Positions 1 through 64,000 of a stretch of 64,000 bases of DNA are shown one piece after another. A program made the translations under genes and the position numbers. Where the stretch lies: positions 32,265 to 96,264 of the forward strand of contig JAZDNV010000001.1 in the NCBI GenBank assembly GCA_043799385.1, read 5' to 3'. Positions within the stretch are counted from its first letter, which is position 1; the number at the start of each line of letters is the position of its first letter. The DNA is from Candidatus Aenigmatarchaeota archaeon. Its GTDB lineage: Archaea; Aenigmatarchaeota; Aenigmatarchaeia; GW2011-AR5. The notes under the pieces are model-generated. The model was not told where the DNA came from, did not search any database, and saw only the letters and a program-made list of their open reading frames with translations.

Positions 1-1
1 G

Positions 2-742
2 TTCAACATTCAATTTCTTGCAAAGGAGAATGAAATAAAGGTTATTGAATGCAATCTCAGGGCGTCAAGAAGTTTCCCTTTTGTTTCTAAGGTATCAAAA
101 ATAAATTTCAGTGATCTAGCAACGAAGGTTATAATGGGCCAAAAAATAGGGAAAAAAGACGCGATGAGTGTTAATTGTGTTGGTGTTAAAGCTCCTCAAT
201 TCTCTTTCTCAAGATTGAAAGGCGCAGATCCTATATTGACTGTGGAGATGACATCAACAGGCGAGGTGGCTTGTCTGGGGGATGATCTAAATGAAGCTTT
301 TCTCAAATCAATAATTTCTACTGGATTTTATCCTCCGAGTAAGAGTGTTCTTGTTAGCGTAGGCGGTTATAAAAATAAATACAAACTCTTGGATAGTATT
401 AAGACCTTAGAGTACTTAGGATTTGAGATATATGCAACAGAAAAAACGTCAGAATTTTTAAGTGAGTATGGAATAAAAAATATTATGGTACAGAAAGTCA
501 GCGAAGACTTTTCTGAATTAAACATTATAAATTTACTGAAAAATAAAAAAATAGACCTTGTAATAAATATTCCAAAAGATTTCACAAAACAGGAGCTGGA
601 AGATGAATATATAATAAGAAGGCATTCGGTAGACTATGCTATTCCTCTATTAACTAATATGGAATTATCTGAATTGTTCATTAAAACAATAACCAAAAAA
701 AGCCTAAATGACCTGAAGATAAAGGCATGGGATGAATATTAA
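2..742 (+). CDS. carB: Carbamoyl-phosphate synthase large subunit, C-terminal part including the MGS-like domain (5' end lies outside the window)
   Basis: The frame is open from nt 2 with no stops. Translation ...IECNLRASRSFPFVSKVSKINFSDLATKVIMGQKIG... matches the conserved CarB motif (E/V-N-P-RASR-x-x-PFVSKA) and is followed by an MGS-like tail. The ORF track's Met at 134 is internal. Confidence 0.8.
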   Translation, partial: FNIQFLAKENEIKVIECNLRASRSFPFVSKVSKINFSDLATKVIMGQKIGKKDAMSVNCVGVKAPQFSFSRLKGADPILTVEMTSTGEVACLGDDLNEAFLKSIISTGFYPPSKSVLVSVGGYKNKYKLLDSIKTLEYLGFEIYATEKTSEFLSEYGIKNIMVQKVSEDFSELNIINLLKNKKIDLVINIPKDFTKQELEDEYIIRRHSVDYAIPLLTNMELSELFIKTITKKSLNDLKIKAWDEY

Positions 743-903
743 TAGCCCTGCCAGGATTTTCTCAACCATTTCTTTCCTTCAACGCTTTCTTTTAAGAAAG
801 GGCTGCTTCGAACCTGGGTCTCAAGGTTTCTCTCTGTTTTGTGTCATTTTGTTACGAAGTTTAGACCAGAGCCTCGCATCCTTGACCACTAGACTACAGG
901 GCT
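743..903 (-). tRNA. tRNA-Gln (anticodon CUG) with two introns: a canonical 38-nt intron at 37/38 and a roughly 50-nt intron inside the T-loop at 59/60
   Basis: Hand fold of the minus strand: acceptor AGCCCTG/CAGGGCT plus discriminator A; D-arm GTCT-AGTGGTCAA-GGAT; anticodon stem CGAGG/CCTTG with loop CTCTGG^A (U33 present, anticodon CTG); variable loop AGAC; T-stem CCAGG/CCTGG with loop TTCGAA^T. Removing 38 nt and 50 nt gives a 73-nt canonical cloverleaf. An A1-U72 pair and discriminator A are typical of archaeal tRNA-Gln. Confidence 0.6.
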
Positions 904-937
904 ATCAATAAGAATTAAAGAGAGGAAAGGATTAAAA

Positions 938-1195
938 TCATCTTTCCATATCCTGCAGGGCCCTGCTGCCGTTTTTTGTTATTATGTAGCAGGTGGAGCC
1001 AATAGGATTTATCGTCGTGACGAGATTCTTCTCTATGAGGCCGCGGGTCGCCGAATCTATTATCACGTTCAAATCCTTCCCCGCATTGCCATCGTCTTTG
1101 ATGATTTTTTTCAACTCGTTCTTTGTCACTAGGCTGGACTCTCCTATCTTCCTCAGCAATTTTTCCTCGATTTTTGTCAGACTCATTTTAATCAA
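938..1195 (-). CDS. Small winged-helix DNA-binding protein (MarR/TrmB-like fold), function unknown
   Basis: 85-aa ORF with an HTH-like core (SLVTKNELKKII...GLIEKNLV). It overlaps the upstream DJ-1 gene by 8 nt, so it is probably co-transcribed. It belongs to a set of similar small wHTH ORFs in this window. Confidence 0.45.
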   Translation of the reverse strand: MIKMSLTKIEEKLLRKIGESSLVTKNELKKIIKDDGNAGKDLNVIIDSATRGLIEKNLVTTINPIGSTCYIITKNGSRALQDMER

Positions 1196-1724
1196 CTGCC
1201 ATTTGTTCTCTTAGCTTTTTTTCAACGCCCTTGCCAGAAATTATTTCAACTATTTTCAACGCGAACTCTATTGCCGTTCCTGGACCCTTGGATGTTATAA
1301 CATTTTTATCAACGATAACCTTTGCATCACGCACTCTGGGCAATTCTTTTTCCAAACCGGTAGCTATCGTTCCTATTCTGTCCTCCATTATCCCTGCCTT
1401 TGCGAGCACAGAAGGCGCACCGCATATGGCTGCTATCAATTTTTTCTTCTTCTCAAAATTCTTTACCAGATTGATAACGATTTGGCTGTTTGCAAGATTC
1501 TTGTAGCCTGGGTTACCGCCTGGTAGTATTAAAATATCATAATCGTTCGTATTGATATCACCCAGCCTTTTATCGGCCATCACGCGGACGGCATGTGAAC
1601 TTTCAACTATAGTGGAAATTAGACCTGCGACCGTTACGTCTATCTTTGCCCTGCGCAGTATATCGACTACTGCAAATGACTCGATTTCTTCAAAACCATT
1701 AGCCAAAATTACCAGAGCCTTCAT
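1188..1724 (-). CDS. DJ-1/PfpI family protein (ThiJ-like intracellular protease/deglycase)
   Basis: MKALVILANGFEEIE...ILILPGG...AICGAP is a typical class-I glutamine amidotransferase-like DJ-1/PfpI signature with the nucleophile-elbow Cys. Confidence 0.8.
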   Translation of the reverse strand: MKALVILANGFEEIESFAVVDILRRAKIDVTVAGLISTIVESSHAVRVMADKRLGDINTNDYDILILPGGNPGYKNLANSQIVINLVKNFEKKKKLIAAICGAPSVLAKAGIMEDRIGTIATGLEKELPRVRDAKVIVDKNVITSKGPGTAIEFALKIVEIISGKGVEKKLREQMAVD

Positions 1725-1829
1725 ACTAAATCTAATAATATTCGTTATTTCTATATAAAGTTTCGTAAAGTTTTTTCAAAAGACGATAGATATAAAAGCG
1801 TTGACAATGGATTAATTAGAGGTGGTTCG

Positions 1830-2312
1830 ATGCCCATAGTTGGACTCAATATTAAATCAATAACAGCCAAGATGACCAAGTTAGACGAAAAAAAGGATGA
1901 CAAAACGTCAGTTAGAAAAATAAACACCAAGATAACGCCTGAAGTCGTGAACGTTGAGAGTTTCGACAAAAAGCTTGCTGATATCCCTAATTTTAACACT
2001 GACAACATCATAAAAATCATTTTCAAATTCGAAATAAGCTACGAACTGAAAACTGATGAGAAGAAAGGGGAGAAGATAGGTGAAATTGTGTTTAATGGTG
2101 ATTTCCTATATCAAACAAACGATACAAAGAACGTATTGAACAGATGGAAAAAAGAAAAGAAATTAGAAAATAATATTACCGCTGAAATTTATGACAGGAT
2201 TTTCAGAACATTCCTATCGAATGCTGTCGGCATAGCGAATTATTTCATGCTGCCACCTCCGATAGAATTTCCAAAATTCGAGTTCAAGGACAGCGACGAA
2301 TACATCGGCTAG
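1830..2312 (+). CDS. Hypothetical protein, possibly SecB-like chaperone fold
   Basis: 160-aa ORF with a good start context after an AT-rich promoter region. No diagnostic motif. A distant resemblance to SecB-type chaperones is speculative. Confidence 0.35.
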   Translation: MPIVGLNIKSITAKMTKLDEKKDDKTSVRKINTKITPEVVNVESFDKKLADIPNFNTDNIIKIIFKFEISYELKTDEKKGEKIGEIVFNGDFLYQTNDTKNVLNRWKKEKKLENNITAEIYDRIFRTFLSNAVGIANYFMLPPPIEFPKFEFKDSDEYIG

Positions 2313-2572
2313 TCGATAACCGCACCGTATATATTCTCAAATCTTTTTTGCAACTGTTCTAGTCTTTCTGTTAACAAATTTATTTTTACATTAATTTCAT
2401 CTATCTCTATTTTTAACAAATCAATTCCAGTGTGTTCATCTAACTTTTTAATGATCGAATCAACATTATTTTTCAAATCATCCAGCAATATTTCTCTTCT
2501 CTCGTCGCTCGTTAGTTCTTCGGTTATTTCAGTCATGATACTAGAATATGGATAAAAATATTTATGCTCCAA
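2309..2572 (-). CDS. Hypothetical coiled-coil protein (true start may be Met13 at 2536)
   Basis: Small acidic coiled-coil ORF, convergent with the previous gene. No recognisable family. Confidence 0.3.
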   Translation of the reverse strand: MEHKYFYPYSSIMTEITEELTSDERREILLDDLKNNVDSIIKKLDEHTGIDLLKIEIDEINVKINLLTERLEQLQKRFENIYGAVID

Positions 2573-3019
2573 AAAATCTTTTTATTCGGAAAAAAGAAGT
2601 ATAATCATGTGCCTAAAAAATATATACGCTAAAGGAATTTGCACAGCAGTATGCATGACAGGTTTTATAACATTGCTTGTCAGCGGTTTTCTATATCAGG
2701 CGAAAGCAGGCTCGCTTCTGGCAGATTATTCAGCACTTGCAAACGTTCTTGCCAGATATTTCGTTGCATTCCTGTTCGTAGGCTGTGCAAAATGCTGCAT
2801 GAAGTGCGATAAGAAGAAGAGGTAATCTGAACTTTTCGATTCATGCATTTTTTTAGTTTTTATAATTTCTTCTGTAACATCTATTAAATAAAATATATTT
2901 TTAACAATATTCATTAAATTGGAGATGATATATGTACTATAACAGATATTTTATAGTATATAATATTGATATGTAGGTTAAAAATATTAAAAATTGCTTG
3001 TTATCCCTCACATAAAAGA

Positions 3020-3574
3020 CTATTCATCGACGACATTTTCATTTACTTCATTAACGCCTTCTTCGCTTTCTTCTGATATCTCCTGCGGTTCTACATTTTC
3101 ATCGGTTTTTGCATCTACCTTTTCCTTCCTTGCTATACCTAGCATGAGTAGGTCATCGAAATCCTTGGCTATTCTTCTGGTTTTTCGCATGAAAGACTTC
3201 ATCGACGACTCAACGCGGTCCATTAGGCGATTAACTGTATTAGCCGGAAGCATGTAACCCTTGATAAAGCCGCTGCCGGCTGGTATTTTCACGAACTCTA
3301 TGAGGCCGATAGAACGCCACTTTCTAAGTTCTTCGTAAGTTTGCGATTGCGAAACCTGCAATATCTGCGATATCTTTTCTATCGACAACGGGATGTTATC
3401 CTTTTTCATCTTTAGCAATTCCAGAAGTAGTTCCGCATGCCTTGCCTTACTCTCTTTCCTTTTCAGTCCAAGACGCTTTACCAAAACACGGGATAGGTCT
3501 TCTAAACTCAAATCCGTCTTATGGTCAGGCGGGCTTATTCTTTGAAAAACCATATCAGATAACTTTTTTTTCAT
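3020..3574 (-). CDS. Winged-helix transcriptional regulator with acidic C-terminal tail
   Basis: HTH-like segment SIEKISQILQVSQSQTYEELRKWRSIGLIEF and a highly acidic C-terminus (EPQEISEESEEGVNEVNENVVDE). Confidence 0.5.
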   Translation of the reverse strand: MKKKLSDMVFQRISPPDHKTDLSLEDLSRVLVKRLGLKRKESKARHAELLLELLKMKKDNIPLSIEKISQILQVSQSQTYEELRKWRSIGLIEFVKIPAGSGFIKGYMLPANTVNRLMDRVESSMKSFMRKTRRIAKDFDDLLMLGIARKEKVDAKTDENVEPQEISEESEEGVNEVNENVVDE

Positions 3575-3922
3575 AAAATCATCTTATGAATTGCTATTTT
3601 TTACGCTGCTTTTTTCGCTGGAGGGTATGGTATTGGCTGAATATATACACAGCAAGTGGTCAGTAATTTGCAATTTTTGGCCATAACAACCGCCAACTGA
3701 GCGGCAAAAACCATCAGGAATTTCGTGCAATAATATTCCAGACAAAAAATTAGTCATTTTATCACATTCATAATTAGGCAAGAGTAAGTTTTTAAAGTGC
3801 TCGGTTTTTCATATGTTTGGTATGTAACCTTGGTTACATAGCAGACGTCCTTGTCCATGGACTTTTTGGTTTTCACTACTTATGATAGAAATTATGGTCA
3901 AGAATTGGAGTAAGCAGGTTTT

Positions 3923-4609
3923 TCATATCTGACTATCTGAGATGTGTCCGTTTTTTTCAGAATTAGGGTAGAATCTTATTTTTTGTCCGCCTGACCTATG
4001 CAAAGTCACAGGCGTCTCCAGGATATGTGTTAAATACCTGTTTTTTCTCTTGTATGGTTCTTCTCCCACTATCCTTGCAATGAAGTATCCGACCAAAAGA
4101 GCCATGCCACAGGCAGCAAGATAACCAAAACCCTCTATACCTTTTTCTACCTGACCTGTGCTAACACCCTGATATATTCCTGTTCCAAGCGCAGACAGGT
4201 CTATTAGTAAATCCGTACCAACTGCAACATCTCCAACCAACTCCCATCTGTCTGCCATAGCCCTGCTGTAATCTGCTTCAGAACCAACTGATTTATTGGT
4301 AACATTGATGATATCTGCTGTCTTGAGGCTTGACCTAGATGATGGATATAAATGGATTTCTTTCACAGGAAGTTCGTATTCCTTTTTCTCCCTTCCAATT
4401 TTTTCTCTCACATGTCTCATCAACCTTCTTACAGGCTTTAGTTCGTTCATGCGCCTCGTTCTCTCAAGGTCCTCAGCTTCCTTGTATCCTTTGTAGAGGT
4501 TTTCCATGAAATCGTCTGTCAACTCTCCGTCTTTGACTATATCATCAAAGCTGTTTATTTTGACGTCTAAGGTGCTTTTTTTCTCATTGAATTCGGTAGT
4601 TATTGACAT
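3923..4609 (-). CDS. Hypothetical protein: N-terminal coiled coil plus a C-terminal glycine-zipper transmembrane hairpin
   Basis: The N-terminus is charged and helical. The C-terminal half, VGDVAVGTDLLIDLSALGTGIYQGVSTGQVEKGIEGFGYLAACGMALLVGYFIA, has GxxxG-type glycine-zipper TM segments. No known family recognised. Confidence 0.5.
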   Translation of the reverse strand: MSITTEFNEKKSTLDVKINSFDDIVKDGELTDDFMENLYKGYKEAEDLERTRRMNELKPVRRLMRHVREKIGREKKEYELPVKEIHLYPSSRSSLKTADIINVTNKSVGSEADYSRAMADRWELVGDVAVGTDLLIDLSALGTGIYQGVSTGQVEKGIEGFGYLAACGMALLVGYFIARIVGEEPYKRKNRYLTHILETPVTLHRSGGQKIRFYPNSEKNGHISDSQI

Positions 4610-4671
4610 AGTTCAGCTATAGAAGAAAAACTCTTAAATCTAGTGGGAAAAACGTGGGTATATATAGTTGC

Positions 4672-4953
4672 CTATTTCTTCTTCTTCAGTTTCGAGAATT
4701 TCCTTAGGACGTTCTCGAAATCGCCTGCCAAATCAAGTCCGTCCTGCGTTAATTTTACGAACTTTATCCTACCCTCTTTCTCGAACTCAACAAGACCCAG
4801 GGTCATGAATATGTCTAGTAGTTTCACCGTGTGCGAATACGTGCAATCTGTTTCTTTTGCAAGGATGGATACGTAAGCGTCGCCCTTGTTTTTTATATTG
4901 AGAAGTAGTCTTACCGGCTTTCTTCTGAGAAACAATTCCTCCATCTCCGACAT
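4672..4953 (-). CDS. Small winged-helix transcriptional regulator (MarR/PadR-like)
   Basis: 93 aa; VSILAKETDCTYSHTVKLLDIFMTLGLVEFEKEGR is a recognition helix followed by a wing. Basic C-terminus. Confidence 0.55.
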   Translation of the reverse strand: MSEMEELFLRRKPVRLLLNIKNKGDAYVSILAKETDCTYSHTVKLLDIFMTLGLVEFEKEGRIKFVKLTQDGLDLAGDFENVLRKFSKLKKKK

Positions 4954-5000
4954 ATTTACTTTAATATATGTTTTCGAGGTTTAAATATTTTTTAAGACCA

Positions 5001-5017
5001 TTTAAAAATATATAAGG
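5001..5017 (+). promoter_or_regulatory. TATA-box-like element upstream of the histone gene, suggesting a leaderless or short-leader transcript
   Basis: tttaaaaatatataagg lies 12 to 28 nt upstream of the ATG at 5029. Archaeal TATA boxes sit about 26 nt upstream of the transcription start site. Confidence 0.35.
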
Positions 5018-5028
5018 AAGGTAATGCT

Positions 5029-5238
5029 ATGGAAATGACGTTGCAGTCGATGCGGAGATTGTTCAAAAAAGCTGGCGCAAAGCGTGTTTCTGACAAGGCT
5101 GCCATAGAATTGGGCAAAATAGTTGAAACAAAGGCTAGTTCGATGCTTCTGGAGGCAAAAAAAGTGTCGGAACACAGCGGTCGCAGAACGATATTGAAAA
5201 GGGATGTAAAACTCGCAAAAAAGATTCTGGAAGAGTAA
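5029..5238 (+). CDS. Archaeal histone (HMf-type histone fold)
   Basis: 69 aa; the pattern RLFKKAGAKRVSDKAAIELGKIVE...HSGRRTILKRDVKLAKK aligns with HMfA/B (IGRIIKNAGAERVSDDARIALAKVLEE...HAGRKTIKAEDIELA). Confidence 0.85.
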   Translation: MEMTLQSMRRLFKKAGAKRVSDKAAIELGKIVETKASSMLLEAKKVSEHSGRRTILKRDVKLAKKILEE

Positions 5239-5271
5239 CAACTTTAAACATTTTTCCGTGTTATTATCACC

Positions 5272-6231
5272 ATGCTTGACGAGCTAGTCAAAACGGTTTC
5301 TGCTGCTTCTGGTCTTAACGAAGAAAACATACGGATCAAGATAGCTGAAAAACAGAGGGAACTTTCTGGTCTAGTGTCCGAAGAAGGCGCATGCCATATA
5401 ATTGCTCGAGAGCTTGGCGTAAAGCTGATACGTGAATGCAAGAGACTCAACATAAAGAACGTTATTCCTGGGATGCAGAACGTGGATATAATTGGCAGGA
5501 TAATAAAAATCTTCCCTGCTCGCGAGTTTGGCAATGAAAAGAAGGGCAGAGTAGCCAGCATCTTTGTTGCAGACGAGACCGGACCTATAAGATTATCGCT
5601 ATGGGACAGCGAAACCGACAAAATAAGCGAGTTCAGCGTCGGCGATGTCATCCAGATAAAGGGTTACGTAAAGGATAACCTCGGCGAGCCAGAGATACGT
5701 CTAGGCAGGTACGGCTCAATCGAAAAAATAACACATGAGATGCCTGAGTTAAAAAATCTAGGCGGATTTGAGAGAAGAACAGAGAGAATTGCAATATACG
5801 AGATGAAAGAGAACCAATATTGCGAAATTCGAGCTTGCTTAATAAGCGTATTCGAGTCAAATCCGTTTTACAGCGTCTGCTCAAAGTGCGGTTCGCGGTT
5901 GAAGGATGATAAATGTCCAGAACATGGCGTTGTGGAGCCGGAGTATGAACTGGTCTTGACGGGCATAATAGACGATGGCTCAGACTCGATAAGGGCGGTA
6001 TTTTTCCGCGACAACGCCGAGAAGGTATTGGGCATGGCAAAGAATGACGCGAAGAAGGTCGTTTTCGGCAGAGGCGTTCCTGCATTGATAGATAAAATAG
6101 AATTAGGGGTGGAGTTTATATTTGCTGGCAGGGTCAAGAAAAATATGTTATTCGACAGGCTTGAGTTTATAGTCAATAGCATTAAAAATGTTGATGTTAA
6201 GGATGAGATAGAGATGATGCTGAATGCCTAA
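5272..6231 (+). CDS. Replication protein A-like single-stranded-DNA-binding protein (OB fold plus zinc ribbon)
   Basis: An OB-fold region ([12 protein letters not shown]...[18 protein letters not shown]) and a C4 zinc-ribbon (CSKCGSRL...CPEHG) typical of archaeal RPA. Overlaps radA by 8 nt, so the two are likely an operon. Confidence 0.7.
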
Positions 6232-7222
6232 GGAAGAAGTAAAAGAGAGCACTACTAAGGAAGAATCGATTAAAGCGAGTATGAATGAGGCATTTACACT
6301 TGAGGATTTGCCTGGTGTTGGACCAAAGGGCGCAAAAAAACTGAAAGACGCTGGTTTCGAGGATTTAATGTCAATAGCTGCAGCGTCATCAAAAGAGCTC
6401 GCAAACGTTTGTGAAATAGGCGAGGCAACAGCAGAAAAAATCATAGAAGCGGCGCGCGATAAACTGGATATGGGGTTCAAGACCGCTTCTGACTTTCTTG
6501 AAAAAAGAAAGGAGATAGGAAGAATAACGACAGGCAGCAAGACATTAAATGATTTACTGGGCGGTGGTGTTGAAACGCAGGCGATAACAGAAGCGTACGG
6601 CGCTTTTGGCTCTGGAAAAACGCAACTAGGTTTTCAGCTAGCGATAAGCGTGCAATTACCGAAAGAGAAAGGCGGGTTAAACGGCCGCTGTCTTCTTATA
6701 GACACAGAATCTACCTTCCGTCCTGAGCGAATAGAACAGGTCGCGACTGCGATGGGACTAGACCCGAAAAAGGTTTTGAAAAACATATTTGTTGCGCGCG
6801 CCTACAACTCGGACCATCAAATAGTTTTAGTCGAGAAAGCGAAAGACATGATAAGGGAGAACAACATAAAACTTATAATAATAGATTCCATGATGTCACA
6901 TTTCCGTTCTGATTACACGGGACGAGGGGAATTAGCTCCGCGACAGCAAAAGCTTAATCGCCATCTACATGAATTGCAGAAGATTGCTGATATTTATAAC
7001 ATTGCAATTTACATAACAAACCAGGTAATGGCACGTCCGGATATGCTGTTTGGCGATCCTACGGCTGCAATAGGCGGTCATGTTCTTGGTCATGCATCCA
7101 CTTTCAGATTATATTTCAGGAAGAGCAAACAAACGAAGAGAATAGCAAGATTAATCGATTCGCCATCGCTACCCGAGGGCGAAGCGATTTTTTCAGTCAC
7201 CGAGAAAGGTATTGAAGACTAA
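6224..7222 (+). CDS. radA: DNA repair and recombination protein RadA
   Basis: N-terminal HhH ([20 protein letters not shown]), Walker [10 protein letters not shown], and the conserved RadA/Rad51 core ([14 protein letters not shown]...). Confidence 0.95.
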
Positions 7223-7267
7223 TTTCTTATGTTAGATATAAATATCAAAAATTTTATAAAATAAAAT

Positions 7268-7525
7268 TTAAGAAATCTCTTTTTCAGAAACTATCACAAA
7301 GTCTCCAACGGACTTGACGGAAGAGAACGGCACGAGCAGTCTATTGACTTCATCCTTCTCAAGGCTCAAATCACTTGAATATTTTGTAGGTTCCACCAGC
7401 ACGATATTCAATAACTCGCCTGATTCAGAAACAAAGTTTATATCGCCAACGACGCCAAACTTTCTTCCTGTCTCTTCTGAAACAAGTATCTTCCCTATCA
7501 GGTCGCGTCCTCTATTCTTTATCAT
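7268..7525 (-). CDS. PRC-barrel domain protein
   Basis: 85 aa with a PRC-barrel-like pattern (LIGKILVSEETGRKFGVVGDINF...). A paralog lies at 40313..40603. Confidence 0.55.
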   Translation of the reverse strand: MIKNRGRDLIGKILVSEETGRKFGVVGDINFVSESGELLNIVLVEPTKYSSDLSLEKDEVNRLLVPFSSVKSVGDFVIVSEKEIS

Positions 7526-7600
7526 CCAATCACCTAATTATATTCCCATCGCAGATTTAAATATTTGTTTTTGATATCGTTATTTTTATGTTAGGGATAA

Positions 7601-8818
7601 TTACGACTTTACAACAAGCGTTTTTATCCGCGGGGAAAGCCTGTAAATGAACGTCTTGTCACGCTTTTCCCTTTCAACGAGATTTTCCTGAAGCAGTATT
7701 TTCAATACGTTGTTTAACGACCGCACAGCATGCTGCCTTGACTTGTATTTTTCCAGATCGAGCATGTCGGCAATGTCGCCTGGCGAAAGCGATTTTTTGC
7801 TCAAGAAATTTATGACCTCTTTCTGCATGTTTGTCAGTCTGTCAAGAATCTTCATCGTCGTTGGCTTCTCTTCTATATCTTCGCGCAAAAGGTCGGGTGT
7901 TATTCTTCTTCTTTCCTCCTTAATTGCTAAATTAACTAGCTCGTTTGATAATCTTAAAACTTCGCGCGGAAAGCCGCCTGTCCTCTCGTATATCATATCT
8001 ATTGTTTCCGGCAGGAACGGCTCTATATCATTGCCGCCAACGCTCGCTATCCTCTTTCTAATCAACTCAAACGTTTCTTCTTTTGTTAGGGATAAAAGCT
8101 CTATTCTGGCCACGATTCTTTTTCTTAACGTTTCGAGTTTGTCTTTTATATGGTCCTCGAATATAGGCAAACCTGATAAAATAATAGACATGTTTTCCAC
8201 CTGGTCGCTCAGAACGCGGAGCCATTCCAGAATATCGATATCCGCTTCATGCGATTCGTCAAACATTATAATCAGGTATTTATTTCTCAATTTTTTGTTC
8301 AGAAAACCGGAAATATCATACGTATTTTTTATGTTAGGGTTAAATGGCCTTAAAAACCATGAAATCCTGAATTTTTCTTTAAATATCCTCACAAATTCAT
8401 CCGGCTTGTAAGGTGGTTTTGCGATGTAAATATGTTCATAACCTAGGGGAAGATTGTTAGAAACCCATTTTAGCAAGGTTGTCTTTCCAGATCCCGTTGG
8501 ACCTGTAACTAGTATTATCTTATGCTTTTCTTCCAGCAATGATAGTATCTCATCCCGTTGCTCACTGTAGCCGACTGATATAGAAGGCGTTATTCTGAAC
8601 GTGAACGGGTTAGCAGACCAACCAACATCGTTGAGCCATTTTTTGACTATTTTAGGTTCTAATCTGGCAGTTTTATGGGTTTTTTCGTATTTTTTCTCTT
8701 CTTTTTCTACTCTAGCTTCTCTCTTCTCTTCTATTGGCTTTTCTATGTTAGGGATAACTGCCACGCTTGGAGCTGTATTTTTGCTGCTCTCGTCGCTAAC
8801 TGTATTCTCATCAACCAT
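7601..8818 (-). CDS. Divergent Orc1/Cdc6-like AAA+ ATPase with C-terminal winged helix and a charged N-terminal extension
   Basis: Walker A GPTGSGKTTLL, Walker B MFDESH, and a C-terminal wH domain (KEVINFLSKKSLSPGDIADMLD...). The AAA+ plus wH architecture is that of Orc1/Cdc6, but the sequence differs from the canonical copy at 25558. It sits next to a dense inverted repeat cluster. Confidence 0.6.
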   Translation of the reverse strand: MVDENTVSDESSKNTAPSVAVIPNIEKPIEEKREARVEKEEKKYEKTHKTARLEPKIVKKWLNDVGWSANPFTFRITPSISVGYSEQRDEILSLLEEKHKIILVTGPTGSGKTTLLKWVSNNLPLGYEHIYIAKPPYKPDEFVRIFKEKFRISWFLRPFNPNIKNTYDISGFLNKKLRNKYLIIMFDESHEADIDILEWLRVLSDQVENMSIILSGLPIFEDHIKDKLETLRKRIVARIELLSLTKEETFELIRKRIASVGGNDIEPFLPETIDMIYERTGGFPREVLRLSNELVNLAIKEERRRITPDLLREDIEEKPTTMKILDRLTNMQKEVINFLSKKSLSPGDIADMLDLEKYKSRQHAVRSLNNVLKILLQENLVEREKRDKTFIYRLSPRIKTLVVKS

Positions 8819-8849
8819 ATGCCTATTATGTACAGCTGTTTTATTAAAA

Positions 8850-9260
8850 GATTTTCGTGTTCAACTTCATATTTTTCTTCGTGAAGTTCATCAAATTTTA
8901 AACAAGTTCACTAAAGTTTTATAGACTTTAATGAACTTCATCAAATTTCACAATGAATTCACGTGAAGTTCATGAAGATCTTTTTTAATTTCGTGAAGTA
9001 AGATGAAGGTTTTGTGAAGGGTTTTGTGAATATTTATTACGTATTTTAGTTGTAATAAATGCATAAATGTGAGTTTTTCATATAATTTCTCCAAGGTTTG
9101 GTAAGAGTATTCATATTATGTTCATTTAGCTTCATGGAATATTCATAGATGTTCATTTTAACTTCATATAACTTCACGCAACTTCACGTAATCTTCACGA
9201 AATGTTCACGAAGCCTGTTATGAATGTGGGTAAAATTGTGAGAAATAAAGCCATTTTCGT
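8850..9260. repeat. Dense cluster of short direct and inverted repeats (core AACTTCACG / CGTGAAGTT, plus GTTCATCAAATTT) flanking an AT-rich centre; candidate replication origin or initiator-binding array
   Basis: The left half carries CGTGAAGTTCATCAAATTT, GAACTTCATCAAATTTCAC, TTCACGTGAAGTTCATGAAG, TTCGTGAAGTAAG and TTTGTGAAGGGTTTTGTGAAT. The right half carries four tandem copies AACTTCACGC / AACTTCACGT / AATCTTCACGA / AATGTTCACGA at 9168..9215, which are the reverse complement of the left-half unit. The centre 9030..9160 is AT-rich. Confidence 0.6.
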
Positions 9261-9375
9261 GAGATTGAAATAATAAAATTTTAAAATTTAAATTCAAAAT
9301 ATTGACAATAAAAGCTGAAAACCTAAAATATTTCCTTTTTAGACTGAAAATAACACAATATTAGTGTAATTATTG

Positions 9376-9690
9376 CTAAATTTTGTTCAAAACACGAAGG
9401 AGTTTCATGATCTCGGTTATGTCCTTACCTTCCTGAAGTCTCTCGAGGACGAACGGCTTTAATTTTATGACACGGATTATCGGTTTGCCGTTGCCCAAAC
9501 TGGAATCATCGACAAGCGGCTTAAGAATCCCTTCTACGTATTTAGCCACAGTAGCCGGAGCCATTCCTAGCTCTTCGGATAACCGTCTCAACCAGATGCC
9601 GTCTGGATTAGCCCGCAAAGCCCTTACAATAGATGAAATCTTCCTATCATCAAAGCCCTTTTTCCTTCCCACGCCTAATAAAATGAACAC
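9376..9690 (-). CDS. Small winged-helix DNA-binding protein embedded in the repeat region
   Basis: 104 aa with an HTH core (LSEELGMAPATVAKYVEGIL). Flanked on both sides by TTCAC/TTCAT repeat units. Confidence 0.45.
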   Translation of the reverse strand: MFILLGVGRKKGFDDRKISSIVRALRANPDGIWLRRLSEELGMAPATVAKYVEGILKPLVDDSSLGNGKPIIRVIKLKPFVLERLQEGKDITEIMKLLRVLNKI

Positions 9691-9804
9691 GTGTAAATAT
9701 AAAGCTTTATTGAACCTGCATAACGAAAAAAACCGTACTTTCTATTAAAACCAGCTAAAAACTCACATAAATTGCATAATTACTGGTTTTATACGTAGCG
9801 ATTT

Positions 9805-9870
9805 ATACATTCCAACTTCATCCTTACTTCATATTGTATTCACACATTTTCACGTAAAAATCTATATAAA
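9805..9870. repeat. Additional copies of the AACTTCAT / TTCACG repeat unit on the other side of the wHTH gene
   Basis: ccaacttcatccttacttcatattgtattcacacattttcacgtaaaaatc. Confidence 0.45.
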
Positions 9871-9900
9871 TTTTAAATTTTTTACAATGCAAGTAATGCC

Positions 9901-10401
9901 ATGCGCTGCTTTGTTTCAATCGACGTTGATAGTAGGTTAAAAGAAGCAGCAATCAACCTGCAAAATCAGATACCGGGCGATGTCAAGCTCGTGGAGCCAG
10001 AAAACCTGCATTTCACGCTTGAGTTCCTAGGTGAAATAAGCAATGCATCAGTGATAGAAGAACGTCTGGCTAAAATAGCAGGTGAATTTGAGCCATTTAT
10101 AATTAACATAAGAGGGATCGGCGTATTTCCTGATATGAATTATATCCGTGTCGTCTGGCTGGGTGCAGAAGAGCTTTCTAACCTACAAAGCGCTGTTAAT
10201 CCAAAAGAAGCGACGCCTCATCTAACGATAGCTCGTGTACGCTCAGTGAAGGACAAGGAAGCACTTAAGGCTTTCATAGAAAAGCATAAAGACATAGATA
10301 TTGGCCAGATGCTCGTTGACAAAATCAAACTAAAGAAGTCAACGCTAACGCCAAGCGGGCCTATATACGAGGATATAAGGGTTTTTGAGTTGAGGGTATG
10401 A
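9901..10401 (+). CDS. thpR: RNA 2',3'-cyclic phosphodiesterase (2H phosphoesterase, ThpR/LigT family)
   Basis: Two H-x-T-x motifs (HFTLEFLG and HLTIARV) in the expected spacing for the 2H superfamily. Confidence 0.75.
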   Translation: MRCFVSIDVDSRLKEAAINLQNQIPGDVKLVEPENLHFTLEFLGEISNASVIEERLAKIAGEFEPFIINIRGIGVFPDMNYIRVVWLGAEELSNLQSAVNPKEATPHLTIARVRSVKDKEALKAFIEKHKDIDIGQMLVDKIKLKKSTLTPSGPIYEDIRVFELRV

Positions 10402-10760
10402 TCTCTGACAAGAAATTGATGACATTGTGCCTGGCAATATCGTTAATCGGCATTGCTGCTCTCTTTATTATCGTTCAGTTTATAGAGCCACGGCAGGTAA
10501 AAATCAGCGAGATAAATGAAAGCATGGCCGGGCAGAACGTTATGATTAATTGCATTGTCGATTCGATAACGGTAAAGGATGCTATATTTGTCGAGGTTAG
10601 CGACAACCTCAGTATAAACGCAGTCGCGCTGGACAGAAACGCAAAAGAGAAAGCGATGCAGCTAAAGCTAGGCGACAAGATAATCCTTACAGGTAAGATC
10701 GAGCTCTACAAGGGCGAATTAGAAATCTTAATTAATGATATCAAACTAAGATATGATTAG
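10398..10760 (+). CDS. Membrane-anchored OB-fold domain protein
   Basis: N-terminal TM helix (LMTLCLAISLIGIAALFIIV) followed by an OB-fold-like domain (GQNVMINCIVDSI...KIILTGKIELYKGELEI). Overlaps its neighbours by 4 nt and 1 nt. Confidence 0.4.
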   Translation: MISDKKLMTLCLAISLIGIAALFIIVQFIEPRQVKISEINESMAGQNVMINCIVDSITVKDAIFVEVSDNLSINAVALDRNAKEKAMQLKLGDKIILTGKIELYKGELEILINDIKLRYD

Positions 10761-11497
10761 TGGTTTTTATGAAAGCTATTGTACTTGCAGGCGGTTACGC
10801 GAAGCGGCTCTGGCCTATAACAAAACATGTGTCAAAACCGCTGCTTCTTGTCGGCAAAGAGCCTGTTATAAATTATGTAATAAGGAAATTAGAGACGGTC
10901 GACGTTGATAAAATCTACATTTCCACAAACGAAAAATTCAAGGACGATTACAAAAAATGGCTCAAGAAATACGGATTCAAGAAGATAAAAATTGTTATCG
11001 AGAAAACGCACAGCGAGAAGGAGAAACTTGGCGCGATAGGCGGTATAAATTTTCTCATCAAAAAGGAAAATCTCAAAGACGACTGTATTATAGTGGGTGG
11101 CGACAACCTGCTCAGCTTTAGCATGGAAGAGTTTATTGAATTTTATAAAAACAAAAAAGCGCCTACTGTTGCAGTATTTGACGTAAAATCTATGGAAAAA
11201 GCAAAGCTCTACGGCATCGTAAAGACCAATCAGAAAAATAAAATAATAGATTTTCTTGAGAAGCCAGAAAACCCGCCGACGACGTTGGCAAGCACTTGCT
11301 GCTATTTATTCCCAAAAAACATACTGCCTCTTTTTTCAAAATACCTCAATCAAAAAAATCCAAAAGACGCCCCTGGTTTCTTCCTTAAATGGCTTTGTAA
11401 AAAGAGAAACGTTTTTGCATTTGTTTTCGAGGACCACTGGTTTGACATCGGTGATAAAAAGACATTGGCAGAAGCTAGAGCATACGCAAGCAAATAA
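10760..11497 (+). CDS. Sugar-phosphate nucleotidyltransferase (NTP-transferase fold)
   Basis: KAIVLAGGYAKRLWPITKHVSKPLLLVGKEPVINYVI is the classic G-x-G-x-R-L nucleotidyltransferase N-terminus. Confidence 0.75.
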   Translation: MVFMKAIVLAGGYAKRLWPITKHVSKPLLLVGKEPVINYVIRKLETVDVDKIYISTNEKFKDDYKKWLKKYGFKKIKIVIEKTHSEKEKLGAIGGINFLIKKENLKDDCIIVGGDNLLSFSMEEFIEFYKNKKAPTVAVFDVKSMEKAKLYGIVKTNQKNKIIDFLEKPENPPTTLASTCCYLFPKNILPLFSKYLNQKNPKDAPGFFLKWLCKKRNVFAFVFEDHWFDIGDKKTLAEARAYASK

Positions 11498-11519
11498 ACT
11501 ATATATATGAAACAAAATA

Positions 11520-12686
11520 ATGGTGTTGCTTATGGAAAAACTCATGAAGGACGTTGCAAAGAAAATTGTATGGTCAATGAACATGAAACGCGGCGAATCG
11601 CTACGTATAAGCGCCGGTCTTCATGAACAGGAACTCGTAGAAGAGATGATAATACTTGCGATGAAGCAAGGCATAGACGTAACCACTGCGTTGGGCTCTG
11701 ACAACCTTTCAAAGCGCGTTTATTCTGAAGTGCCGACCGAGAAGTTAAGGAAAACGTCAAAACTATCAATGAAGATTGTGGAGGCGCTGAACAATCATGT
11801 TGCTATAGAGAGACTAAAGGATCCGAGAGTTGCAGAAAGCTTTCCGCCTAAAAAGATTGCAGCTGTGCGCGAATCAGCTGAGCCTGTAAGCAAGCTCATA
11901 GAGAAATATAACATCAAGACATGCTTTGTCGGATATCCGACTGAAGAGATGGCGGAAAAGCTTGGCGTCAAATTCTCTTTATTAAAAAAATTCATACTCA
12001 ATGGCATGCTGATAAAACATAATGACCTGACGAAAAAGGCAGACTTTATCAGAAATTGTTTGAAAGGCGCGAAGTATGCGCACGCCTATGATGAGTACGG
12101 AACGGATTTGAAAATATTGGTTAAGGGGAGAAGGCCGCTTCTCGACGACGGATTGATAGGTGATGAGGATATAAAGAACAAAGACCTGCACGGCAACCTA
12201 CCGTGCGGCGAAATATTCCTTGCGCCAGTAGAAACGTATGCTGAAGGCATTCTTGTGTCGCCAAAGCGTGCTGATTCATTCACGGGCAAGATGATTGAGA
12301 ACATAACACTTGTTTTTGAAAATGGAAAGTTGAATATAAAGAAGACAAAAGCTGAAAAGAATGAAAAGGCATTGAAGACTACGCTAAAGAGCTGCATAAA
12401 CATTGATAAAAAAATGCATAAGGTAGTCAGAACAACGAACATTGCAGAATTAGGCATCGGCCTGAATCCAGTTATAGATCAAATCATCGGTTATCTGCTC
12501 ACTGATGAAAAGATAGGCGGCACGATACACGTTGCCTTAGGCGAGAATAAGAGATTCCCTGGTGGAAAGAGCGAATCCTGCCTGCACTGGGACTTTATAA
12601 CCAATAAAGGTGTTAATTTAGAAGCAATATATCAGAGCGGGAAGAAAAAGATGATATTAGATAAAGGAAAACCGTGCTTTTCCTGA
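11520..12686 (+). CDS. M29 family aminopeptidase (aminopeptidase T / AmpS-like)
   Basis: Length and conserved C-terminal metal-binding region (IAELGIGLNP...GGTIHVALGEN...HWDFI) match thermophilic metalloprotease M29. Confidence 0.8.
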   Translation: MVLLMEKLMKDVAKKIVWSMNMKRGESLRISAGLHEQELVEEMIILAMKQGIDVTTALGSDNLSKRVYSEVPTEKLRKTSKLSMKIVEALNNHVAIERLKDPRVAESFPPKKIAAVRESAEPVSKLIEKYNIKTCFVGYPTEEMAEKLGVKFSLLKKFILNGMLIKHNDLTKKADFIRNCLKGAKYAHAYDEYGTDLKILVKGRRPLLDDGLIGDEDIKNKDLHGNLPCGEIFLAPVETYAEGILVSPKRADSFTGKMIENITLVFENGKLNIKKTKAEKNEKALKTTLKSCINIDKKMHKVVRTTNIAELGIGLNPVIDQIIGYLLTDEKIGGTIHVALGENKRFPGGKSESCLHWDFITNKGVNLEAIYQSGKKKMILDKGKPCFS

Positions 12687-13000
12687 AAATCTTATAAAAA
12701 TTGCTATTAATTTAAAAATGGAAAAATTTTCCATTTTTTAAGTGGGAATTTTTTCCCAAAAAGAATTTAAATATCTATTGATAATAGTATTATTAGTGAA
12801 AAAGATGTCTGAAAAAATGAATAATGGCATGTGGTATTTTGGCATTAATTTGAATAGGACATCTTGTCTCTTCCCTAAGGCCGTATATTGCTGATTTGGG
12901 ATGATTCTGTTTCGTTCTCAAAACTAACAGATGACCAATATATTCAAAAATTACATGGGAAAAATGAAAAAAATATAAAAAATACAAAAATGGTGATTGT

Positions 13001-13150
13001 ATGATAAAAATACCCGTTTGTTGCGGGAAAAAAATGAAAATTAACATGGAACTTGGGCGTTTTGTAGAAGTCCAGTGTGATAAATGCGGAGACACTGTCT
13101 ACATCAAGAAGTATAGCGACGCTCAGAAGCCTGTTTTGATAGATGACTGA
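13001..13150 (+). CDS. Small zinc-ribbon protein, 49 aa (absent from the ORF track because it is under 60 aa)
   Basis: MIKIPVCCGKKMKINMELGRFVEVQCDKCGDTVYIKKYSDAQKPVLIDD has two CxxC-like pairs. Confidence 0.35.
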   Translation: MIKIPVCCGKKMKINMELGRFVEVQCDKCGDTVYIKKYSDAQKPVLIDD

Positions 13151-13189
13151 GGTCACTACAAGAAATACGTAGAGACCTCTCTTTCTATC

Positions 13190-14362
13190 TTACTTGAAAT
13201 CTTCGATTGTCAGAATCTTAAGCGATCCTGGATTGACACGTTCTTTGTAGTCCATCCCAACCAGATATGAAACTTTTTTCTTCAAAGCTAGGTCGACGAT
13301 TGCCTGGTTTATCTTTCCGTCAAAAACAATCGCATGAACGTCGAAATCATCTATGACGCTGCTCAGTTCGTTTAGAGGCACTTTCGTCAGGACTTCACGA
13401 TTCCTGTCTATCAGATACGCTGCTCTTGTTCCGATTAGCTCTTCAAGTGTCGAAGAAAGGAAATTCATCGTCTCTACATCAATCTTTTCTTCCTCGTATT
13501 CTTCCTTGACAGCTTCTTCTACAGGAATGTCATTCAATTTATCGCGCTGGTCGACTGGCACGCGGTCGCGAAGAGCTTTGAATATCTGCTTTTTTGTCAA
13601 TTCCTCAACTTCCTTTCCTTTCTCGCTTCTTGCAACGAACTCTATATCCGCTACTGAAAGCAGTTTTTTCAGTATCAAATCGCCTCCGCGGTCATTATCC
13701 AGAAACGCGGTCGTTATTTTTTCTTTTGTAAGTGCCGCTATTGCTTCCGGGACTTTCGAGCCTTCAACTGCTATTGCGTTTCGTATGCCGTTCTTTAGCA
13801 GGTTTATCACGTCTGCACGACCTTCAACAACGACTATCTCATCCGAATCGCGTATTCCTGGGCCACAACTCAGACCATTGTAGTTCATGACCTCGTAGCT
13901 TCTAACTGCTTCCTTAATAATTTCGGAAAGCTTTTGCGAATCCGGTATTCCCTCGTCTATCGTTGCCCTCAATATTTCTTTGGCGCGGTCGACAACGTAT
14001 TTTCTTTTCTGACTGCGAACATCTTCTACTTTAACCGTCTCTATAGTCGCTTCGCAAGGACCCACTTTGTCTATTGTTTCCAGAGAAGCGGCAATCAATG
14101 CCGTTTCGCTTGCGTCTAAACTGGACGGAATCAATATCTCTGCGTAGGCCTTTCCCTTTGATGTCTTTATTTCTACATCTATTCTTCCTATGCGGCCTGT
14201 TCGCTGCAGCTCGCGCAAATCTAAATCCTGGCCTAAAAGGCCTTCGGTCTGACCGAATATCGCTCCTATCACATCAGGCCTCTCAACGACGCCGCTGGCG
14301 TCAAGCCTTGCATGTATAAGATACTTAGCAAAATCCTGTGCTAATTTAGCCATATGATTCAC
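13190..14362 (-). CDS. dnaG: Archaeal DnaG-like primase (TOPRIM domain; exosome-associated DnaG)
   Basis: The N-terminal region conserved in archaeal DnaG (LIHARLDASGVVERPDVIGAIFGQTEGLLG) and a TOPRIM core (EIVVVEGRADVINL...FLDNDRGGDLI). Confidence 0.85.
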   Translation of the reverse strand: MNHMAKLAQDFAKYLIHARLDASGVVERPDVIGAIFGQTEGLLGQDLDLRELQRTGRIGRIDVEIKTSKGKAYAEILIPSSLDASETALIAASLETIDKVGPCEATIETVKVEDVRSQKRKYVVDRAKEILRATIDEGIPDSQKLSEIIKEAVRSYEVMNYNGLSCGPGIRDSDEIVVVEGRADVINLLKNGIRNAIAVEGSKVPEAIAALTKEKITTAFLDNDRGGDLILKKLLSVADIEFVARSEKGKEVEELTKKQIFKALRDRVPVDQRDKLNDIPVEEAVKEEYEEEKIDVETMNFLSSTLEELIGTRAAYLIDRNREVLTKVPLNELSSVIDDFDVHAIVFDGKINQAIVDLALKKKVSYLVGMDYKERVNPGSLKILTIEDFK

Positions 14363-14496
14363 CTCATTTTTAAATTTGCAGAAATAGGTCTAGTCACACA
14401 TTCGCAAAATAAAACCGTTCATAAAATTCACTTGATGAATATTATTGACTTCCTACTTCTGTGATAAGAATAATGGAAGAAACGTTTTTAAACCTA

Positions 14497-14931
14497 TCAT
14501 GCCACTACAAAATTCTCCTTGATTTGCTTTTCTATTTCTCCTATGATTTTTTTTGCGTCATCCTCTGCACGGTTCTTTACAGAAGGAAATACGTTCTGTG
14601 TATAATAATCAGTAAATGTCTCGGAGGCGAATCCATTTTCCTTCGAAACCATTCTAAACTTGCATGTTATTTTCAATTCAAGGAAGCCTGAACCGTGCGA
14701 CTCGCCCATGAGATTGAAAGAGAATTTCAATTTTGATTTGCTATCTACCGTCTTTATTATCTCATAAACCATCTCAAGCATCTTCCTTGGTCCGTCTGTT
14801 CCGTAAATATTTTTTCTCTCTATCAGTTTTCCGTATTTTGAGATTACGGCAAGTATTTCCAAAGCAGTTGAGTATACATCGTTTGTTTTTATTGAGACGG
14901 ATTTTGTTAAGAACGTATCTATTATCCTCAT
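14497..14931 (-). CDS. Hypothetical protein
   Basis: 144-aa ORF in a same-strand cluster between dnaG and the CBS protein. No recognisable motif. Confidence 0.4.
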   Translation of the reverse strand: MRIIDTFLTKSVSIKTNDVYSTALEILAVISKYGKLIERKNIYGTDGPRKMLEMVYEIIKTVDSKSKLKFSFNLMGESHGSGFLELKITCKFRMVSKENGFASETFTDYYTQNVFPSVKNRAEDDAKKIIGEIEKQIKENFVVA

Positions 14932-15000
14932 ATATTAAAATTAGATTCCCTAGATTTAAAGTTTGAGTTAGTAATGCAAAAGAAGCAGACTTATCTTTAG

Positions 15001-15525
15001 TTAATCCCTGCACTCAGCGCATGTGGCAACGCCATTAACTTCTTCTATATCGTCCGAGTAATTACCGCATACTTCGCACTCTTCAAACTCAAGGTCATCG
15101 TCCGTTGGTCTCTTTAACCCAATCTTCATTCGCTCGAGTAGTATTTCAAATAATGCGGGTTCTACCCGCAATATGTCGTTATTCGTTATTATACCGACTA
15201 TTCGATTATTGTCAAGAACCGGTAGTTTCTCGATGTTTCTCTCAACCATTAATTTTGCCGCGTCTTCTATCGTAGTGTTCGGTGAGATTGTAATCACGTC
15301 CTTGGTCATTATTTCCTTTGCCGTAGAGCCGCACTTGTCTGCAACACACTTGTATACGACATCTTTAGTTGTTATTATTCCCTTGACGTTTTTTTCGCCG
15401 ATTACGAGAACTGAGCCTACGTCATATTTTTTCATTATCTTTGCTGCATTTTCCACAGAATCGTCCAACCCTATTGTGCGGACATTCTTGTTCATCACAT
15501 CCTTTACGAGCGCGCGCAACTTCAT
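15001..15525 (-). CDS. CBS-pair domain protein with C-terminal zinc ribbon
   Basis: Two CBS motifs and a C-terminal CEVCGNY...CAEC ribbon. Confidence 0.75.
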   Translation of the reverse strand: MKLRALVKDVMNKNVRTIGLDDSVENAAKIMKKYDVGSVLVIGEKNVKGIITTKDVVYKCVADKCGSTAKEIMTKDVITISPNTTIEDAAKLMVERNIEKLPVLDNNRIVGIITNNDILRVEPALFEILLERMKIGLKRPTDDDLEFEECEVCGNYSDDIEEVNGVATCAECRD

Positions 15526-15583
15526 AATATCACTAATTTTATTGGGCTACTAACTTAAAAAGGTTTTTACTCCTTTTAGTGAT

Positions 15584-15958
15584 ATGGTCAAGAAATACTT
15601 TAAGGGATATTTCGCCGAATGGCAGCTGGTTCATCTTCTTTCTGATCGTGGGTACATGGTGATTCGTGCGCCCAGGAGCGGCAGAATTTCATTAGCGAGC
15701 CCTGATATAATCGCTGCGAAGGGTGGTCGGTTGATAGTCATTGAATGTAAATCGCGAGCGAAAGGCTTCAAAATACCCATGGAACAGTTAGACGAATTAA
15801 AACAATGGGAGGAAAAAGCTTGTGCGAAAGCATACGTAGTATGGAAAGTTGCGAGAAAGGGCTGGTTCTTCCTGCACTTGAATGACGTTGTGGCAAATAA
15901 CGGCAACGTGGGAAAAAAGTTCATAGAAGAAAAGGCAATCGGCATTGACGATATTTAA
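15584..15958 (+). CDS. hjc: Holliday junction resolvase Hjc
   Basis: FAEWQLVHLLSDRGYMVIRAPRSGR...PDIIAAKGGRLIVIECKSRAK matches the Hjc catalytic core (E...D...E-x-K) of archaeal PD-(D/E)XK resolvases. Confidence 0.75.
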   Translation: MVKKYFKGYFAEWQLVHLLSDRGYMVIRAPRSGRISLASPDIIAAKGGRLIVIECKSRAKGFKIPMEQLDELKQWEEKACAKAYVVWKVARKGWFFLHLNDVVANNGNVGKKFIEEKAIGIDDI

Positions 15959-16004
15959 TGATCATGAGATTCACCTGTTTTATATGCATTTTCTGATTCT
16001 GTAA

Positions 16005-16217
16005 TTGATGAGCGGGGCATACACAACGCTTGAGATGAGTAAAATGGGAATGACTTACACCGGTGTTGGCGCTGGCGACATATATGTCTACAAGATAGGC
16101 GGCGAACTGTTCATAATGCAGCACATAACCGATGATATATTTTTTGAGGTTCGCAGATGCAAGTCCAAAAATATAGGAAGCGTCGATGAGTTAATGAAAG
16201 AATTAAAGAAACTGTAG
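16005..16217 (+). CDS. Hypothetical protein
   Basis: 70-aa ORF in the short gap between hjc and the next ORF; no known motif. Confidence 0.3.
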   Translation: MMSGAYTTLEMSKMGMTYTGVGAGDIYVYKIGGELFIMQHITDDIFFEVRRCKSKNIGSVDELMKELKKL

Positions 16218-16240
16218 AAGATAAGTATTTATTTTTTTGG

Positions 16241-16561
16241 TTGATTCTATGGGAATGGACAAATATGGTTGATGAAATTAGCACACGCTTGAACGTGAAG
16301 ACGTATATTGGCCTGAACGGCTACTTATTCGAAGTTCCTCTGAGCATTGATTTTTTCGCTATATCAGAAGACGGCGCAACCGCGGAGATAAAGGAATTCC
16401 GTTTTTACTACCCTACCTGCATTTTTTCCAATATCGACCCGAACCTGATGGAACAAAAAGCAAAAGCCATACTGGACGTGAAATTCCATAAGGCAGCGAC
16501 TGAAGCGCTGAAGCAATACATGACCGAAGCTGAGGGCTTATACATTGTGAGCAAGAATTAA
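16241..16561 (+). CDS. Hypothetical protein
   Basis: 106-aa ORF immediately upstream of HMG-CoA reductase; no known motif. Confidence 0.35.
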   Translation: MILWEWTNMVDEISTRLNVKTYIGLNGYLFEVPLSIDFFAISEDGATAEIKEFRFYYPTCIFSNIDPNLMEQKAKAILDVKFHKAATEALKQYMTEAEGLYIVSKN

Positions 16562-16607
16562 AAGAAAGCATTAAATATCGTTCTGACAAATTTATCTGAG
16601 TGATGTT

Positions 16608-17852
16608 ATGGATTCAGCGATTTCCGGTTTTCATGAGAAGAGCGTAGACGAACGGCTGCGGATACTGAAGGAATTCGCTAGTCTTAGTGAAGATGAAATT
16701 GCGTCACTGAAGAAAGAGAACGCTCTCGGTATGAAGACGGCGGACATGATGATTGAGAACGTTGTCGGAACGATACAGATACCGCTGGGCATTGCTACCA
16801 ATTTCTTGATTAACGGAAAAGATTATCTTGTACCGATGGCACTTGAAGAACCAAGCGTGGTCGCGGCAGCAAGTTACGCTGCTAAGCTTGCTAGACCAGA
16901 AGGTTTCACTACGAGTAGCGACCCGCCGTTAATGATAGGCCAGTGCCAACTCGTCAATATTGATGATTGCGAAAAAGCAAAGAAAACTGTTTTGAAGAAC
17001 ATGGATAAACTGATTGAAATTGCCAATCAACGGGATTCGGTGCTTGTTAGTTTCGGTGGTGGGGCAAAAGACGTCGAGGCACGGATTATAAAGACTAAAC
17101 GTGGCTCTATGCTTATCGTTCATCTTATCGTAGATGTGCGCGACGCGATGGGCGCCAACGCCGTAAATACGATGATAGAGGCGATTGCACCTATGCTTGC
17201 CGAAATGACTGGTGGTAGAGTTCGATTAAAAATTATTTCTAATCTTGCAACAAAGCGACTGGTTCGGGCAAAAGCTGTATGGAAGGAGGAAGTAATAGAC
17301 GCGGATGTCATTGATGGGATTTTAGATGCTTACGAGTTCGCAGAAAATGACCGCTACCGTTGCGCGACCCACAATAAAGGTATAATGAACGGCATTGATG
17401 CCGTAGCGATAGCGACCGGTCAGGATTTTCGAGCATTAGAGGCAGGAGCGCATGCTTACGCCGCATTGGACGGTTATCGCTCATTGACAAAATATGAAAA
17501 AGATAGAGACGGAAATTTAGTCGGCATCATTGAATTGCCATTGGCTGTCGGCTTAATCGGCGGTGCGATAAAAACGAACCCGATTGCAAAAATTGCTGCA
17601 AAGATTTTAGGCGTGAAGAGCGCTAATGAACTGGCGGAAATAATGGCCTGCGTCGGCCTTGCAAATAATTTTGCAGCAATGCGGGCAATGGTAGTTGAAG
17701 GGATACAAAAAGGTCATATGAAGCTTCACGCAAAAAATATTGCCATTGCGGCCGGCGCGGAAGGCGAATTTATACACAAAATAGCAGAGAAGATTATTGA
17801 GGAAAAAAATATCTCTGTGAACAGGGCGAAAGAACTTTTAGAAGATTTGTGA
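16608..17852 (+). CDS. hmgA: 3-hydroxy-3-methylglutaryl-CoA reductase (short, class II-like form)
   Basis: ENVVGTIQIPLGIATN, DAMGANAVNTMIE and the overall 414-aa length fit HMGR catalytic-domain signatures. Confidence 0.9.
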   Translation: MDSAISGFHEKSVDERLRILKEFASLSEDEIASLKKENALGMKTADMMIENVVGTIQIPLGIATNFLINGKDYLVPMALEEPSVVAAASYAAKLARPEGFTTSSDPPLMIGQCQLVNIDDCEKAKKTVLKNMDKLIEIANQRDSVLVSFGGGAKDVEARIIKTKRGSMLIVHLIVDVRDAMGANAVNTMIEAIAPMLAEMTGGRVRLKIISNLATKRLVRAKAVWKEEVIDADVIDGILDAYEFAENDRYRCATHNKGIMNGIDAVAIATGQDFRALEAGAHAYAALDGYRSLTKYEKDRDGNLVGIIELPLAVGLIGGAIKTNPIAKIAAKILGVKSANELAEIMACVGLANNFAAMRAMVVEGIQKGHMKLHAKNIAIAAGAEGEFIHKIAEKIIEEKNISVNRAKELLEDL

Positions 17853-17864
17853 TAAGGTGATTAA

Positions 17865-18125
17865 ATGAACAAAACTTTTGAGAAACTTGTTGTACGGCCT
17901 TTCTTTTATATGCTAGAAAGTCCGTTTAGAGGCGCGTCTAGGGCACTTGATGGTGAAAGAACGCCGATAAGCCGCGAAGAAATTGCAAAAGAATACCATA
18001 ATAAATTCGGAGATGGCAAAATTACCGATATTGGTATAACGCTTTCATTGATAGCAAGCGCAATACCGGCGTGCTATTGTTATTGCGAGATGCATTTATT
18101 TAACAGTTATCTTGACAAACGCTGA
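17865..18125 (+). CDS. Hypothetical protein
   Basis: 86-aa ORF right after hmgA; C-terminal Cys-rich hydrophobic stretch. Confidence 0.3.
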   Translation: MNKTFEKLVVRPFFYMLESPFRGASRALDGERTPISREEIAKEYHNKFGDGKITDIGITLSLIASAIPACYCYCEMHLFNSYLDKR

Positions 18126-18127
18126 TA

Positions 18128-18937
18128 CTAGACGTAAGCTTCTAGATAAGCGGCAACAAAAATCAATGCTTCTGCTATTACTAAGAACATGACCGAGTCC
18201 ATAAATACTTTCTTGAATTCTTTGCTGATTATTTTTTCGCGGATTATACCGACTGATAATATCCCGCCTGCGAGCCCTGCGATAAAATAGGCAAGTATTT
18301 CCGGTATGCCATGCAGCGCTATAGCTCCGAGACCTGCGGGAATGCCATAAAAGTATGCTGTGCCTATGTTCATGCCCTGATTGACAAATGAATGATATAT
18401 CAACCCCAGGTATACGGATATCACCGATGCATTCCAGGCGAGGATGAAGATTGCCCCTGCTCCAAACATCGTCGAGAGTATGAACATCAGTATCATCACC
18501 TGGCTGTTGTTGATGAAGTACAGCGTGAAGCTTGTATTGCCTGTCGCATTACCTGTGATACCTTGACCAGCGAACCATTCCTTCTGTAGAACAAAGACGT
18601 CTTCAAAACCGAAGAATATGTACGTCAGATTCATTGCAAGAATTATTCCCATGAAGAACGCAGAAAATGTGTAGATGATTTTTGCATGACGCGTGAATAA
18701 ATTTCCAAACTTGTTCCTTGCCGCAAAACATTCTTTCTTCTCCTCAATTTCAAAAAGGCGCTGGAAGAACGGTACGAAAATTATTGTTATCAGCGATATC
18801 GCCAGTATTGACGACTGTGACGGAAAAAGCTGGTGTGCAAAAAATATTGCAACGAAAGAGTAAAAGAACGCCAGGATAAATACGTGCCATGGCTTGTCCT
18901 CGGCATTTCTAGGGTTCATTATTGATTCTAGAACCAT
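18128..18937 (-). CDS. Integral membrane protein, DUF95 / SpoIIM-like
   Basis: Multi-pass membrane topology, and the conserved N-terminal segment resembles stage II sporulation protein M-like archaeal proteins. Confidence 0.5.
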   Translation of the reverse strand: MVLESIMNPRNAEDKPWHVFILAFFYSFVAIFFAHQLFPSQSSILAISLITIIFVPFFQRLFEIEEKKECFAARNKFGNLFTRHAKIIYTFSAFFMGIILAMNLTYIFFGFEDVFVLQKEWFAGQGITGNATGNTSFTLYFINNSQVMILMFILSTMFGAGAIFILAWNASVISVYLGLIYHSFVNQGMNIGTAYFYGIPAGLGAIALHGIPEILAYFIAGLAGGILSVGIIREKIISKEFKKVFMDSVMFLVIAEALIFVAAYLEAYV

Positions 18938-18971
18938 GAATATAATTGCCGCAGGCGGTATATATCTGTTT

Positions 18972-19193
18972 TTATCTGATTTCGATGCGCTTGTTCCTAC
19001 TCCTGCTGCCGCTAACTATCTTTATTGATGATTTCTTGACGTTAAAGTGGTCAGATAACACTTCGATTAATCTTGAATTCGCTTTTCCTTCTATCGTGGG
19101 TGCGTTTAGTTTTATTCTATAGTTATTCTCATCAACTTTTGTTATCTCTAGTTTTTTGGAATTTGGAATGATTTTTACCGAAATTATTACCAT
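18972..19193 (-). CDS. DUF167 (YggU-like) family protein
   Basis: 73 aa; ISVKIIPNSKKLEI...LNAPTIEGKANSRLIEVLSDHFNVKKSSIKIVSGSRSRNKRIEI matches the YggU pattern. Confidence 0.55.
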   Translation of the reverse strand: MVIISVKIIPNSKKLEITKVDENNYRIKLNAPTIEGKANSRLIEVLSDHFNVKKSSIKIVSGSRSRNKRIEIR

Positions 19194-19549
19194 TTAACAA
19201 ACCCTTCGTACATGTTGTAGACTTCCACGAACCCGAGTTCTTTCATTGTCGTCATTGCAACTTTGCTGCGCGAGCCTGTTGCGCAATAGACTAGATATGC
19301 TTTGTTCCTGTCAAAACGATCAATGTCCTCCCGAAAGTTTTTTGAATAATAATCTAGATTTATGGCTTTCTCTATACGGCCGTTCGCATATTCGCCTGCT
19401 GTGCGAACGTCTATAATATTTATATCTGGCCTGTTTTGTATCAATTCTCTTGCCTGGGCTGTACTGATATCTTTGTACATGGTACTATCGCTCACACAAC
19501 CGCTTATTAATACCGTTAATATTAGTATAGATAATACGTCTATTTTCAT
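19187..19549 (-). CDS. Rhodanese-domain sulfurtransferase, lipoprotein-type signal
   Basis: Signal peptide with lipobox-like ISGC, and the rhodanese active-site loop YCATGSRS. Confidence 0.75.
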   Translation of the reverse strand: MKIDVLSILILTVLISGCVSDSTMYKDISTAQARELIQNRPDINIIDVRTAGEYANGRIEKAINLDYYSKNFREDIDRFDRNKAYLVYCATGSRSKVAMTTMKELGFVEVYNMYEGFVKW

Positions 19550-19601
19550 TTCAAGTATTTCTCAATTAATAATTTAAATACAAACTAAAATACATTTTAC
19601 T

Positions 19602-21017
19602 ATGTCCAAAAACAACTACATTAAATATGTTTTTCTAACTATCGTCTTATTAATATTAGTTTCATTCTTTATGTATACGGGATTGAATAAAAACCCTGAG
19701 CTGAAATATAAAGATTATAATCTCGTTTTTGTTTCCTTTGACGCTCTTCAGGCAAACCATGTTCATAATCTTGGCTATTACAGGAATATAACGCCAACAA
19801 TCGATGAACTGGCTGATAGCGGGTTTAATTTTAAAAATGCCATAAGCGTTTCATCGTGGACCGTTCCTTCGAGTATGTCATGGTTTACTGGCGTTTATCC
19901 ATCCCAACATAAGGTTGTAAATAAATTTTCTGTATATACTGAAAAAAACAAAACCATTTCAAATCTAAAGTTATTATCGCCTGAAATAATAACACTTGCT
20001 GAATTGTTTAAACAGAACGGTTATACTACAGCAGGTTTTACTGGCGACGCGGGCGTTAATGGTGTTTTTGGTTATGATAAAGGCTTTGACTTATATTTTG
20101 ACAATACAACGCAGTTTTCTGGTATGGAGGTAAGTGTACCTAAGGCTATAGAATGGTTAAAAAATAACAAAGATAAAAGATTCTTTTTATTTCTTCATGG
20201 TTACGATTTTCATGGACAATATGAGCCGCCTGATGGGTTTGACTACCGTTTTGTTGACGATTATAACGGATTTTACAACGGTAGCAGAGAACAACAGGCA
20301 AAACTCAGGGAAGATGGCTTAGAAAACGGTTATATAAATCTAAGTGAAGATGACGTAAAATTCTGGCGCGCAATATATGATGAAAAAATCTCTAGAGCTG
20401 ATGAGAAGTTCAAGAATTTTATTATCGAATATGAAAAACTTGGGTTGATGAACAAGACCATATTCATTCTAACATCTGACCACGGGACTGAATTTTATGA
20501 GCATGGTAGAGTTGACCACGGCTTTTCTTTATACGACGAACTGATACACGTGCCATTGATTATAATCCTTCCAGGTAAAACTGGCTTGAGTATTGAAAAC
20601 CAAGTCAGTTCTATTGACGTAATGCCGACTATCTTGGATCTACTTGATATAAATTATAATAGCACAGTTGAAAACCAGATGAGGGGTACAAGTCTCGTGC
20701 CTTTAATGGTTGGCGATAATATGGCCATTGATGCGTACTCTGAAACCGATTATAGGTTGTATACTCATAAGAAATCTGTAAGAACTTATGATGGGTGGAA
20801 ATTCATCTATACATTTGCCGAGTATCCAGATAAAAAAATGATAAAAGAACTGTATAATTTAAAAAACGATCCTCATGAAGAAGATAACCTTATTGAAATG
20901 GAGCCAAGAATTGCTTATGAGCTTGAGCAAAAATTATTCAGCTGGATGCGGGGGAATAAAATACAATATTCATATAATCTGGGATGCTCACCCGTATATT
21001 CAACGCAATGTAAATGA
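19602..21017 (+). CDS. Alkaline-phosphatase-superfamily sulfatase-like protein, membrane-anchored, with Thr in the nucleophile position
   Basis: N-terminal TM anchor. The sulfatase N-domain motif aligns as S-V-S-S-W-T-V-P-S-S-M-S-W-F-TG against the canonical S-x-S-P-V-C-S-P-S-R-A-A-L-L-TG, with Cys replaced by Thr and Arg by Ser. Confidence 0.75.
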   Translation: MSKNNYIKYVFLTIVLLILVSFFMYTGLNKNPELKYKDYNLVFVSFDALQANHVHNLGYYRNITPTIDELADSGFNFKNAISVSSWTVPSSMSWFTGVYPSQHKVVNKFSVYTEKNKTISNLKLLSPEIITLAELFKQNGYTTAGFTGDAGVNGVFGYDKGFDLYFDNTTQFSGMEVSVPKAIEWLKNNKDKRFFLFLHGYDFHGQYEPPDGFDYRFVDDYNGFYNGSREQQAKLREDGLENGYINLSEDDVKFWRAIYDEKISRADEKFKNFIIEYEKLGLMNKTIFILTSDHGTEFYEHGRVDHGFSLYDELIHVPLIIILPGKTGLSIENQVSSIDVMPTILDLLDINYNSTVENQMRGTSLVPLMVGDNMAIDAYSETDYRLYTHKKSVRTYDGWKFIYTFAEYPDKKMIKELYNLKNDPHEEDNLIEMEPRIAYELEQKLFSWMRGNKIQYSYNLGCSPVYSTQCK

Positions 21018-21021
21018 TTTA

Positions 21022-22503
21022 ATGAAAAAATTTTTCATAATTTTTATCTTAGCTTTGATTATAATAGTGGTTATTTTTGTTTCACAGCAACGTAGCGTAG
21101 AGATTGGAAAATGCGAGGATTGTAATGTAATTGTTTTTGTTCTGGATGCTTTACGTACAGATCATATGAGCTTGTACGGATATTATAGGAATACGACAAC
21201 GAATATTGATAAATTTGCTGATAAGGGCATTGTATTTGAAAACGCCTTCAGCCAGTCGTTCAACACATTACCAAGTGTTACGTCATTATTTACATCCACA
21301 TATCCTTCTTCGCATGGTGTATATTATGTATATAAGGATACCTTGAACCGCGATATCCCGACATTACCGAGAATACTGAAAAATTATGATTATAAAACAG
21401 CCGCATTCTCACCTTCGGATGATCCATATACTAATCATATTTTAGCTGATTTTGATGAGGGTCATAGGTTGGTTCCTTACTACGAATTTGAAGATAATTA
21501 TATATTCGACTGGTTAGAAAATAATTCAGAAGAAAAGTTTTTTCTTTATTATCACACGTATAACATTCACGCGCCATATCTCGTAACAAATGATGATGAT
21601 TTAAAAATTTATACCAGAGACTGTAACAGCGAAATAGGGGGGACCTTTAAGTACGTTTATAACATTTCAAGGGATAAACTTATTGATTACTACTATAACG
21701 ACAGCGAAAGGTTTTTTGAATATTTTGATAGAAATTTTATAGATGGATTAAACCTCTCCTCAATAAAAAATTATACTTATGAAGAAAGGTGGGAAATAAT
21801 TTTAGAAAATCCTCAACAGAGAAAACTTAAGAAGTTCTTTCATGTTGAGGTATTTCGTGAAATTTTCAAGGAAGATCATGTATGTATAAAGAGTCTTTAC
21901 GACACAAAAATATACCTGGTAGATCAATTTTTGAATAGGATATTCGAAAAGATTGATGAGCTTAACTTGACTAAAAAGACGATAATTATCATAACTGCTG
22001 ACCATGGGGAAGCGTTGTTTGATCATGGAGAAATGTCACATACGCAACTATATGATGAGGTTTTGCATATTCCTCTGATTGTAAAAACGCCTGATATAAA
22101 AAATAAAATTGTTGTTGAGGGTCTTGCTGAAAGCGTTGACATCATGCCAACGATTCTTGATGTTTTGGGGATACCTGTTAATCATGTGGCTCAGGGAAAG
22201 AGTCTTTTGCTAACTTTAAATCGAACGATGGCAAAGGAGTATGTTTATGCAAGCTTCGGTGAAGATTATACTATAAGGTCTAAAGACTGGAAGCTTTATA
22301 GACATGGTGATTGGACTGAACTTTATGATATAAAAAATGACCCTGATGAAATGATAAACGTTGCAGAAGTAAGGAGAGATGTTGTCCGGTCCATTATGAA
22401 TCGTGTTCTTAAACTGCCTAATTATAAAACGCGTAATAGCACTTTTAATGAAAATCTCTCTTCAGAAGAGATGATGAATATAATCAAAACCGGTTATTGG
22501 TAG
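21022..22503 (+). CDS. Second sulfatase-like alkaline-phosphatase-superfamily protein, membrane-anchored, Thr variant
   Basis: Start set at the in-frame ATG (MKKFFIIFILALIIIVVIF, TM anchor) rather than the overlapping ORF-track start at 20875. Motif FNTLPSVTSLFTS is paralogous to the upstream gene. Confidence 0.75.
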   Translation: MKKFFIIFILALIIIVVIFVSQQRSVEIGKCEDCNVIVFVLDALRTDHMSLYGYYRNTTTNIDKFADKGIVFENAFSQSFNTLPSVTSLFTSTYPSSHGVYYVYKDTLNRDIPTLPRILKNYDYKTAAFSPSDDPYTNHILADFDEGHRLVPYYEFEDNYIFDWLENNSEEKFFLYYHTYNIHAPYLVTNDDDLKIYTRDCNSEIGGTFKYVYNISRDKLIDYYYNDSERFFEYFDRNFIDGLNLSSIKNYTYEERWEIILENPQQRKLKKFFHVEVFREIFKEDHVCIKSLYDTKIYLVDQFLNRIFEKIDELNLTKKTIIIITADHGEALFDHGEMSHTQLYDEVLHIPLIVKTPDIKNKIVVEGLAESVDIMPTILDVLGIPVNHVAQGKSLLLTLNRTMAKEYVYASFGEDYTIRSKDWKLYRHGDWTELYDIKNDPDEMINVAEVRRDVVRSIMNRVLKLPNYKTRNSTFNENLSSEEMMNIIKTGYW

Positions 22504-22726
22504 TCTTTAAATATGCTCCAGGATAATTACGGAAGGGGTTGTGCTGCCTCATTTTATCGGATATTTTCCACTGACGGATCACCCAAGTACGATTAAAAGA
22601 ATATGCTAAATGCTCGATTACTGATTTTCATATAGCTATTTAAGAATTTTCCTAGAAGATAAAAAGATGAGATGCATATAGATAATTGCATGGCATCTCA
22701 ATTCGATGCAACGTGGTGTTCTGAAG

Positions 22727-23764
22727 ATGAGAGTCGGCATAGCTGGTTATGGCTGTTATATTCCTGTTTACAGGATAAAGGTCGAGGAGATCGCCAAGGT
22801 GTGGGGTCAGGACCCGAATGCGATAAAAAAAGGCTTAGGTATTGAAGAAAAGAGCGTCCCTGATATCGACGAGGATACTATAACGCTTGCTGTTGAAGCA
22901 GGACGAAACGCATTTCTTTCCGGCATTAATCCTGACAAGGTCGGTGCGTTATTTATCGGCAGCGAAAGTCACCCTTATGTTGTCAAGCCATCCGGCACCG
23001 TCGTTGCTGAAGCGCTCGGTTTGCCGCGCAATCTTATGCTTGCTGATTTCGAATTCGCATGCAAGGCTGGCACAGCAGCGATACAAGTTTGCTCAGCGAT
23101 GGTGCGAGCGGGCGATATTGAATACGGCATTGCAATAGGCAGCGACTGTGCACAAGGTCGACCTGGTGATGCACTAGAGTATACGGCCGCAGCAGGAGCA
23201 GCGGCGTTCATTGTCGGCAAAGAGCCGCTTGCAGAAATAGAAGGAAGCTACTCCTATACAACAGATACACCAGATTTCTGGCGCAGGGAAGGGCAATCGT
23301 ATCCCACTCATGGCGCACGCTTTACCGGCAAGCCTGCATACTTCCATCATATAACCGAGGCGACTAAAGGGTTGATGAGCAAACTTTCGTTGAAGAACGA
23401 TGATTTTGATTACGTTATCTTCCATATGCCGAACGGAAAGTTTCCGCGCGAAGCTTGCAAGTCTCTTGGTTTCGACGAGAAAAAATTATTACCATCTCTC
23501 GTCGTCGAGAAAGTCGGCAACAGCTATTCGGGTTCTTCTTTAATGGGTTTGTGCAAAATACTTGACATCGCAAAGCCAGGCGAACGAATCCTGCTGACGA
23601 GCTTTGGCTCGGGCGCGGGCAGCGATTCATTTTCATTTTTAGTCACCGACGCTATAGAGAAGAGGCGCTTTGGCCGTGTTGATTACTACGTTAACGACGA
23701 AAAAAGGAAACGCTACATTGATTACGGGACTTATATTAAAATGCGGGGTAAACTTAAACTATGA
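22727..23764 (+). CDS. Hydroxymethylglutaryl-CoA synthase (archaeal type)
   Basis: [17 protein letters not shown]...EFACKAGT... is an archaeal HMGCS of the thiolase superfamily. The ORF-track start at 22706 is trimmed to Met8. Confidence 0.85.
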
Positions 23765-24918
23765 AAAACGTTGCAATCGTGGGCATCGGCCAGGTAAAGT
23801 TCGGAGAGAACTGGAATGAATCGCTAAGAGACATTGCTACCGGAGCGATAAGGTCTGCCATGCTTGAGGCAGACATAGGCACAGAAGACGTTGAAGCACT
23901 TTATATCGGAAACATGGGCGCTGGCCGGTTTATCGGCCAGGAGCACCTTTCTGCCCTCATAGCAGATCATTCACGTTTGCTTCATAAGCCGGCGACAAGA
24001 TGCGAGGCTGCGTGCGCATCTGGTGCATTAGCATTCCGCCAGGCTTATTTATCAGTGATGTCCGGTCGCCATGACGTGGTTATGGTTGTGGGCGCCGAGA
24101 AGATGACCGACTTGAAGACAGGTGACGCAACGTCTGCATTAATAACAGCAGGTGACCAGGAAACAGAGGCGTCTTCGGGCATAACATTCGCTGGTTTGTA
24201 CGCATTGATAGCTAGGGCGCACATGAATGCCTACGGCACAACGAGCGAGCAGCTAGCGATGGTTTCGGTAATAAACCACAGAAATGCTATTGGCAATAAG
24301 TATGCGCAATTCCAGTATGAAATAAGCGTTGCAGACGTGCTTAAGTCGGCAATGGTAGCTGAGCCGTTGCATCTTTTAGACTGCTCGCCGATAACAGACG
24401 GCGCTGCTGCGTTGATAATAGCATCAGAAAACGCGGCGAAGCGGTTCAAGAGTCCAGTGTGGATACTTGCGAGCGAGCAGGCTTCTGATACGATAGCGCT
24501 GCACGACCGCAAGTCGTTGACAGAGATGCTTGCAACAAAACATGCGGCCAAAACTGCCTATGAAAAACTGAGAATAACGCCTAGTGATATAGATTTTGCC
24601 GAGGTTCATGATTGCTTTTCAATAAACGAAATATTGGCAATAGAGGATCTTGGTTTTTGTGAGAAAGGGCGCGGCGGCGAGCTTGTTGAAAGCGGCGAGA
24701 TAAAACTGAAAGGATCTATACCTATAAACACCACGGGTGGATTAAAGGCGATCGGCCACCCCGTAGGCGCGACTGGCGTCCGTCAATTGGTTGATATAAC
24801 CCGGCAGTTGCGCGGCGAATGCTACAACCAGGTTAAAGGCGACCTTGGGCTTGCTCTTAATGTTGGTGGAAGCGGAGCGACTGCATTGCTGACAATACTC
24901 GGAAAAGAGGTGAGATAA
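23761..24918 (+). CDS. Acetyl-CoA C-acetyltransferase (thiolase)
   Basis: Thiolase active-site Cys region [13 protein letters not shown] and C-terminal [11 protein letters not shown]. Start and stop overlap the neighbouring genes. Confidence 0.9.
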
Positions 24919-25304
24919 TGCCACACAAATCTTCTATACCGCTTGTCTGGAGGCTGAAGGGCGTACGGTATCGGCTTGTCGGCAGCTACTGCGAGAAATG
25001 TAAGAAATTCTACTTTCCGCCTAGAAACGAGTGCGAATGCAAGGAACGTACAAAAACCGTGTATTTGTCTGGTTTCGGTACGGTTGTTTCTTATACTACA
25101 ATCACTGCAGCGCCAAGTGGTTTCGAGGCAGCCACACCCTATAAGGTTGGTATTGTGGAATTAGAAGAAGGGCCAAGAATAACCACAGGGCTAATCGGCG
25201 ATATTCATATTGGCACTAAAGTAAAGGCGGTTTTTAGGGAGATTTACGAAGACGGTAAAGACGGACTAATCCATTATGGTTATAAATTCGTGCCTGTAGA
25301 GTAG
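24918..25304 (+). CDS. DUF35 OB-fold / zinc-ribbon scaffold protein of the archaeal thiolase-HMGCS complex
   Basis: CEKCKKFYFPPRNECECK zinc ribbon plus an OB fold, in the conserved position after the thiolase. Confidence 0.8.
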   Translation: MPHKSSIPLVWRLKGVRYRLVGSYCEKCKKFYFPPRNECECKERTKTVYLSGFGTVVSYTTITAAPSGFEAATPYKVGIVELEEGPRITTGLIGDIHIGTKVKAVFREIYEDGKDGLIHYGYKFVPVE

Positions 25305-25420
25305 AAGGTACCCGGTGTTTTCGTTTGGAGTTTTGTTTTTATTGAAAATTTGAGAATTTTATGAAAAAAACACTACCTTACTTTCCTATAACATTGTTAT
25401 TTTAATTGTTTTTTATAATA

Positions 25421-25509
25421 TCTCCATTTGAAACGAGGGGGTGTGTTGTGGTGGTGTTAATTCAAAACAAAAAAAGATATACCACCAACCCTATTTTCCA
25501 GTAGAGATA
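25421..25509. promoter_or_regulatory. Predicted oriC core: two inverted ORB-like elements flanking an AT-rich spacer
   Basis: Plus-strand TCTCCATTTGAAACGAGGGGGTGTGTTGTGGTGG at 25421..25456 closely matches the archaeal ORB consensus (CTCCAnnnGAAACGnAGGGGT). An inverted copy at 25482..25507 reads CTCTACTGGAAAATAGGGTTGGTGG on the other strand. The spacer is ttaattcaaaacaaaaaaagatata. A further AT-rich stretch lies at 25328..25375. Immediately upstream of orc1/cdc6. Confidence 0.6.
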
Positions 25510-25557
25510 TGTTTATATATACTCCAAGAGAAAAGTAGGTATATTCTTGGTGGTGTG

Positions 25558-26766
25558 ATGGAAGCAATAGCCAGTAATATTTTTTCCCAACATATAAACA
25601 AACCCTCGTTGTTTAAGAATAAAAATATATTGAACTCTACGTTCATACCGCCAAAAATATCATTCAGAGACGTTGAGATTGAACAGGCGGTTTCGGTACT
25701 TTCTCCGGCCCTGAGGAACTATAAGCCAAACAACATATTCATCTATGGCACGTGCGGAACTGGCAAGACCGTGGTTGTCAAATACGTCCTTAACCAACTC
25801 GAGGCTTTAGGCAAGAATAACATCAAAACAGTTTACGTCAACTGCAAAATGAAGCGCGTTGCAGATACAGAATACCGCTTGCTGGCGTGTCTGCTGCGCG
25901 AACTCGGTGTTACAGTGCCGGATACAGGCCTGCCTACAGACGTTCTTTACAGAAGATTTTTTGAGAAGGTTGACTCAAAACAGCATATAGTCCTAATCGT
26001 GCTTGATGAAATTGATACGCTATTCAACAAAGTAGGCGACGAATTCCTTTACAACCTGATAAGGATAAACAACGAGCTGAAAAACGCGCACATAAGCATA
26101 GTTGGGATAACCAACAACCTTTCTTTCCGGGAGGGCCTGGATGTAAGGATACGCTCTTCTTTGGGCGAAGAGGAAATTTTATTCAAGCCCTACAACGCCA
26201 TACAACTGAAAAACATACTTTCAGAAAGAATAGCTGAAGGGTTTTGCGAGAACGTCGTTTCCGAGGATGTCTTGGGCAGATGTGCCGCATTGGCTGCGCA
26301 GGAGCATGGCGATGCAAGGCGTGCACTTGATATGTTAAGAACAGCAGGCGAGCTTGCAGAGCGCATGGGCGATACAGAAATAACTGATACGCATGTTGAT
26401 TTGGCGGAGAAGAAGATTGACCTTGACCGTGTCGTCGAGACGATAAAGGCCCAGCCGAAACAGTCACAGGCGGTTCTGTGCGCGATAATGGCGTTGGAAA
26501 AACAAAGCAATGGCAAATGGAGCGATTCGCGGTTGCTCACAGGCAATGTTTTCTTGAAATATAAGGAGATAGTCAAGAACAACGGTTTGCGCGCCTTGAC
26601 ACAAAGAAGGATAAGCGACCTGATAGGTGAATTAGATATGCTCGGCGTAATCACTGCGAAGGTTATTTCCAAGGGAAGATACGGCAGAACGAGGGAGATA
26701 TCGTTGGCAATGGCGGATGAATTAAAGGACAAGGTAAAGGCGACCCTCTGGGAAAGATTTTTATGA
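25558..26766 (+). CDS. cdc6: Orc1/Cdc6 replication initiator
   Basis: Walker A GTCGTGKT, VLDEID Walker B, and a C-terminal winged helix. Start set at Met40 (MEAIASNIF...) because the upstream part of the ORF-track ORF overlaps the ORB elements. Confidence 0.85.
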   Translation: MEAIASNIFSQHINKPSLFKNKNILNSTFIPPKISFRDVEIEQAVSVLSPALRNYKPNNIFIYGTCGTGKTVVVKYVLNQLEALGKNNIKTVYVNCKMKRVADTEYRLLACLLRELGVTVPDTGLPTDVLYRRFFEKVDSKQHIVLIVLDEIDTLFNKVGDEFLYNLIRINNELKNAHISIVGITNNLSFREGLDVRIRSSLGEEEILFKPYNAIQLKNILSERIAEGFCENVVSEDVLGRCAALAAQEHGDARRALDMLRTAGELAERMGDTEITDTHVDLAEKKIDLDRVVETIKAQPKQSQAVLCAIMALEKQSNGKWSDSRLLTGNVFLKYKEIVKNNGLRALTQRRISDLIGELDMLGVITAKVISKGRYGRTREISLAMADELKDKVKATLWERFL

Positions 26767-27845
26767 ACAGGGACGAGATAGTTAAAAAATTTCTGGATAA
26801 AAAAAAGCTTCTGACACAGGCTGCGCTGGAAGCAATCCACGGCAAAAACCTAGACGATTTCTTGGGGAAGGAGTACGTATCACTTGTTCTGGAGGAACGG
26901 GATTTTTTTGTTCACGATGTCAAGATACTAAAAAATTTGACGGAAAAGCTCAATGAGATAACAACAGACGATTTTGTAAAATTCTACAAATCGAAATACG
27001 AGCGAATGCGTGAGATAATACTGAGCAGGATGAAGAAGGATTTCGTATCATTAAATAAATTGGATAATTTCAGGAACGAGGTCTTCGTTCTCGGTATCGC
27101 CAGAGAGATAAAAGAGAATGGCGACAAGAAAATCGTCGAATTTGAGGACCTAACGGCAACGAAACCTATAATATTCGACGATATATCAGATCTGGAACTG
27201 GACGATGTTGTTGCAATAAAGGCAATAAGCGCCGGTAATGTTTTATACGGCAAGGGTATTTTTTATCCTGACATACCGCTTCGCGAACCGGTTAAAGGGA
27301 TGGACAAGGCGTGCTTTATCTCTGACATGCATCTGGAAGAAGCGCCATTGAGCGGTGCCGAAGACTTTTTCAAATGGTTTTCAAACCAGGCGATAAAATA
27401 CCTTTTTGTCGCCGGTGACGTTGGTGACAGGGAAAAATTTGAAAAACTCGTCAACGAATACTGTATAGGCAAATCGGTTTTCTCGACACCAGGTTGCGGT
27501 GCCGAATACCCAGGCTTGCCGGAAAAATTTGAAAGCAAGCATATAACATCATTATCCAATCCTGCAATGGTCGAGATAAACGGCATAAAGATACTGCTTG
27601 TGCACAGCCTTAACTTGAATATGCTCAAGAAAAGATACCTAGGTAAATCGAAGATAATACTGCCTGAAGATTATCTGGTCCTCGATTACGTTCCGGACAT
27701 CGTGCATTACGGCCACAATCACGAGGCGCAAGTCACGAATTATAAATCAGTCACACTGGTCAATTCAGGTTCATTGCTCACGGATTTCAAGCCAGTAGTG
27801 ATCGATTTCGCAACGCGCGAAGTTGAGCAGATAAAGATAGCTTAA
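26763..27845 (+). CDS. DNA polymerase II (PolD) small subunit DP1-like protein: short N-terminal helical domain plus calcineurin-like phosphoesterase
   Basis: Phosphoesterase motifs DMH, GDVGDRE and HYGHNHE. A DP1-like N-terminal helical region (IVKKFLDKKKLLTQAALEAI). Its position immediately after cdc6 is typical for DP1 near euryarchaeal origins. 360 aa is short for DP1, so an alternative metallophosphoesterase remains possible. Confidence 0.55.
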   Translation: MNRDEIVKKFLDKKKLLTQAALEAIHGKNLDDFLGKEYVSLVLEERDFFVHDVKILKNLTEKLNEITTDDFVKFYKSKYERMREIILSRMKKDFVSLNKLDNFRNEVFVLGIAREIKENGDKKIVEFEDLTATKPIIFDDISDLELDDVVAIKAISAGNVLYGKGIFYPDIPLREPVKGMDKACFISDMHLEEAPLSGAEDFFKWFSNQAIKYLFVAGDVGDREKFEKLVNEYCIGKSVFSTPGCGAEYPGLPEKFESKHITSLSNPAMVEINGIKILLVHSLNLNMLKKRYLGKSKIILPEDYLVLDYVPDIVHYGHNHEAQVTNYKSVTLVNSGSLLTDFKPVVIDFATREVEQIKIA

Positions 27846-27979
27846 AGGCGTGTTTATTGGTCACGATTTATGATATTATACAATTAGGGTAAGCGAAAAT
27901 CTGCTGACGTATTTGCTACTCATAAGATATATTTAATGATGGCGGAAAGAATTAAATAATTTAATCAATCAATGGGGTT

Positions 27980-30589
27980 ATGTTATTTCAATTATTGGAT
28001 GTTGACTATTTTTTGAACGGAAACAAACCGGTCGTAAGATTATACGGCAAGACAGAAAACGACAACTCAATATGCGTATTCTGCGAGAATTTCCAGCCTT
28101 ATTTCTACATAAAAGAAAAAACCGACGTGCCCGGTGCGATAAAGATAGAAGAGGTCGAGAAATTCCTGCCTCTAGGTTATCATGAAAAACCAATAAAGCT
28201 ACAGAAAGTAACTCTGACCAATCCGCAGGACGTCGGTGTAGTGAGAGAGCAGCTGGCCGCAGACGGCGTAGAGAGCTATGAAGCAGATATATTGTTCAAA
28301 TACAGGTTCATGATCGACCATGGTCTGCACGGCATGGACTGGATTGAATTCGAAGGAAGAAAAACGCACACGAATCTGGTTAACATACCTGCATACGTTG
28401 CAAGCAGCATAAAGAGAGTCGAGAGCTATTCGAACGCGCCGCTGAAATACATGTCGTTTGATATTGAATGCCTGCCGAGTGACGTTAAGCGGTCAATAGA
28501 CGCAAAGATGGACCCTATAATAATGATAGCGCTGACTTTCTACCCGGATTACAGGAACAAAAAAAACCTCGTTCTTGTCGCAAAGCCGGTGAATGAAAAC
28601 GATGCTAAAGGATTCAGAAGCGAGAAAGAGATGCTTGAGGAATTCCTGAACATAATAAGGGTGTACGACCCGGACATAATCACGGGTTATAACATAAATT
28701 CTTTTGATCTGCCGTACCTGCTTGAGAGGTTAAAACAAAACCATCTGCCAGCGAATTTCGGCCGCTGCAACGACAAGTACGTCTACTCAAAAAAATTCGG
28801 CATGACAGAAGAATGCACAATCAACGGAAGAATAGTAGTTGACCCATACCAACTGTTGAAAAGAGACCCGTGGCTCAAATTCGTACGTTACGACCTTAAT
28901 ACGATTGCAAAGGAGTTGCTGGGCGAAGCGAAATTGGACGTTGAGTACAGCGAAATGCCAGAGCTTTGGAACGGCACACGGGACGAACTAAGCAGGTTCA
29001 TCGAATATGCGAGAAAAGATGCAGATCTATCAATACGCTTAGTTCTTGAGAGAAGGATGCTTGACAAATTCATAGAGCTTGCGAAGGTATCCGGATTGCT
29101 TTTACAGGATACGTTCGGCGGCCAATCCACGAGGGTAGAAACGATGATTCTGCACGAATTCAAGAAAAGGAATTTCGTGATGCCGTCTAAGCCAACTTCT
29201 TCTGAACTTACAAAACGATTGAAAGAACGGGAGAAGAAAGGATTGAAGGGCGCGACAGTTTTAGAACCTAATAAAGGATTTTATTCTGACTATGTGCTCG
29301 TACTGGATTTCAAAAGCCTGTACCCGAACATAATCAGGACGTATTGCATTTCGCCTGACTGCCTACTGCTTGATGGCAGCGATGGTATTAAATCACCGTC
29401 AGGCGCGGTTTTTGCGAAACGTGAAGTTCGCGAGGGCGTTTTCCCGTTTCTTCTAACAAAGCTGCTTGAAGCAAGGGGAATTGCAAAGAAGGCGATGAAA
29501 ACCGTAGGCAAAGAAGAGAAAAAGATACTCAATGCAAAACAATTGGCGTTAAAGGACATGGCCAACTCGTTCTACGGCTATACAGGCTACATACGTGCAA
29601 GGCTGTATATGATAGACGTGGCTAATGCAGTGACGAGTTATGGCCGTGAAAATATCGAAAGGACGAAAAAACTGATAGAGGATACCTTTAAAGTGAATGT
29701 CATCTACGGCGACACTGATTCCATATTCCTGAAGGTGAGTGTAAAGAGCATAGACGAGGCGAATGAGCTAGGCAGTAAAATATCAAAATTCGTGACCGAC
29801 AACCTTCCAGGCTACCTTGAGTTGGAATTCGATAAGATATACCGCTCGTTCCTCATACTGACAAAGAAGAGATATGCCGGTTGGAAGTTTGACTATTCAG
29901 ATGGAAAATGGGTTGACAGCATAGACATGCGCGGCATCGAGACAGTCAGACGCGATTGGTGCTCGCTGGTTACAGAAACAATGAACGAGATACTCAACAT
30001 AATCCTGAAAGAGGGCGATGTACAGAAGGCGCTTAATCGCATGCGCGATGTCGTAGAAAAGATAAAGAGAAATGAAATACCAATGGAAAAACTTACTGTT
30101 GTGAAGGAAATAACGAAACATGTGGATTCATATGAAGGGATACTGCCGCACATCGAGCTGGCAAAAAAGCTCACTAACAGGAACCCGCACGACGTACCAA
30201 AAGTTGGCGACAGGATTGGTTATATTATAATAAAAGGCAATCAGCTGCTGTCCAAGAGGGCAGAAGACCCGAAATATGCGGAAAAAAACAGATTACAGAT
30301 AGATTCTGATTACTATCTGTCGTCGCAGCTATTTCCGCCGATCGAAAGAATATTGAACGCCGTCGGGATAACGAGGAGCGAGATGCTTGGCAACGGAAAA
30401 CAGATGAACATATTCGACATGGTCAACGGGAAAAAAAGCTCAAGCAATGAGTTAGCAGGTTGGGAAGGATTTGTCTGCAAAAAATGCAACAAATCCTACA
30501 GAAGGATGCCGCTGCAAGGTCTTTGCGAGTGCGGCGGCGAACTTTTGCTCAGCTACCACGGCTCTGTTGGCAACAAGATAAAGATTTAG
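27980..30589 (+). CDS. polB: Family B DNA polymerase, complete, with exonuclease and polymerase motifs and a C-terminal zinc finger
   Basis: Exo I FDIE, polymerase motifs DFKSLYPNII and YGDTDS, and C-terminal CKKCN...CECGG. Confidence 0.9.
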   Translation: MLFQLLDVDYFLNGNKPVVRLYGKTENDNSICVFCENFQPYFYIKEKTDVPGAIKIEEVEKFLPLGYHEKPIKLQKVTLTNPQDVGVVREQLAADGVESYEADILFKYRFMIDHGLHGMDWIEFEGRKTHTNLVNIPAYVASSIKRVESYSNAPLKYMSFDIECLPSDVKRSIDAKMDPIIMIALTFYPDYRNKKNLVLVAKPVNENDAKGFRSEKEMLEEFLNIIRVYDPDIITGYNINSFDLPYLLERLKQNHLPANFGRCNDKYVYSKKFGMTEECTINGRIVVDPYQLLKRDPWLKFVRYDLNTIAKELLGEAKLDVEYSEMPELWNGTRDELSRFIEYARKDADLSIRLVLERRMLDKFIELAKVSGLLLQDTFGGQSTRVETMILHEFKKRNFVMPSKPTSSELTKRLKEREKKGLKGATVLEPNKGFYSDYVLVLDFKSLYPNIIRTYCISPDCLLLDGSDGIKSPSGAVFAKREVREGVFPFLLTKLLEARGIAKKAMKTVGKEEKKILNAKQLALKDMANSFYGYTGYIRARLYMIDVANAVTSYGRENIERTKKLIEDTFKVNVIYGDTDSIFLKVSVKSIDEANELGSKISKFVTDNLPGYLELEFDKIYRSFLILTKKRYAGWKFDYSDGKWVDSIDMRGIETVRRDWCSLVTETMNEILNIILKEGDVQKALNRMRDVVEKIKRNEIPMEKLTVVKEITKHVDSYEGILPHIELAKKLTNRNPHDVPKVGDRIGYIIIKGNQLLSKRAEDPKYAEKNRLQIDSDYYLSSQLFPPIERILNAVGITRSEMLGNGKQMNIFDMVNGKKSSSNELAGWEGFVCKKCNKSYRRMPLQGLCECGGELLLSYHGSVGNKIKI

Positions 30590-30618
30590 CCGCAGCAGCA
30601 ATCTATTTTTCGTTCTAT

Positions 30619-30634
30619 AAAAGTTTATATAATC
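30619..30634 (+). promoter_or_regulatory. TATA-box-like element upstream of the small ORF at 30654
   Basis: aaagtttatataatcc lies about 20 to 35 nt upstream of the ATG. Confidence 0.3.
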
Positions 30635-30653
30635 CAAATGATAAGAAAATGTC

Positions 30654-30845
30654 ATGCACATCAAGACAATAAACGGAAAACAGTATTATTATGAGTCTGT
30701 GAGGAAGGGAAAGAAGGTTACAAGCAGGTATATCGGCCCTGTAGAAAAAGCAAAAAAGAGAATACAGGAACAAGAGATTGTAGAAGAAAAGGAAAAAATC
30801 AAACAAGAAGATATAAACCTCCCGGATGATAGCTATATCGGCTGA
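30654..30845 (+). CDS. Hypothetical small protein
   Basis: 63 aa; N-terminal INGKQYYYESVRKGKKVTSRYIGP resembles a recurring archaeal small-protein motif I cannot place. Lys/Glu-rich tail. Confidence 0.3.
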   Translation: MHIKTINGKQYYYESVRKGKKVTSRYIGPVEKAKKRIQEQEIVEEKEKIKQEDINLPDDSYIG

Positions 30846-30915
30846 TTCTTCTTAAAAACAGAATTAAATAGAAATATTTATCTCGAATTGAAGAAAAATA
30901 AAAAAATTATAAAAT

Positions 30916-31095
30916 TTACACATGCCTTGATTTTATCGTCCCTTTCTTGTCACTTTTGGCACGCTCTACTGCGCGATCGAGCAATCTTGCGACTTCCTTA
31001 TTCAGTTCGTCGATTGCGTCGCCGCCCATGCGCATCTTCTTCTTTGATGCATAGTCCTTTACTTTACTTTTCACTACCAATACTTCCATTTTCAT
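30916..31095 (-). CDS. Small histone-fold-like protein, 59 aa, possibly DUF1931-like (absent from the ORF track)
   Basis: MKMEVLVVKSKVKDYASKKKMRMGGDAIDELNKEVARLLDRAVERAKSDKKGTIKSRHV; helix-strand-helix reminiscent of histone-fold proteins. Confidence 0.3.
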   Translation of the reverse strand: MKMEVLVVKSKVKDYASKKKMRMGGDAIDELNKEVARLLDRAVERAKSDKKGTIKSRHV

Positions 31096-31150
31096 AACCT
31101 CTACCTTATTTTTAATTAAAGAAATTCTAAATCAAAGCTTAAAAAGCCCT

Positions 31151-32341
31151 CTAAACAGGCAGGTAGAAAAGTATCGTAGGTAAAATCAGGACACCCATCA
31201 GGTTACCACGCTTTATTTTTACAATATTCGTGAAAATACCTAGTACCGAACAAATCGCTAGCAAAAACAATCCGTAGAAGGATGTGAAAACGAAAGTGAG
31301 CAGAAGTATCAGCGATAAAACAAAAACACTAATCACGGAGTAATTCATCTGCTCAATCACGCCCAGAAATCTTTTTGTCATCAGTAATGTTAATATCGCA
31401 GACACGCCGCACGCTATGAGCGATACGGAAACAATCATGAGCAATTCATTAAAGCCGATACTCATCGTCTGCTCGATAACGACTGCAACGCCGCTCCTCG
31501 CCTTTCCGATGAGATACAATGATATCATCGAGAGCAATATGTTTGCAGTAGTTATAGCGCCGATGCTGACTAAAAACGAATGGTCGTTTTTCTCAACGCT
31601 CGCAAGCGAAGCAATTTCGCTCGAGCCCACGCCAGGCAGAATGCCGGAGAAAATGCCGCCGAACGAGCCGGACAATAATGAGCGGTTTACGGTTTTTCTT
31701 GATACGTTTAATTCTGCCCCTGTCTGCTCTGGGATTTTTATCCTGCTTTTTATCTGCAGAAGAAGCATGCTGACTCCGAAAAGACCGGATAATACCGGGA
31801 AAAGAACAAGGCTATTGTTTATTGGCAGTTTGTTTGCAAGAAGTCCGATCAATCCGGCAAGAAAGAACACGAGCAATGCGATTAATTTTTTATTGCCGGT
31901 TTCAGTTAAAACCATAATCAAAACTATTACAATGAGCAGCATGTAGATGAACGGTTTTGCAATGCCGTAAAGAAACGGCACTAAAAAAAGTAAAAATGGC
32001 AGCATCAATGAACAAACCACGGTTGCACCAACTCCACCGATAACAGTCAGTTTAACCGCTTCGTAACCGTGGCCAGCCAGAAGCATTTTGTGCCCAGGCA
32101 GGATGGACAATTCATTGCCATCGTCCGGCGCGCCAAGCAGTATTGAAGGTATGAAATCAATAATACTATTTGATACAGCCATCGTAACGATGAACGCTAG
32201 GAGCAGGAGCGGATTGACGTCAATTGCGAGTAGTATAGGTATTGCCAATACGATGAGGTTTGGGTGGATGCCAGGTATTAGCCCCACCACCACACCAGCA
32301 ATCATACCAAGGAATACAAACACCAACAGCTCGAAAAACAT
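31151..32341 (-). CDS. TctA/DUF112 family membrane transporter
   Basis: Multi-pass membrane protein with the conserved DUF112 segment (ILLGAPDDGNELSILPGHKMLLAGHGYEAVKLT). Confidence 0.65.
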   Translation of the reverse strand: MFFELLVFVFLGMIAGVVVGLIPGIHPNLIVLAIPILLAIDVNPLLLLAFIVTMAVSNSIIDFIPSILLGAPDDGNELSILPGHKMLLAGHGYEAVKLTVIGGVGATVVCSLMLPFLLFLVPFLYGIAKPFIYMLLIVIVLIMVLTETGNKKLIALLVFFLAGLIGLLANKLPINNSLVLFPVLSGLFGVSMLLLQIKSRIKIPEQTGAELNVSRKTVNRSLLSGSFGGIFSGILPGVGSSEIASLASVEKNDHSFLVSIGAITTANILLSMISLYLIGKARSGVAVVIEQTMSIGFNELLMIVSVSLIACGVSAILTLLMTKRFLGVIEQMNYSVISVFVLSLILLLTFVFTSFYGLFLLAICSVLGIFTNIVKIKRGNLMGVLILPTILFYLPV

Positions 32342-32383
32342 TTATTTAAATAATGGATTACAATTTTAAAATAAGTTGATTTT

Positions 32384-32716
32384 ATGTTCGGAAACACAAA
32401 CCCAAAGAAAATGCAGGAAATCCTGAAGAAAATGAACATGAACGTGCGAGAAGTCCGTGCTGAAGAAGTTATCATAAGATGCAAGGACAAGAACATCATA
32501 ATATCCAAACCTGAGATAATGATAGCTGATATGCTAGGCAAAGAGGTCTACCAGATAACAGGCGAAGTATCAGAATCATCGAATATGAGCGAGAAGGATA
32601 TCGCCTTGGTCATGGAAAAAACAGGCAAGGACCGCGAAACGGTCGTTAAGAAATTAGAGGAATTGAACAACGACATCGTCAACGCGATAATCGAATTGAA
32701 GGGGAAAAATAAGTAA
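32384..32716 (+). CDS. nac: Nascent polypeptide-associated complex protein (NAC alpha homolog with UBA domain)
   Basis: NAC domain (VREVRAEEVIIRCKDKNIIISKPEI) and a C-terminal UBA-like helix (DIALVMEKTGKDRETVVKKLEE). Confidence 0.8.
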   Translation: MFGNTNPKKMQEILKKMNMNVREVRAEEVIIRCKDKNIIISKPEIMIADMLGKEVYQITGEVSESSNMSEKDIALVMEKTGKDRETVVKKLEELNNDIVNAIIELKGKNK

Positions 32717-32799
32717 ATTATTTTCAATTACATGGAAATTACAAAATAATTTCTAATTCGTTTTTAAATATTTTCTAGGGATAGTCAGATTGATATAGA

Positions 32800-34407
32800 A
32801 TGTCTGGTATCAATGCCGTTTATTCTGCTGACAGGAAATTTACTGGAAATGATGTTATTGAGTGGACATCTTCTGCCGAGGTTCAAGAGCAACCGAGGGG
32901 CGAGGCTGGCGCAGGAGTCGCTATGGCCGATCAATGGGGAGAGATAAAAATAGAGACGAATATGGGCCCTGTCAGAATAGCTATACCCCTAGAAACTCTG
33001 TTAAAGGTAGGTAACCCATCAGTTTACGTTGTCGCGGGGCACACCAGATACGCGAGAGAAGAAAACCCGAGTATCATAAATACGCAGCCAATAAAAATTG
33101 AAACCGAGCGATATGCAACTGCTGTGGCAGCTGATAGCAAGCTTGTTGGATGGAATGAAATAAACACGTGGTTCGAATATAATCCGAAAAGAACCATGAC
33201 AGGAGCAGAGGTCTTTGGTAGAGTATTCTTAGATGAGTTAGAAAGAACAAATGGCAATATAAGAGATGCCGGTGAAAAATTCTTCTATAGAATGGATGGA
33301 AAGGGATTTTATTCTGTTGTAATGCTTGTTAAGGAAAAGGACAAAAATGATGTTAGATTGGTGGCTATAAGAGACCCTTATTCAGGATTGCCGTTTTGCT
33401 GCGCGAAGAGAGATGAAACGTATTTCTTTAGTTCAGGAACGTACCCCATGGAGCACGAAGGAATTAATCTCAGAGATATAAAAGAAGTACCGCGGGCAAG
33501 CGTAACAGTGATATCAGAGAACGGTATTGATACTAATGTATATGAACAATACAAAAAACCAATAAGAACATGTGTATTTGAAAGGGTATATTTTGGCAGT
33601 CCTTATGACAGGGTATTAACAGAGTTGGGTCCAAAATTCTATGAGCTATATGATAAATATCATAAATTATTGACAGCTAATCCCGAATTCAAAGAAACGC
33701 CAAGTAATTATATGATAAGAGCCGTCTTGGGTGCTTGTTGGGCTGAAAGGCACCGAGAGTTGGCGAACGAAGTTGACAAAGCCATACCAATAGTTTATAC
33801 TGGAACTGGGGTCACACACGGTATATCGAGGGTACTCGGTTTGCCAGAAGAACATGATGCTTTATTTAAGACGTATGCACCTAGAACATTTCAGATATCA
33901 GATAAAGAACTAAGGAAGATGGAAGTCGACTTGAAGAACGCAGGTTTCGCAGAGTTTATAAAGTCGTTTAGGATTCTCACAGGCGATGACAGTATTGTTA
34001 AAGGCGGGGTAGGTGGTTATTACAGCAAGAAGAGAGGCGTATTGGGATTATTTGAGCGTCTAGGAGCTACATCACTTCTAATGGCAATCTCGTATTCTCC
34101 AATGCCTTATCCATGCATAAGAGGGTTCGCTCCTTATCATCTGAGAGAAAGGATGGCGGCCGAGGGCATGGCACACCTCCCGGAAGAAACACAAGAAAAA
34201 TTAGTAGGAGAAAAAATGGGCACAGGTTTAAAAATACCGTTTAGTGTGGGCTATCAACGAAAACAAGATACATACGATATTTTCGGTCCTCACCACTGTT
34301 TTGCTTGTATGGATGGAAACTACCCTGTAGATGTTAAATACGTACCAGACTGGATCAGGTCACAAAAAGATATAGCTGATACGCTTGCAAATATCAGGTG
34401 GGTCTAA
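32800..34407 (+). CDS. Class-II glutamine amidotransferase (Ntn hydrolase)-like domain protein with Ser in the nucleophile position and a large uncharacterised C-terminal region
   Basis: The N-terminus MSGINAV parallels the MCGI start of Ntn amidotransferases, and GHTRYAREENPSIINTQP resembles the GH-x-R-Y/W-(S/A)-T oxyanion segment. No PP-loop or PRTase motif in the C-terminal half. Confidence 0.45.
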   Translation: MSGINAVYSADRKFTGNDVIEWTSSAEVQEQPRGEAGAGVAMADQWGEIKIETNMGPVRIAIPLETLLKVGNPSVYVVAGHTRYAREENPSIINTQPIKIETERYATAVAADSKLVGWNEINTWFEYNPKRTMTGAEVFGRVFLDELERTNGNIRDAGEKFFYRMDGKGFYSVVMLVKEKDKNDVRLVAIRDPYSGLPFCCAKRDETYFFSSGTYPMEHEGINLRDIKEVPRASVTVISENGIDTNVYEQYKKPIRTCVFERVYFGSPYDRVLTELGPKFYELYDKYHKLLTANPEFKETPSNYMIRAVLGACWAERHRELANEVDKAIPIVYTGTGVTHGISRVLGLPEEHDALFKTYAPRTFQISDKELRKMEVDLKNAGFAEFIKSFRILTGDDSIVKGGVGGYYSKKRGVLGLFERLGATSLLMAISYSPMPYPCIRGFAPYHLRERMAAEGMAHLPEETQEKLVGEKMGTGLKIPFSVGYQRKQDTYDIFGPHHCFACMDGNYPVDVKYVPDWIRSQKDIADTLANIRWV

Positions 34408-34673
34408 TAGTGTATTTCAAATCCAACTTCATTTTTAACCATTTCCCAAACGATTTCGAGATTACCGATTCTTGCACTTATCGGACCCTTCTTCAACAGC
34501 GTTATCAACTCATTCAATTTATCTTCTCCACCCTCTGCTACTAATTCAACGCGACCATCATCCAGATTCTTTACCCAGCCGCTCAATCCTAATTCTAATG
34601 CATTCCTTCTTGTAAAGTCGCGGTAGAAGACGCCCTGCACGCGGCCGGAGACGAAGATATGACAGCGTTTCAT
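34404..34673 (-). CDS. acyP: Acylphosphatase
   Basis: VSGRVQGVFYRDFTRRNALELGLSGWVKNLDDGRVELVAEG is the acylphosphatase signature. The ORF-track start at 34748 runs through the tRNA-Leu gene, so it is trimmed to Met26. Confidence 0.8.
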   Translation of the reverse strand: MKRCHIFVSGRVQGVFYRDFTRRNALELGLSGWVKNLDDGRVELVAEGGEDKLNELITLLKKGPISARIGNLEIVWEMVKNEVGFEIHY

Positions 34674-34684
34674 AATTATCGAAA

Positions 34685-34799
34685 TGCGGGGGACGAGATT
34701 TGAACTCGCGGAGCGATTCGTCGCTAAGACGCATAAAGCGTCATGCACTAACGCACAAGGTCCTCAACCTTGCCCCTTTGGCCACTTGGGTACCCCCGC
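34685..34799 (-). tRNA. tRNA-Leu (anticodon GAG) with a roughly 29-nt insertion in the variable-arm region (non-canonical intron)
   Basis: Minus strand: acceptor GCGGGGG/CCCCCGC plus A; D-stem CCC/GGG with an 11-nt loop; anticodon stem CAAGG/CCTTG, loop TTGAGGA; T-arm GCGAG-TTCAAAT-CTCGT. There are 46 nt between the anticodon stem and the T-stem against about 16 expected; candidate variable arm AGCGACGAATCGCT. Confidence 0.65.
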
Positions 34800-34979
34800 T
34801 CTAACTGTCTCTTGGTATGAAAATTCTTAAAGTATCGTTTGCCGTTTCATACCAAAAGGTATATTATTGAATAACGGCAATATTATAAAAAGTCTAAGGC
34901 TAAACAAACATGAAGCTAAAGCTGATTCTGGTGGTCGAGTATTAACCGATATAGTAATGGCAATGCAGTAGCCCTGTTC

Positions 34980-36569
34980 ATGATGGAGTTGGGCATTGAT
35001 AGTTCTATCCCAACGTACAGCGGTGGCATGGGTGTTCTTGGTGGATGTATGGCTAAAGCTGCTGCTGACATCGGTTTACCGTTTGCCGTAGTCACGAATC
35101 TTTACAATCGTGGATATTTCAGACAAGAGATCGACAAGGAAGGAAATCAGGTCGAACATTACGATCCATGGAAACCAGAAGAAAAAATGCAAAAAATACC
35201 AGAGCATATCTATGTAAAAATAGAAGGACGTGATGTTGCTGTCCATGCATGGCGCTATGATGTAAAAGGCAGACGAGGGGTCGTGCCTGTCTACTTTCTT
35301 GATACGAACGGAAACGGCAACCACCCGCGCGATGAAGAGATAACGTCAAGACTTTATAGGGATGATCTCCGGATAAAACAAGAGGCGGTTTTAGGCATTG
35401 GTGGTGCCAGACTTTTGGAAAAGCTTGGTTACGACATCGGAACGTATCATATGAACGAAAGTCACTCCGCATTTCTGGTACTTGAACTATTGAAAAAAAT
35501 GCCATTGGAAAAAGTAAAAGAACTTTGCGTGTTCACAACGCATTCGCCGGTTGCCGGCCACGAACACCACGATTACGGTACGGTCAGAAACGTTATTGGT
35601 GATCTGCCGGTAAATATAGGAGACTTAGCTGGTCGCGGTTGGTTGGACATGACTAAATTTGCAATGAATTCAAGCAGATATGTGAATGGTGTTTCAAAAA
35701 AACACGGAGAAACATGCGGTATCGATTACATAACTAACGGCGCCCATGCCTATACGTGGGTATCAAAACCGTTTCAAGAACTTTATGATTCTGAAATACC
35801 ACAATGGCGAGACGATCCAGGAGAATTAAGGAATGCTCATAAAATAGAAAGGTCAAAAATACTTGTCGCGCATCAGGCTGCAAAGGATATGGCACCAGAC
35901 TATACAGAAGAGAAACTAGGAATAAGATTCGATCCAAATCGTCCTATAATCGGTTGGGCTAGAAGAATGACATGCACGGCTGATGAGTACAAAAGACCAT
36001 GGCTATTGTTTTCCGATATGGAAAGACTCACAAATACCCTGAAAAAATATGATGCACAACTCATCTATGGGGGGAAAGCGCATCCAAGCGATTGGAAAGC
36101 AAAACTAACGATCAGATATATCAATGGCAGGCTCAAAGAACTAAGGGAAAAAGGAATAAACGCAGGATATGGGTCGAACTACGGTATGAATGACTGCGCT
36201 ATGCTGACTTCTTTCTGCGATATATGGCTTAATACACCCAGAGTCCCGTGCGAGGCATCTGGCACGAGTGGTATGTGCGCTGATCTTAACGGTGTTCCGC
36301 AACACAGTACTTTAGACGGTTGGTGGTACGAGGCAATGGCTAACGTAGGCGGCGCGGAAGGCGTAATAGGGTGGTCGATAGGCGGAACAACATCAGATGA
36401 TAGAAAGGATGCCGAAGACCTTTTACGTAAGCTTGACATTACTTTGCCAAAGACCGGCAGTCTTGAGATGGCAGAAGTTATGGCAGGTGCGATAGCAAGA
36501 AATGCATCGCACTTCACTTCAGAGCGCATGATGAAGGAATACGCGGAAAAGGCATACGGTTGCATGTAG
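34980..36569 (+). CDS. Alpha-glucan (glycogen/maltodextrin) phosphorylase, short archaeal form
   Basis: IPTYSGGMGVLGGCMAKAAADIGLPFAVVTNLYNRGYFRQ matches the GT35 N-terminal signature (IPTYSGGLGVLAGD...LYRQGYF). Confidence 0.75.
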   Translation: MMELGIDSSIPTYSGGMGVLGGCMAKAAADIGLPFAVVTNLYNRGYFRQEIDKEGNQVEHYDPWKPEEKMQKIPEHIYVKIEGRDVAVHAWRYDVKGRRGVVPVYFLDTNGNGNHPRDEEITSRLYRDDLRIKQEAVLGIGGARLLEKLGYDIGTYHMNESHSAFLVLELLKKMPLEKVKELCVFTTHSPVAGHEHHDYGTVRNVIGDLPVNIGDLAGRGWLDMTKFAMNSSRYVNGVSKKHGETCGIDYITNGAHAYTWVSKPFQELYDSEIPQWRDDPGELRNAHKIERSKILVAHQAAKDMAPDYTEEKLGIRFDPNRPIIGWARRMTCTADEYKRPWLLFSDMERLTNTLKKYDAQLIYGGKAHPSDWKAKLTIRYINGRLKELREKGINAGYGSNYGMNDCAMLTSFCDIWLNTPRVPCEASGTSGMCADLNGVPQHSTLDGWWYEAMANVGGAEGVIGWSIGGTTSDDRKDAEDLLRKLDITLPKTGSLEMAEVMAGAIARNASHFTSERMMKEYAEKAYGCM

Positions 36570-36596
36570 AAGAAAAGAATTGACGATGTATCTAAA

Positions 36597-37520
36597 TCAC
36601 TGAATGGTTCCGCTGCCGATAATCCTTGGCAGCGCTTCGTTCTGCGACGCGATTATGCAATGCTGGTTTTCAGTATAGGCAACAGGCTGCTGTAGCTTTA
36701 GGACTAGAGTTTCTCCGCATGATTCCACAACCGACGTTATTACCTGAAGGCCGCATGACAGGAAGACAGGCATTCCAGACTTCAGTTCGTTTCTGAAGAA
36801 TCGACTTTTTCTGAATTTTACCGTTACACGGTCAGATTTTTTCATATTATTGCATATAACAAAACCACGCTTTAATTCATCAGCTTCTACGCCTTTCAGG
36901 TTAAGACCAACACGCATACCGGCGTTGGCTTCATTAAAATCATTATCTTGGGACTGTATGCCCTTTATAATAACCTCCTTTCCTAATGGTTCTACAATAG
37001 CTTTGTCGTATTTTTTTAGTGAACCGCTTTTCATTATCCCGAGAATAACCGTGCCAACGCTTTTCACATCGAAATAGTTATCAATAGGTATAAGCAATGG
37101 TTCGCTACTTCTATGCACATTGACTTTCAATATATTTTCCATTAGTTCATCTTCGCTTATGAAGGGGAATTTACCCATACCCGTATTTCTTATAATCGGT
37201 TCCAGCATATTTTTATCGCCTATAATAAATCCATTTTGAAAATCCATCTCATCGATCGCGATTATAATCTCGCCTATTTCTTTTGTGATTTCCTTTACAA
37301 CGATTACAGGAAAATCTATCATTGCTAACGATTGGAGTAGTGGCTGTATTTTATCCGAATTAGGGCACACGTAAGTCAATACGCCTGCAGAATCTGCATG
37401 ATTGCATATCATTATGTCGTTTGTAGTCCCAGGTTTGCCTAGTTTCTTTGCCAGTTCGTTGTCGCCGAATATGCCTATTGTAATATGCATTTTAATCACG
37501 TTTGACAATACATAGAACAA
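36597..37520 (-). CDS. EF-Tu/EF-1alpha domain II and III protein with a degenerate N-terminal G-domain remnant
   Basis: Domain-II beta-barrel pattern (SVGTVILGIMKSGSLKKYDKAIVEPLGKEVIIKGIQ...AGMRVGLNLKGVEADELKRGFVI) and a domain-III-like C-terminus. The N-terminal IGIFGDNELAKKLGKPGTT lacks an intact P-loop (GxxxxGKS/T). Confidence 0.5.
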   Translation of the reverse strand: MFYVLSNVIKMHITIGIFGDNELAKKLGKPGTTNDIMICNHADSAGVLTYVCPNSDKIQPLLQSLAMIDFPVIVVKEITKEIGEIIIAIDEMDFQNGFIIGDKNMLEPIIRNTGMGKFPFISEDELMENILKVNVHRSSEPLLIPIDNYFDVKSVGTVILGIMKSGSLKKYDKAIVEPLGKEVIIKGIQSQDNDFNEANAGMRVGLNLKGVEADELKRGFVICNNMKKSDRVTVKFRKSRFFRNELKSGMPVFLSCGLQVITSVVESCGETLVLKLQQPVAYTENQHCIIASQNEALPRIIGSGTIQ

Positions 37521-37524
37521 GAGG

Positions 37525-38127
37525 TTACGCCGTTATATTTACCACAGGCGCGGTTTCAGCTCCAGGCGTTATTGCCTCAAACATCGTCTTCTCCACCATA
37601 CCCATCCAACCCGCCACTATATTAGATGGTATGAATTTGACAAGATTATTGTAATTCCTTACAGCGTCGTTATAATTTGTTCTCGATACTGCAACGCGGT
37701 TTTCCGTTCCTGCTAATTCATCCATTAACGCTGTAACTGTCTTATCCGCCTTGAGTTCTGGGTAGTTTTCATACGTAGCGAATATGGTTTTCAATGCAGC
37801 TTCGATTTCATTCGCAGTAGCGACACGCTCTTCTGGCGCCGTTGCAGTCATCCACTGGCTTCTGAGCGACGTCACTTTTGTAAGAACTTCTTTTTCGAAT
37901 GCCATGTACCCTTTGACAGAGTTAACGAGATTCGGTATCAAATCAACACGTCTCTGATATTGGACTTCCACGTTTCCCCACGCGGTCTTGACGTTCTGGT
38001 CAGCAGATATCAAGGCATTGTACGTTCCTACGTACCACATGAGAAGTATAAACAGTATTGCGACAATCGCGCCGATGTATAGCCATTTGTTCATTGTGTT
38101 CGCGGTTTTCTTTGCCATAACAATCAA
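37525..38127 (-). CDS. lemA: LemA family membrane protein
   Basis: N-terminal TM plus the conserved YNALISADQNVKTAWGNVEVQYQRRVDLIPNLV LemA core. Confidence 0.8.
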   Translation of the reverse strand: MIVMAKKTANTMNKWLYIGAIVAILFILLMWYVGTYNALISADQNVKTAWGNVEVQYQRRVDLIPNLVNSVKGYMAFEKEVLTKVTSLRSQWMTATAPEERVATANEIEAALKTIFATYENYPELKADKTVTALMDELAGTENRVAVSRTNYNDAVRNYNNLVKFIPSNIVAGWMGMVEKTMFEAITPGAETAPVVNITA

Positions 38128-38147
38128 TTGAAATTAATCTTTAAATA

Positions 38148-38942
38148 TTATCGACCTGCGCCGCCCCCGCCGCCAGAGCCACCGCCGAATCCGCCACCAG
38201 AACCGCCAAACCCGCCACCACCAAAACCTGCGAAGAACACAGACGATTTTCTTGCCTTCTTTTTCTTGAATTTTCGCTTGCAGAACTTGCATATGTAGTA
38301 ATCTCCATTTGATTCAAGCTTTCTCGAACCACATGTCGGGCATTTCGGCTTTGCAAAAATAATCGCGATTATCATAAAAATGCCGAACAAAATAAATGGA
38401 AATAAGCTAGTGATGAGGATTATTATATCAAAGACTATACCATCGTCCCACGAACCCATACCCGAATCAATCGGTATGTATTTACCTTCAAGCACACTCA
38501 TGACTTCAGAAACAATTATGTAAGCTGCTTGTGAGTAATCACCATTTTCGTAATAAGGAAGTGCGTCGTCCAGTATTCTGCCAGCTGTCGCATCTGTTAT
38601 ATAACCTTCCATGCCATAACCAAGCTCGATTCGCATCCTATTACCAGGTGTGCCATTGGCAATAATCAAAAGAAGCAAACCATTATCCTCGTCTTTTTTG
38701 CCTATGCCCCACGTTGTTAAAATCTTGTAGGCATACGTCTCCATCGTCTCATCACTTGGCAGAGCCGTTAATGTGACTATCGCGAACTCGACGCTGCTAT
38801 TCCGCTCCATTTCCACAAGCATTGATTCTAATATATCTTTATTGTCGAGTATACCGGCATAATCGTTGACGTAACCGATCGACTTAGGCGCGTCTGTTGC
38901 AAGAGCGATTGAAATAATCAAGAGAAGAACGACTGCTCGCTT
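38148..38942 (-). CDS. TPM-domain (TLP18.3/Psb32/MOLO-1) membrane protein with Gly-rich C-terminal tail
   Basis: Signal peptide, TPM domain (YVNDYAGILD...), a TM segment, a CxxC...CxxC ribbon and a GGGFGG repeat tail. The ORF-track start at 38996 runs through tRNA-Glu and is trimmed to MKRAVV. Confidence 0.75.
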   Translation of the reverse strand, partial: KRAVVLLLIISIALATDAPKSIGYVNDYAGILDNKDILESMLVEMERNSSVEFAIVTLTALPSDETMETYAYKILTTWGIGKKDEDNGLLLLIIANGTPGNRMRIELGYGMEGYITDATAGRILDDALPYYENGDYSQAAYIIVSEVMSVLEGKYIPIDSGMGSWDDGIVFDIIILITSLFPFILFGIFMIIAIIFAKPKCPTCGSRKLESNGDYYICKFCKRKFKKKKARKSSVFFAGFGGGGFGGSGGGFGGGSGGGGGAGR

Positions 38943-38944
38943 CA

Positions 38945-39035
38945 TAATGCTCCGTACGGGATTTGAACCCGTGTCAGCGGCTCGAAAGGCCACCATCCTA
39001 TCGGCTCTATGTAGTTGGCCGGGCTAGACTAACGG
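38945..39035 (-). tRNA. tRNA-Glu (anticodon UUC) with a roughly 17-nt non-canonical intron in the D-arm region
   Basis: Acceptor GCTCCGT/ACGGAGC plus A; anticodon stem GTGGC/GCCGC, loop CTTTCGA; T-arm ACGGG-TTCAAAT-CCCGT. The D region is 37 nt against about 19 expected; the extra block is CTACATAGAGCCGATAG. Confidence 0.65.
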
Positions 39036-39051
39036 AGCTTGCCTATAAAAA

Positions 39052-39402
39052 CTAACGGGAACCTTTTTTAAACACCATTTTCTGCCTATCTATTAAGGCT
39101 CTCTGCTTCCTTATTGTTAACTTGAGGTCATTCACCTGGCGTGCAAGTTCCTTCCCATGCTTTTTGCTCAGTTCTTCTGTCTTTATGAGTATGAATATCG
39201 CTACCACAACGACTACAGTCACTATGATTGCTGCGATGAACTTTGCTAATATTTTCTGCTCTTCAGGCATAAACTCCTCTATAGCTGATTTTACTACGTC
39301 GTTCCAAAATAGACCAACGACCAGCGTCAGCGCTGTTATCATTGCTGTTACCATCATGCCGGATATATCCGACTTTTTTGCATGCTCTTCCATTGTTCCC
39401 AT
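39052..39402 (-). CDS. Hypothetical membrane protein (two TM helices, basic coiled-coil tail)
   Basis: 116 aa with two hydrophobic helices, then KKHGKELARQVNDLKLTIRKQRALIDRQ. Confidence 0.4.
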   Translation of the reverse strand: MGTMEEHAKKSDISGMMVTAMITALTLVVGLFWNDVVKSAIEEFMPEEQKILAKFIAAIIVTVVVVVAIFILIKTEELSKKHGKELARQVNDLKLTIRKQRALIDRQKMVFKKGSR

Positions 39403-39948
39403 TTACTCACCACCAATATATTTTATTACAAATGTCCTTATTTCCTTATTTTTTATCATTGATATATTCCTTTCCTTCCAGAAACCTTCAATGGGTTTCT
39501 TGTAATTACCACGGTCATGGTATATCTTTGCCTGAATCAGGCGCTCGGCTATATCAATGTCTCTTACAAAGACAGACTCCCGCGTTTTCTGCTGGTTGTA
39601 CTCTTCCCATAAAGCGATAACCTCTTTCCGGGTTTTCGCGCTCAGAGATGATGTCATTTTCTTGACGGCCTTTTCCTCCTTTTCCATCTTTTCTTTTTCA
39701 GTCACAGTTCCTCCGCTAGGCCAGTTCTCCTTTGTAATTATATCACCAACCACTGATTCTGCCAAATCGTGAATTAACGCCATTTTTATCACCTTTTTCT
39801 CATCCACGTTTTTTGCAAGCAACATTGACAAGACTGCAGCCATGAAACTATGCTCTGCGCTGCTTTCCGGATTTTTAACACCGCGTTCAACCCAACCGGT
39901 TCGTTTAATATCCTTGAGTTTGTTTACATAACCGATGAATTCATGCAT
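39403..39948 (-). CDS. HD-domain phosphohydrolase (YfbR-like 5'-nucleotidase family)
   Basis: H...HD...D motif set (EHSFMAAVL...IHDLAESVVGDI). Start trimmed to MHEFIGY because the ORF-track N-terminus overlaps tRNA-Val. Confidence 0.75.
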   Translation of the reverse strand: MHEFIGYVNKLKDIKRTGWVERGVKNPESSAEHSFMAAVLSMLLAKNVDEKKVIKMALIHDLAESVVGDIITKENWPSGGTVTEKEKMEKEEKAVKKMTSSLSAKTRKEVIALWEEYNQQKTRESVFVRDIDIAERLIQAKIYHDRGNYKKPIEGFWKERNISMIKNKEIRTFVIKYIGGE

Positions 39949-39949
39949 A

Positions 39950-40050
39950 TGGGTCGGGGCAGAATTGAACTGCCGGCCTCCACGTTGTAAGCGTGGCGTC
40001 ATACCAATTTCCGCAGACGGCTTTAGCCGTCAACGCTAGACCACCGACCC
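39950..40050 (-). tRNA. tRNA-Val (anticodon UAC) with a 28-nt non-canonical intron in the D-loop
   Basis: Acceptor GGGTCGG/CCGACCC plus A; anticodon stem CCACG/CGTGG, loop CTTACAA; T-arm GGCAG-TTCAATT-CTGCC; variable AGGCC. The D-arm GTCTAG[CGTTGACGGCTAAAGCCGTCTGCGGAAA]TTGGTATGAC becomes canonical once the hairpin-forming 28-nt block is removed. Confidence 0.65.
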
Positions 40051-40053
40051 GAG

Positions 40054-40186
40054 CGCTGGGAGAGGGAAGTTCCCAACCAATTCTTTCCGTTACCGCTTTT
40101 CAAGAAAGGGTTGTTTTGAACCCTCGCTCCCTTTCGGGAACAGGTTTAGCAAACCTGCGCCTTAAACCAGACTTGGCTATCCCAGC
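40054..40186 (-). tRNA. tRNA-Ser (anticodon GCU) with a 47-nt intron inside the T-loop at 59/60
   Basis: Acceptor GCTGGGA/TCCCAGC with discriminator G; D-stem GCC/GGC with a 13-nt loop; anticodon stem CAGGT/ACCTG, loop TTGCTAA; long variable arm TTCCCGAAAGGGAGC; T-stem GAGGG/CCCTC with loop TTCAAA^T interrupted by 47 nt. Confidence 0.65.
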
Positions 40187-40312
40187 AACGCTTATAGACA
40201 CGGTCTTTTATCATCTTTCTGCGTCATTTCTCTTGTGCCTTTAAATACACTAAACAATAAATAATAACAATTTTAAATATTTTGATAGACTAAGATAAAT
40301 AGGAGGATTTTT

Positions 40313-40603
40313 ATGACAATAAACGTTAAGAGTTTTTCTGACATGACGAGAAAGGACGTTTTCACAACCAAAGGAGTGTATTGCGGCAAGGTCACGGATA
40401 TCGAGCTGGATTTGGAGAAATTCAAGGTCCGTTCACTGGTCATCGATGCTATAAAAGGTTCGTTTCTTGCGTCGTTAGTAGGCGACAAGAAGGGCGTAAT
40501 CATTCCTTACGCAATGGTCCAGTCAGTTGGCGACGTGGTCATCATAAAGCATGTGGCACCGCCTGCAGTCAACTCAGAAGGCATTGAAGAAGAAACGAAA
40601 TAG
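40313..40603 (+). CDS. PRC-barrel domain protein
   Basis: VFTTKGVYCGKVTDIELDLEKFKVRSLVID...IIPYAMVQSVGDVVII is a PRC-barrel pattern. Confidence 0.55.
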   Translation: MTINVKSFSDMTRKDVFTTKGVYCGKVTDIELDLEKFKVRSLVIDAIKGSFLASLVGDKKGVIIPYAMVQSVGDVVIIKHVAPPAVNSEGIEEETK

Positions 40604-40632
40604 ATTAATTTCTTTTTATATATATTTCTAGT

Positions 40633-41091
40633 GTGGTTATGATTACATTTTACATATATGGGGAGGGTGCAGACCTGGCGAGGCGAATACTAGGTCGTGC
40701 TTGTTCTTTATCAGGATTTGAAGTACAGGACTTATACGCCAGCATAGGCTATGTCAAGATAGACAAGGGACCCTTATTATCTAAAGATATACCAGAACCG
40801 GATATAATACTTGCTCCGGATAAAAAGGCTTCAATCAAGACAAAAGACCCGAGTATAGTTATAGTGAATTCTGTGCAGAAAATCGCGTACAAGAAAGGCG
40901 TCAAGTGCCATTATTTGGATGCAGACAAGATTGCAAATACGACGAACGCTGATTTGTCTATAGTTATGCTCGGTGCGCTGACCAAGGTATTCAGCAAGCT
41001 CTCTCTGAAGAACATGAGAGAAGCTATTAGAGTAGAATGCGGGGAGGACAAAATCACCGGTTTGGAAGAGGGGTTCAGGGCGGTAAGATGA
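40633..41091 (+). CDS. porG: Pyruvate/2-oxoacid:ferredoxin oxidoreductase gamma subunit
   Basis: Conserved PorG core (ILAPDKKASIKTKDPSIVIVNS...). First gene of the translationally coupled porGDA-x-B cluster. Confidence 0.8.
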   Translation: MVMITFYIYGEGADLARRILGRACSLSGFEVQDLYASIGYVKIDKGPLLSKDIPEPDIILAPDKKASIKTKDPSIVIVNSVQKIAYKKGVKCHYLDADKIANTTNADLSIVMLGALTKVFSKLSLKNMREAIRVECGEDKITGLEEGFRAVR

Positions 41092-41342
41092 AAACAGAAG
41101 AAGAAATCAAAATCGATGCAAAAAAGATAGAATACCCACTATCAGAAAAGCCGAAACGTGTATTCAAGCCGAAAATCGAATCAAGAAAATGTACCAGATG
41201 CATGATGTGCGTCGTGATGTGCCCTGACAACGCGATAGAACCGCGTGACGGAAGCGTAGGCATAAACTATGACAAATGCAAGGGCTGCCTTATCTGCCTT
41301 CGCGAGTGCCCGTTCAACGCAATAACTGAGGAGAGAGAATGA
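41088..41342 (+). CDS. porD: Pyruvate/2-oxoacid:ferredoxin oxidoreductase delta subunit (2x[4Fe-4S] ferredoxin)
   Basis: Two CxxCxxCxxxCP motifs (CTRCMMCVVMCP and CKGCLICLRECP). Start set at Met18 of the ORF-track ORF, overlapping the porG stop. Confidence 0.85.
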   Translation: MKTEEEIKIDAKKIEYPLSEKPKRVFKPKIESRKCTRCMMCVVMCPDNAIEPRDGSVGINYDKCKGCLICLRECPFNAITEERE

Positions 41343-42370
41343 AAAAAGAGCTGTTTTCCGGATACGATGCTGCGGCATATGGAGCAATGCTAGCAAGCGT
41401 TGGATTTATTCCGATATATCCTACGTCGTTCGCAAGCGAGATAGCTAATAAAATCAGTTATTCAGGGCAAGAAGCGTGCAAAATAACAGGATTTGAATCA
41501 CAGTCGTCTGCACTAGCTGCAGCGATAGGCAGCGAGGCCTGCGAGAGAAGAACGTTTGTCGCATCCAACTCGTTGGAAGCAATGCAGGAATTTTATGACA
41601 TGTCAGCTATGCGTTTGCCAATCGTATCGGTTATGAAAAGCCATAGAATTTTCGCTCTGCGCGATTCAGGCTTTATAATATTTTTACCAGAGTCTAATCA
41701 GGAGATTTTGGATACAGTCATACAGGCGTACAGGATATGCGAGGATAGCAAGGTCCTTTTGCCTGCTATAATTAATGTGGATTCTCCTGGCTTTCGCGAA
41801 ACTATAATCGTTCCGAACAAAAAGGCTATCGAGGCGTTTTTGCCAAAGCTGAGGTTGCAAAGCAAGTTGGATTTCAAGAATCCGTTGCCCATGACCAAAG
41901 ACAGCAAGATAGCAATACAACTGGCAATGAAAAGTTCATTGAAACTAATAGAAAAAATAGATGAGAAATGGAAGATAAAGTTCAAGCGCAGCTACGGTCT
42001 TGTAGAGAAATACTTCCTAGATGATGCAGAGTATGCGTTTGTAGTTGCTGGTTACAACGCCCCTACTGCAAAGAGTGTTGTAAAAAAGCTTAGAGAGCAA
42101 GGAGAAAAGGTCGGGCTATTGCGGCTTCGCGTCTTCAGGCCGTTCCCAGACGAGAACGTCAAAACGGCACTGAAAAATGTAAAGAGGGTAGCTGTCGTCG
42201 AGCAGAACGTTTCCTTAGGTGATTTGGGTGTATTTTATCAGGAAGTAAAGCAAAGCTGCGGCTTTTGCAGCGATTTCATACCGATGAAATACATGAACGA
42301 AAAGGATTTCTTTGATATTTTTGCAAGGCTAAAAAAGGCAGAGAAAGAAGAGCGATTATGGGTCGATTAG
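41339..42370 (+). CDS. porA: Pyruvate/2-oxoacid:ferredoxin oxidoreductase alpha subunit (divergent, short)
   Basis: FSGYDAAAYGAMLASVGFIPIYPTSFASEI is the PorA N-terminal signature. Its stop overlaps the next start (TAGATG). Confidence 0.75.
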   Translation: MKKELFSGYDAAAYGAMLASVGFIPIYPTSFASEIANKISYSGQEACKITGFESQSSALAAAIGSEACERRTFVASNSLEAMQEFYDMSAMRLPIVSVMKSHRIFALRDSGFIIFLPESNQEILDTVIQAYRICEDSKVLLPAIINVDSPGFRETIIVPNKKAIEAFLPKLRLQSKLDFKNPLPMTKDSKIAIQLAMKSSLKLIEKIDEKWKIKFKRSYGLVEKYFLDDAEYAFVVAGYNAPTAKSVVKKLREQGEKVGLLRLRVFRPFPDENVKTALKNVKRVAVVEQNVSLGDLGVFYQEVKQSCGFCSDFIPMKYMNEKDFFDIFARLKKAEKEERLWVD

Positions 42371-42793
42371 ATGCGCATGGGAAGGGAGTTCTACGTCAAG
42401 AATTACGACAAGGTCGTGGAACTGTATGAAAGCGGATTAACGATAAGCGAGATTGCAGAGCAGATGAAGATTTCATATTCATGCGTTTATCACTGGGTCA
42501 AGGGACTGAGAAAACCAGATATAGGCAAGCTCAACGAATTCGAGGATTTTCTGAAGGAAGGACCAAAACCCGTTACTGATGTGAAAGAAAAGTTCCCGAA
42601 GCATAACGAGCTATACCTGGTTGCGACCAGACGCGGAATGCCGATAAAGAGGCATGTGTTAAAAAGGAAATTCGGCGATTATTCAACATGGTATTACATC
42701 ACTGGGCAGGAAACAGCGCTCAAGGAGCAGGTAAGCGAGTTATTCAGCAAATATAAAGAGTTGAAAGAAAAAATAGTAAAGGCGATTGGTTGA
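42371..42793 (+). CDS. Helix-turn-helix protein encoded inside the por operon, function unknown
   Basis: 140 aa with an HTH (GLTISEIAEQMKISYSCVYHWVKG). The start is fused to the porA stop (tagATG) and the stop overlaps the porB ATG (TGATG), so it is translationally coupled on both sides. Confidence 0.5.
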   Translation: MRMGREFYVKNYDKVVELYESGLTISEIAEQMKISYSCVYHWVKGLRKPDIGKLNEFEDFLKEGPKPVTDVKEKFPKHNELYLVATRRGMPIKRHVLKRKFGDYSTWYYITGQETALKEQVSELFSKYKELKEKIVKAIG

Positions 42794-43554
42794 TGGAAGA
42801 AGAGATGATAGAGATGCAGGAGAAGAAGATAGTCATACCTGAAGAGGTAAAGAATCTTCCATGGAAGCATATTTTCAATGGCAACAACCTTTGTCGTGGT
42901 TGCGGCGCTATCCTTGGATTGAAATTGGCTTTGCAAGCATTCGGCGAATCGGTATTAGTCATTACGCCAGGTTGCGTGAGCGATATAAGAAAGTATATGG
43001 CTCTGCCAAGCGTAGAGATGGCAAACCCGTCTGTTGCAAGCGGTATCACAAAGAAGGTAATAGTTTTTGCAGACGACGTTGCCACTGCCGCAAATCTGCA
43101 AGGCGTTGTTTCAATGGCAGAGAGAAATGAAAACATTCTATACATATGCAATAACAACCAGGTCGTGGAAAGAAGATTCACAAAGTGCGTTCCAGCGAGT
43201 TACGTTGCCACGGCATCAGTTTCGCATCCAGATGACTACATAAAAAAACTGAAAAAGGCTATTTCACACGAAGGATTCAGGTTCATAGACCTATTTTGCC
43301 CCTGTCCAAAAGAATGGGAATTTGACGCTTCAAACATGGCAGAGGTTGCACGTATTGCGGTTGAGACAGGTTTCTGGCCGCTCTTTGAGGTCGAGAATAA
43401 AAAACTTGAAGTTACCGTCAAGACGCCAAGACTAGAGCCAATAGAAAGATATTTCGGCATGCAGAAAAGGTATAATAATTTCAAGGAAACGGAAAAGCTG
43501 AAAGAAAAAATAAGCAAAAATTACAAGTCTCTGACAGAAGGAAAGTTGTTATGA
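42793..43554 (+). CDS. porB: Pyruvate/2-oxoacid:ferredoxin oxidoreductase beta subunit (TPP-binding; divergent motif)
   Basis: CRGCGAILGLKLALQ and ILYICNNNQVV match the PorB pattern. The usual GDG of the TPP motif reads ADD here. Confidence 0.7.
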   Translation: MEEEMIEMQEKKIVIPEEVKNLPWKHIFNGNNLCRGCGAILGLKLALQAFGESVLVITPGCVSDIRKYMALPSVEMANPSVASGITKKVIVFADDVATAANLQGVVSMAERNENILYICNNNQVVERRFTKCVPASYVATASVSHPDDYIKKLKKAISHEGFRFIDLFCPCPKEWEFDASNMAEVARIAVETGFWPLFEVENKKLEVTVKTPRLEPIERYFGMQKRYNNFKETEKLKEKISKNYKSLTEGKLL

Positions 43555-43758
43555 AAAATAAAAATAAAAAAAGCTAATCTTTATTTATCATTTATTTCTT
43601 CTTTTTCTTCTTTGCCATTTTTATCACCATTTTAATAATTAATTTTATTATGTGCGACCCAGTTTAAATAGTTTTTGCGGAATTTGCCCGAAAATTAATT
43701 CAACGAGCGAATTTTTCAACCAATCGAAAATAAAAACAGGTAAATGCAATATTGAAAT

Positions 43759-45462
43759 ATGAAAAACATAATCAAGAAAAGGCCAAGAGTAAAACCTAAT
43801 TTAGAGGACTATGATTCTAGTTATAAAAAATTTAATTGGAAATCCGCAGAAAAAGAGATAGAATTCTTTGGGAAAAAGCTAAACGTCGCTTACAACGCAG
43901 TTGACAGGCATGCAAAAACGTGGAGAAAAAACAAAATTGCTTTATATTGGGACGGCAACGACAGGGAAGAAAAATACACGTTTCAGGAACTATCCGACCT
44001 CTCAAACAAGTTTGCGAACGTTCTGAAAAAGTTAAAAATAAAGAAGGGCGACCGGGTATTCATATTCCTTCCACGGGTTCCTGAGCTCTATGTTGCATTT
44101 CTGGGAATACTGAAGACAGGTGCAATAGCAGGAACGCTCTTCTCGGCTTTCGGGCCAACCGCATTAAAGGATCGGTTGCAGAACAGCGGGGCAACTGCTC
44201 TAATAACAAACAACGATCTGAAGGGCCGCGTTTATGAGATAATTAAGGACACAGAGTTGAAGCACATGATAATAGTCGATGGCGGGAGGGGCAAAGAAAT
44301 CGATTATCATAAAGCGATGGCCAAGACCTCGAGAAAATTCAATATCGCTAAAATGAGGCGCGGCGAACCGGCGTTCATGCTGTATACGAGCGGAACGACA
44401 GGAAAGCCAAAGGGAGTCGTGCATTGCCATCAGGCGATTCTGCATGAGCATATGACAGCAAAATGGGTCCTGGATTTTCATGATGATGACGTCTACTGGT
44501 GCACTGCTGACCCGGGTTGGGTAACAGGAATTGCCTATGAGATAATAGGTTCGTTATCAAACGGCGTTTCGTCCGTTGTTTACGAGGGCAAGTTTGACCC
44601 TGAAAAATGGTACAGCACCATAGAAAAATACCGCGTCACGATATGGTACACTGCGCCAACAGCGATAAGGATGCTCGCAGCTGCTGGCAACGTGCATAAA
44701 AAATATGATCTATCGTCGTTAAGGCATCTGTGCAGCGTTGGCGAACCGCTCAATCCAGAGCCGATAAGATGGTCGATTAAAACTCTGAAGAAACCGTTCC
44801 ATGACAACTGGTGGCAGACAGAAACAGGCGGAATACTCATAGCAAACTACCCATCAATGCCAATCAAACCGGGTTCTATGGGAAAACCTATCCCGGGCGT
44901 TACCGCAGGCATAGTCGACGATAACGGAAAAGAATTGCCAACAGGAAAAGAGGGCAATCTCGCAATAAGGCCGGGTTGGCCGAGCATGATGAAAAGGATA
45001 TGGAAAAGGCCAAAGAAGTATCGTGAATACTTCAATAACGGCTGGTATATTTCCGGGGACAGGGCGTACAAGGACAAAGACGGTTATTTCTGGTTCATCG
45101 GCCGAGCAGATGACGTCATAAAAACAAGCGGAGAGCGCGTCGGCCCGTTCGAAGTCGAGTCAGCATTGATAGAGCATCCTGCTGTTGTAGAGTCAGGCGT
45201 GATAGGCAAGCCTGACCCTGTTCGTGGCGAGATAATAAAGGCATTCATTGTTCTCGCCAAAGGGTATAAACCAGGAAAAAGGCTGGAAGGCAGCATAAAG
45301 GAGTTTGTAAAGAAGCGTCTTGCTGGACACGCTTATCCCAGAGAGATAGAATTTGTCGATTCGCTGCCAAAGACGCAGAGCGGAAAGATAGTCAGAAGAT
45401 TCCTCAAGGCAAAAGAACTTGGCCTGCCAACAGGCGATACGTCAACGCTTGAAAAATTCTAG
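43759..45462 (+). CDS. AMP-forming acyl-CoA synthetase (acetyl-CoA synthetase-like)
   Basis: AMP-binding signature YTSGTTGKPKGV, hinge/A8 region GWYISGDRAYKDKDGYFWFIGRADDVIK, and C-terminal PKTQSGKIVRR. Confidence 0.85.
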   Translation: MKNIIKKRPRVKPNLEDYDSSYKKFNWKSAEKEIEFFGKKLNVAYNAVDRHAKTWRKNKIALYWDGNDREEKYTFQELSDLSNKFANVLKKLKIKKGDRVFIFLPRVPELYVAFLGILKTGAIAGTLFSAFGPTALKDRLQNSGATALITNNDLKGRVYEIIKDTELKHMIIVDGGRGKEIDYHKAMAKTSRKFNIAKMRRGEPAFMLYTSGTTGKPKGVVHCHQAILHEHMTAKWVLDFHDDDVYWCTADPGWVTGIAYEIIGSLSNGVSSVVYEGKFDPEKWYSTIEKYRVTIWYTAPTAIRMLAAAGNVHKKYDLSSLRHLCSVGEPLNPEPIRWSIKTLKKPFHDNWWQTETGGILIANYPSMPIKPGSMGKPIPGVTAGIVDDNGKELPTGKEGNLAIRPGWPSMMKRIWKRPKKYREYFNNGWYISGDRAYKDKDGYFWFIGRADDVIKTSGERVGPFEVESALIEHPAVVESGVIGKPDPVRGEIIKAFIVLAKGYKPGKRLEGSIKEFVKKRLAGHAYPREIEFVDSLPKTQSGKIVRRFLKAKELGLPTGDTSTLEKF

Positions 45463-45510
45463 TTTCGTGTGCGCGAAAGATATTTATATTGGGTAAAATA
45501 ATTATAAACC

Positions 45511-45915
45511 ATGAAAGGAATAACGCCTGTTGTAGCCACAATTCTATTGTTGCTTGTGACAATATCAATGGTCGGCTTTGCATTCATATGGTTCAACCGT
45601 GTGATGGGTTCGGCAACAGAATCCATAGCTAACCAGACTGATACTGAAACATCGAAAATGCAGATGAAGGTAAAGATAGACAACATAAACAAGGCAAGCG
45701 ATATAGTTTATATCCGCAACGACGGCTCGAGAAGCATCGAAACGTCCAGAATAATCGTTTACGTCGACGGAACCACGCTTGCTACGTGTACATGGAGTTC
45801 GACTACCGTCGTGCCGAATGAGGTTGTAAGTTGTACGGTAACAACACCTGATATCAGCAGTTGCTCAACGATAAAAGCAACATCGCCTGGAACAGGCGAC
45901 ACGCTTTCATGCTAG
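45511..45915 (+). CDS. Archaeal type IV pilin / archaellin-like protein with class III signal peptide
   Basis: MKGITPVVATILLLLVTISMVGFAFIWF is a class III (prepilin peptidase-processed) signal. The remainder is Thr/Ser-rich. Confidence 0.6.
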   Translation: MKGITPVVATILLLLVTISMVGFAFIWFNRVMGSATESIANQTDTETSKMQMKVKIDNINKASDIVYIRNDGSRSIETSRIIVYVDGTTLATCTWSSTTVVPNEVVSCTVTTPDISSCSTIKATSPGTGDTLSC

Positions 45916-45925
45916 TTCAGCTTTT

Positions 45926-47083
45926 TTATAATCCAGCGTCTTTTCTAAGTGCGCTCGCCTTGTCAGTCTTTTCCCATGTGAAATCAGGGTCGTCCCTGCC
46001 GAAATGACCGTAACAGGCGGTTTTTTTGTATATCGGTCTCAGCAGGTTCAGGTTTTCTATCACTGCGCGTGGCCTCATGTCGAAGTGCTTGGTGACCAAC
46101 TCTAAAATTTTTTCATCCGGCACCTTACCGCTGCCGAGTGTATTCACCATCACTGATACGGGCTTAGCCACACCGATTGCATACGCTATCTGGACTTCGC
46201 ACCTTTCAGCTAAACCAGCAGCAACAATATTTTTTGCAACGTATCTCGCCATATATGCTCCAGAGCGGTCGACTTTAGACGGATCTTTGCCTGAAAAACA
46301 ACCGCCACCATGACGACCGACTCCGCCATACGTATCGACGATAATCTTTCTGCCAGTGACGCCCGTATCACCCTCTGGGCCGCCGATTACAAACCGACCG
46401 GTTGCATTTATATGTATTTTTGTATTCTCGTCCATAAGCGTTCCGCAAATCGGTTTTATGACATTTTCCAGAATATCTTTCTTCAACACGTCTTCTGATA
46501 TATCGTCCTTGTGCTGCTGTGCGATGACGATTGCCTCAATTCTCGTTGGCTTATCGTCAACGTATTCAACAGTAACCTGTGACTTGCCGTCAGGACCTAT
46601 GTTATTTACAATATCGCGCTTTCTGACTTCGGCGAGCCTTCTCGTAAGCTTATGCGCAAGAATAATAGGTAGCGGCATAAGTTCATCAGTTTCATTGCAT
46701 GCATAGCCGTACATCATCCCCTGATCGCCTGCTCCCTGGTCTTTGTTGTCGGTAGCAGTAACGCCTTGCGAGATGTCAGGGCTCTGACCGTGGATAGAAA
46801 TCCATACGCCTGCGTCTTCAGAATCAATACCAAATCTAGGATCAGTATAACCAATCTCTTTCAAAACGCGCCTGGCGATATACTGAATATCGGCAAAACC
46901 GCGTGTAGTCACTTCACCAGCAACGTGAACAGTGCCAGTTGTCACTAATGTCTCGACAGCAACGCGTGAGTACGGGTCCTGGACTATAAGATTATCGAGT
47001 ATTGCATCACTTATCTGGTCACAAATTTTATCCGGATGACCTTCCGTTACACTCTCCGACGTTACCAAATACCTATTTTTCAT
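45926..47083 (-). CDS. metK: S-adenosylmethionine synthetase, bacterial/eukaryotic type (MetK)
   Basis: [36 protein letters not shown] and [22 protein letters not shown] are MetK-type signatures, not the archaeal MAT type. Start trimmed to MKNRYLV. Confidence 0.85.
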
Positions 47084-47185
47084 TAAATCACCATTTTTAT
47101 ATTCAAATTCACATTTAAATAATTTATTGTTAATAATATGCATAAATGCATAAAGTATTCACAGCATGAATAATAATCGATCATT

Positions 47186-47731
47186 ATGAAAGTAGACGAA
47201 ATAAAAATATTGAGGAAGAGCATGGACCTGACGCAGAGCGATCTCGCCAAGCTATCGGGCGTAAGCCAATCACTGATAGCTAGGATAGAATCGGGTAAAG
47301 TGGACACGTCCTTCTCCAAGGTTGAAAAAATATTCGATGCTCTGGAAAAATCAAAGAACAATAAAACAAAGCTAACTGCAAAGGACTTTATGAAAAAAAG
47401 TGTGATGAAAATCCACCCAAACGAAAGCATAACGAAAGCGGCAGTAATAATGAAGAGAAGAAATATATCGCAGTTGCCGGTGATAGACAACAACAACGTT
47501 ATAGGAACTATAAGCGAGAAGGAGATATCACACTCTATACTCAGAAATCCGAAGAAATTGCTGGTAAAGGATATAATGAGCGATTCTCTGCCTCTGGTCA
47601 GCGTAAACACCACGGTCGAGGTTCTTGCAGACCTTCTTGATTACTACCCGTCTGTTCTGGTGGCAGAGAACGGTAAGATAAAGGGAATAGTGTGCAGGTC
47701 TGATTTAATGAAGCTGATAAGAAATAAATAA
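47186..47731 (+). CDS. XRE-type HTH plus CBS-pair transcriptional regulator
   Basis: N-terminal LTQSDLAKLSGVSQSLIARIESGK (XRE HTH) followed by two CBS domains. Divergently transcribed from metK. Confidence 0.75.
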   Translation: MKVDEIKILRKSMDLTQSDLAKLSGVSQSLIARIESGKVDTSFSKVEKIFDALEKSKNNKTKLTAKDFMKKSVMKIHPNESITKAAVIMKRRNISQLPVIDNNNVIGTISEKEISHSILRNPKKLLVKDIMSDSLPLVSVNTTVEVLADLLDYYPSVLVAENGKIKGIVCRSDLMKLIRNK

Positions 47732-49009
47732 TCAACTGGCTGCAATTACTTCAAACGCTGTAGTTGCAAAAGCTGTTTTATAACTTTCGTTATACGCTGT
47801 TGCATTTATTGTGAACGTGCCAGGGTTTGCGTTTCCAGAAATAGTTTTTATCCACAGCGATTCGCCGGTCGAGTTTGTATACGAATAATTATAGTCGGTA
47901 TAACCGCTTGCATAAACCATGGTTATGTTGACCAGAACGTTTTCTACAGCGTTAGTGCCGTTTGTTACGATTGTATTTATTTTTACATCATTTCCGCGGA
48001 CGATTGTAGTATTCTCAATGTATATAGTCAAGTAAAGCTGTTGCTTCTCTATACACTCTTGCGTTTCGTTCGGCTTGTTCAACAGCGTTCCGCAGTTATT
48101 CACATCATAACAAGTCCGGTTTTGCTGGATATTCAAGCATTCGCTCCAAGCGCTGCAATTCCAACTCTCAACGCAATGACCTTCGCAACTAGGCGTGCAG
48201 TTGCTGCACACGCCGCTTATGCAGCTGTTATTACATACAGCAACATAGCCGTCGAGACACGTTGCACTTGATTCAGGACAAGTAATGCCTGCACAAGGGT
48301 CGTTGTGACCAGTGCAGTCAGGATTGCAAGAGCCGCATGCGCCGCTGCTGCATGTTGGTGTACAGCTAGCAACGTAGCTGTCAGGGCATGTACTTGTAAC
48401 CTGGGTGCAGACAACGCCGCTGCACGAATCAGTCGTTGTAGTGGTTGTCGTGGTAGGTTTCGAGTATGTGTATTGAGAAACAACGTTGCCGCTGCTATTG
48501 GTTAGCGTTGCCGTATCGCCGTCATCGTTCCACACAGATGATTTGTAGCCCCAGTACAAGTCATATGCGGTGTCGTTGCCAATGCCGCTGTGCACCCTTA
48601 TCGTCATGTTAGGTTTCAGTATAAAGTCCTTGAATTTGTACTCATGCGATGCCTTATCTTTTAGCGTCCAGCCGGAAAGGTTTACGGCAATTCCATTGCT
48701 CCGTATCATAACCCATTCGTCCCTTACATCCAAATATGGTATTGTAACGTTTACGCAGCATTCTGCTTTTTTCGTCTGGTTTGCAGTTTGATTGAACTGG
48801 GAATTGTTTATTCCAGGCGTCTGATTATAAATCTGACCAGTTAACATGCCAGTGCTTGGTATATTACTGATAGTTTCGTTTGAGATAACAGTTCTATTTA
48901 TAGTATTATTACTTTCGTTGTTTAGTCCTGTATTATTTACCAAGGCAACGTTGCCGGTTTCAACGCAGCATGAAACGAGCAGAACAAGGAGCAACAAAAG
49001 CCGCCGCAT
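47732..49009 (-). CDS. Secreted cysteine-rich surface protein with a lamin-tail-like domain and a Thr-rich linker
   Basis: Signal peptide MRRLLLLLVLLVS, an LTD-like beta domain, a TTTTTTT linker, multiple C-x-x-C / CxGxC repeats and many N-x-T/S sequons. Confidence 0.5.
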   Translation of the reverse strand: MRRLLLLLVLLVSCCVETGNVALVNNTGLNNESNNTINRTVISNETISNIPSTGMLTGQIYNQTPGINNSQFNQTANQTKKAECCVNVTIPYLDVRDEWVMIRSNGIAVNLSGWTLKDKASHEYKFKDFILKPNMTIRVHSGIGNDTAYDLYWGYKSSVWNDDGDTATLTNSSGNVVSQYTYSKPTTTTTTTTDSCSGVVCTQVTSTCPDSYVASCTPTCSSGACGSCNPDCTGHNDPCAGITCPESSATCLDGYVAVCNNSCISGVCSNCTPSCEGHCVESWNCSAWSECLNIQQNRTCYDVNNCGTLLNKPNETQECIEKQQLYLTIYIENTTIVRGNDVKINTIVTNGTNAVENVLVNITMVYASGYTDYNYSYTNSTGESLWIKTISGNANPGTFTINATAYNESYKTAFATTAFEVIAAS

Positions 49010-49049
49010 AATATATAACGCATTAAAATTTATTTAAGATTATTTTATC

Positions 49050-49709
49050 ATGTTCGTTACCGATGAACCGGCAATAGTGCTCGGCAAGACGCTGATAGTC
49101 GCAGATTTGCATATAGGGATAACAAGAGAGCTTTACGAGCACGGAGTGAAGATACCGAGCCAGACCAAACCGATTGCCGACAGGATAAACAAATTAAAGA
49201 AGAAGACAAAAACTAGTAGGTTAGTAATTCTTGGCGACGTAAAGCACAAGGTTCCTGGAGTAAGCTATCAGGAAATAATGGAAATACCGGAATTCTTCTC
49301 TTTATTGAAATTCAGAGACATTGTCATAGTAAAGGGCAACCACGACGGCAATATAGAAAGATTGGTGAGCGCCAAAGTAAAGAAATCACTCGCAGTCGGC
49401 GATTATCTTCTGACGCATGGTCATCGCAATGCCAGAACGAATAAAAATATCATAATCGGTCATAATCACCCGCACATAAAATTCCGTGATAAATTAGGCG
49501 CAACCTACGTTGAGCCATGCTGGGTAAGGGGAAAAATTGGCGAGCGGGAAGTGATAATGATGCCTGCATTCAACAAGCTGTGCGGTGCGACGATAGTAAA
49601 CGAGCAGACGCTGCTCGGGCCTATAGCGAAAAGGATTAAGTTCGCAAAAGCATACTTGTTGGATGGCACGGACCTAGGATATCTGAAAGACCTGAAAATC
49701 AGGAAATAA
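49050..49709 (+). CDS. Calcineurin-like metallophosphoesterase (MPE)
   Basis: Motifs ADLHIG, ILGDVKH, KGNHDG and GHNHPH. Confidence 0.7.
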   Translation: MFVTDEPAIVLGKTLIVADLHIGITRELYEHGVKIPSQTKPIADRINKLKKKTKTSRLVILGDVKHKVPGVSYQEIMEIPEFFSLLKFRDIVIVKGNHDGNIERLVSAKVKKSLAVGDYLLTHGHRNARTNKNIIIGHNHPHIKFRDKLGATYVEPCWVRGKIGEREVIMMPAFNKLCGATIVNEQTLLGPIAKRIKFAKAYLLDGTDLGYLKDLKIRK

Positions 49710-49739
49710 CTTTAAAGGTTTTCGTCCGTCCTTAATGAT

Positions 49740-52514
49740 ATGGTGTTTAATCTATTTTCTGAAAAACTGCAGAAACTGATAAAGGATAAAGGATTTCTCG
49801 AGCCGACGTTACCGCAGAGAATAGGGATACCAGAAATAATGAACGGAAAGGACGTTTTGATAATCGCGCCTACGGGCACTGGAAAGACGGAAACGTGCAT
49901 GCTTCCGTTGTTCGATAAGGTAGCAAAAGAAAATAGCAAGCCGATATCAATTTTGTATATAAATCCGCTGCGTTCGCTGAGTCGCGATCTCCTTGACCGA
50001 CTAGTTTGGTGGGCGGACAAGCTGGACCTAGACATATCTGTCCGCCATGGTGACGTTTCGGCTAAGGAACGTGCGGTGCAGCGTGAATTGCCGCCGCACG
50101 TGCTGATAACTACGCCAGAGACTTTGGCAGCAATATTAACTGGCAAAATCATGCGCGAACACCTGAAGAACGTCAAATACGTAGTGATAGACGAGATTCA
50201 TGAACTAGTGGAATCAAAGCGCGGCATTCAGCTATCGATTCTGCTTGAGCGGTTACGCGAGCTTGCCGGAAATTTCCAGCGAATAGGATTGTCTGCAACC
50301 GTAGGCTCGCCTGAGACTGTCGCAAAATTTCTGAGCGAAGACGCGAAGATAATCCACGCAGAGCAGGAGAAGAGATATGATATAACCGTTGAGTCCGTAA
50401 AACCGGCGGAGAGCGACAACGCAATCGCAGATGAGTTACTGATAGGCGCGACAACCACAGCAAGGCTAAGGCGTCTTCATGAACTGATACAATCGCACAA
50501 GAGCGTTCTCATTTTCACGAATACAAGAGAAACGGCAGAAGTTCTTTCATCGCGACTGCGAAGGCTGGACAGAGAACTAAAACAGGCAGTGCATCACGGT
50601 TCGCTTTCAAAGGAAAAGAGAATAAAGGGAGAACAAGACTTCAAGAAGCAGGCGCTGAGATCGCTGATTGCGACTAGCTCTCTGGAGCTGGGGATAGACA
50701 TAGGGTCGATAGATTTAGTAGTGCAGTATCTATCACCCAGGCAAGCGACAAGACTAATCCAACGCGTCGGCCGTGCAGGACATAAAATTAGCGAGGTGAG
50801 TAAAGGAATAATACTTTCCGGTGACGAGGATTTGTTCGAATCCGTTGTCATAGGCGAGCGTGCTATGTTAAAAAAACTTGAGGGTATAAAGATGCACGAA
50901 ATGGCTTTGGATGTTCTGGCTACGCAAATCGTTGGCTTGGCGTTGGACGAATACGATATCAGCGACGAAAAGATATTCAAGATAATCAAAAGAGCCTATC
51001 CTTACAGAAACATCCAGAAAAGCGAGTTAACAGATATACTGAAATTTTTGGACGACCTGAGGCTTTTGTGGCTCAACCCGACTAAAAATGGCTATAGCGT
51101 CAGGAGAAGAAGGAAATCTTGGCAGTACTATTTCGAAAATCTATCGACCATCCCGGACACAATCCAATACCGTATTATATCAATAATAGAAAACGAGCCT
51201 ATCGGTTTGTTGGACGAAGAATTCATCGCAGAGCACGGCATGCCTGGCGAGAAATTCGTCTGCTCAGGTCGCGCTTGGAAGATAATCCAGGTTGACGGCA
51301 ACAAAGTCACAGTTGAGCCTATAGAGGATATAGAGTCAGCAATACCAGCATGGGAAGGAGAGCTAATTCCCGTACCGTATAATGTTGGGCAGGAAGTAGG
51401 CAGATTGAGGAGAAATATATCAAAGGACCGTGATGAATTGACCAAGAAATACAAGATTGACCGCAATTCAGCAAATGAGATGACAAAACTGATTGAGAAT
51501 CATGCAAAGAACCACACGGTGCCTGACGATGCAAATTTTCTTATAGAAGACTATAGTGACTTCATAATAATCCATTCATGCTGCGGCTCTCTTGTAAACG
51601 ATACGATTGGAAGATATCTTGCTGCGCTGATAACGTCTGAGACGGGTGTCTCTGTAAACATGAAAATCGATCCATACAGGATAATGCTCCAGACAGTTGC
51701 AAAGGTCGAGAAGGTCGAGAAGATGTTGAAAGACGCCAAGAATCTGGAAAGCGTTCTGAGGTCAGAGATAGAGCGTTCGCAATTATTCAAGCACCGATTT
51801 CTGCAGGTTGCCAGAAGATTCGGTATACTCTCACGGAATGCGAGGTATGACAGAATTAACATGAATAAACTGATATCAGTTTATGCTGACTCGCCTGCGT
51901 ATAAAGAAACGCTCAAGGAGATATTCCTGGAAAAGATGGATTTAGAGAATGCAACAAATATTCTGGAGAAAATAGGCAAGGGCGAGATAAAAATAAAACT
52001 GCAGAAAGGTCTTAGTATTCTAGGCGAGCTAGGGTTGACGCATCAATTCGCGGAAGTGATGAAGCCAAGGATGCCAAAAGAGGAGATATACAGAGCCTTC
52101 AAGCGTCGGCTGCTGGCGACAAGAGTCCGTTTGCTATGCGTAAATTGTGGTGACTATAATCTCATTAGGACGGTTCGCGAGGTCGACGAGCAACCTGATT
52201 GCCCGAAGTGCAACTCGCGGTTGATTGCTTGTTTAAGAAAGAGCCAGATAAATGCAATAAATATAGTTAAGAAAAAGATAGGAAAAAAACCATTGAGCAG
52301 CGAAGAGCTGAAAGAATTCCAGACAATAAGAAGAAGTGCAGACCTTGTAATCGTATACGGCAGAAAAGCAGTCGAGTGCTTGGCTGCGCACGGCGTTGGC
52401 CCTGAGACGGCTGCACGTATTCTGGCAATGCAACAGCCGACAAAAGAGAGGTTCTACAAGGACATACTTGACGCAGAGAAGATGTTCGTCAAAACGAAGC
52501 CCTACTGGAAATAA
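49740..52514 (+). CDS. lhr: Lhr-type large superfamily-2 helicase with C-terminal zinc ribbon
   Basis: Walker A APTGTGKTE, DEIH box, helicase C motifs and a CVNCGDY...CPKCNS ribbon. At about 920 aa its length fits Lhr-core proteins. Confidence 0.8.
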   Translation: MVFNLFSEKLQKLIKDKGFLEPTLPQRIGIPEIMNGKDVLIIAPTGTGKTETCMLPLFDKVAKENSKPISILYINPLRSLSRDLLDRLVWWADKLDLDISVRHGDVSAKERAVQRELPPHVLITTPETLAAILTGKIMREHLKNVKYVVIDEIHELVESKRGIQLSILLERLRELAGNFQRIGLSATVGSPETVAKFLSEDAKIIHAEQEKRYDITVESVKPAESDNAIADELLIGATTTARLRRLHELIQSHKSVLIFTNTRETAEVLSSRLRRLDRELKQAVHHGSLSKEKRIKGEQDFKKQALRSLIATSSLELGIDIGSIDLVVQYLSPRQATRLIQRVGRAGHKISEVSKGIILSGDEDLFESVVIGERAMLKKLEGIKMHEMALDVLATQIVGLALDEYDISDEKIFKIIKRAYPYRNIQKSELTDILKFLDDLRLLWLNPTKNGYSVRRRRKSWQYYFENLSTIPDTIQYRIISIIENEPIGLLDEEFIAEHGMPGEKFVCSGRAWKIIQVDGNKVTVEPIEDIESAIPAWEGELIPVPYNVGQEVGRLRRNISKDRDELTKKYKIDRNSANEMTKLIENHAKNHTVPDDANFLIEDYSDFIIIHSCCGSLVNDTIGRYLAALITSETGVSVNMKIDPYRIMLQTVAKVEKVEKMLKDAKNLESVLRSEIERSQLFKHRFLQVARRFGILSRNARYDRINMNKLISVYADSPAYKETLKEIFLEKMDLENATNILEKIGKGEIKIKLQKGLSILGELGLTHQFAEVMKPRMPKEEIYRAFKRRLLATRVRLLCVNCGDYNLIRTVREVDEQPDCPKCNSRLIACLRKSQINAINIVKKKIGKKPLSSEELKEFQTIRRSADLVIVYGRKAVECLAAHGVGPETAARILAMQQPTKERFYKDILDAEKMFVKTKPYWK

Positions 52515-52534
52515 TTTAATAGTCTTCCGATGAA

Positions 52535-54814
52535 ATGTTTATTATGTTCTGCCTGCTGGACGCTGACTACATTATAGAAGGAGAGAAACCGGTAATACGC
52601 TTATTTGGAGTTGATGAGAGCGGAAAAGCGGTTATAGTCAAGGACGAGTTCAGGCCCTATTTCTACGCCCTGCCTAAAAACAAGGCGCTGTTGGAAAAAA
52701 AGCTGAAAGCAATGGATAATGTCACAGAGATAAAATACATTAAAAGAAAGATAGGCGGCGATGAAAAAAGCGTTATGCAAGTGTTCGTTGATTTACCGCA
52801 AAATCTGCAGGGGGTTCGCGACGAGATAAAGCGTATTGCGGATTGCTACGAATACTCGATAAATTTCTACAAGCGCTACCTGATAGACAAAAATTTCTAT
52901 CCACTAGACTGGATAACGGATAAGACGGAGAAAATAGAGAAGGATGATAATCCAAAGATGAAGATACTTGCATTTGACATAGAAACGGTAGATGACAGAA
53001 TCGTGATGATAAGCATCGCCGATAACACCGGATTTGAAAAAGTAATAACATCAAAGGATGAGAAAAGTATCCTTGAAGAATTTGAAGAAACGATACTGAA
53101 AACAGACCCACATATTATTGTTACGTACAACGGCGACAAATTCGATTTCGAAGTTCTTCGCGAGCGGGCAGATTATAACAAGATAGAATTAAAGCTTGGT
53201 GATGAAGCTTTCAAGTTCGCCCGCCGTGCGCACGCGAACTCTGCACGGATTTTTGGCCGCGTTCATATCGACTTGTTCAACTTCGTCTACAATATCTTAT
53301 CACCGCAACTGCAATCGGAGATACTGACGCTGAACGAAGTCTCAAGAGAGCTCGTAGGCGAAGGCAAAGAAGAGCTGTCGCTGGAAGAGATAATAAATCT
53401 ATGGAAGAATAATAGCAAAAAACTGGCAGAGTATTGCCAGAACGATTCAAGGCTGACATTAAAACTCGCGAACATGCTCCTGCCGCAAATCTTCGAGTTG
53501 GCAAAACTAAGTGGTCAACTACCTTTTGATTGCTCACGGTTGACTTATGGTCTTCTCGTCGAATGGTATCTGATAAGGAAAGCAAATGAGATGAACATTA
53601 TTGCTCCTAATCAACCGCACTGGAACGAGATACAGAAAAGGCGAGAACTAAAACCGTACAAAGGCGGCTATGTTATAGAACCGAAGCAGGGCCTGCACGA
53701 CAACATTGCTATATTTGACTTCCGCTCACTTTATCCGAGCATAATCGTTTCATTCAACATATCGCCAGAGACATTAAACTGTTCTTGTTGTAAAAGCAAT
53801 AGATACAAAGTTCCAGGAATGGATTATTATTTCTGCAAGAGGAACGAGGGTTTCATACCAAAACAAGTAAAGAAATTGATAGAGAAACGCCAGGAGATAA
53901 AAGAAAGAATGAAAAAAGCGGGTAAAGAAGAAATAAAATCTCTGGACGAGCAGCAGCGTGCAGTGAAAATAATCGCTAATGCGACTTACGGCTATCTCGC
54001 TTACCCAGGCTCAAGATGGTATTCTCGCGAGTGCAGTGAAAGCGCTGCGGCTTTTGGTCGCGACAGCATCAAGAGAACGATAAGCGAGGCGGAGAAATTT
54101 GGCTTTGACGTTCTCTACGGCGATACTGATTCGCTCTTTGTAAAGATGAAAGGAAAAGACGTAGGAAGAGAATCTGAAAAATTCCTTGAGAAGATAAACA
54201 AGTCATTGCCAGGTATGATCGAACTTGAGATGCAAGGCATTTATGAGAAAGGTTTGTTCGTTCCGCAGCGGCTAGGCAATTACGTTGCAAAGAAGAGATA
54301 CGCCTTAATCGACAAGAAAGGAACGCTAACAATACGCGGTCTCGAGACCGTGCGGCGTGACTGGTGCAAGATTGCAAGAAGTTTGCAGCGTGATGTGATA
54401 AGGCTGGTTCTTACCGGCAAAGAGAAAAAAGCGATAAAGGAAGTAAGAGAAGCGGTAAAGAGAGTCAAGGCAAGGAAAGTCTCGTTGAGCGAGCTGATGG
54501 TCACAACGCAACTAGGAAAGGCGTTGAGCGATTACAAGGCGATAGGACCGCACGTCGCAGTCGCAAAGAAACTGGAAAAGGAAGGCCATGAAATTCGTGA
54601 AGGCATGCTAATCAGTTTCATCATCACAAAAGGCCATGGTTCAATATCCGAGCGAGCCGAGCCAATAGATAAAGTCACGATAAATGATTATGACATCGAC
54701 TACTACCTGAATAACCAGATAATATCGGTCGCATTGCGGGTACTGCAGGTCTTCGGTTATAAGGAAGAAGACTTTTTGGAAGCCGGTATGAAGAAATTTT
54801 ATAAAACTAAATGA
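52535..54814 (+). CDS. Second family B DNA polymerase, complete, with intact exonuclease and polymerase motifs
   Basis: Exo I FDIETV, FDFRSLYPSII and YGDTDS are present; 759 aa. Confidence 0.85.
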   Translation: MFIMFCLLDADYIIEGEKPVIRLFGVDESGKAVIVKDEFRPYFYALPKNKALLEKKLKAMDNVTEIKYIKRKIGGDEKSVMQVFVDLPQNLQGVRDEIKRIADCYEYSINFYKRYLIDKNFYPLDWITDKTEKIEKDDNPKMKILAFDIETVDDRIVMISIADNTGFEKVITSKDEKSILEEFEETILKTDPHIIVTYNGDKFDFEVLRERADYNKIELKLGDEAFKFARRAHANSARIFGRVHIDLFNFVYNILSPQLQSEILTLNEVSRELVGEGKEELSLEEIINLWKNNSKKLAEYCQNDSRLTLKLANMLLPQIFELAKLSGQLPFDCSRLTYGLLVEWYLIRKANEMNIIAPNQPHWNEIQKRRELKPYKGGYVIEPKQGLHDNIAIFDFRSLYPSIIVSFNISPETLNCSCCKSNRYKVPGMDYYFCKRNEGFIPKQVKKLIEKRQEIKERMKKAGKEEIKSLDEQQRAVKIIANATYGYLAYPGSRWYSRECSESAAAFGRDSIKRTISEAEKFGFDVLYGDTDSLFVKMKGKDVGRESEKFLEKINKSLPGMIELEMQGIYEKGLFVPQRLGNYVAKKRYALIDKKGTLTIRGLETVRRDWCKIARSLQRDVIRLVLTGKEKKAIKEVREAVKRVKARKVSLSELMVTTQLGKALSDYKAIGPHVAVAKKLEKEGHEIREGMLISFIITKGHGSISERAEPIDKVTINDYDIDYYLNNQIISVALRVLQVFGYKEEDFLEAGMKKFYKTK

Positions 54815-55964
54815 CGATATCACCATTCTTCATCAATATCTTACCGTTATAAATCGTGTAAATTGCTTTTCCAGGAAAGACGTATCCTTCAAACGGCGAC
54901 CACCCACATTTTGTCTGTAAATCCTCTTTTCTTATTTTTGTTTTTTTCATATTTAGAATGGTTAGGTTTGCAATAAAATTTTCTTTTATTCGACCAGCAT
55001 CGATATCCAGAAAGCTGGCTGCATTCATTATCAACTGAGCAATCTGTTCTGGTTTCATCTCGTTCAATAACCACGAAACAATATTTCCGTATGTATCCAG
55101 TCCAGGAAAGCCAGAAGCACCATTTTCCTTATCCTCTAACGTGTGAGGAGCATGGTCAGTGGAAAGCATGTCTATTGACCCGTCTTTTAACGCATTCAAC
55201 AGGGCAGACATGTCTTCTTCTGTACCCGGTTCAGGTTTAACATCTTTACGATTATTCTTTGTAAAGAACAGATAATGAGGGCATGTCTCGCATGTCAACT
55301 GCACCTTATTTTTGTATTTCTTTATTATTTCTATTTCCACTTTCTTGGATAGATGAGCAATATGGGTTCTTGCATTATATTTTTTGCATATTTTCAGTAT
55401 CGTTTCTAAATCTTCAGGATGACAATGAAACACAACAGGCTTCTTTGTTTTTGATATCGCTTTCACCGTCGGTTCCAGCTTGCTTCTATCCAGAATCAGA
55501 TTTCCCGTCGTTTCGGCGAAATAAATTTTATAACCGCAAACAAGCTTGGCCATTTTTTTTATTTCTGATAAATTTTCTGTTGTGACGCCGCCGTAGAATA
55601 AAACATCAATCATCGATTTTTTTGCCAGTTTCTGCCTTTCAAACACTTGCTCTTTGCTTATTGCTGGTAATGGCGTGTTTGGCATATCCGCTACGGTGGT
55701 AACGCCGCCATGTATGGCCGCCCTACTACCTGAAACAAAGTCTTCTTTGTAGTTCCATTTTCCTGAAGCGTCTTCACGCAAATGCACGTGACAATCAATG
55801 AAACCCGGGAAAATCAGGCATGAATCGTCAAGGACTAAGGATTTTTTTCCGGCTATCCTGCCGTCAGATATTCTTTTGATTCTGTCACCAACTATACCGA
55901 TATTTGATTCATAAACACCATTGATATCAACGATTCTGCCAGAAACAACCAGGTCGTAAATCAT
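54807..55964 (-). CDS. pyrC: Dihydroorotase
   Basis: Amidohydrolase metal-binding DCHVHLRE at the N-terminus, in pyr-cluster context. Confidence 0.8.
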   Translation of the reverse strand: MIYDLVVSGRIVDINGVYESNIGIVGDRIKRISDGRIAGKKSLVLDDSCLIFPGFIDCHVHLREDASGKWNYKEDFVSGSRAAIHGGVTTVADMPNTPLPAISKEQVFERQKLAKKSMIDVLFYGGVTTENLSEIKKMAKLVCGYKIYFAETTGNLILDRSKLEPTVKAISKTKKPVVFHCHPEDLETILKICKKYNARTHIAHLSKKVEIEIIKKYKNKVQLTCETCPHYLFFTKNNRKDVKPEPGTEEDMSALLNALKDGSIDMLSTDHAPHTLEDKENGASGFPGLDTYGNIVSWLLNEMKPEQIAQLIMNAASFLDIDAGRIKENFIANLTILNMKKTKIRKEDLQTKCGWSPFEGYVFPGKAIYTIYNGKILMKNGDIVI

Positions 55965-56710
55965 ACACTTACCATTTTTCCGATTTCGTTTCTCTTTGAT
56001 CTACCAAAATCCGAGTTCACGATAGCACTGTATCTGAATATCGGGCCGTCTTTGCAAACACGCAATCCGCTCAGTTCGCAGTTGCCGCATATACCACAAC
56101 CACACTTCATATACCTTTCAAGAGAGAGTATTATATTCTCAGGCGTTTTTATTTTCTGTACGCATGCAAGCATCATTTTTTCAGGACCGCAGATGAAGAA
56201 CTGGGCATCGTCATCTTTAACCAAATCTGTGACAAATCCGCAGCTACCGCAAGAGCCATCATTCGTTGTAATGAGCAGATTCGATTTTTTTCTGAATCTA
56301 TCAGCGAATACAAGACCATCCTTTGACCTTGCTCCTAAGATCACTGTAGGTTTCTCGTTCAGCCATTCGGCAAAAAACGCTAAAGGCGCGGCACCGGTTC
56401 CGCCTGCTATCAAATATTTCTTGGAGTCTCCGACAAAGTCTATGAACGAATTGCCGTAAGGGCCACGAATCCATAATTTATCGCCAATATGTAAGTCGAA
56501 TAAACTCTTCGTGAATGGCCCCAACATCTTAACGGTTATACCATTTTCATAAGATAATGAGAAAGGCTTTTCATTTATTCCAGGTAGCCATACCATTACA
56601 AATTGGCCAGGCATTGCATCAATCTTTTTATCAAGGAAGAACGTCCTGACGTTCTTTGCCTCGTCAACAACATCAATTATCTTGCAAACCTCATACATGT
56701 GCGACACCAA
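55961..56710 (-). CDS. pyrK: Dihydroorotate dehydrogenase electron-transfer subunit (FAD/[2Fe-2S])
   Basis: Flavin reductase-like fold with a C-terminal CGCGICGNC cluster; overlaps pyrD. Confidence 0.85.
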   Translation of the reverse strand: MVSHMYEVCKIIDVVDEAKNVRTFFLDKKIDAMPGQFVMVWLPGINEKPFSLSYENGITVKMLGPFTKSLFDLHIGDKLWIRGPYGNSFIDFVGDSKKYLIAGGTGAAPLAFFAEWLNEKPTVILGARSKDGLVFADRFRKKSNLLITTNDGSCGSCGFVTDLVKDDDAQFFICGPEKMMLACVQKIKTPENIILSLERYMKCGCGICGNCELSGLRVCKDGPIFRYSAIVNSDFGRSKRNEIGKMVSV

Positions 56711-57650
56711 CCAAGTCTTGCAATTTATTTACATCTAAATCTTTCATCAAAACTTCTAGATTTTTAGATAAGCTAAACAGAAAGTATTTGATATCATCTT
56801 CGCTCTTATTGTAAAATGCAGAGCCGATTGCAACAGCAGACGCTCCTGCTTCCACATACTCAATCACGTCTTCGGCTGTTTCAATACCGCCCATGCCTAT
56901 TATCGGGGTATCATAACCGTTAGATCTCAATGCTTCGTATATCGTGTAAACGCAACCAATCCCGAATGGTTTTATCGATTTTCCGCTCATACCGCCGTAC
57001 CTAGCTGCCAATATCGGTTTTCTTGCGCGAATATCAATCTTCATGCCGCCTGAGATTGTGTTTATTGCGGATATAGCGTCTGCTCCTGCATTAACCGCAG
57101 CTATTGCTATATCCTTTATACTATCTCTGCAGTCTATGTAAGGTCCTGCTGAGAGCTTGACTATTATCGGTTTTTTTGTACAATCCCGGACTGCTCGAGT
57201 ATATTCTTCGACTAATTTTGGGTCGCGACCTATCATAATACCATGCTTTTCGCCGGGCATCAGATTCGGGCAAGAGAGATTCAATTCAAATGCATCACAT
57301 GAATCATCTAAACTACTCACCATTTTCGCCAATTTTTCTTTAGAGTTATCGAATATAGATACAATCAACGGCTTTTTCATTGGATAAAATCCATTCAGCT
57401 CCTCTTTCAGTGATTTGCAGCCAGAATTCGGCAAGCCAACTGCATTTATAAATGATTCTTTAGAGCATTGAGCGAATATGGGATTGTCGAAGCCAATTTT
57501 CTCATCGAAAGAAATGCTCTTAGTCACTAGCGCGCCAATCTCAAATTCTGATATACGCTTTAGGATTGGCAGAAAAGAGAATATTCCAGATGCATTCATG
57601 ACAGCTGGTTTTATTTTCAGGCCTGCAATATTAGCTGATAGCATAAACAC
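56691..57650 (-). CDS. pyrD: Dihydroorotate dehydrogenase catalytic subunit (class 1B)
   Basis: TIM-barrel DHODH motifs (NASG, GGMSGKSIKP, IGMGGI). Confidence 0.85.
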   Translation of the reverse strand: MFMLSANIAGLKIKPAVMNASGIFSFLPILKRISEFEIGALVTKSISFDEKIGFDNPIFAQCSKESFINAVGLPNSGCKSLKEELNGFYPMKKPLIVSIFDNSKEKLAKMVSSLDDSCDAFELNLSCPNLMPGEKHGIMIGRDPKLVEEYTRAVRDCTKKPIIVKLSAGPYIDCRDSIKDIAIAAVNAGADAISAINTISGGMKIDIRARKPILAARYGGMSGKSIKPFGIGCVYTIYEALRSNGYDTPIIGMGGIETAEDVIEYVEAGASAVAIGSAFYNKSEDDIKYFLFSLSKNLEVLMKDLDVNKLQDLVGVAHV

Positions 57651-57678
57651 AATAATATTGAAAAGGATAAAAATTCAA

Positions 57679-58392
57679 TCAAGCTAACTTAATTGCGCCG
57701 TACTTATCGTAATATTCAATCCACACTTGCTTTATCTCTGGCGATAACGAATCTTTAACCAATGAAAAAATATCCAGCATATTTAATATAGAGAATGTTG
57801 GGATACCCATTTTTTGGATGTTTTCTATTGCACTATCCTCCTCGATATTCACTGCATCACCCATTTTTTCTTGTCGGTCAACTGCAAGAACCAATCCAAC
57901 TACTTTATGTTCTCCCAACAATTTCAGTTTATCCAGCGCCTCCAACTTCGTGCCTCCAGTCGTAATGACATCATCGATTAACAATATCTTGTCACCAGGT
58001 TTGAAGTAACCGGAGCCTACAAATATCTGGTCCATTTTCTTATCAGCATAGGTTTTCTCTTCTTTGCGGTCGTACAAATAACGGGTGTCCATCCCAAATA
58101 ATTCATGCAAGCCTTCGCAGGCAAGGCATGCAATATTTATACCCTTGTACGCAGGACCGAAGATGAAGTCGAATTTTTCTATCTTACCATCTTTTATCAA
58201 GTCGTGTATCAAGGTTGCGTATGCCTTCTTCAGAGCAGACAACGATTCGCCATCTGTCAACGCGCCAATATTTACGAAGTTAGGTGACTTTCTGCCGCTT
58301 TTGAAAACAAATAAATCATTTATATCCTTAGATATTCTCAGTGAGCCCTTCTTAATCAATACATCAAGAAACTCTCTTCTTATTTCATCCAT
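57679..58392 (-). CDS. pyrE: Orotate phosphoribosyltransferase
   Basis: PRPP-binding loop LLIDDVITTGGT. Confidence 0.7.
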   Translation of the reverse strand: MDEIRREFLDVLIKKGSLRISKDINDLFVFKSGRKSPNFVNIGALTDGESLSALKKAYATLIHDLIKDGKIEKFDFIFGPAYKGINIACLACEGLHELFGMDTRYLYDRKEEKTYADKKMDQIFVGSGYFKPGDKILLIDDVITTGGTKLEALDKLKLLGEHKVVGLVLAVDRQEKMGDAVNIEEDSAIENIQKMGIPTFSILNMLDIFSLVKDSLSPEIKQVWIEYYDKYGAIKLA

Positions 58393-58396
58393 ATAA

Positions 58397-58933
58397 TTAC
58401 CTTTTATCCAAAGTTTCTAGAACCTTTTTAACCAATTTTTCAGGCTCTGATTCGTATATTACCTTTCCAGATTTTTTCCTTCCTGAAAGGTATTTTTCTT
58501 CCAAATCTTTTAATATCTCTGTGATTCCACCGCTACCGAGAAGGATGCCGCAGACCTTTCCTTCATCGTAAGCGATTGTGAACTCGTTTAATGAGCCAGA
58601 ACCACCAGAAATGAATATTGCCGCGTCGCACGTTCGAACTGAAACAACGTTTCTCCCTTTCTTACCAAAACCGGTGAATACCAGTATGTCAAAATCATCT
58701 TCAGGATAGCCGATTTCTTTATGTTCCTGAATATTCTCTGCCGGAGAAAAACCGATTGTAAACCCTTTATGCGCTTTCGCGGATTTTAGTGCTTCGTGCG
58801 GAATGCCTCCGCAGGCGCCGGTCACAAGCATGCAATCATTTTCAGCTATAAGTTTGCCGATTTCTCTGGCTGCTGCTACTACATTTTTATTTTCATCCTT
58901 CGCCGAACCATATACACCGATTTTCAATTTCAT
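58397..58933 (-). CDS. LOG/TIGR00725-family Rossmann-fold protein (lysine-decarboxylase-like nucleotide-binding fold) inside the pyr cluster
   Basis: GVYGSA...TGACGGIPHEA...IFISGGSGSLNEF pattern of the LOG/DprA-like family. Confidence 0.6.
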   Translation of the reverse strand: MKLKIGVYGSAKDENKNVVAAAREIGKLIAENDCMLVTGACGGIPHEALKSAKAHKGFTIGFSPAENIQEHKEIGYPEDDFDILVFTGFGKKGRNVVSVRTCDAAIFISGGSGSLNEFTIAYDEGKVCGILLGSGGITEILKDLEEKYLSGRKKSGKVIYESEPEKLVKKVLETLDKR

Positions 58934-58935
58934 AA

Positions 58936-59643
58936 TTATCTAAAATTCAGTGCAATATCTGCAAAAGACTCTGCAGACTTTTTGATATCAGATGCTTTGT
59001 AGATGCTCGATCCAATAATGGCATAGGCAGAATTATTCCCGCAGGCGTCGAAAGCTGCTTCTATATCACCACCCTGGCGGCCGATTCCAGGGAAACAGAA
59101 TTTTGGATTTATTATCTTAGAAAGCATTTCTGAATATTTTTTTATTGAATCGATCTTGTTTCCAGGAACTATGAAAAATTCTGCACCGGCCTTTGCGCCA
59201 TTATTATACATTTCTTCTGGTGCATTGTCCCTCAAATAACCACCGTCTTTTGCCAAATATTTTGGGTGTGTCATCTCGCCGCCGACCATCGGCACGATGC
59301 CAGAAGTTAGCAATGCTTTGACAAATGCCTCCTGAGTTGCCGGACCTGACTGAGGAAATATTATCGCTGAGTCGACACCTGAATTTTTCATAACCGACGC
59401 GAACTCAGTGCCCATGTCTGGTATGTCGGTGCTTGCTTTCTGATGGTCATATATTACTGGCAGATCTGATAGATCCTTGATAGATTCTACAATATTCTTT
59501 AGTCCGTAATTTAATCCCAAAATAAAGCCGACTTTATAACCAACTATGCCATTGATGGAAGAGGTTGCGTCAACAAGCTTTCTCAACTCATCTAAAGTTT
59601 TGACATCGCAGGCAACGATAATTCCATAATTCGAAGAAAACAT
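58936..59643 (-). CDS. pyrF: Orotidine 5'-phosphate decarboxylase
   Basis: IVACDV...DHQKASTDIP matches OMP decarboxylase catalytic residues (D-x-K-x-x-D). Confidence 0.8.
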   Translation of the reverse strand: MFSSNYGIIVACDVKTLDELRKLVDATSSINGIVGYKVGFILGLNYGLKNIVESIKDLSDLPVIYDHQKASTDIPDMGTEFASVMKNSGVDSAIIFPQSGPATQEAFVKALLTSGIVPMVGGEMTHPKYLAKDGGYLRDNAPEEMYNNGAKAGAEFFIVPGNKIDSIKKYSEMLSKIINPKFCFPGIGRQGGDIEAAFDACGNNSAYAIIGSSIYKASDIKKSAESFADIALNFR

Positions 59644-59710
59644 GACTCCACCCTATACTGTATTTTTAATTTAGGTTTAAAGTATTTAAATTGTTCATCC
59701 ATCTATTTTC

Positions 59711-60592
59711 ATGCAAAAAGAAATTATGGAAAAATATCTACTGGCTGGCAAGATAGCCGCTGAAGTCAGGGAAGAGAGCAAAAAATGGATAGTTGTTGGG
59801 TCAAAACTTATTGATATTGCAGAAAAAATCGAGGCGATGATTCGCGAGAAAGGTGCGGCGCCCGCTTTTCCTGTCAATCTTTCGTTGAATGACGTTGCTG
59901 CCCATTACACGCCGATAAAGAAGGATGAGACAAAAGTAAAGGAAGGTGATATTCTAAAAGTCGATATAGGCGTTCATGTTGACGGATACGTGGGCGATAC
60001 GGCATATACGATTTCCTTCGGTGGAAATGAGAAATTGGTAGAGGCGAGCGAATCTGCACTAAATGGGGCAATAAAACTATGCAAGCCAGGAACGTTGCTT
60101 AGCGATATCTCTGCAAAAATCGAAGAGACGATTCATAGTTATGGCTTTAATCCAATATCGAATCTCACTGGCCACGGCCTTGAGCAATATAATCTTCATG
60201 CCGAGCCGCAGATACCTAACATAAAATTCCATTCTGATTATAAACTGAAAGAGAATCAGGTGATTGCAATAGAGCCTTTCGCTACAAATGGCTCCGGCTA
60301 CGTAAAGGAATCAGATTTGGTTATTATATTCAGACTTGTTGGTTTAGGAGCAGTAAGGAACAACGATGGCAGAGCGATAATGAGATTCGCTACTGCTTTC
60401 AATGGATTGCCGTTCGCTGAGCGCTGGATTCCAATCGACTCTATGATAAAAATACGGATTGCGATGCGTGAATTGCGCGAGAAAGGCATCATATACGATT
60501 ATCCGATACTGAAAGAATCCGCAGGAGGCGCGATAAGCCAGGCAGAACACACAGTTATAATAAAGGATGAGCCAGTCGTGACCACAAAATAA
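59711..60592 (+). CDS. map: Methionine aminopeptidase, type 2 (archaeal)
   Basis: AHYTP, DIGVHVDGY and HG motifs in archaeal MetAP2 arrangement. Confidence 0.9.
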   Translation: MQKEIMEKYLLAGKIAAEVREESKKWIVVGSKLIDIAEKIEAMIREKGAAPAFPVNLSLNDVAAHYTPIKKDETKVKEGDILKVDIGVHVDGYVGDTAYTISFGGNEKLVEASESALNGAIKLCKPGTLLSDISAKIEETIHSYGFNPISNLTGHGLEQYNLHAEPQIPNIKFHSDYKLKENQVIAIEPFATNGSGYVKESDLVIIFRLVGLGAVRNNDGRAIMRFATAFNGLPFAERWIPIDSMIKIRIAMRELREKGIIYDYPILKESAGGAISQAEHTVIIKDEPVVTTK

Positions 60593-60619
60593 ATATATAA
60601 AGATTTTTTTTCAAAATCA

Positions 60620-61159
60620 ATGATAGATATGTTGGTAATAATAGATAACGGAAAAGGCGCGAATGAGATTTCAAGCATAACAAGGGCAAAGATAGCAACG
60701 CCAAAAAGCATACCAAAGGCAGACGCTTACATCTTATCTGATGGCATTCTGAGCAAGGATAATCAGAAGGCGAACGTGAATCTGATAAAATGTTTTGACA
60801 AGCCACTTCTTTGCATCGGTCTTGGCTCCTCGTTTCTTGGCGCAGCTTTTGGTGCGCAGATAAAAGAAATTAAGGCAGCGAAAAAACAGGAACGGTTAAA
60901 TCTAAATATTCCATGCCCGCTCACACTTGATTTGAAGAAATTCTTCAACGTTGTTAATGATTCCAAATATACAATAGGCAATCTACCGGATAACTTCAAC
61001 GTTGTTGCTTCATCATCAGGCGTTGAGTTCGGGATAATACAGGAAATGAGCAAACCCTTTTTCGGCGTCCAATTTAACCCGGAACTCGGCGGTGACGGGA
61101 TAAAGATATTACAGAATTTTGTGCGATTCGTTGAAATCTGGGCGAAGTATCACAAGTGA
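60620..61159 (+). CDS. Class I glutamine amidotransferase-like protein (possibly GMP synthase subunit A-like), divergent
   Basis: GATase1-like fold with nucleophile-elbow CIGLGSS and length about 180 aa. The catalytic His/Glu are not obvious. Confidence 0.45.
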   Translation: MIDMLVIIDNGKGANEISSITRAKIATPKSIPKADAYILSDGILSKDNQKANVNLIKCFDKPLLCIGLGSSFLGAAFGAQIKEIKAAKKQERLNLNIPCPLTLDLKKFFNVVNDSKYTIGNLPDNFNVVASSSGVEFGIIQEMSKPFFGVQFNPELGGDGIKILQNFVRFVEIWAKYHK

Positions 61160-61714
61160 TTATCCTATATAATCAATATCATCCACTTCGATGACTTTCA
61201 TTACGTTTTTTGGTTCCTGGCCTTTCGGGTAGAGTAAGTAAGGAAAGAATTCACTCATATCAAAAGATATTTTTGTAGCTGGGTGCTCTTCTCCAAAAAA
61301 TTTTCTGCATATCAAATAGGAAAGTTTTCTGACCGCTGCTTCGTCAAGGTAACCAAGGCTGTGAATGTATTCGTGTAGAAGTATAGAGAACAAATATGGC
61401 TTAAACAATTCCGGATTCGTTTCCGTTATCCTTCTCAGAGGAGTGCTGTTAACTACAATTATATTCGACTCTACAGGATAGAAAGCGCTCAGCAAACCGT
61501 CTGGCTTGTTTCCAATCTCGACTAATCCTATATCCAGTCCTGCCCGGCTCTCTTTTAGTGTCGCCTTTACGCAGTCTTTAACAAGGTCAAAAATATCTTT
61601 TATCGAATCGCAGTCGTTGAGCTCTTCGCATAAATTTATTTCATCATTATGCTTGGCTGTAAAAAAAGGTATACAATTTTCAAAGAATCCGTTGTACATA
61701 TTTATTGCCAACAT
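61160..61714 (-). CDS. Hypothetical protein with HExxH motif (putative zinc metallopeptidase)
   Basis: HEYIHSLGYLDE provides HExxH plus a downstream acidic residue; Cys-rich N-terminus. Confidence 0.4.
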   Translation of the reverse strand: MLAINMYNGFFENCIPFFTAKHNDEINLCEELNDCDSIKDIFDLVKDCVKATLKESRAGLDIGLVEIGNKPDGLLSAFYPVESNIIVVNSTPLRRITETNPELFKPYLFSILLHEYIHSLGYLDEAAVRKLSYLICRKFFGEEHPATKISFDMSEFFPYLLYPKGQEPKNVMKVIEVDDIDYIG

Positions 61715-61734
61715 AAAACCACACCAAATATTGG

Positions 61735-63945
61735 TTATCCAGTATACGTTATCTCTTCTTCAATCTTCTGCGATTTCTTTCTTTTCATCAGGCTTTCATA
61801 GAACGTGTTCATGTCCTCGCTCACGGAAGGTTTTATCTCCTTCATTGCCGAGTCAAAATCTTTTTTTGCAATCTCCTTTACTTGGGCGTTCTTTCTCATC
61901 GCGTTCATGCCCGCTTCGCGGCACAACGCCTCTAAATCTGCGCCAGAGAAACCTTCCGTTTCCTTTGCCAGATATTCTAACAAGGACAATCTCCTACCAC
62001 TTATATGGTTTTTATCTAGATTATCGACATCTTTTTGCGATACAGCCTCGCCGGATGCCATTCTACTCATTATTTTTTTCTTAATGTCGGTTTTTATTGA
62101 TTCATCTTTGATACCATCTTCGTTTATAGGCATCCCTTTTGTCTGAACCTTTAATATCTCTAATCTTGCTTTCTCGTCAGGAGTCGGAACCAAAATCTGC
62201 CTGTCGAACCGTCCAGGTCTCAGCAGCGCCTGGTCCATTATATCCGGTCTGTTCGTTGCTGCAATGACAACAACACCACGCAATTCCTCCAAGCCAGATA
62301 TTTCGGCGAGCAATTGCGACACCACACGCTCGGATACATGCGAATCCGATGAGTAACCGCGCTTTGGTACGAGCGCATCTATCTCGTCAAAGAATATTAT
62401 CGAAGGTGCAACTTGGCGCGCACGCCTGAATATCTCGCGAACGTGGCGTTCAGATTCGCCGACGTACATCGACAACAGCTCAGGCCCTTTTATCGAAATG
62501 AAATTAGCACCGGCTTCATTAGCTACCGCTTTAGCGAGCATCGTTTTGCCGCAGCCAGGAGGACCGTATAACAAGATTCCAGTCGGCGGGCGAATGCCCA
62601 GATTTTTAAATGAATCCGCGTACTTCAACGGCCACTCTATTGCCTCCTTCATAGACGCTTTCACGGTTTCCAAGCCGCCTATGTCAGCCCATTTGACGTT
62701 CGGAACTTCGAACAGGACTTCGCGCATCGCAGATGGCTCGACCATCTTGAGTGCGTGGTCAAAATCATCGCGGGTCACTATCAATTTCTTCAATAATTCC
62801 TGATCGAATGGCTTGTCTTCTTTTATCTCGCCAAGATCAGGCAAAATTCTTCTTAGCGCGTGCATTGCCGCTTCCTTGCATAATGCAGAAATATCAGCGC
62901 CAACATAACCATATGTAATTTCTGATATTTTATCAATTTCAACGTCTTTGGACAGAGGCATACCTCTTGTATGGATCTGCAATATCTCTTTTCTACCGTC
63001 CTTGTTAGGAACACCTAATTCGATTTCTCGGTCGAATCGGCCAGGTCTTCTCAGTGCCGGGTCTATGGAATTCGGAATATTTGTTGCGCCTATGACAATT
63101 AGTTTTCCACGCGATTTCAATCCATCCAATAACGTTAGCAATTGCGAGACGACACGTCGTTCGACCTCGCCTCGTGTTTCTTCTCTTTTAGGCGCAATCG
63201 CGTCGATTTCGTCTATGAAAATAATCGAAGGCGCGTTCTTTTCTGCTTCCTCAAACTTTTTCCTTAAATTTTCCTCTGATTCGCCATAGAACTTGCTCAT
63301 AATTTCAGGACCGTTGATTACAAGGAATCTTGCTCCGCTTTCATTCGCTACTGCTTTAGCAAGCAACGTTTTACCGGTTCCTGGTGGTCCGTGTAGTAGA
63401 ATACCTTTAGGCGGTTCGATGCCCAAACGCTCGAATAGCTCCGGATGCTTTAGCGGTAATTCAATCATTTCTCGGACCTTTTGAACCTCTTCATGCAGAC
63501 CGCCTAAATCTTCATACGTAACGTCCGGTATCTTTTCCTCCTCCAAAGGTGCGGTCGCTTGCGGTAGAAGTTCGATATCAGTTTCTTTGGTCACGCGAAC
63601 GATGCCTTTCGGCTCAGTTGCTACAACAACGAATTTCTCCTCGCCAAACGGCTGCATCAGCATATCGGTTATGTTCATATCAAATCCGAAGAATTCGAAG
63701 AAGTTGGTTTCCCTGCGGTTCTGGACAATAGGATTTGGAACTATAATATCACCGAGGTATAACGGCCTCATCAGTAAATTCTGCTTGAATATATTACCAC
63801 CCATATGGATTATTATCCCCTTCCTCGCCGGCGCGATGGTAACGCTTTTCGCTTCCTTAACATCAGCCCTTTTTATTTTCACAGCTTCTCCAATACCAGT
63901 ACCACAATTCCTTCTCGCAAGGCCATCCATACGAACGACATCCAA
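61735..63945 (-). CDS. cdc48: CDC48/VCP-like AAA+ ATPase (two AAA domains)
   Basis: Two Walker A sites (GPPGTGKT and GPPGCGKT), two SRH regions and the N-terminal CDC48 domain. Confidence 0.9.
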
Positions 63946-64000
63946 TCCTACATCAGCCGGATAGGCGCGAACTGCAATAGCTGCGGTCTTGCGTTTGCCG

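What the first reader, a model, noticed from the sequence alone, without database searches (positions are those of the whole stretch)
25305..25560. Canonical oriC: inverted ORB elements directly upstream of orc1/cdc6, followed by a DP1-like gene
TCTCCATTTGAAACGAGGGGGT matches the archaeal origin recognition box consensus nearly base for base. A second copy in inverted orientation lies about 40 bp away across an A/T-rich spacer, and a further A/T-rich stretch lies just upstream. The oriC-cdc6-PolD small subunit arrangement is the established euryarchaeal origin layout. The ORF-track start of cdc6 overlaps the ORB, so the true start is probably Met40.
Basis: partly seen in the sequence, partly recalled or inferred. 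Interest (0 to 1): 0.5.

Follow-up and report, generated by a model that had tools for sequence, protein, structure and literature searches.

The report
Replication origin beside orc1, DPANN archaeon
The 253-bp gap upstream of the orc1/cdc6 initiator gene has the sequence hallmarks of an ordinary archaeal chromosome replication origin, shared with some 70 related uncultured DPANN archaea, and about 40% of those origins also carry a 13-bp palindrome that I did not find described.

Summary
TCTCCATTTGAAACGAGGGGGT sits at 25421-25442. An inverted, weaker copy lies 41 bp downstream at 25484-25505. The intergenic gap 25305-25557 holds 4 of the window's 7 ORB-core matches.

A weight matrix built only from relatives ranks 25423-25444 first in the window at 25.1 bits, against a shuffle maximum of 20.1. 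In 56 of 67 independent loci, the best ORB match lies within 450 bp upstream of orc1.

Three corrections apply:
- The likely unwinding region is the 83% A+T stretch 25331-25420.
- The organism resembles Aenigmatarchaeota (DPANN), not a euryarchaeon.
- The DP1-like gene is not a standard PolD small subunit. It is the degenerate partner of a Pol-delta-like PolB with a DP2-type zinc finger, a pairing already published by Kazlauskas et al. 2020.

ATG 25558 (Met40) is supported as the orc1 start. GC skew in 64 kb is uninformative.

One addition: the palindrome ATAACATTGTTAT (25388-25400) lies inside the A+T-rich stretch. It is 82-fold enriched upstream of orc1 across relatives and keeps a near-fixed distance from the proximal ORB. 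It may be an analogue of the crenarchaeal ucm element.

Origin firing itself is inferred, not shown.

The parts
25308..25329 (-). ORB-A, the distal origin recognition box (TCCAAACGAAAACACCGGGTAC read on the - strand). Its TCCA core end faces the A+T-rich stretch. It abuts the stop codon (25302-25304) of the upstream gene.
   Evidence: Exact TCCANNNGAAA core. PWM 8.5 bits, rank 9 of about 128,000 positions. Position and orientation match the distal (-) ORB seen in relatives. Weak when taken alone.
25331..25420 (.). A+T-rich stretch, the candidate duplex-unwinding element and MCM loading zone between opposed ORB-A and ORB-B.
   Evidence: 83% A+T, the 4th most A+T-rich 90-mer of the window. In relatives the interval between the divergent ORB pair has a median length of 101 bp and is 83% A+T.
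25388..25400 (.). Palindrome ATAACATTGTTAT inside the A+T-rich stretch, 35 bp (start to start) upstream of the ORB-B core.
   Evidence: The only exact match to ATAACANTGTTAT in the window. With up to 1 mismatch there are 40 copies in 33.9 kb upstream of orc1 against 6 in 418 kb elsewhere. It is present in 30 of 74 loci and 29 of 69 non-redundant clusters. The distance to the proximal ORB is mostly 35-46 bp. Its pieces are the most enriched non-trivial 8-mers.
25418..25457 (+). ORB-B, the extended proximal ORB: core TCCATTTGAAA 25423-25433, G-string GGGGG 25437-25441, GTGGTGGTG extension 25448-25456.
   Evidence: PWM 25.1 bits, the best in the window, against a shuffle maximum of 20.1. Unique at up to 3 mismatches. 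17 of 22 positions match TCTCCACAGGAAACGGAGGGGT, the sequence printed in PMC5376975, which I recall to be A. pernix ORB4. It shares the GAAACG end with the S. solfataricus mORB.
25479..25510 (-). ORB-C, the inverted copy (TCTACTGGAAAATAGGGTTGGT = 25484-25505 on the - strand, plus a GGTGGT extension). It converges on ORB-B.
   Evidence: Inverted repeat I1. PWM 13.7 bits, rank 3. An equivalent (-) element is present in close relatives such as L001, L017 and L019.
25512..25519 (+). TTTATATA, the candidate TATA box of the orc1 promoter.
   Evidence: Read directly from the sequence. The same TATA-like word directly precedes the D-type core in close relatives L004, L013, L015, L016, L035 and L045. 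No transcription data were available.
25523..25544 (+). ORB-D, a mini-ORB-like core (TCCAAGAGAAA) 3 nt after the TATA box. It is a candidate operator for orc1 autoregulation.
   Evidence: Exact core, with PWM only 6.3 bits. 40 of 75 loci have an exact + strand core 20-110 nt before the Orc1 match start, and in close relatives it is fused to the TATA box.
25558..26766 (+). orc1/cdc6 initiator gene (402 aa from ATG 25558, preceded by GGTGGTG 25549-25555).
   Evidence: Pfam and NCBIfam. PDB 2QBY_A 3e-99 and 2V1U 1e-89. Start supported.
26763..27845 (+). DP1-like second-subunit gene (360 aa), a short and probably catalytically degenerate phosphoesterase.
   Evidence: Its best NCBIfam hits are the DP1 models, but it falls below every DP1 equivalog cut-off. 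Pfam reports only Metallophos_2. PDB DP1 hits are 1e-11 to 4e-13, and the GNHD-motif region reads PGCGAE and aligns poorly. Consistent with the 'Aenigma' DP1-like group of PMC7544198.
27980..30589 (+). Family-B DNA polymerase (869 aa) with one C-terminal CxxC...CxC zinc motif (residues 831-863).
   Evidence: Pfam DNA_pol_B and exonuclease domains. The C-terminus hits DP2 C-terminal models. The top PDB hit is human Pol delta at 5e-111. The orc1 / DP1-like / PolB order recurs in L003, and L004 also has this PolB downstream of orc1.

Best explanation
The interval 25305-25557 is the orc1-linked chromosomal replication origin (oriC1 type) of an Aenigmatarchaeota-like DPANN archaeon.

Proposed mechanism, by analogy with Sulfolobus, Aeropyrum and Pyrococcus (all inferred):
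- Monomers of the adjacent Orc1 protein bind the ORBs with fixed polarity.
- ORB-A (25308-25329, -) and ORB-B (25423-25444, +) point their TCCA...GAAA cores at each other across an 83% A+T stretch of about 90 bp.
- Their winged-helix and lid regions would therefore face that stretch, and ATP-bound Orc1 would recruit MCM there for bidirectional initiation.
- ORB-C and the mini-ORB D bracket the orc1 TATA box (25512-25519) and probably let Orc1 repress its own promoter.
- A conserved palindrome (25388-25400) inside the A+T-rich stretch is probably a site for a dimeric accessory factor.

Shown here: the motifs, their statistical excess, their conservation and geometry in relatives, and the identity of the initiator. 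Inferred: Orc1 binding, unwinding, MCM loading, autoregulation, and any role for the palindrome.
For: - The ORB-B sequence is unique in the window and is its top PWM hit, using a matrix trained only on relatives: 25.1 bits against a shuffle maximum of 20.1.
- Four of the 7 core matches in 64 kb fall within 215 bp.
- Across 74 related loci, the exact core TCCANNNGAAA occurs 133 times in 33.9 kb upstream of orc1 and 52 times in 418 kb elsewhere, about 31-fold denser.
- In 56 of 67 loci not used for training, the best PWM hit of the whole locus lies within 450 bp upstream of orc1. 45 of 67 show a divergent (-)...(+) pair with a median spacing of 101 bp and an 83% A+T interval. The window's A-B spacing is 94 bp, also at 83% A+T.
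- The initiator is of the Orc1-1 type.
- Core-inward polarity at DUE-flanking ORBs is the arrangement described for known archaeal origins (PMC6742236; PMC12141716).
- The surroundings are housekeeping genes: HMG-CoA synthase, thiolase and a DUF35 gene upstream, with HMG-CoA reductase, CDC48 and SAM synthetase elsewhere. The upstream synteny is shared with L001. This argues for a chromosome rather than a mobile element.
Against: - There is no experimental or genome-scale evidence of initiation here. GC skew simply follows the coding strand. A GC3-skew breakpoint scan is flat from 2 to 48 kb, with permutation p = 0.09 at the locus.
- ORB-A and ORB-D score at background level when taken alone (8.5 and 6.3 bits).
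- The A+T-rich stretch is not the most A+T-rich in the window.
- ORB-A overlaps T-rich runs just after the upstream gene's stop codon. These could instead be its terminator.
- In T. kodakarensis a canonical oriC and Cdc6 are dispensable (PMC5663688, abstract). So presence does not prove use.
Confidence: 0.8

Rival explanations
1. The ORB cluster is mainly or only an operator array through which Orc1 controls its own promoter. Alternatively it is a dormant origin, and replication of this genome starts elsewhere or by recombination.
For: ORB-C and ORB-D bracket the candidate TATA box, and the TATA-plus-core fusion is conserved in close relatives. T. kodakarensis replicates without oriC or Cdc6 (PMC5663688). 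Skew gives no support for initiation here.
Against: The conserved divergent ORB pair flanking an 83% A+T interval of about 100 bp lies 130-250 bp upstream of the start codon. A conserved palindrome sits at a near-fixed distance within it. Promoter control would not need either feature. Autoregulation and origin function coexist in known systems (PMC4010727).
Confidence: 0.12
2. The locus is the origin of an integrated plasmid or virus, or a secondary origin. It would have been captured together with orc1 and the PolB / DP1-like pair, whose PolB lineage has been suggested to be of viral origin.
For: Archaeal replicator-initiator pairs are often acquired from extrachromosomal elements (PMC4010727). 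Kazlauskas et al. suggest viral provenance for B4/B6 PolBs.
Against: The flanking genes are core metabolism. The order HMGCS / thiolase / DUF35 / oriC / orc1 / DP1-like is shared with L001 at 59% Orc1 identity. orc1-DP1 linkage extends to L007 and to Nanohaloarchaeota (L008). The initiator is of the widely conserved Orc1-1 type. The scans run on the window (repeats in 25200-25700, tRNA and Rfam across the whole window) showed no border-like signal, but integrase genes were not searched for and only 16 of about 67 ORFs were scanned against Pfam.
Confidence: 0.05
3. The inverted repeat 25418-25510 acts as an RNA or DNA hairpin, such as a terminator or 5' leader structure, rather than as protein-binding ORBs.
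For: As RNA, 25410-25520 folds at -27.7 kcal/mol with z = -2.76.
Against: The repeat lies upstream of the candidate TATA box. What relatives conserve is the ORB word itself in both orientations and at variable spacing, not pairing. There is no Rfam match. The arms are the top-ranked ORB PWM hits.
Confidence: 0.02

Closest known systems
oriC1-type archaeal origins bound by Orc1-1 (Sulfolobus oriC1, Aeropyrum pernix oriC1, Pyrococcus oriC)
   Same: - It lies directly upstream of the initiator gene.
- ORBs have a TCCA...GAAA core plus a G-run.
- Opposed ORBs flank an A+T-rich stretch.
- The initiator is closest to the two ORB-co-crystallised proteins.
- ORB-B matches 17 of 22 positions of the A. 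pernix-type 22-mer and 10 of 13 positions of the Pyrococcus and S. solfataricus mini-ORB cores (sequences).
   Different: - The G-run follows the core after 3 nt. In the P. furiosus ORB1 and ORB2 oligonucleotides the gap is 9 nt.
- No second ORB cluster sits inside the DP1-like gene, unlike in Thermococcales. The best PWM hit there is 7.0 bits.
- A lineage-specific palindrome lies in the unwinding region.
- There is no experimental mapping for any DPANN origin that I could find.
Thermococcales layout oriC-cdc6-dp1-dp2 (PolD operon)
   Same: The gene order origin / orc1 / DP1-homologue / polymerase catalytic subunit is preserved.
   Different: The catalytic gene is a family-B polymerase carrying only the DP2-type C-terminal zinc motif. 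The DP1 homologue is 360 aa, fails the DP1 cut-offs, and has PGCGAE in place of the GNHD motif. This corresponds to the B6-aenigma1 PolB with inactivated DP1 described in Aenigmarchaeota (PMC7544198).
ucm element and UBP protein of Sulfolobales and Desulfurococcales origins (PMC12141716)
   Same: A short conserved non-ORB motif sits inside the A+T-rich region between the opposed ORBs. It is conserved across divergent relatives while the surrounding A+T-rich DNA is not.
   Different: - The sequences differ: ATAACANTGTTAT, a perfect palindrome, against the 11-bp ATTATACAAAC.
- It sits nearer the proximal ORB rather than midway.
- It is essentially origin-specific, with 6 copies in 418 kb of flanks. 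UBP has over 300 genomic sites.
- UBP is reported only from Sulfolobales and Desulfurococcales, so any binding protein here is unknown.
- No binding or functional data exist.

Membership tests
Archaeal Orc1/ORB-type replication origin (oriC1 type) | Immediately adjacent orc1/cdc6 initiator gene of the Orc1-1 type | tested here: met
   Pfam Cdc6_C, Cdc6_lid and AAA. TIGR02928 393.9 bits against cut-off 181. 2QBY_A 3e-99 and 2V1U 1e-89.
Archaeal Orc1/ORB-type replication origin (oriC1 type) | Several ORB or mini-ORB repeats clustered well above background | tested here: met
   4 of 7 core matches in the window lie within 215 bp. The PWM top hit is 25.1 bits against a shuffle maximum of 20.1. The core is 31-fold denser upstream of orc1 in 74 relatives.
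Archaeal Orc1/ORB-type replication origin (oriC1 type) | ORBs of opposite polarity flanking an A+T-rich unwinding element | tested here: met
   ORB-A(-) and ORB-B(+) are 94 bp apart across 83% A+T. The same geometry appears in 45 of 67 independent loci. ORB-A is weak on its own.
Archaeal Orc1/ORB-type replication origin (oriC1 type) | Nucleotide-skew or Z-curve extremum at the locus | tested here: inconclusive
   The window is too short. Skew follows the coding strand and the GC3-skew breakpoint scan is flat.
Archaeal Orc1/ORB-type replication origin (oriC1 type) | Initiator binding and replication initiation demonstrated (footprint, ChIP, marker frequency, 2D gel) | not testable with these tools
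   Requires experiments, or read-depth data from the source metagenome.
PolD small subunit DP1 (PRK04036 equivalogs) | Scores above the curated family cut-off | tested here: not met
   The best score is 123.7 bits against a cut-off of 445. The other DP1 models score 47.6-97.2 bits against cut-offs of 425-993.
PolD small subunit DP1 (PRK04036 equivalogs) | Complete set of phosphoesterase catalytic motifs | tested here: inconclusive
   DxH (DMH), GDxxD (GDVGD) and GHxH (GHNH) are readable. Where GNHD is expected, the sequence is PGCGAE, and that region aligns poorly to solved DP1.
PolD small subunit DP1 (PRK04036 equivalogs) | Partnered with a DP2 large subunit | tested here: not met
   The next gene is a family-B polymerase, and the same is seen in L003 and L004. 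Absence of DP2 from the whole genome was not testable.
B6-aenigma1 PolB plus inactivated DP1-like subunit (Kazlauskas et al. 2020) | Delta-like PolB with a single C-terminal zinc motif resembling the DP2 C-terminal domain, in Aenigmarchaeota, co-occurring with a DP1-like protein | tested here: met
   Residues 831-863 hit three DP2 C-terminal models. Human Pol delta is the top PDB hit. The nearest Orc1 relatives are Aenigmatarchaeota MAGs. The DP1-like gene is adjacent. No phylogeny against the published B6 set was made.
ucm/UBP origin element | ucm consensus sequence and a UBP homologue | not tested
   By eye, the palindrome differs from the 11-bp ucm ATTATACAAAC deduced from the oligonucleotides quoted. 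No UBP homologue was searched for. The paper reports UBP as confined to Sulfolobales and Desulfurococcales. Only a positional analogy is claimed.

The most novel reading that the evidence does not exclude
The palindrome (T)ATAACANTGTTAT(A) may be a previously undescribed, origin-specific cis element of Aenigmatarchaeota-like and Nanohaloarchaeota-like DPANN origins. It would be bound by a still unknown dimeric factor that helps MCM loading or activation. That would make it a functional counterpart of the crenarchaeal ucm/UBP pair, evolved independently. The palindrome sits in the unwinding region, usually 35-46 bp from the orc1-proximal ORB.
Probability: 0.35. Interest if true: 0.6.

Novelty: new variant of a known kind. 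Interest (0 to 1): 0.38.

Why it matters
On its own, an ORB origin beside orc1 is what a specialist expects.

The comparative result is more useful. It gives a consensus ORB (TCCAnnnGAAAnnAaGGGGTG) and a conserved architecture for origins of uncultured DPANN archaea. My literature searches found no analysis of their cis elements.

The intra-DUE palindrome is a concrete, testable candidate for what the ucm/UBP authors asked about. They wondered whether lineages outside the Sulfolobales and Desulfurococcales have analogous origin accessory factors (PMC12141716).

The locus also shows orc1, the DP1-like gene and the zinc-finger PolB in the same positions that orc1, dp1 and dp2 occupy in Thermococcales. 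That fits in-place replacement of DP2, a scenario discussed for the ancestry of eukaryotic polymerase architecture (PMC7544198).

Tried and rejected
- GC skew, AT skew and cumulative skew over the window track gene orientation only.
- Third-codon-position skew, split into leading and lagging genes around 25400, goes in the expected direction (difference 0.044). It is not significant (permutation p = 0.09), and a breakpoint scan is flat from 2 to 48 kb, so it cannot place an origin.
- An exact-sequence look-up of the 402-aa Orc1 in public assemblies found nothing, so the source contig was not identified.
- There is no second ORB cluster inside the DP1-like gene, unlike Thermococcales. The best hits are 7.0 bits at 26847-26868 and 8.7 bits at 28013-28034, which is background.
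- The 15.6-bit PWM hit at 32882-32903 lies inside a gene and is at shuffle level (mean shuffle maximum 14.6), so I treated it as chance.
- I considered the palindrome as a symmetric Orc1 site. It lacks the TCC and GAA words that are invariant in ORBs, so this is unlikely.
- I considered the palindrome as an activator site for the orc1 promoter. It lies about 125 bp upstream of the TATA box, which is far for archaeal activators (my own knowledge), and its distance is fixed relative to the ORB.
- The sigma-70 promoter scanner was not used, because it does not apply to archaea.
- The Samson et al. 2016 paper on MCM recruitment was not available. Polarity logic was taken from reviews instead.
- That TCTCCACAGGAAACGGAGGGGT is A. 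pernix ORB4 rests on my memory. The library only shows the sequence used as a generic duplex.
Full report
**What is at the coordinates**

The interval 25305-25557 is a 253-bp intergenic gap. Upstream lies a three-gene mevalonate-pathway cluster on the + strand:
- an HMG-CoA-synthase-like gene, 22706-23764
- a thiolase, 23761-24918
- a DUF35/ChsH2 OB-fold gene, 24918-25304

Downstream lies an orc1/cdc6 gene.

An inverted copy lies 41 bp downstream. It reads TCTACTGGAAAATAGGGTTGGT on the - strand at 25484-25505. With their GGTGG extensions the two arms reach about 35 nt each.

Two more ORB-like elements are present:
- TCCAAACGAAAACACCGGGTAC on the - strand at 25308-25329, touching the upstream stop codon
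- TCCAAGAGAAAAGTAGGTATAT at 25523-25544, three bases after a TTTATATA word at 25512-25519

I call the four elements A(-), B(+), C(-) and D(+).

**Is it more than chance?**

The core CTCCANTNGAAA with up to one mismatch has 7 matches in the window, which is the chance level overall (5.9 expected). Four of them lie within 25319-25533.

To avoid circularity I built a 22-position weight matrix from ORB-like elements upstream of orc1 in eight relatives only, then scanned the window:

| Element | PWM score (bits) | Rank in window |
|---|---|---|
| B | 25.1 | 1 |
| C | 13.7 | 3 |
| A | 8.5 | 9 |
| D | 6.3 | 22 |

The best score in 50 shuffles was 20.1. A and D would not be convincing alone. Their case rests on position and conservation.

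**The initiator**

From ATG 25558 the protein is 402 aa with Cdc6_C, Cdc6_lid and AAA domains. It scores 393.9 bits on TIGR02928 against a cut-off of 181.

Its closest solved structures are the two initiators crystallised on ORB DNA: S. solfataricus Orc1-1 (2QBY_A, 3e-99) and A. pernix ORC1 (2V1U, 1e-89).

The mechanical ORF start at GTG 25441 is an artefact of an open frame. In eight relatives the frame opens only a few codons before homology begins. The family and structure alignments start at residues 5-17 of the 402-aa form. GGTGGTG at 25549-25555 is a plausible ribosome-binding site.

**Relatives**

A scan of one genome per species found 12 loci. The eight closest have 48-60% Orc1 identity and are Aenigmatarchaeota, unnamed DPANN-like MAGs, an Asbonarchaeaceae (Nanohalarchaeota) MAG and Ca. 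Nanosalinarum. A profile scan of metagenomes added 80 loci at 48-65% identity.

Across the 74 loci with enough upstream sequence:
- The exact core TCCANNNGAAA occurs 133 times in 33.9 kb upstream of orc1 and 52 times in 418 kb elsewhere, about 31-fold denser.
- In 56 of the 67 loci not used for the matrix (66 related loci plus the window), the best-scoring position of the whole locus lies within 450 bp upstream of orc1.
- 45 of those 67 show a (-) element followed by a (+) element, with a median spacing of 101 bp and an intervening A+T content of 83%.

In the window the A-B spacing is 94 bp. The interval 25331-25420 is also 83% A+T and is the 4th most A+T-rich 90-mer of the window. The lineage consensus is TCCAnnnGAAAnnAaGGGGTG.

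**Which pair flanks the unwinding region?**

In the window and in its relatives, the TCCA...GAAA cores of the distal (-) and proximal (+) boxes face the A+T-rich interval, and the G-runs point away from it.

Reviews of the Orc1-ORB structures state that opposed ORBs place the winged-helix and lid regions facing each other across the DUE, with MCM loaded between them (PMC6742236; PMC12141716). That the winged helix binds the core and the AAA+ module binds the G-rich side is my recollection of the 2007 structures. I could not check it here.

On this reading A/B is the loading pair.

C and D bracket the candidate TATA box. The TATA-plus-TCCAAnAGAAA fusion recurs in close relatives. This suggests that Orc1 represses its own promoter. 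That is an inference only.

**Comparison with published ORBs**
- B matches 17 of 22 positions of TCTCCACAGGAAACGGAGGGGT. That sequence is printed in PMC5376975, and I recall it as A. pernix ORB4.
- B matches 10 of 13 positions of the P. furiosus ORB2 core and of the S. solfataricus mORB.
- In the P. furiosus oligonucleotides the G-run is 9 nt from the core. Here it is 3 nt away.

**Skew**

GC skew follows gene orientation.

Third-position skew of leading-oriented versus lagging-oriented genes around 25400 differs by 0.044 in the expected direction. The permutation p is 0.09, and the statistic is equally high for any breakpoint between 2 and 48 kb. This is neutral evidence.

**Downstream genes**

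The 360-aa protein (26763-27845) is homologous to DP1. Its best NCBIfam and PDB hits are all PolD small subunits. It reaches only 123.7 bits against a cut-off of 445. Pfam finds only a generic phosphoesterase domain, and the sequence reads PGCGAE where the GNHD motif is expected.

The next gene (27980-30589) is a family-B polymerase of 869 aa. Its last 35 residues (CKKC...CEC) hit three DP2 C-terminal models. Its best solved relative is human Pol delta, at 5e-111, ahead of Thermococcales PolB.

This is the arrangement Kazlauskas et al. 2020 described for Aenigmarchaeota: a B6-aenigma1 PolB with a DP2-like zinc motif, an inactivated DP1-like subunit, and DP2 usually absent (PMC7544198).

The order orc1 / DP1-like / PolB recurs in L003, and L004 also has this PolB downstream of orc1. 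L007 and L008 keep orc1-DP1.

**The palindrome**

Inside the A+T-rich interval lies ATAACATTGTTAT (25388-25400), the only exact match to ATAACANTGTTAT in the window.
- With up to one mismatch it occurs 40 times in the 33.9 kb upstream of orc1 across relatives and 6 times in 418 kb elsewhere, about 82-fold denser. It is present in 30 of 74 loci and 29 of 69 non-redundant clusters.
- Its start lies 35-46 bp before the proximal ORB core in about two-thirds of cases. Some loci carry two copies about 90-105 bp apart.
- In an unbiased 8-mer enrichment, its pieces (AACATTGT, CAATGTTA) rank directly after TATA-like words and alongside ORB pieces.
- The surrounding A+T-rich DNA does not look alignable at this divergence (by eye; no alignment was run), so the motif is probably under selection.
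- Ca. Nanosalinarum lacks it. Instead that locus has nine GGTTATAY words within 195 bp just outside its distal ORB, against 0.23 expected. Two of them read TTATACAAAC, which is 10 of the 11 bases of the Sulfolobus ucm.

The positional parallel is the ucm, an essential motif in the DUE of Sulfolobus oriC1. It is bound by UBP, a protein confined to Sulfolobales and Desulfurococcales. Its discoverers asked whether other lineages have analogues (PMC12141716).

The sequences differ. This palindrome is origin-specific rather than genome-wide, and no binding protein is known. I therefore claim only an analogy of position. My literature searches found no description of DPANN origin elements.

**Verdict**

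This is an ordinary orc1-linked archaeal origin by every test that sequence allows. I put confidence at about 0.8 that it is the functional chromosomal origin.

The rivals are less likely:
- an autoregulatory operator or dormant origin (0.12)
- a captured mobile-element origin (0.05)
- an RNA or DNA hairpin (0.02)

The added value is the comparative architecture and the conserved palindrome. These lift it from 'new member' to a modest 'new variant' of a known kind.

Noticed in passing
window 25388-25400; also L001 5829-5841, L003 5745-5757 and 5847-5859, L005 5746-5758, and 26 further loci: The palindrome ATAACANTGTTAT lies inside the A+T-rich region between opposed ORBs. It is 82-fold enriched upstream of orc1, present in 29 of 69 non-redundant related loci, and mostly 35-46 bp from the proximal ORB. 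I did not find it described in the literature searched.
   Followed up: yes
L008 5523-5717 (Ca. Nanosalinarum J07AB56 scaffold, 285-480 bp upstream of orc1): Nine copies of GGTTATAY lie within 195 bp, against 0.23 expected, just outside the distal ORB. This is an iteron-like array. Two copies read TTATACAAAC, which is 10 of 11 bases of the Sulfolobus ucm motif.
   Followed up: partly
window 26763-30589: A short DP1-like gene with a degenerate GNHD motif is followed by a Pol-delta-like family-B polymerase that carries a DP2-type C-terminal zinc motif. They sit in the positions that dp1 and dp2 hold in Thermococcales. This matches the published B6-aenigma1 system (PMC7544198).
   Followed up: partly
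window 49740-54814: A second family-B polymerase (52535-54814, 759 aa) is clearly PolB3-like: Thermococcales PolB at 1e-157, Pol delta only at 1e-45. It lies directly downstream of an Lhr-type large helicase (49740-52514). The window therefore encodes two different PolB lineages.
   Followed up: partly
window 45926-47143 (-): This S-adenosylmethionine synthetase matches the MetK-type Pfam domains PF00438, PF02772 and PF02773. To my knowledge these are the bacterial/eukaryotic kind rather than the archaeal-type enzyme. It may be a transferred gene.
   Followed up: no
window 19602-22503: Two adjacent + strand ORFs (471 and 542 aa) overlap by 143 bp in different frames. Both share ...DHG...H...LYDE.(I/L)H(V/I)PLI... 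motifs, so they look like tandem paralogues. Their families were not checked.
   Followed up: no
window 39954-40013 (-): A borderline Rfam tRNA match scores 29.6 bits against a gathering score of 29, and ARAGORN does not call it. It overlaps the start of ORF 39403-40002. No confident tRNA was found anywhere in the 64 kb.
   Followed up: no
window 32800-34407 (+): A 535-aa ORF has no Pfam match at E <= 1e-5. The second-best ORB PWM hit of the window (32882-32903, 15.6 bits) lies inside it, at chance level.
   Followed up: no
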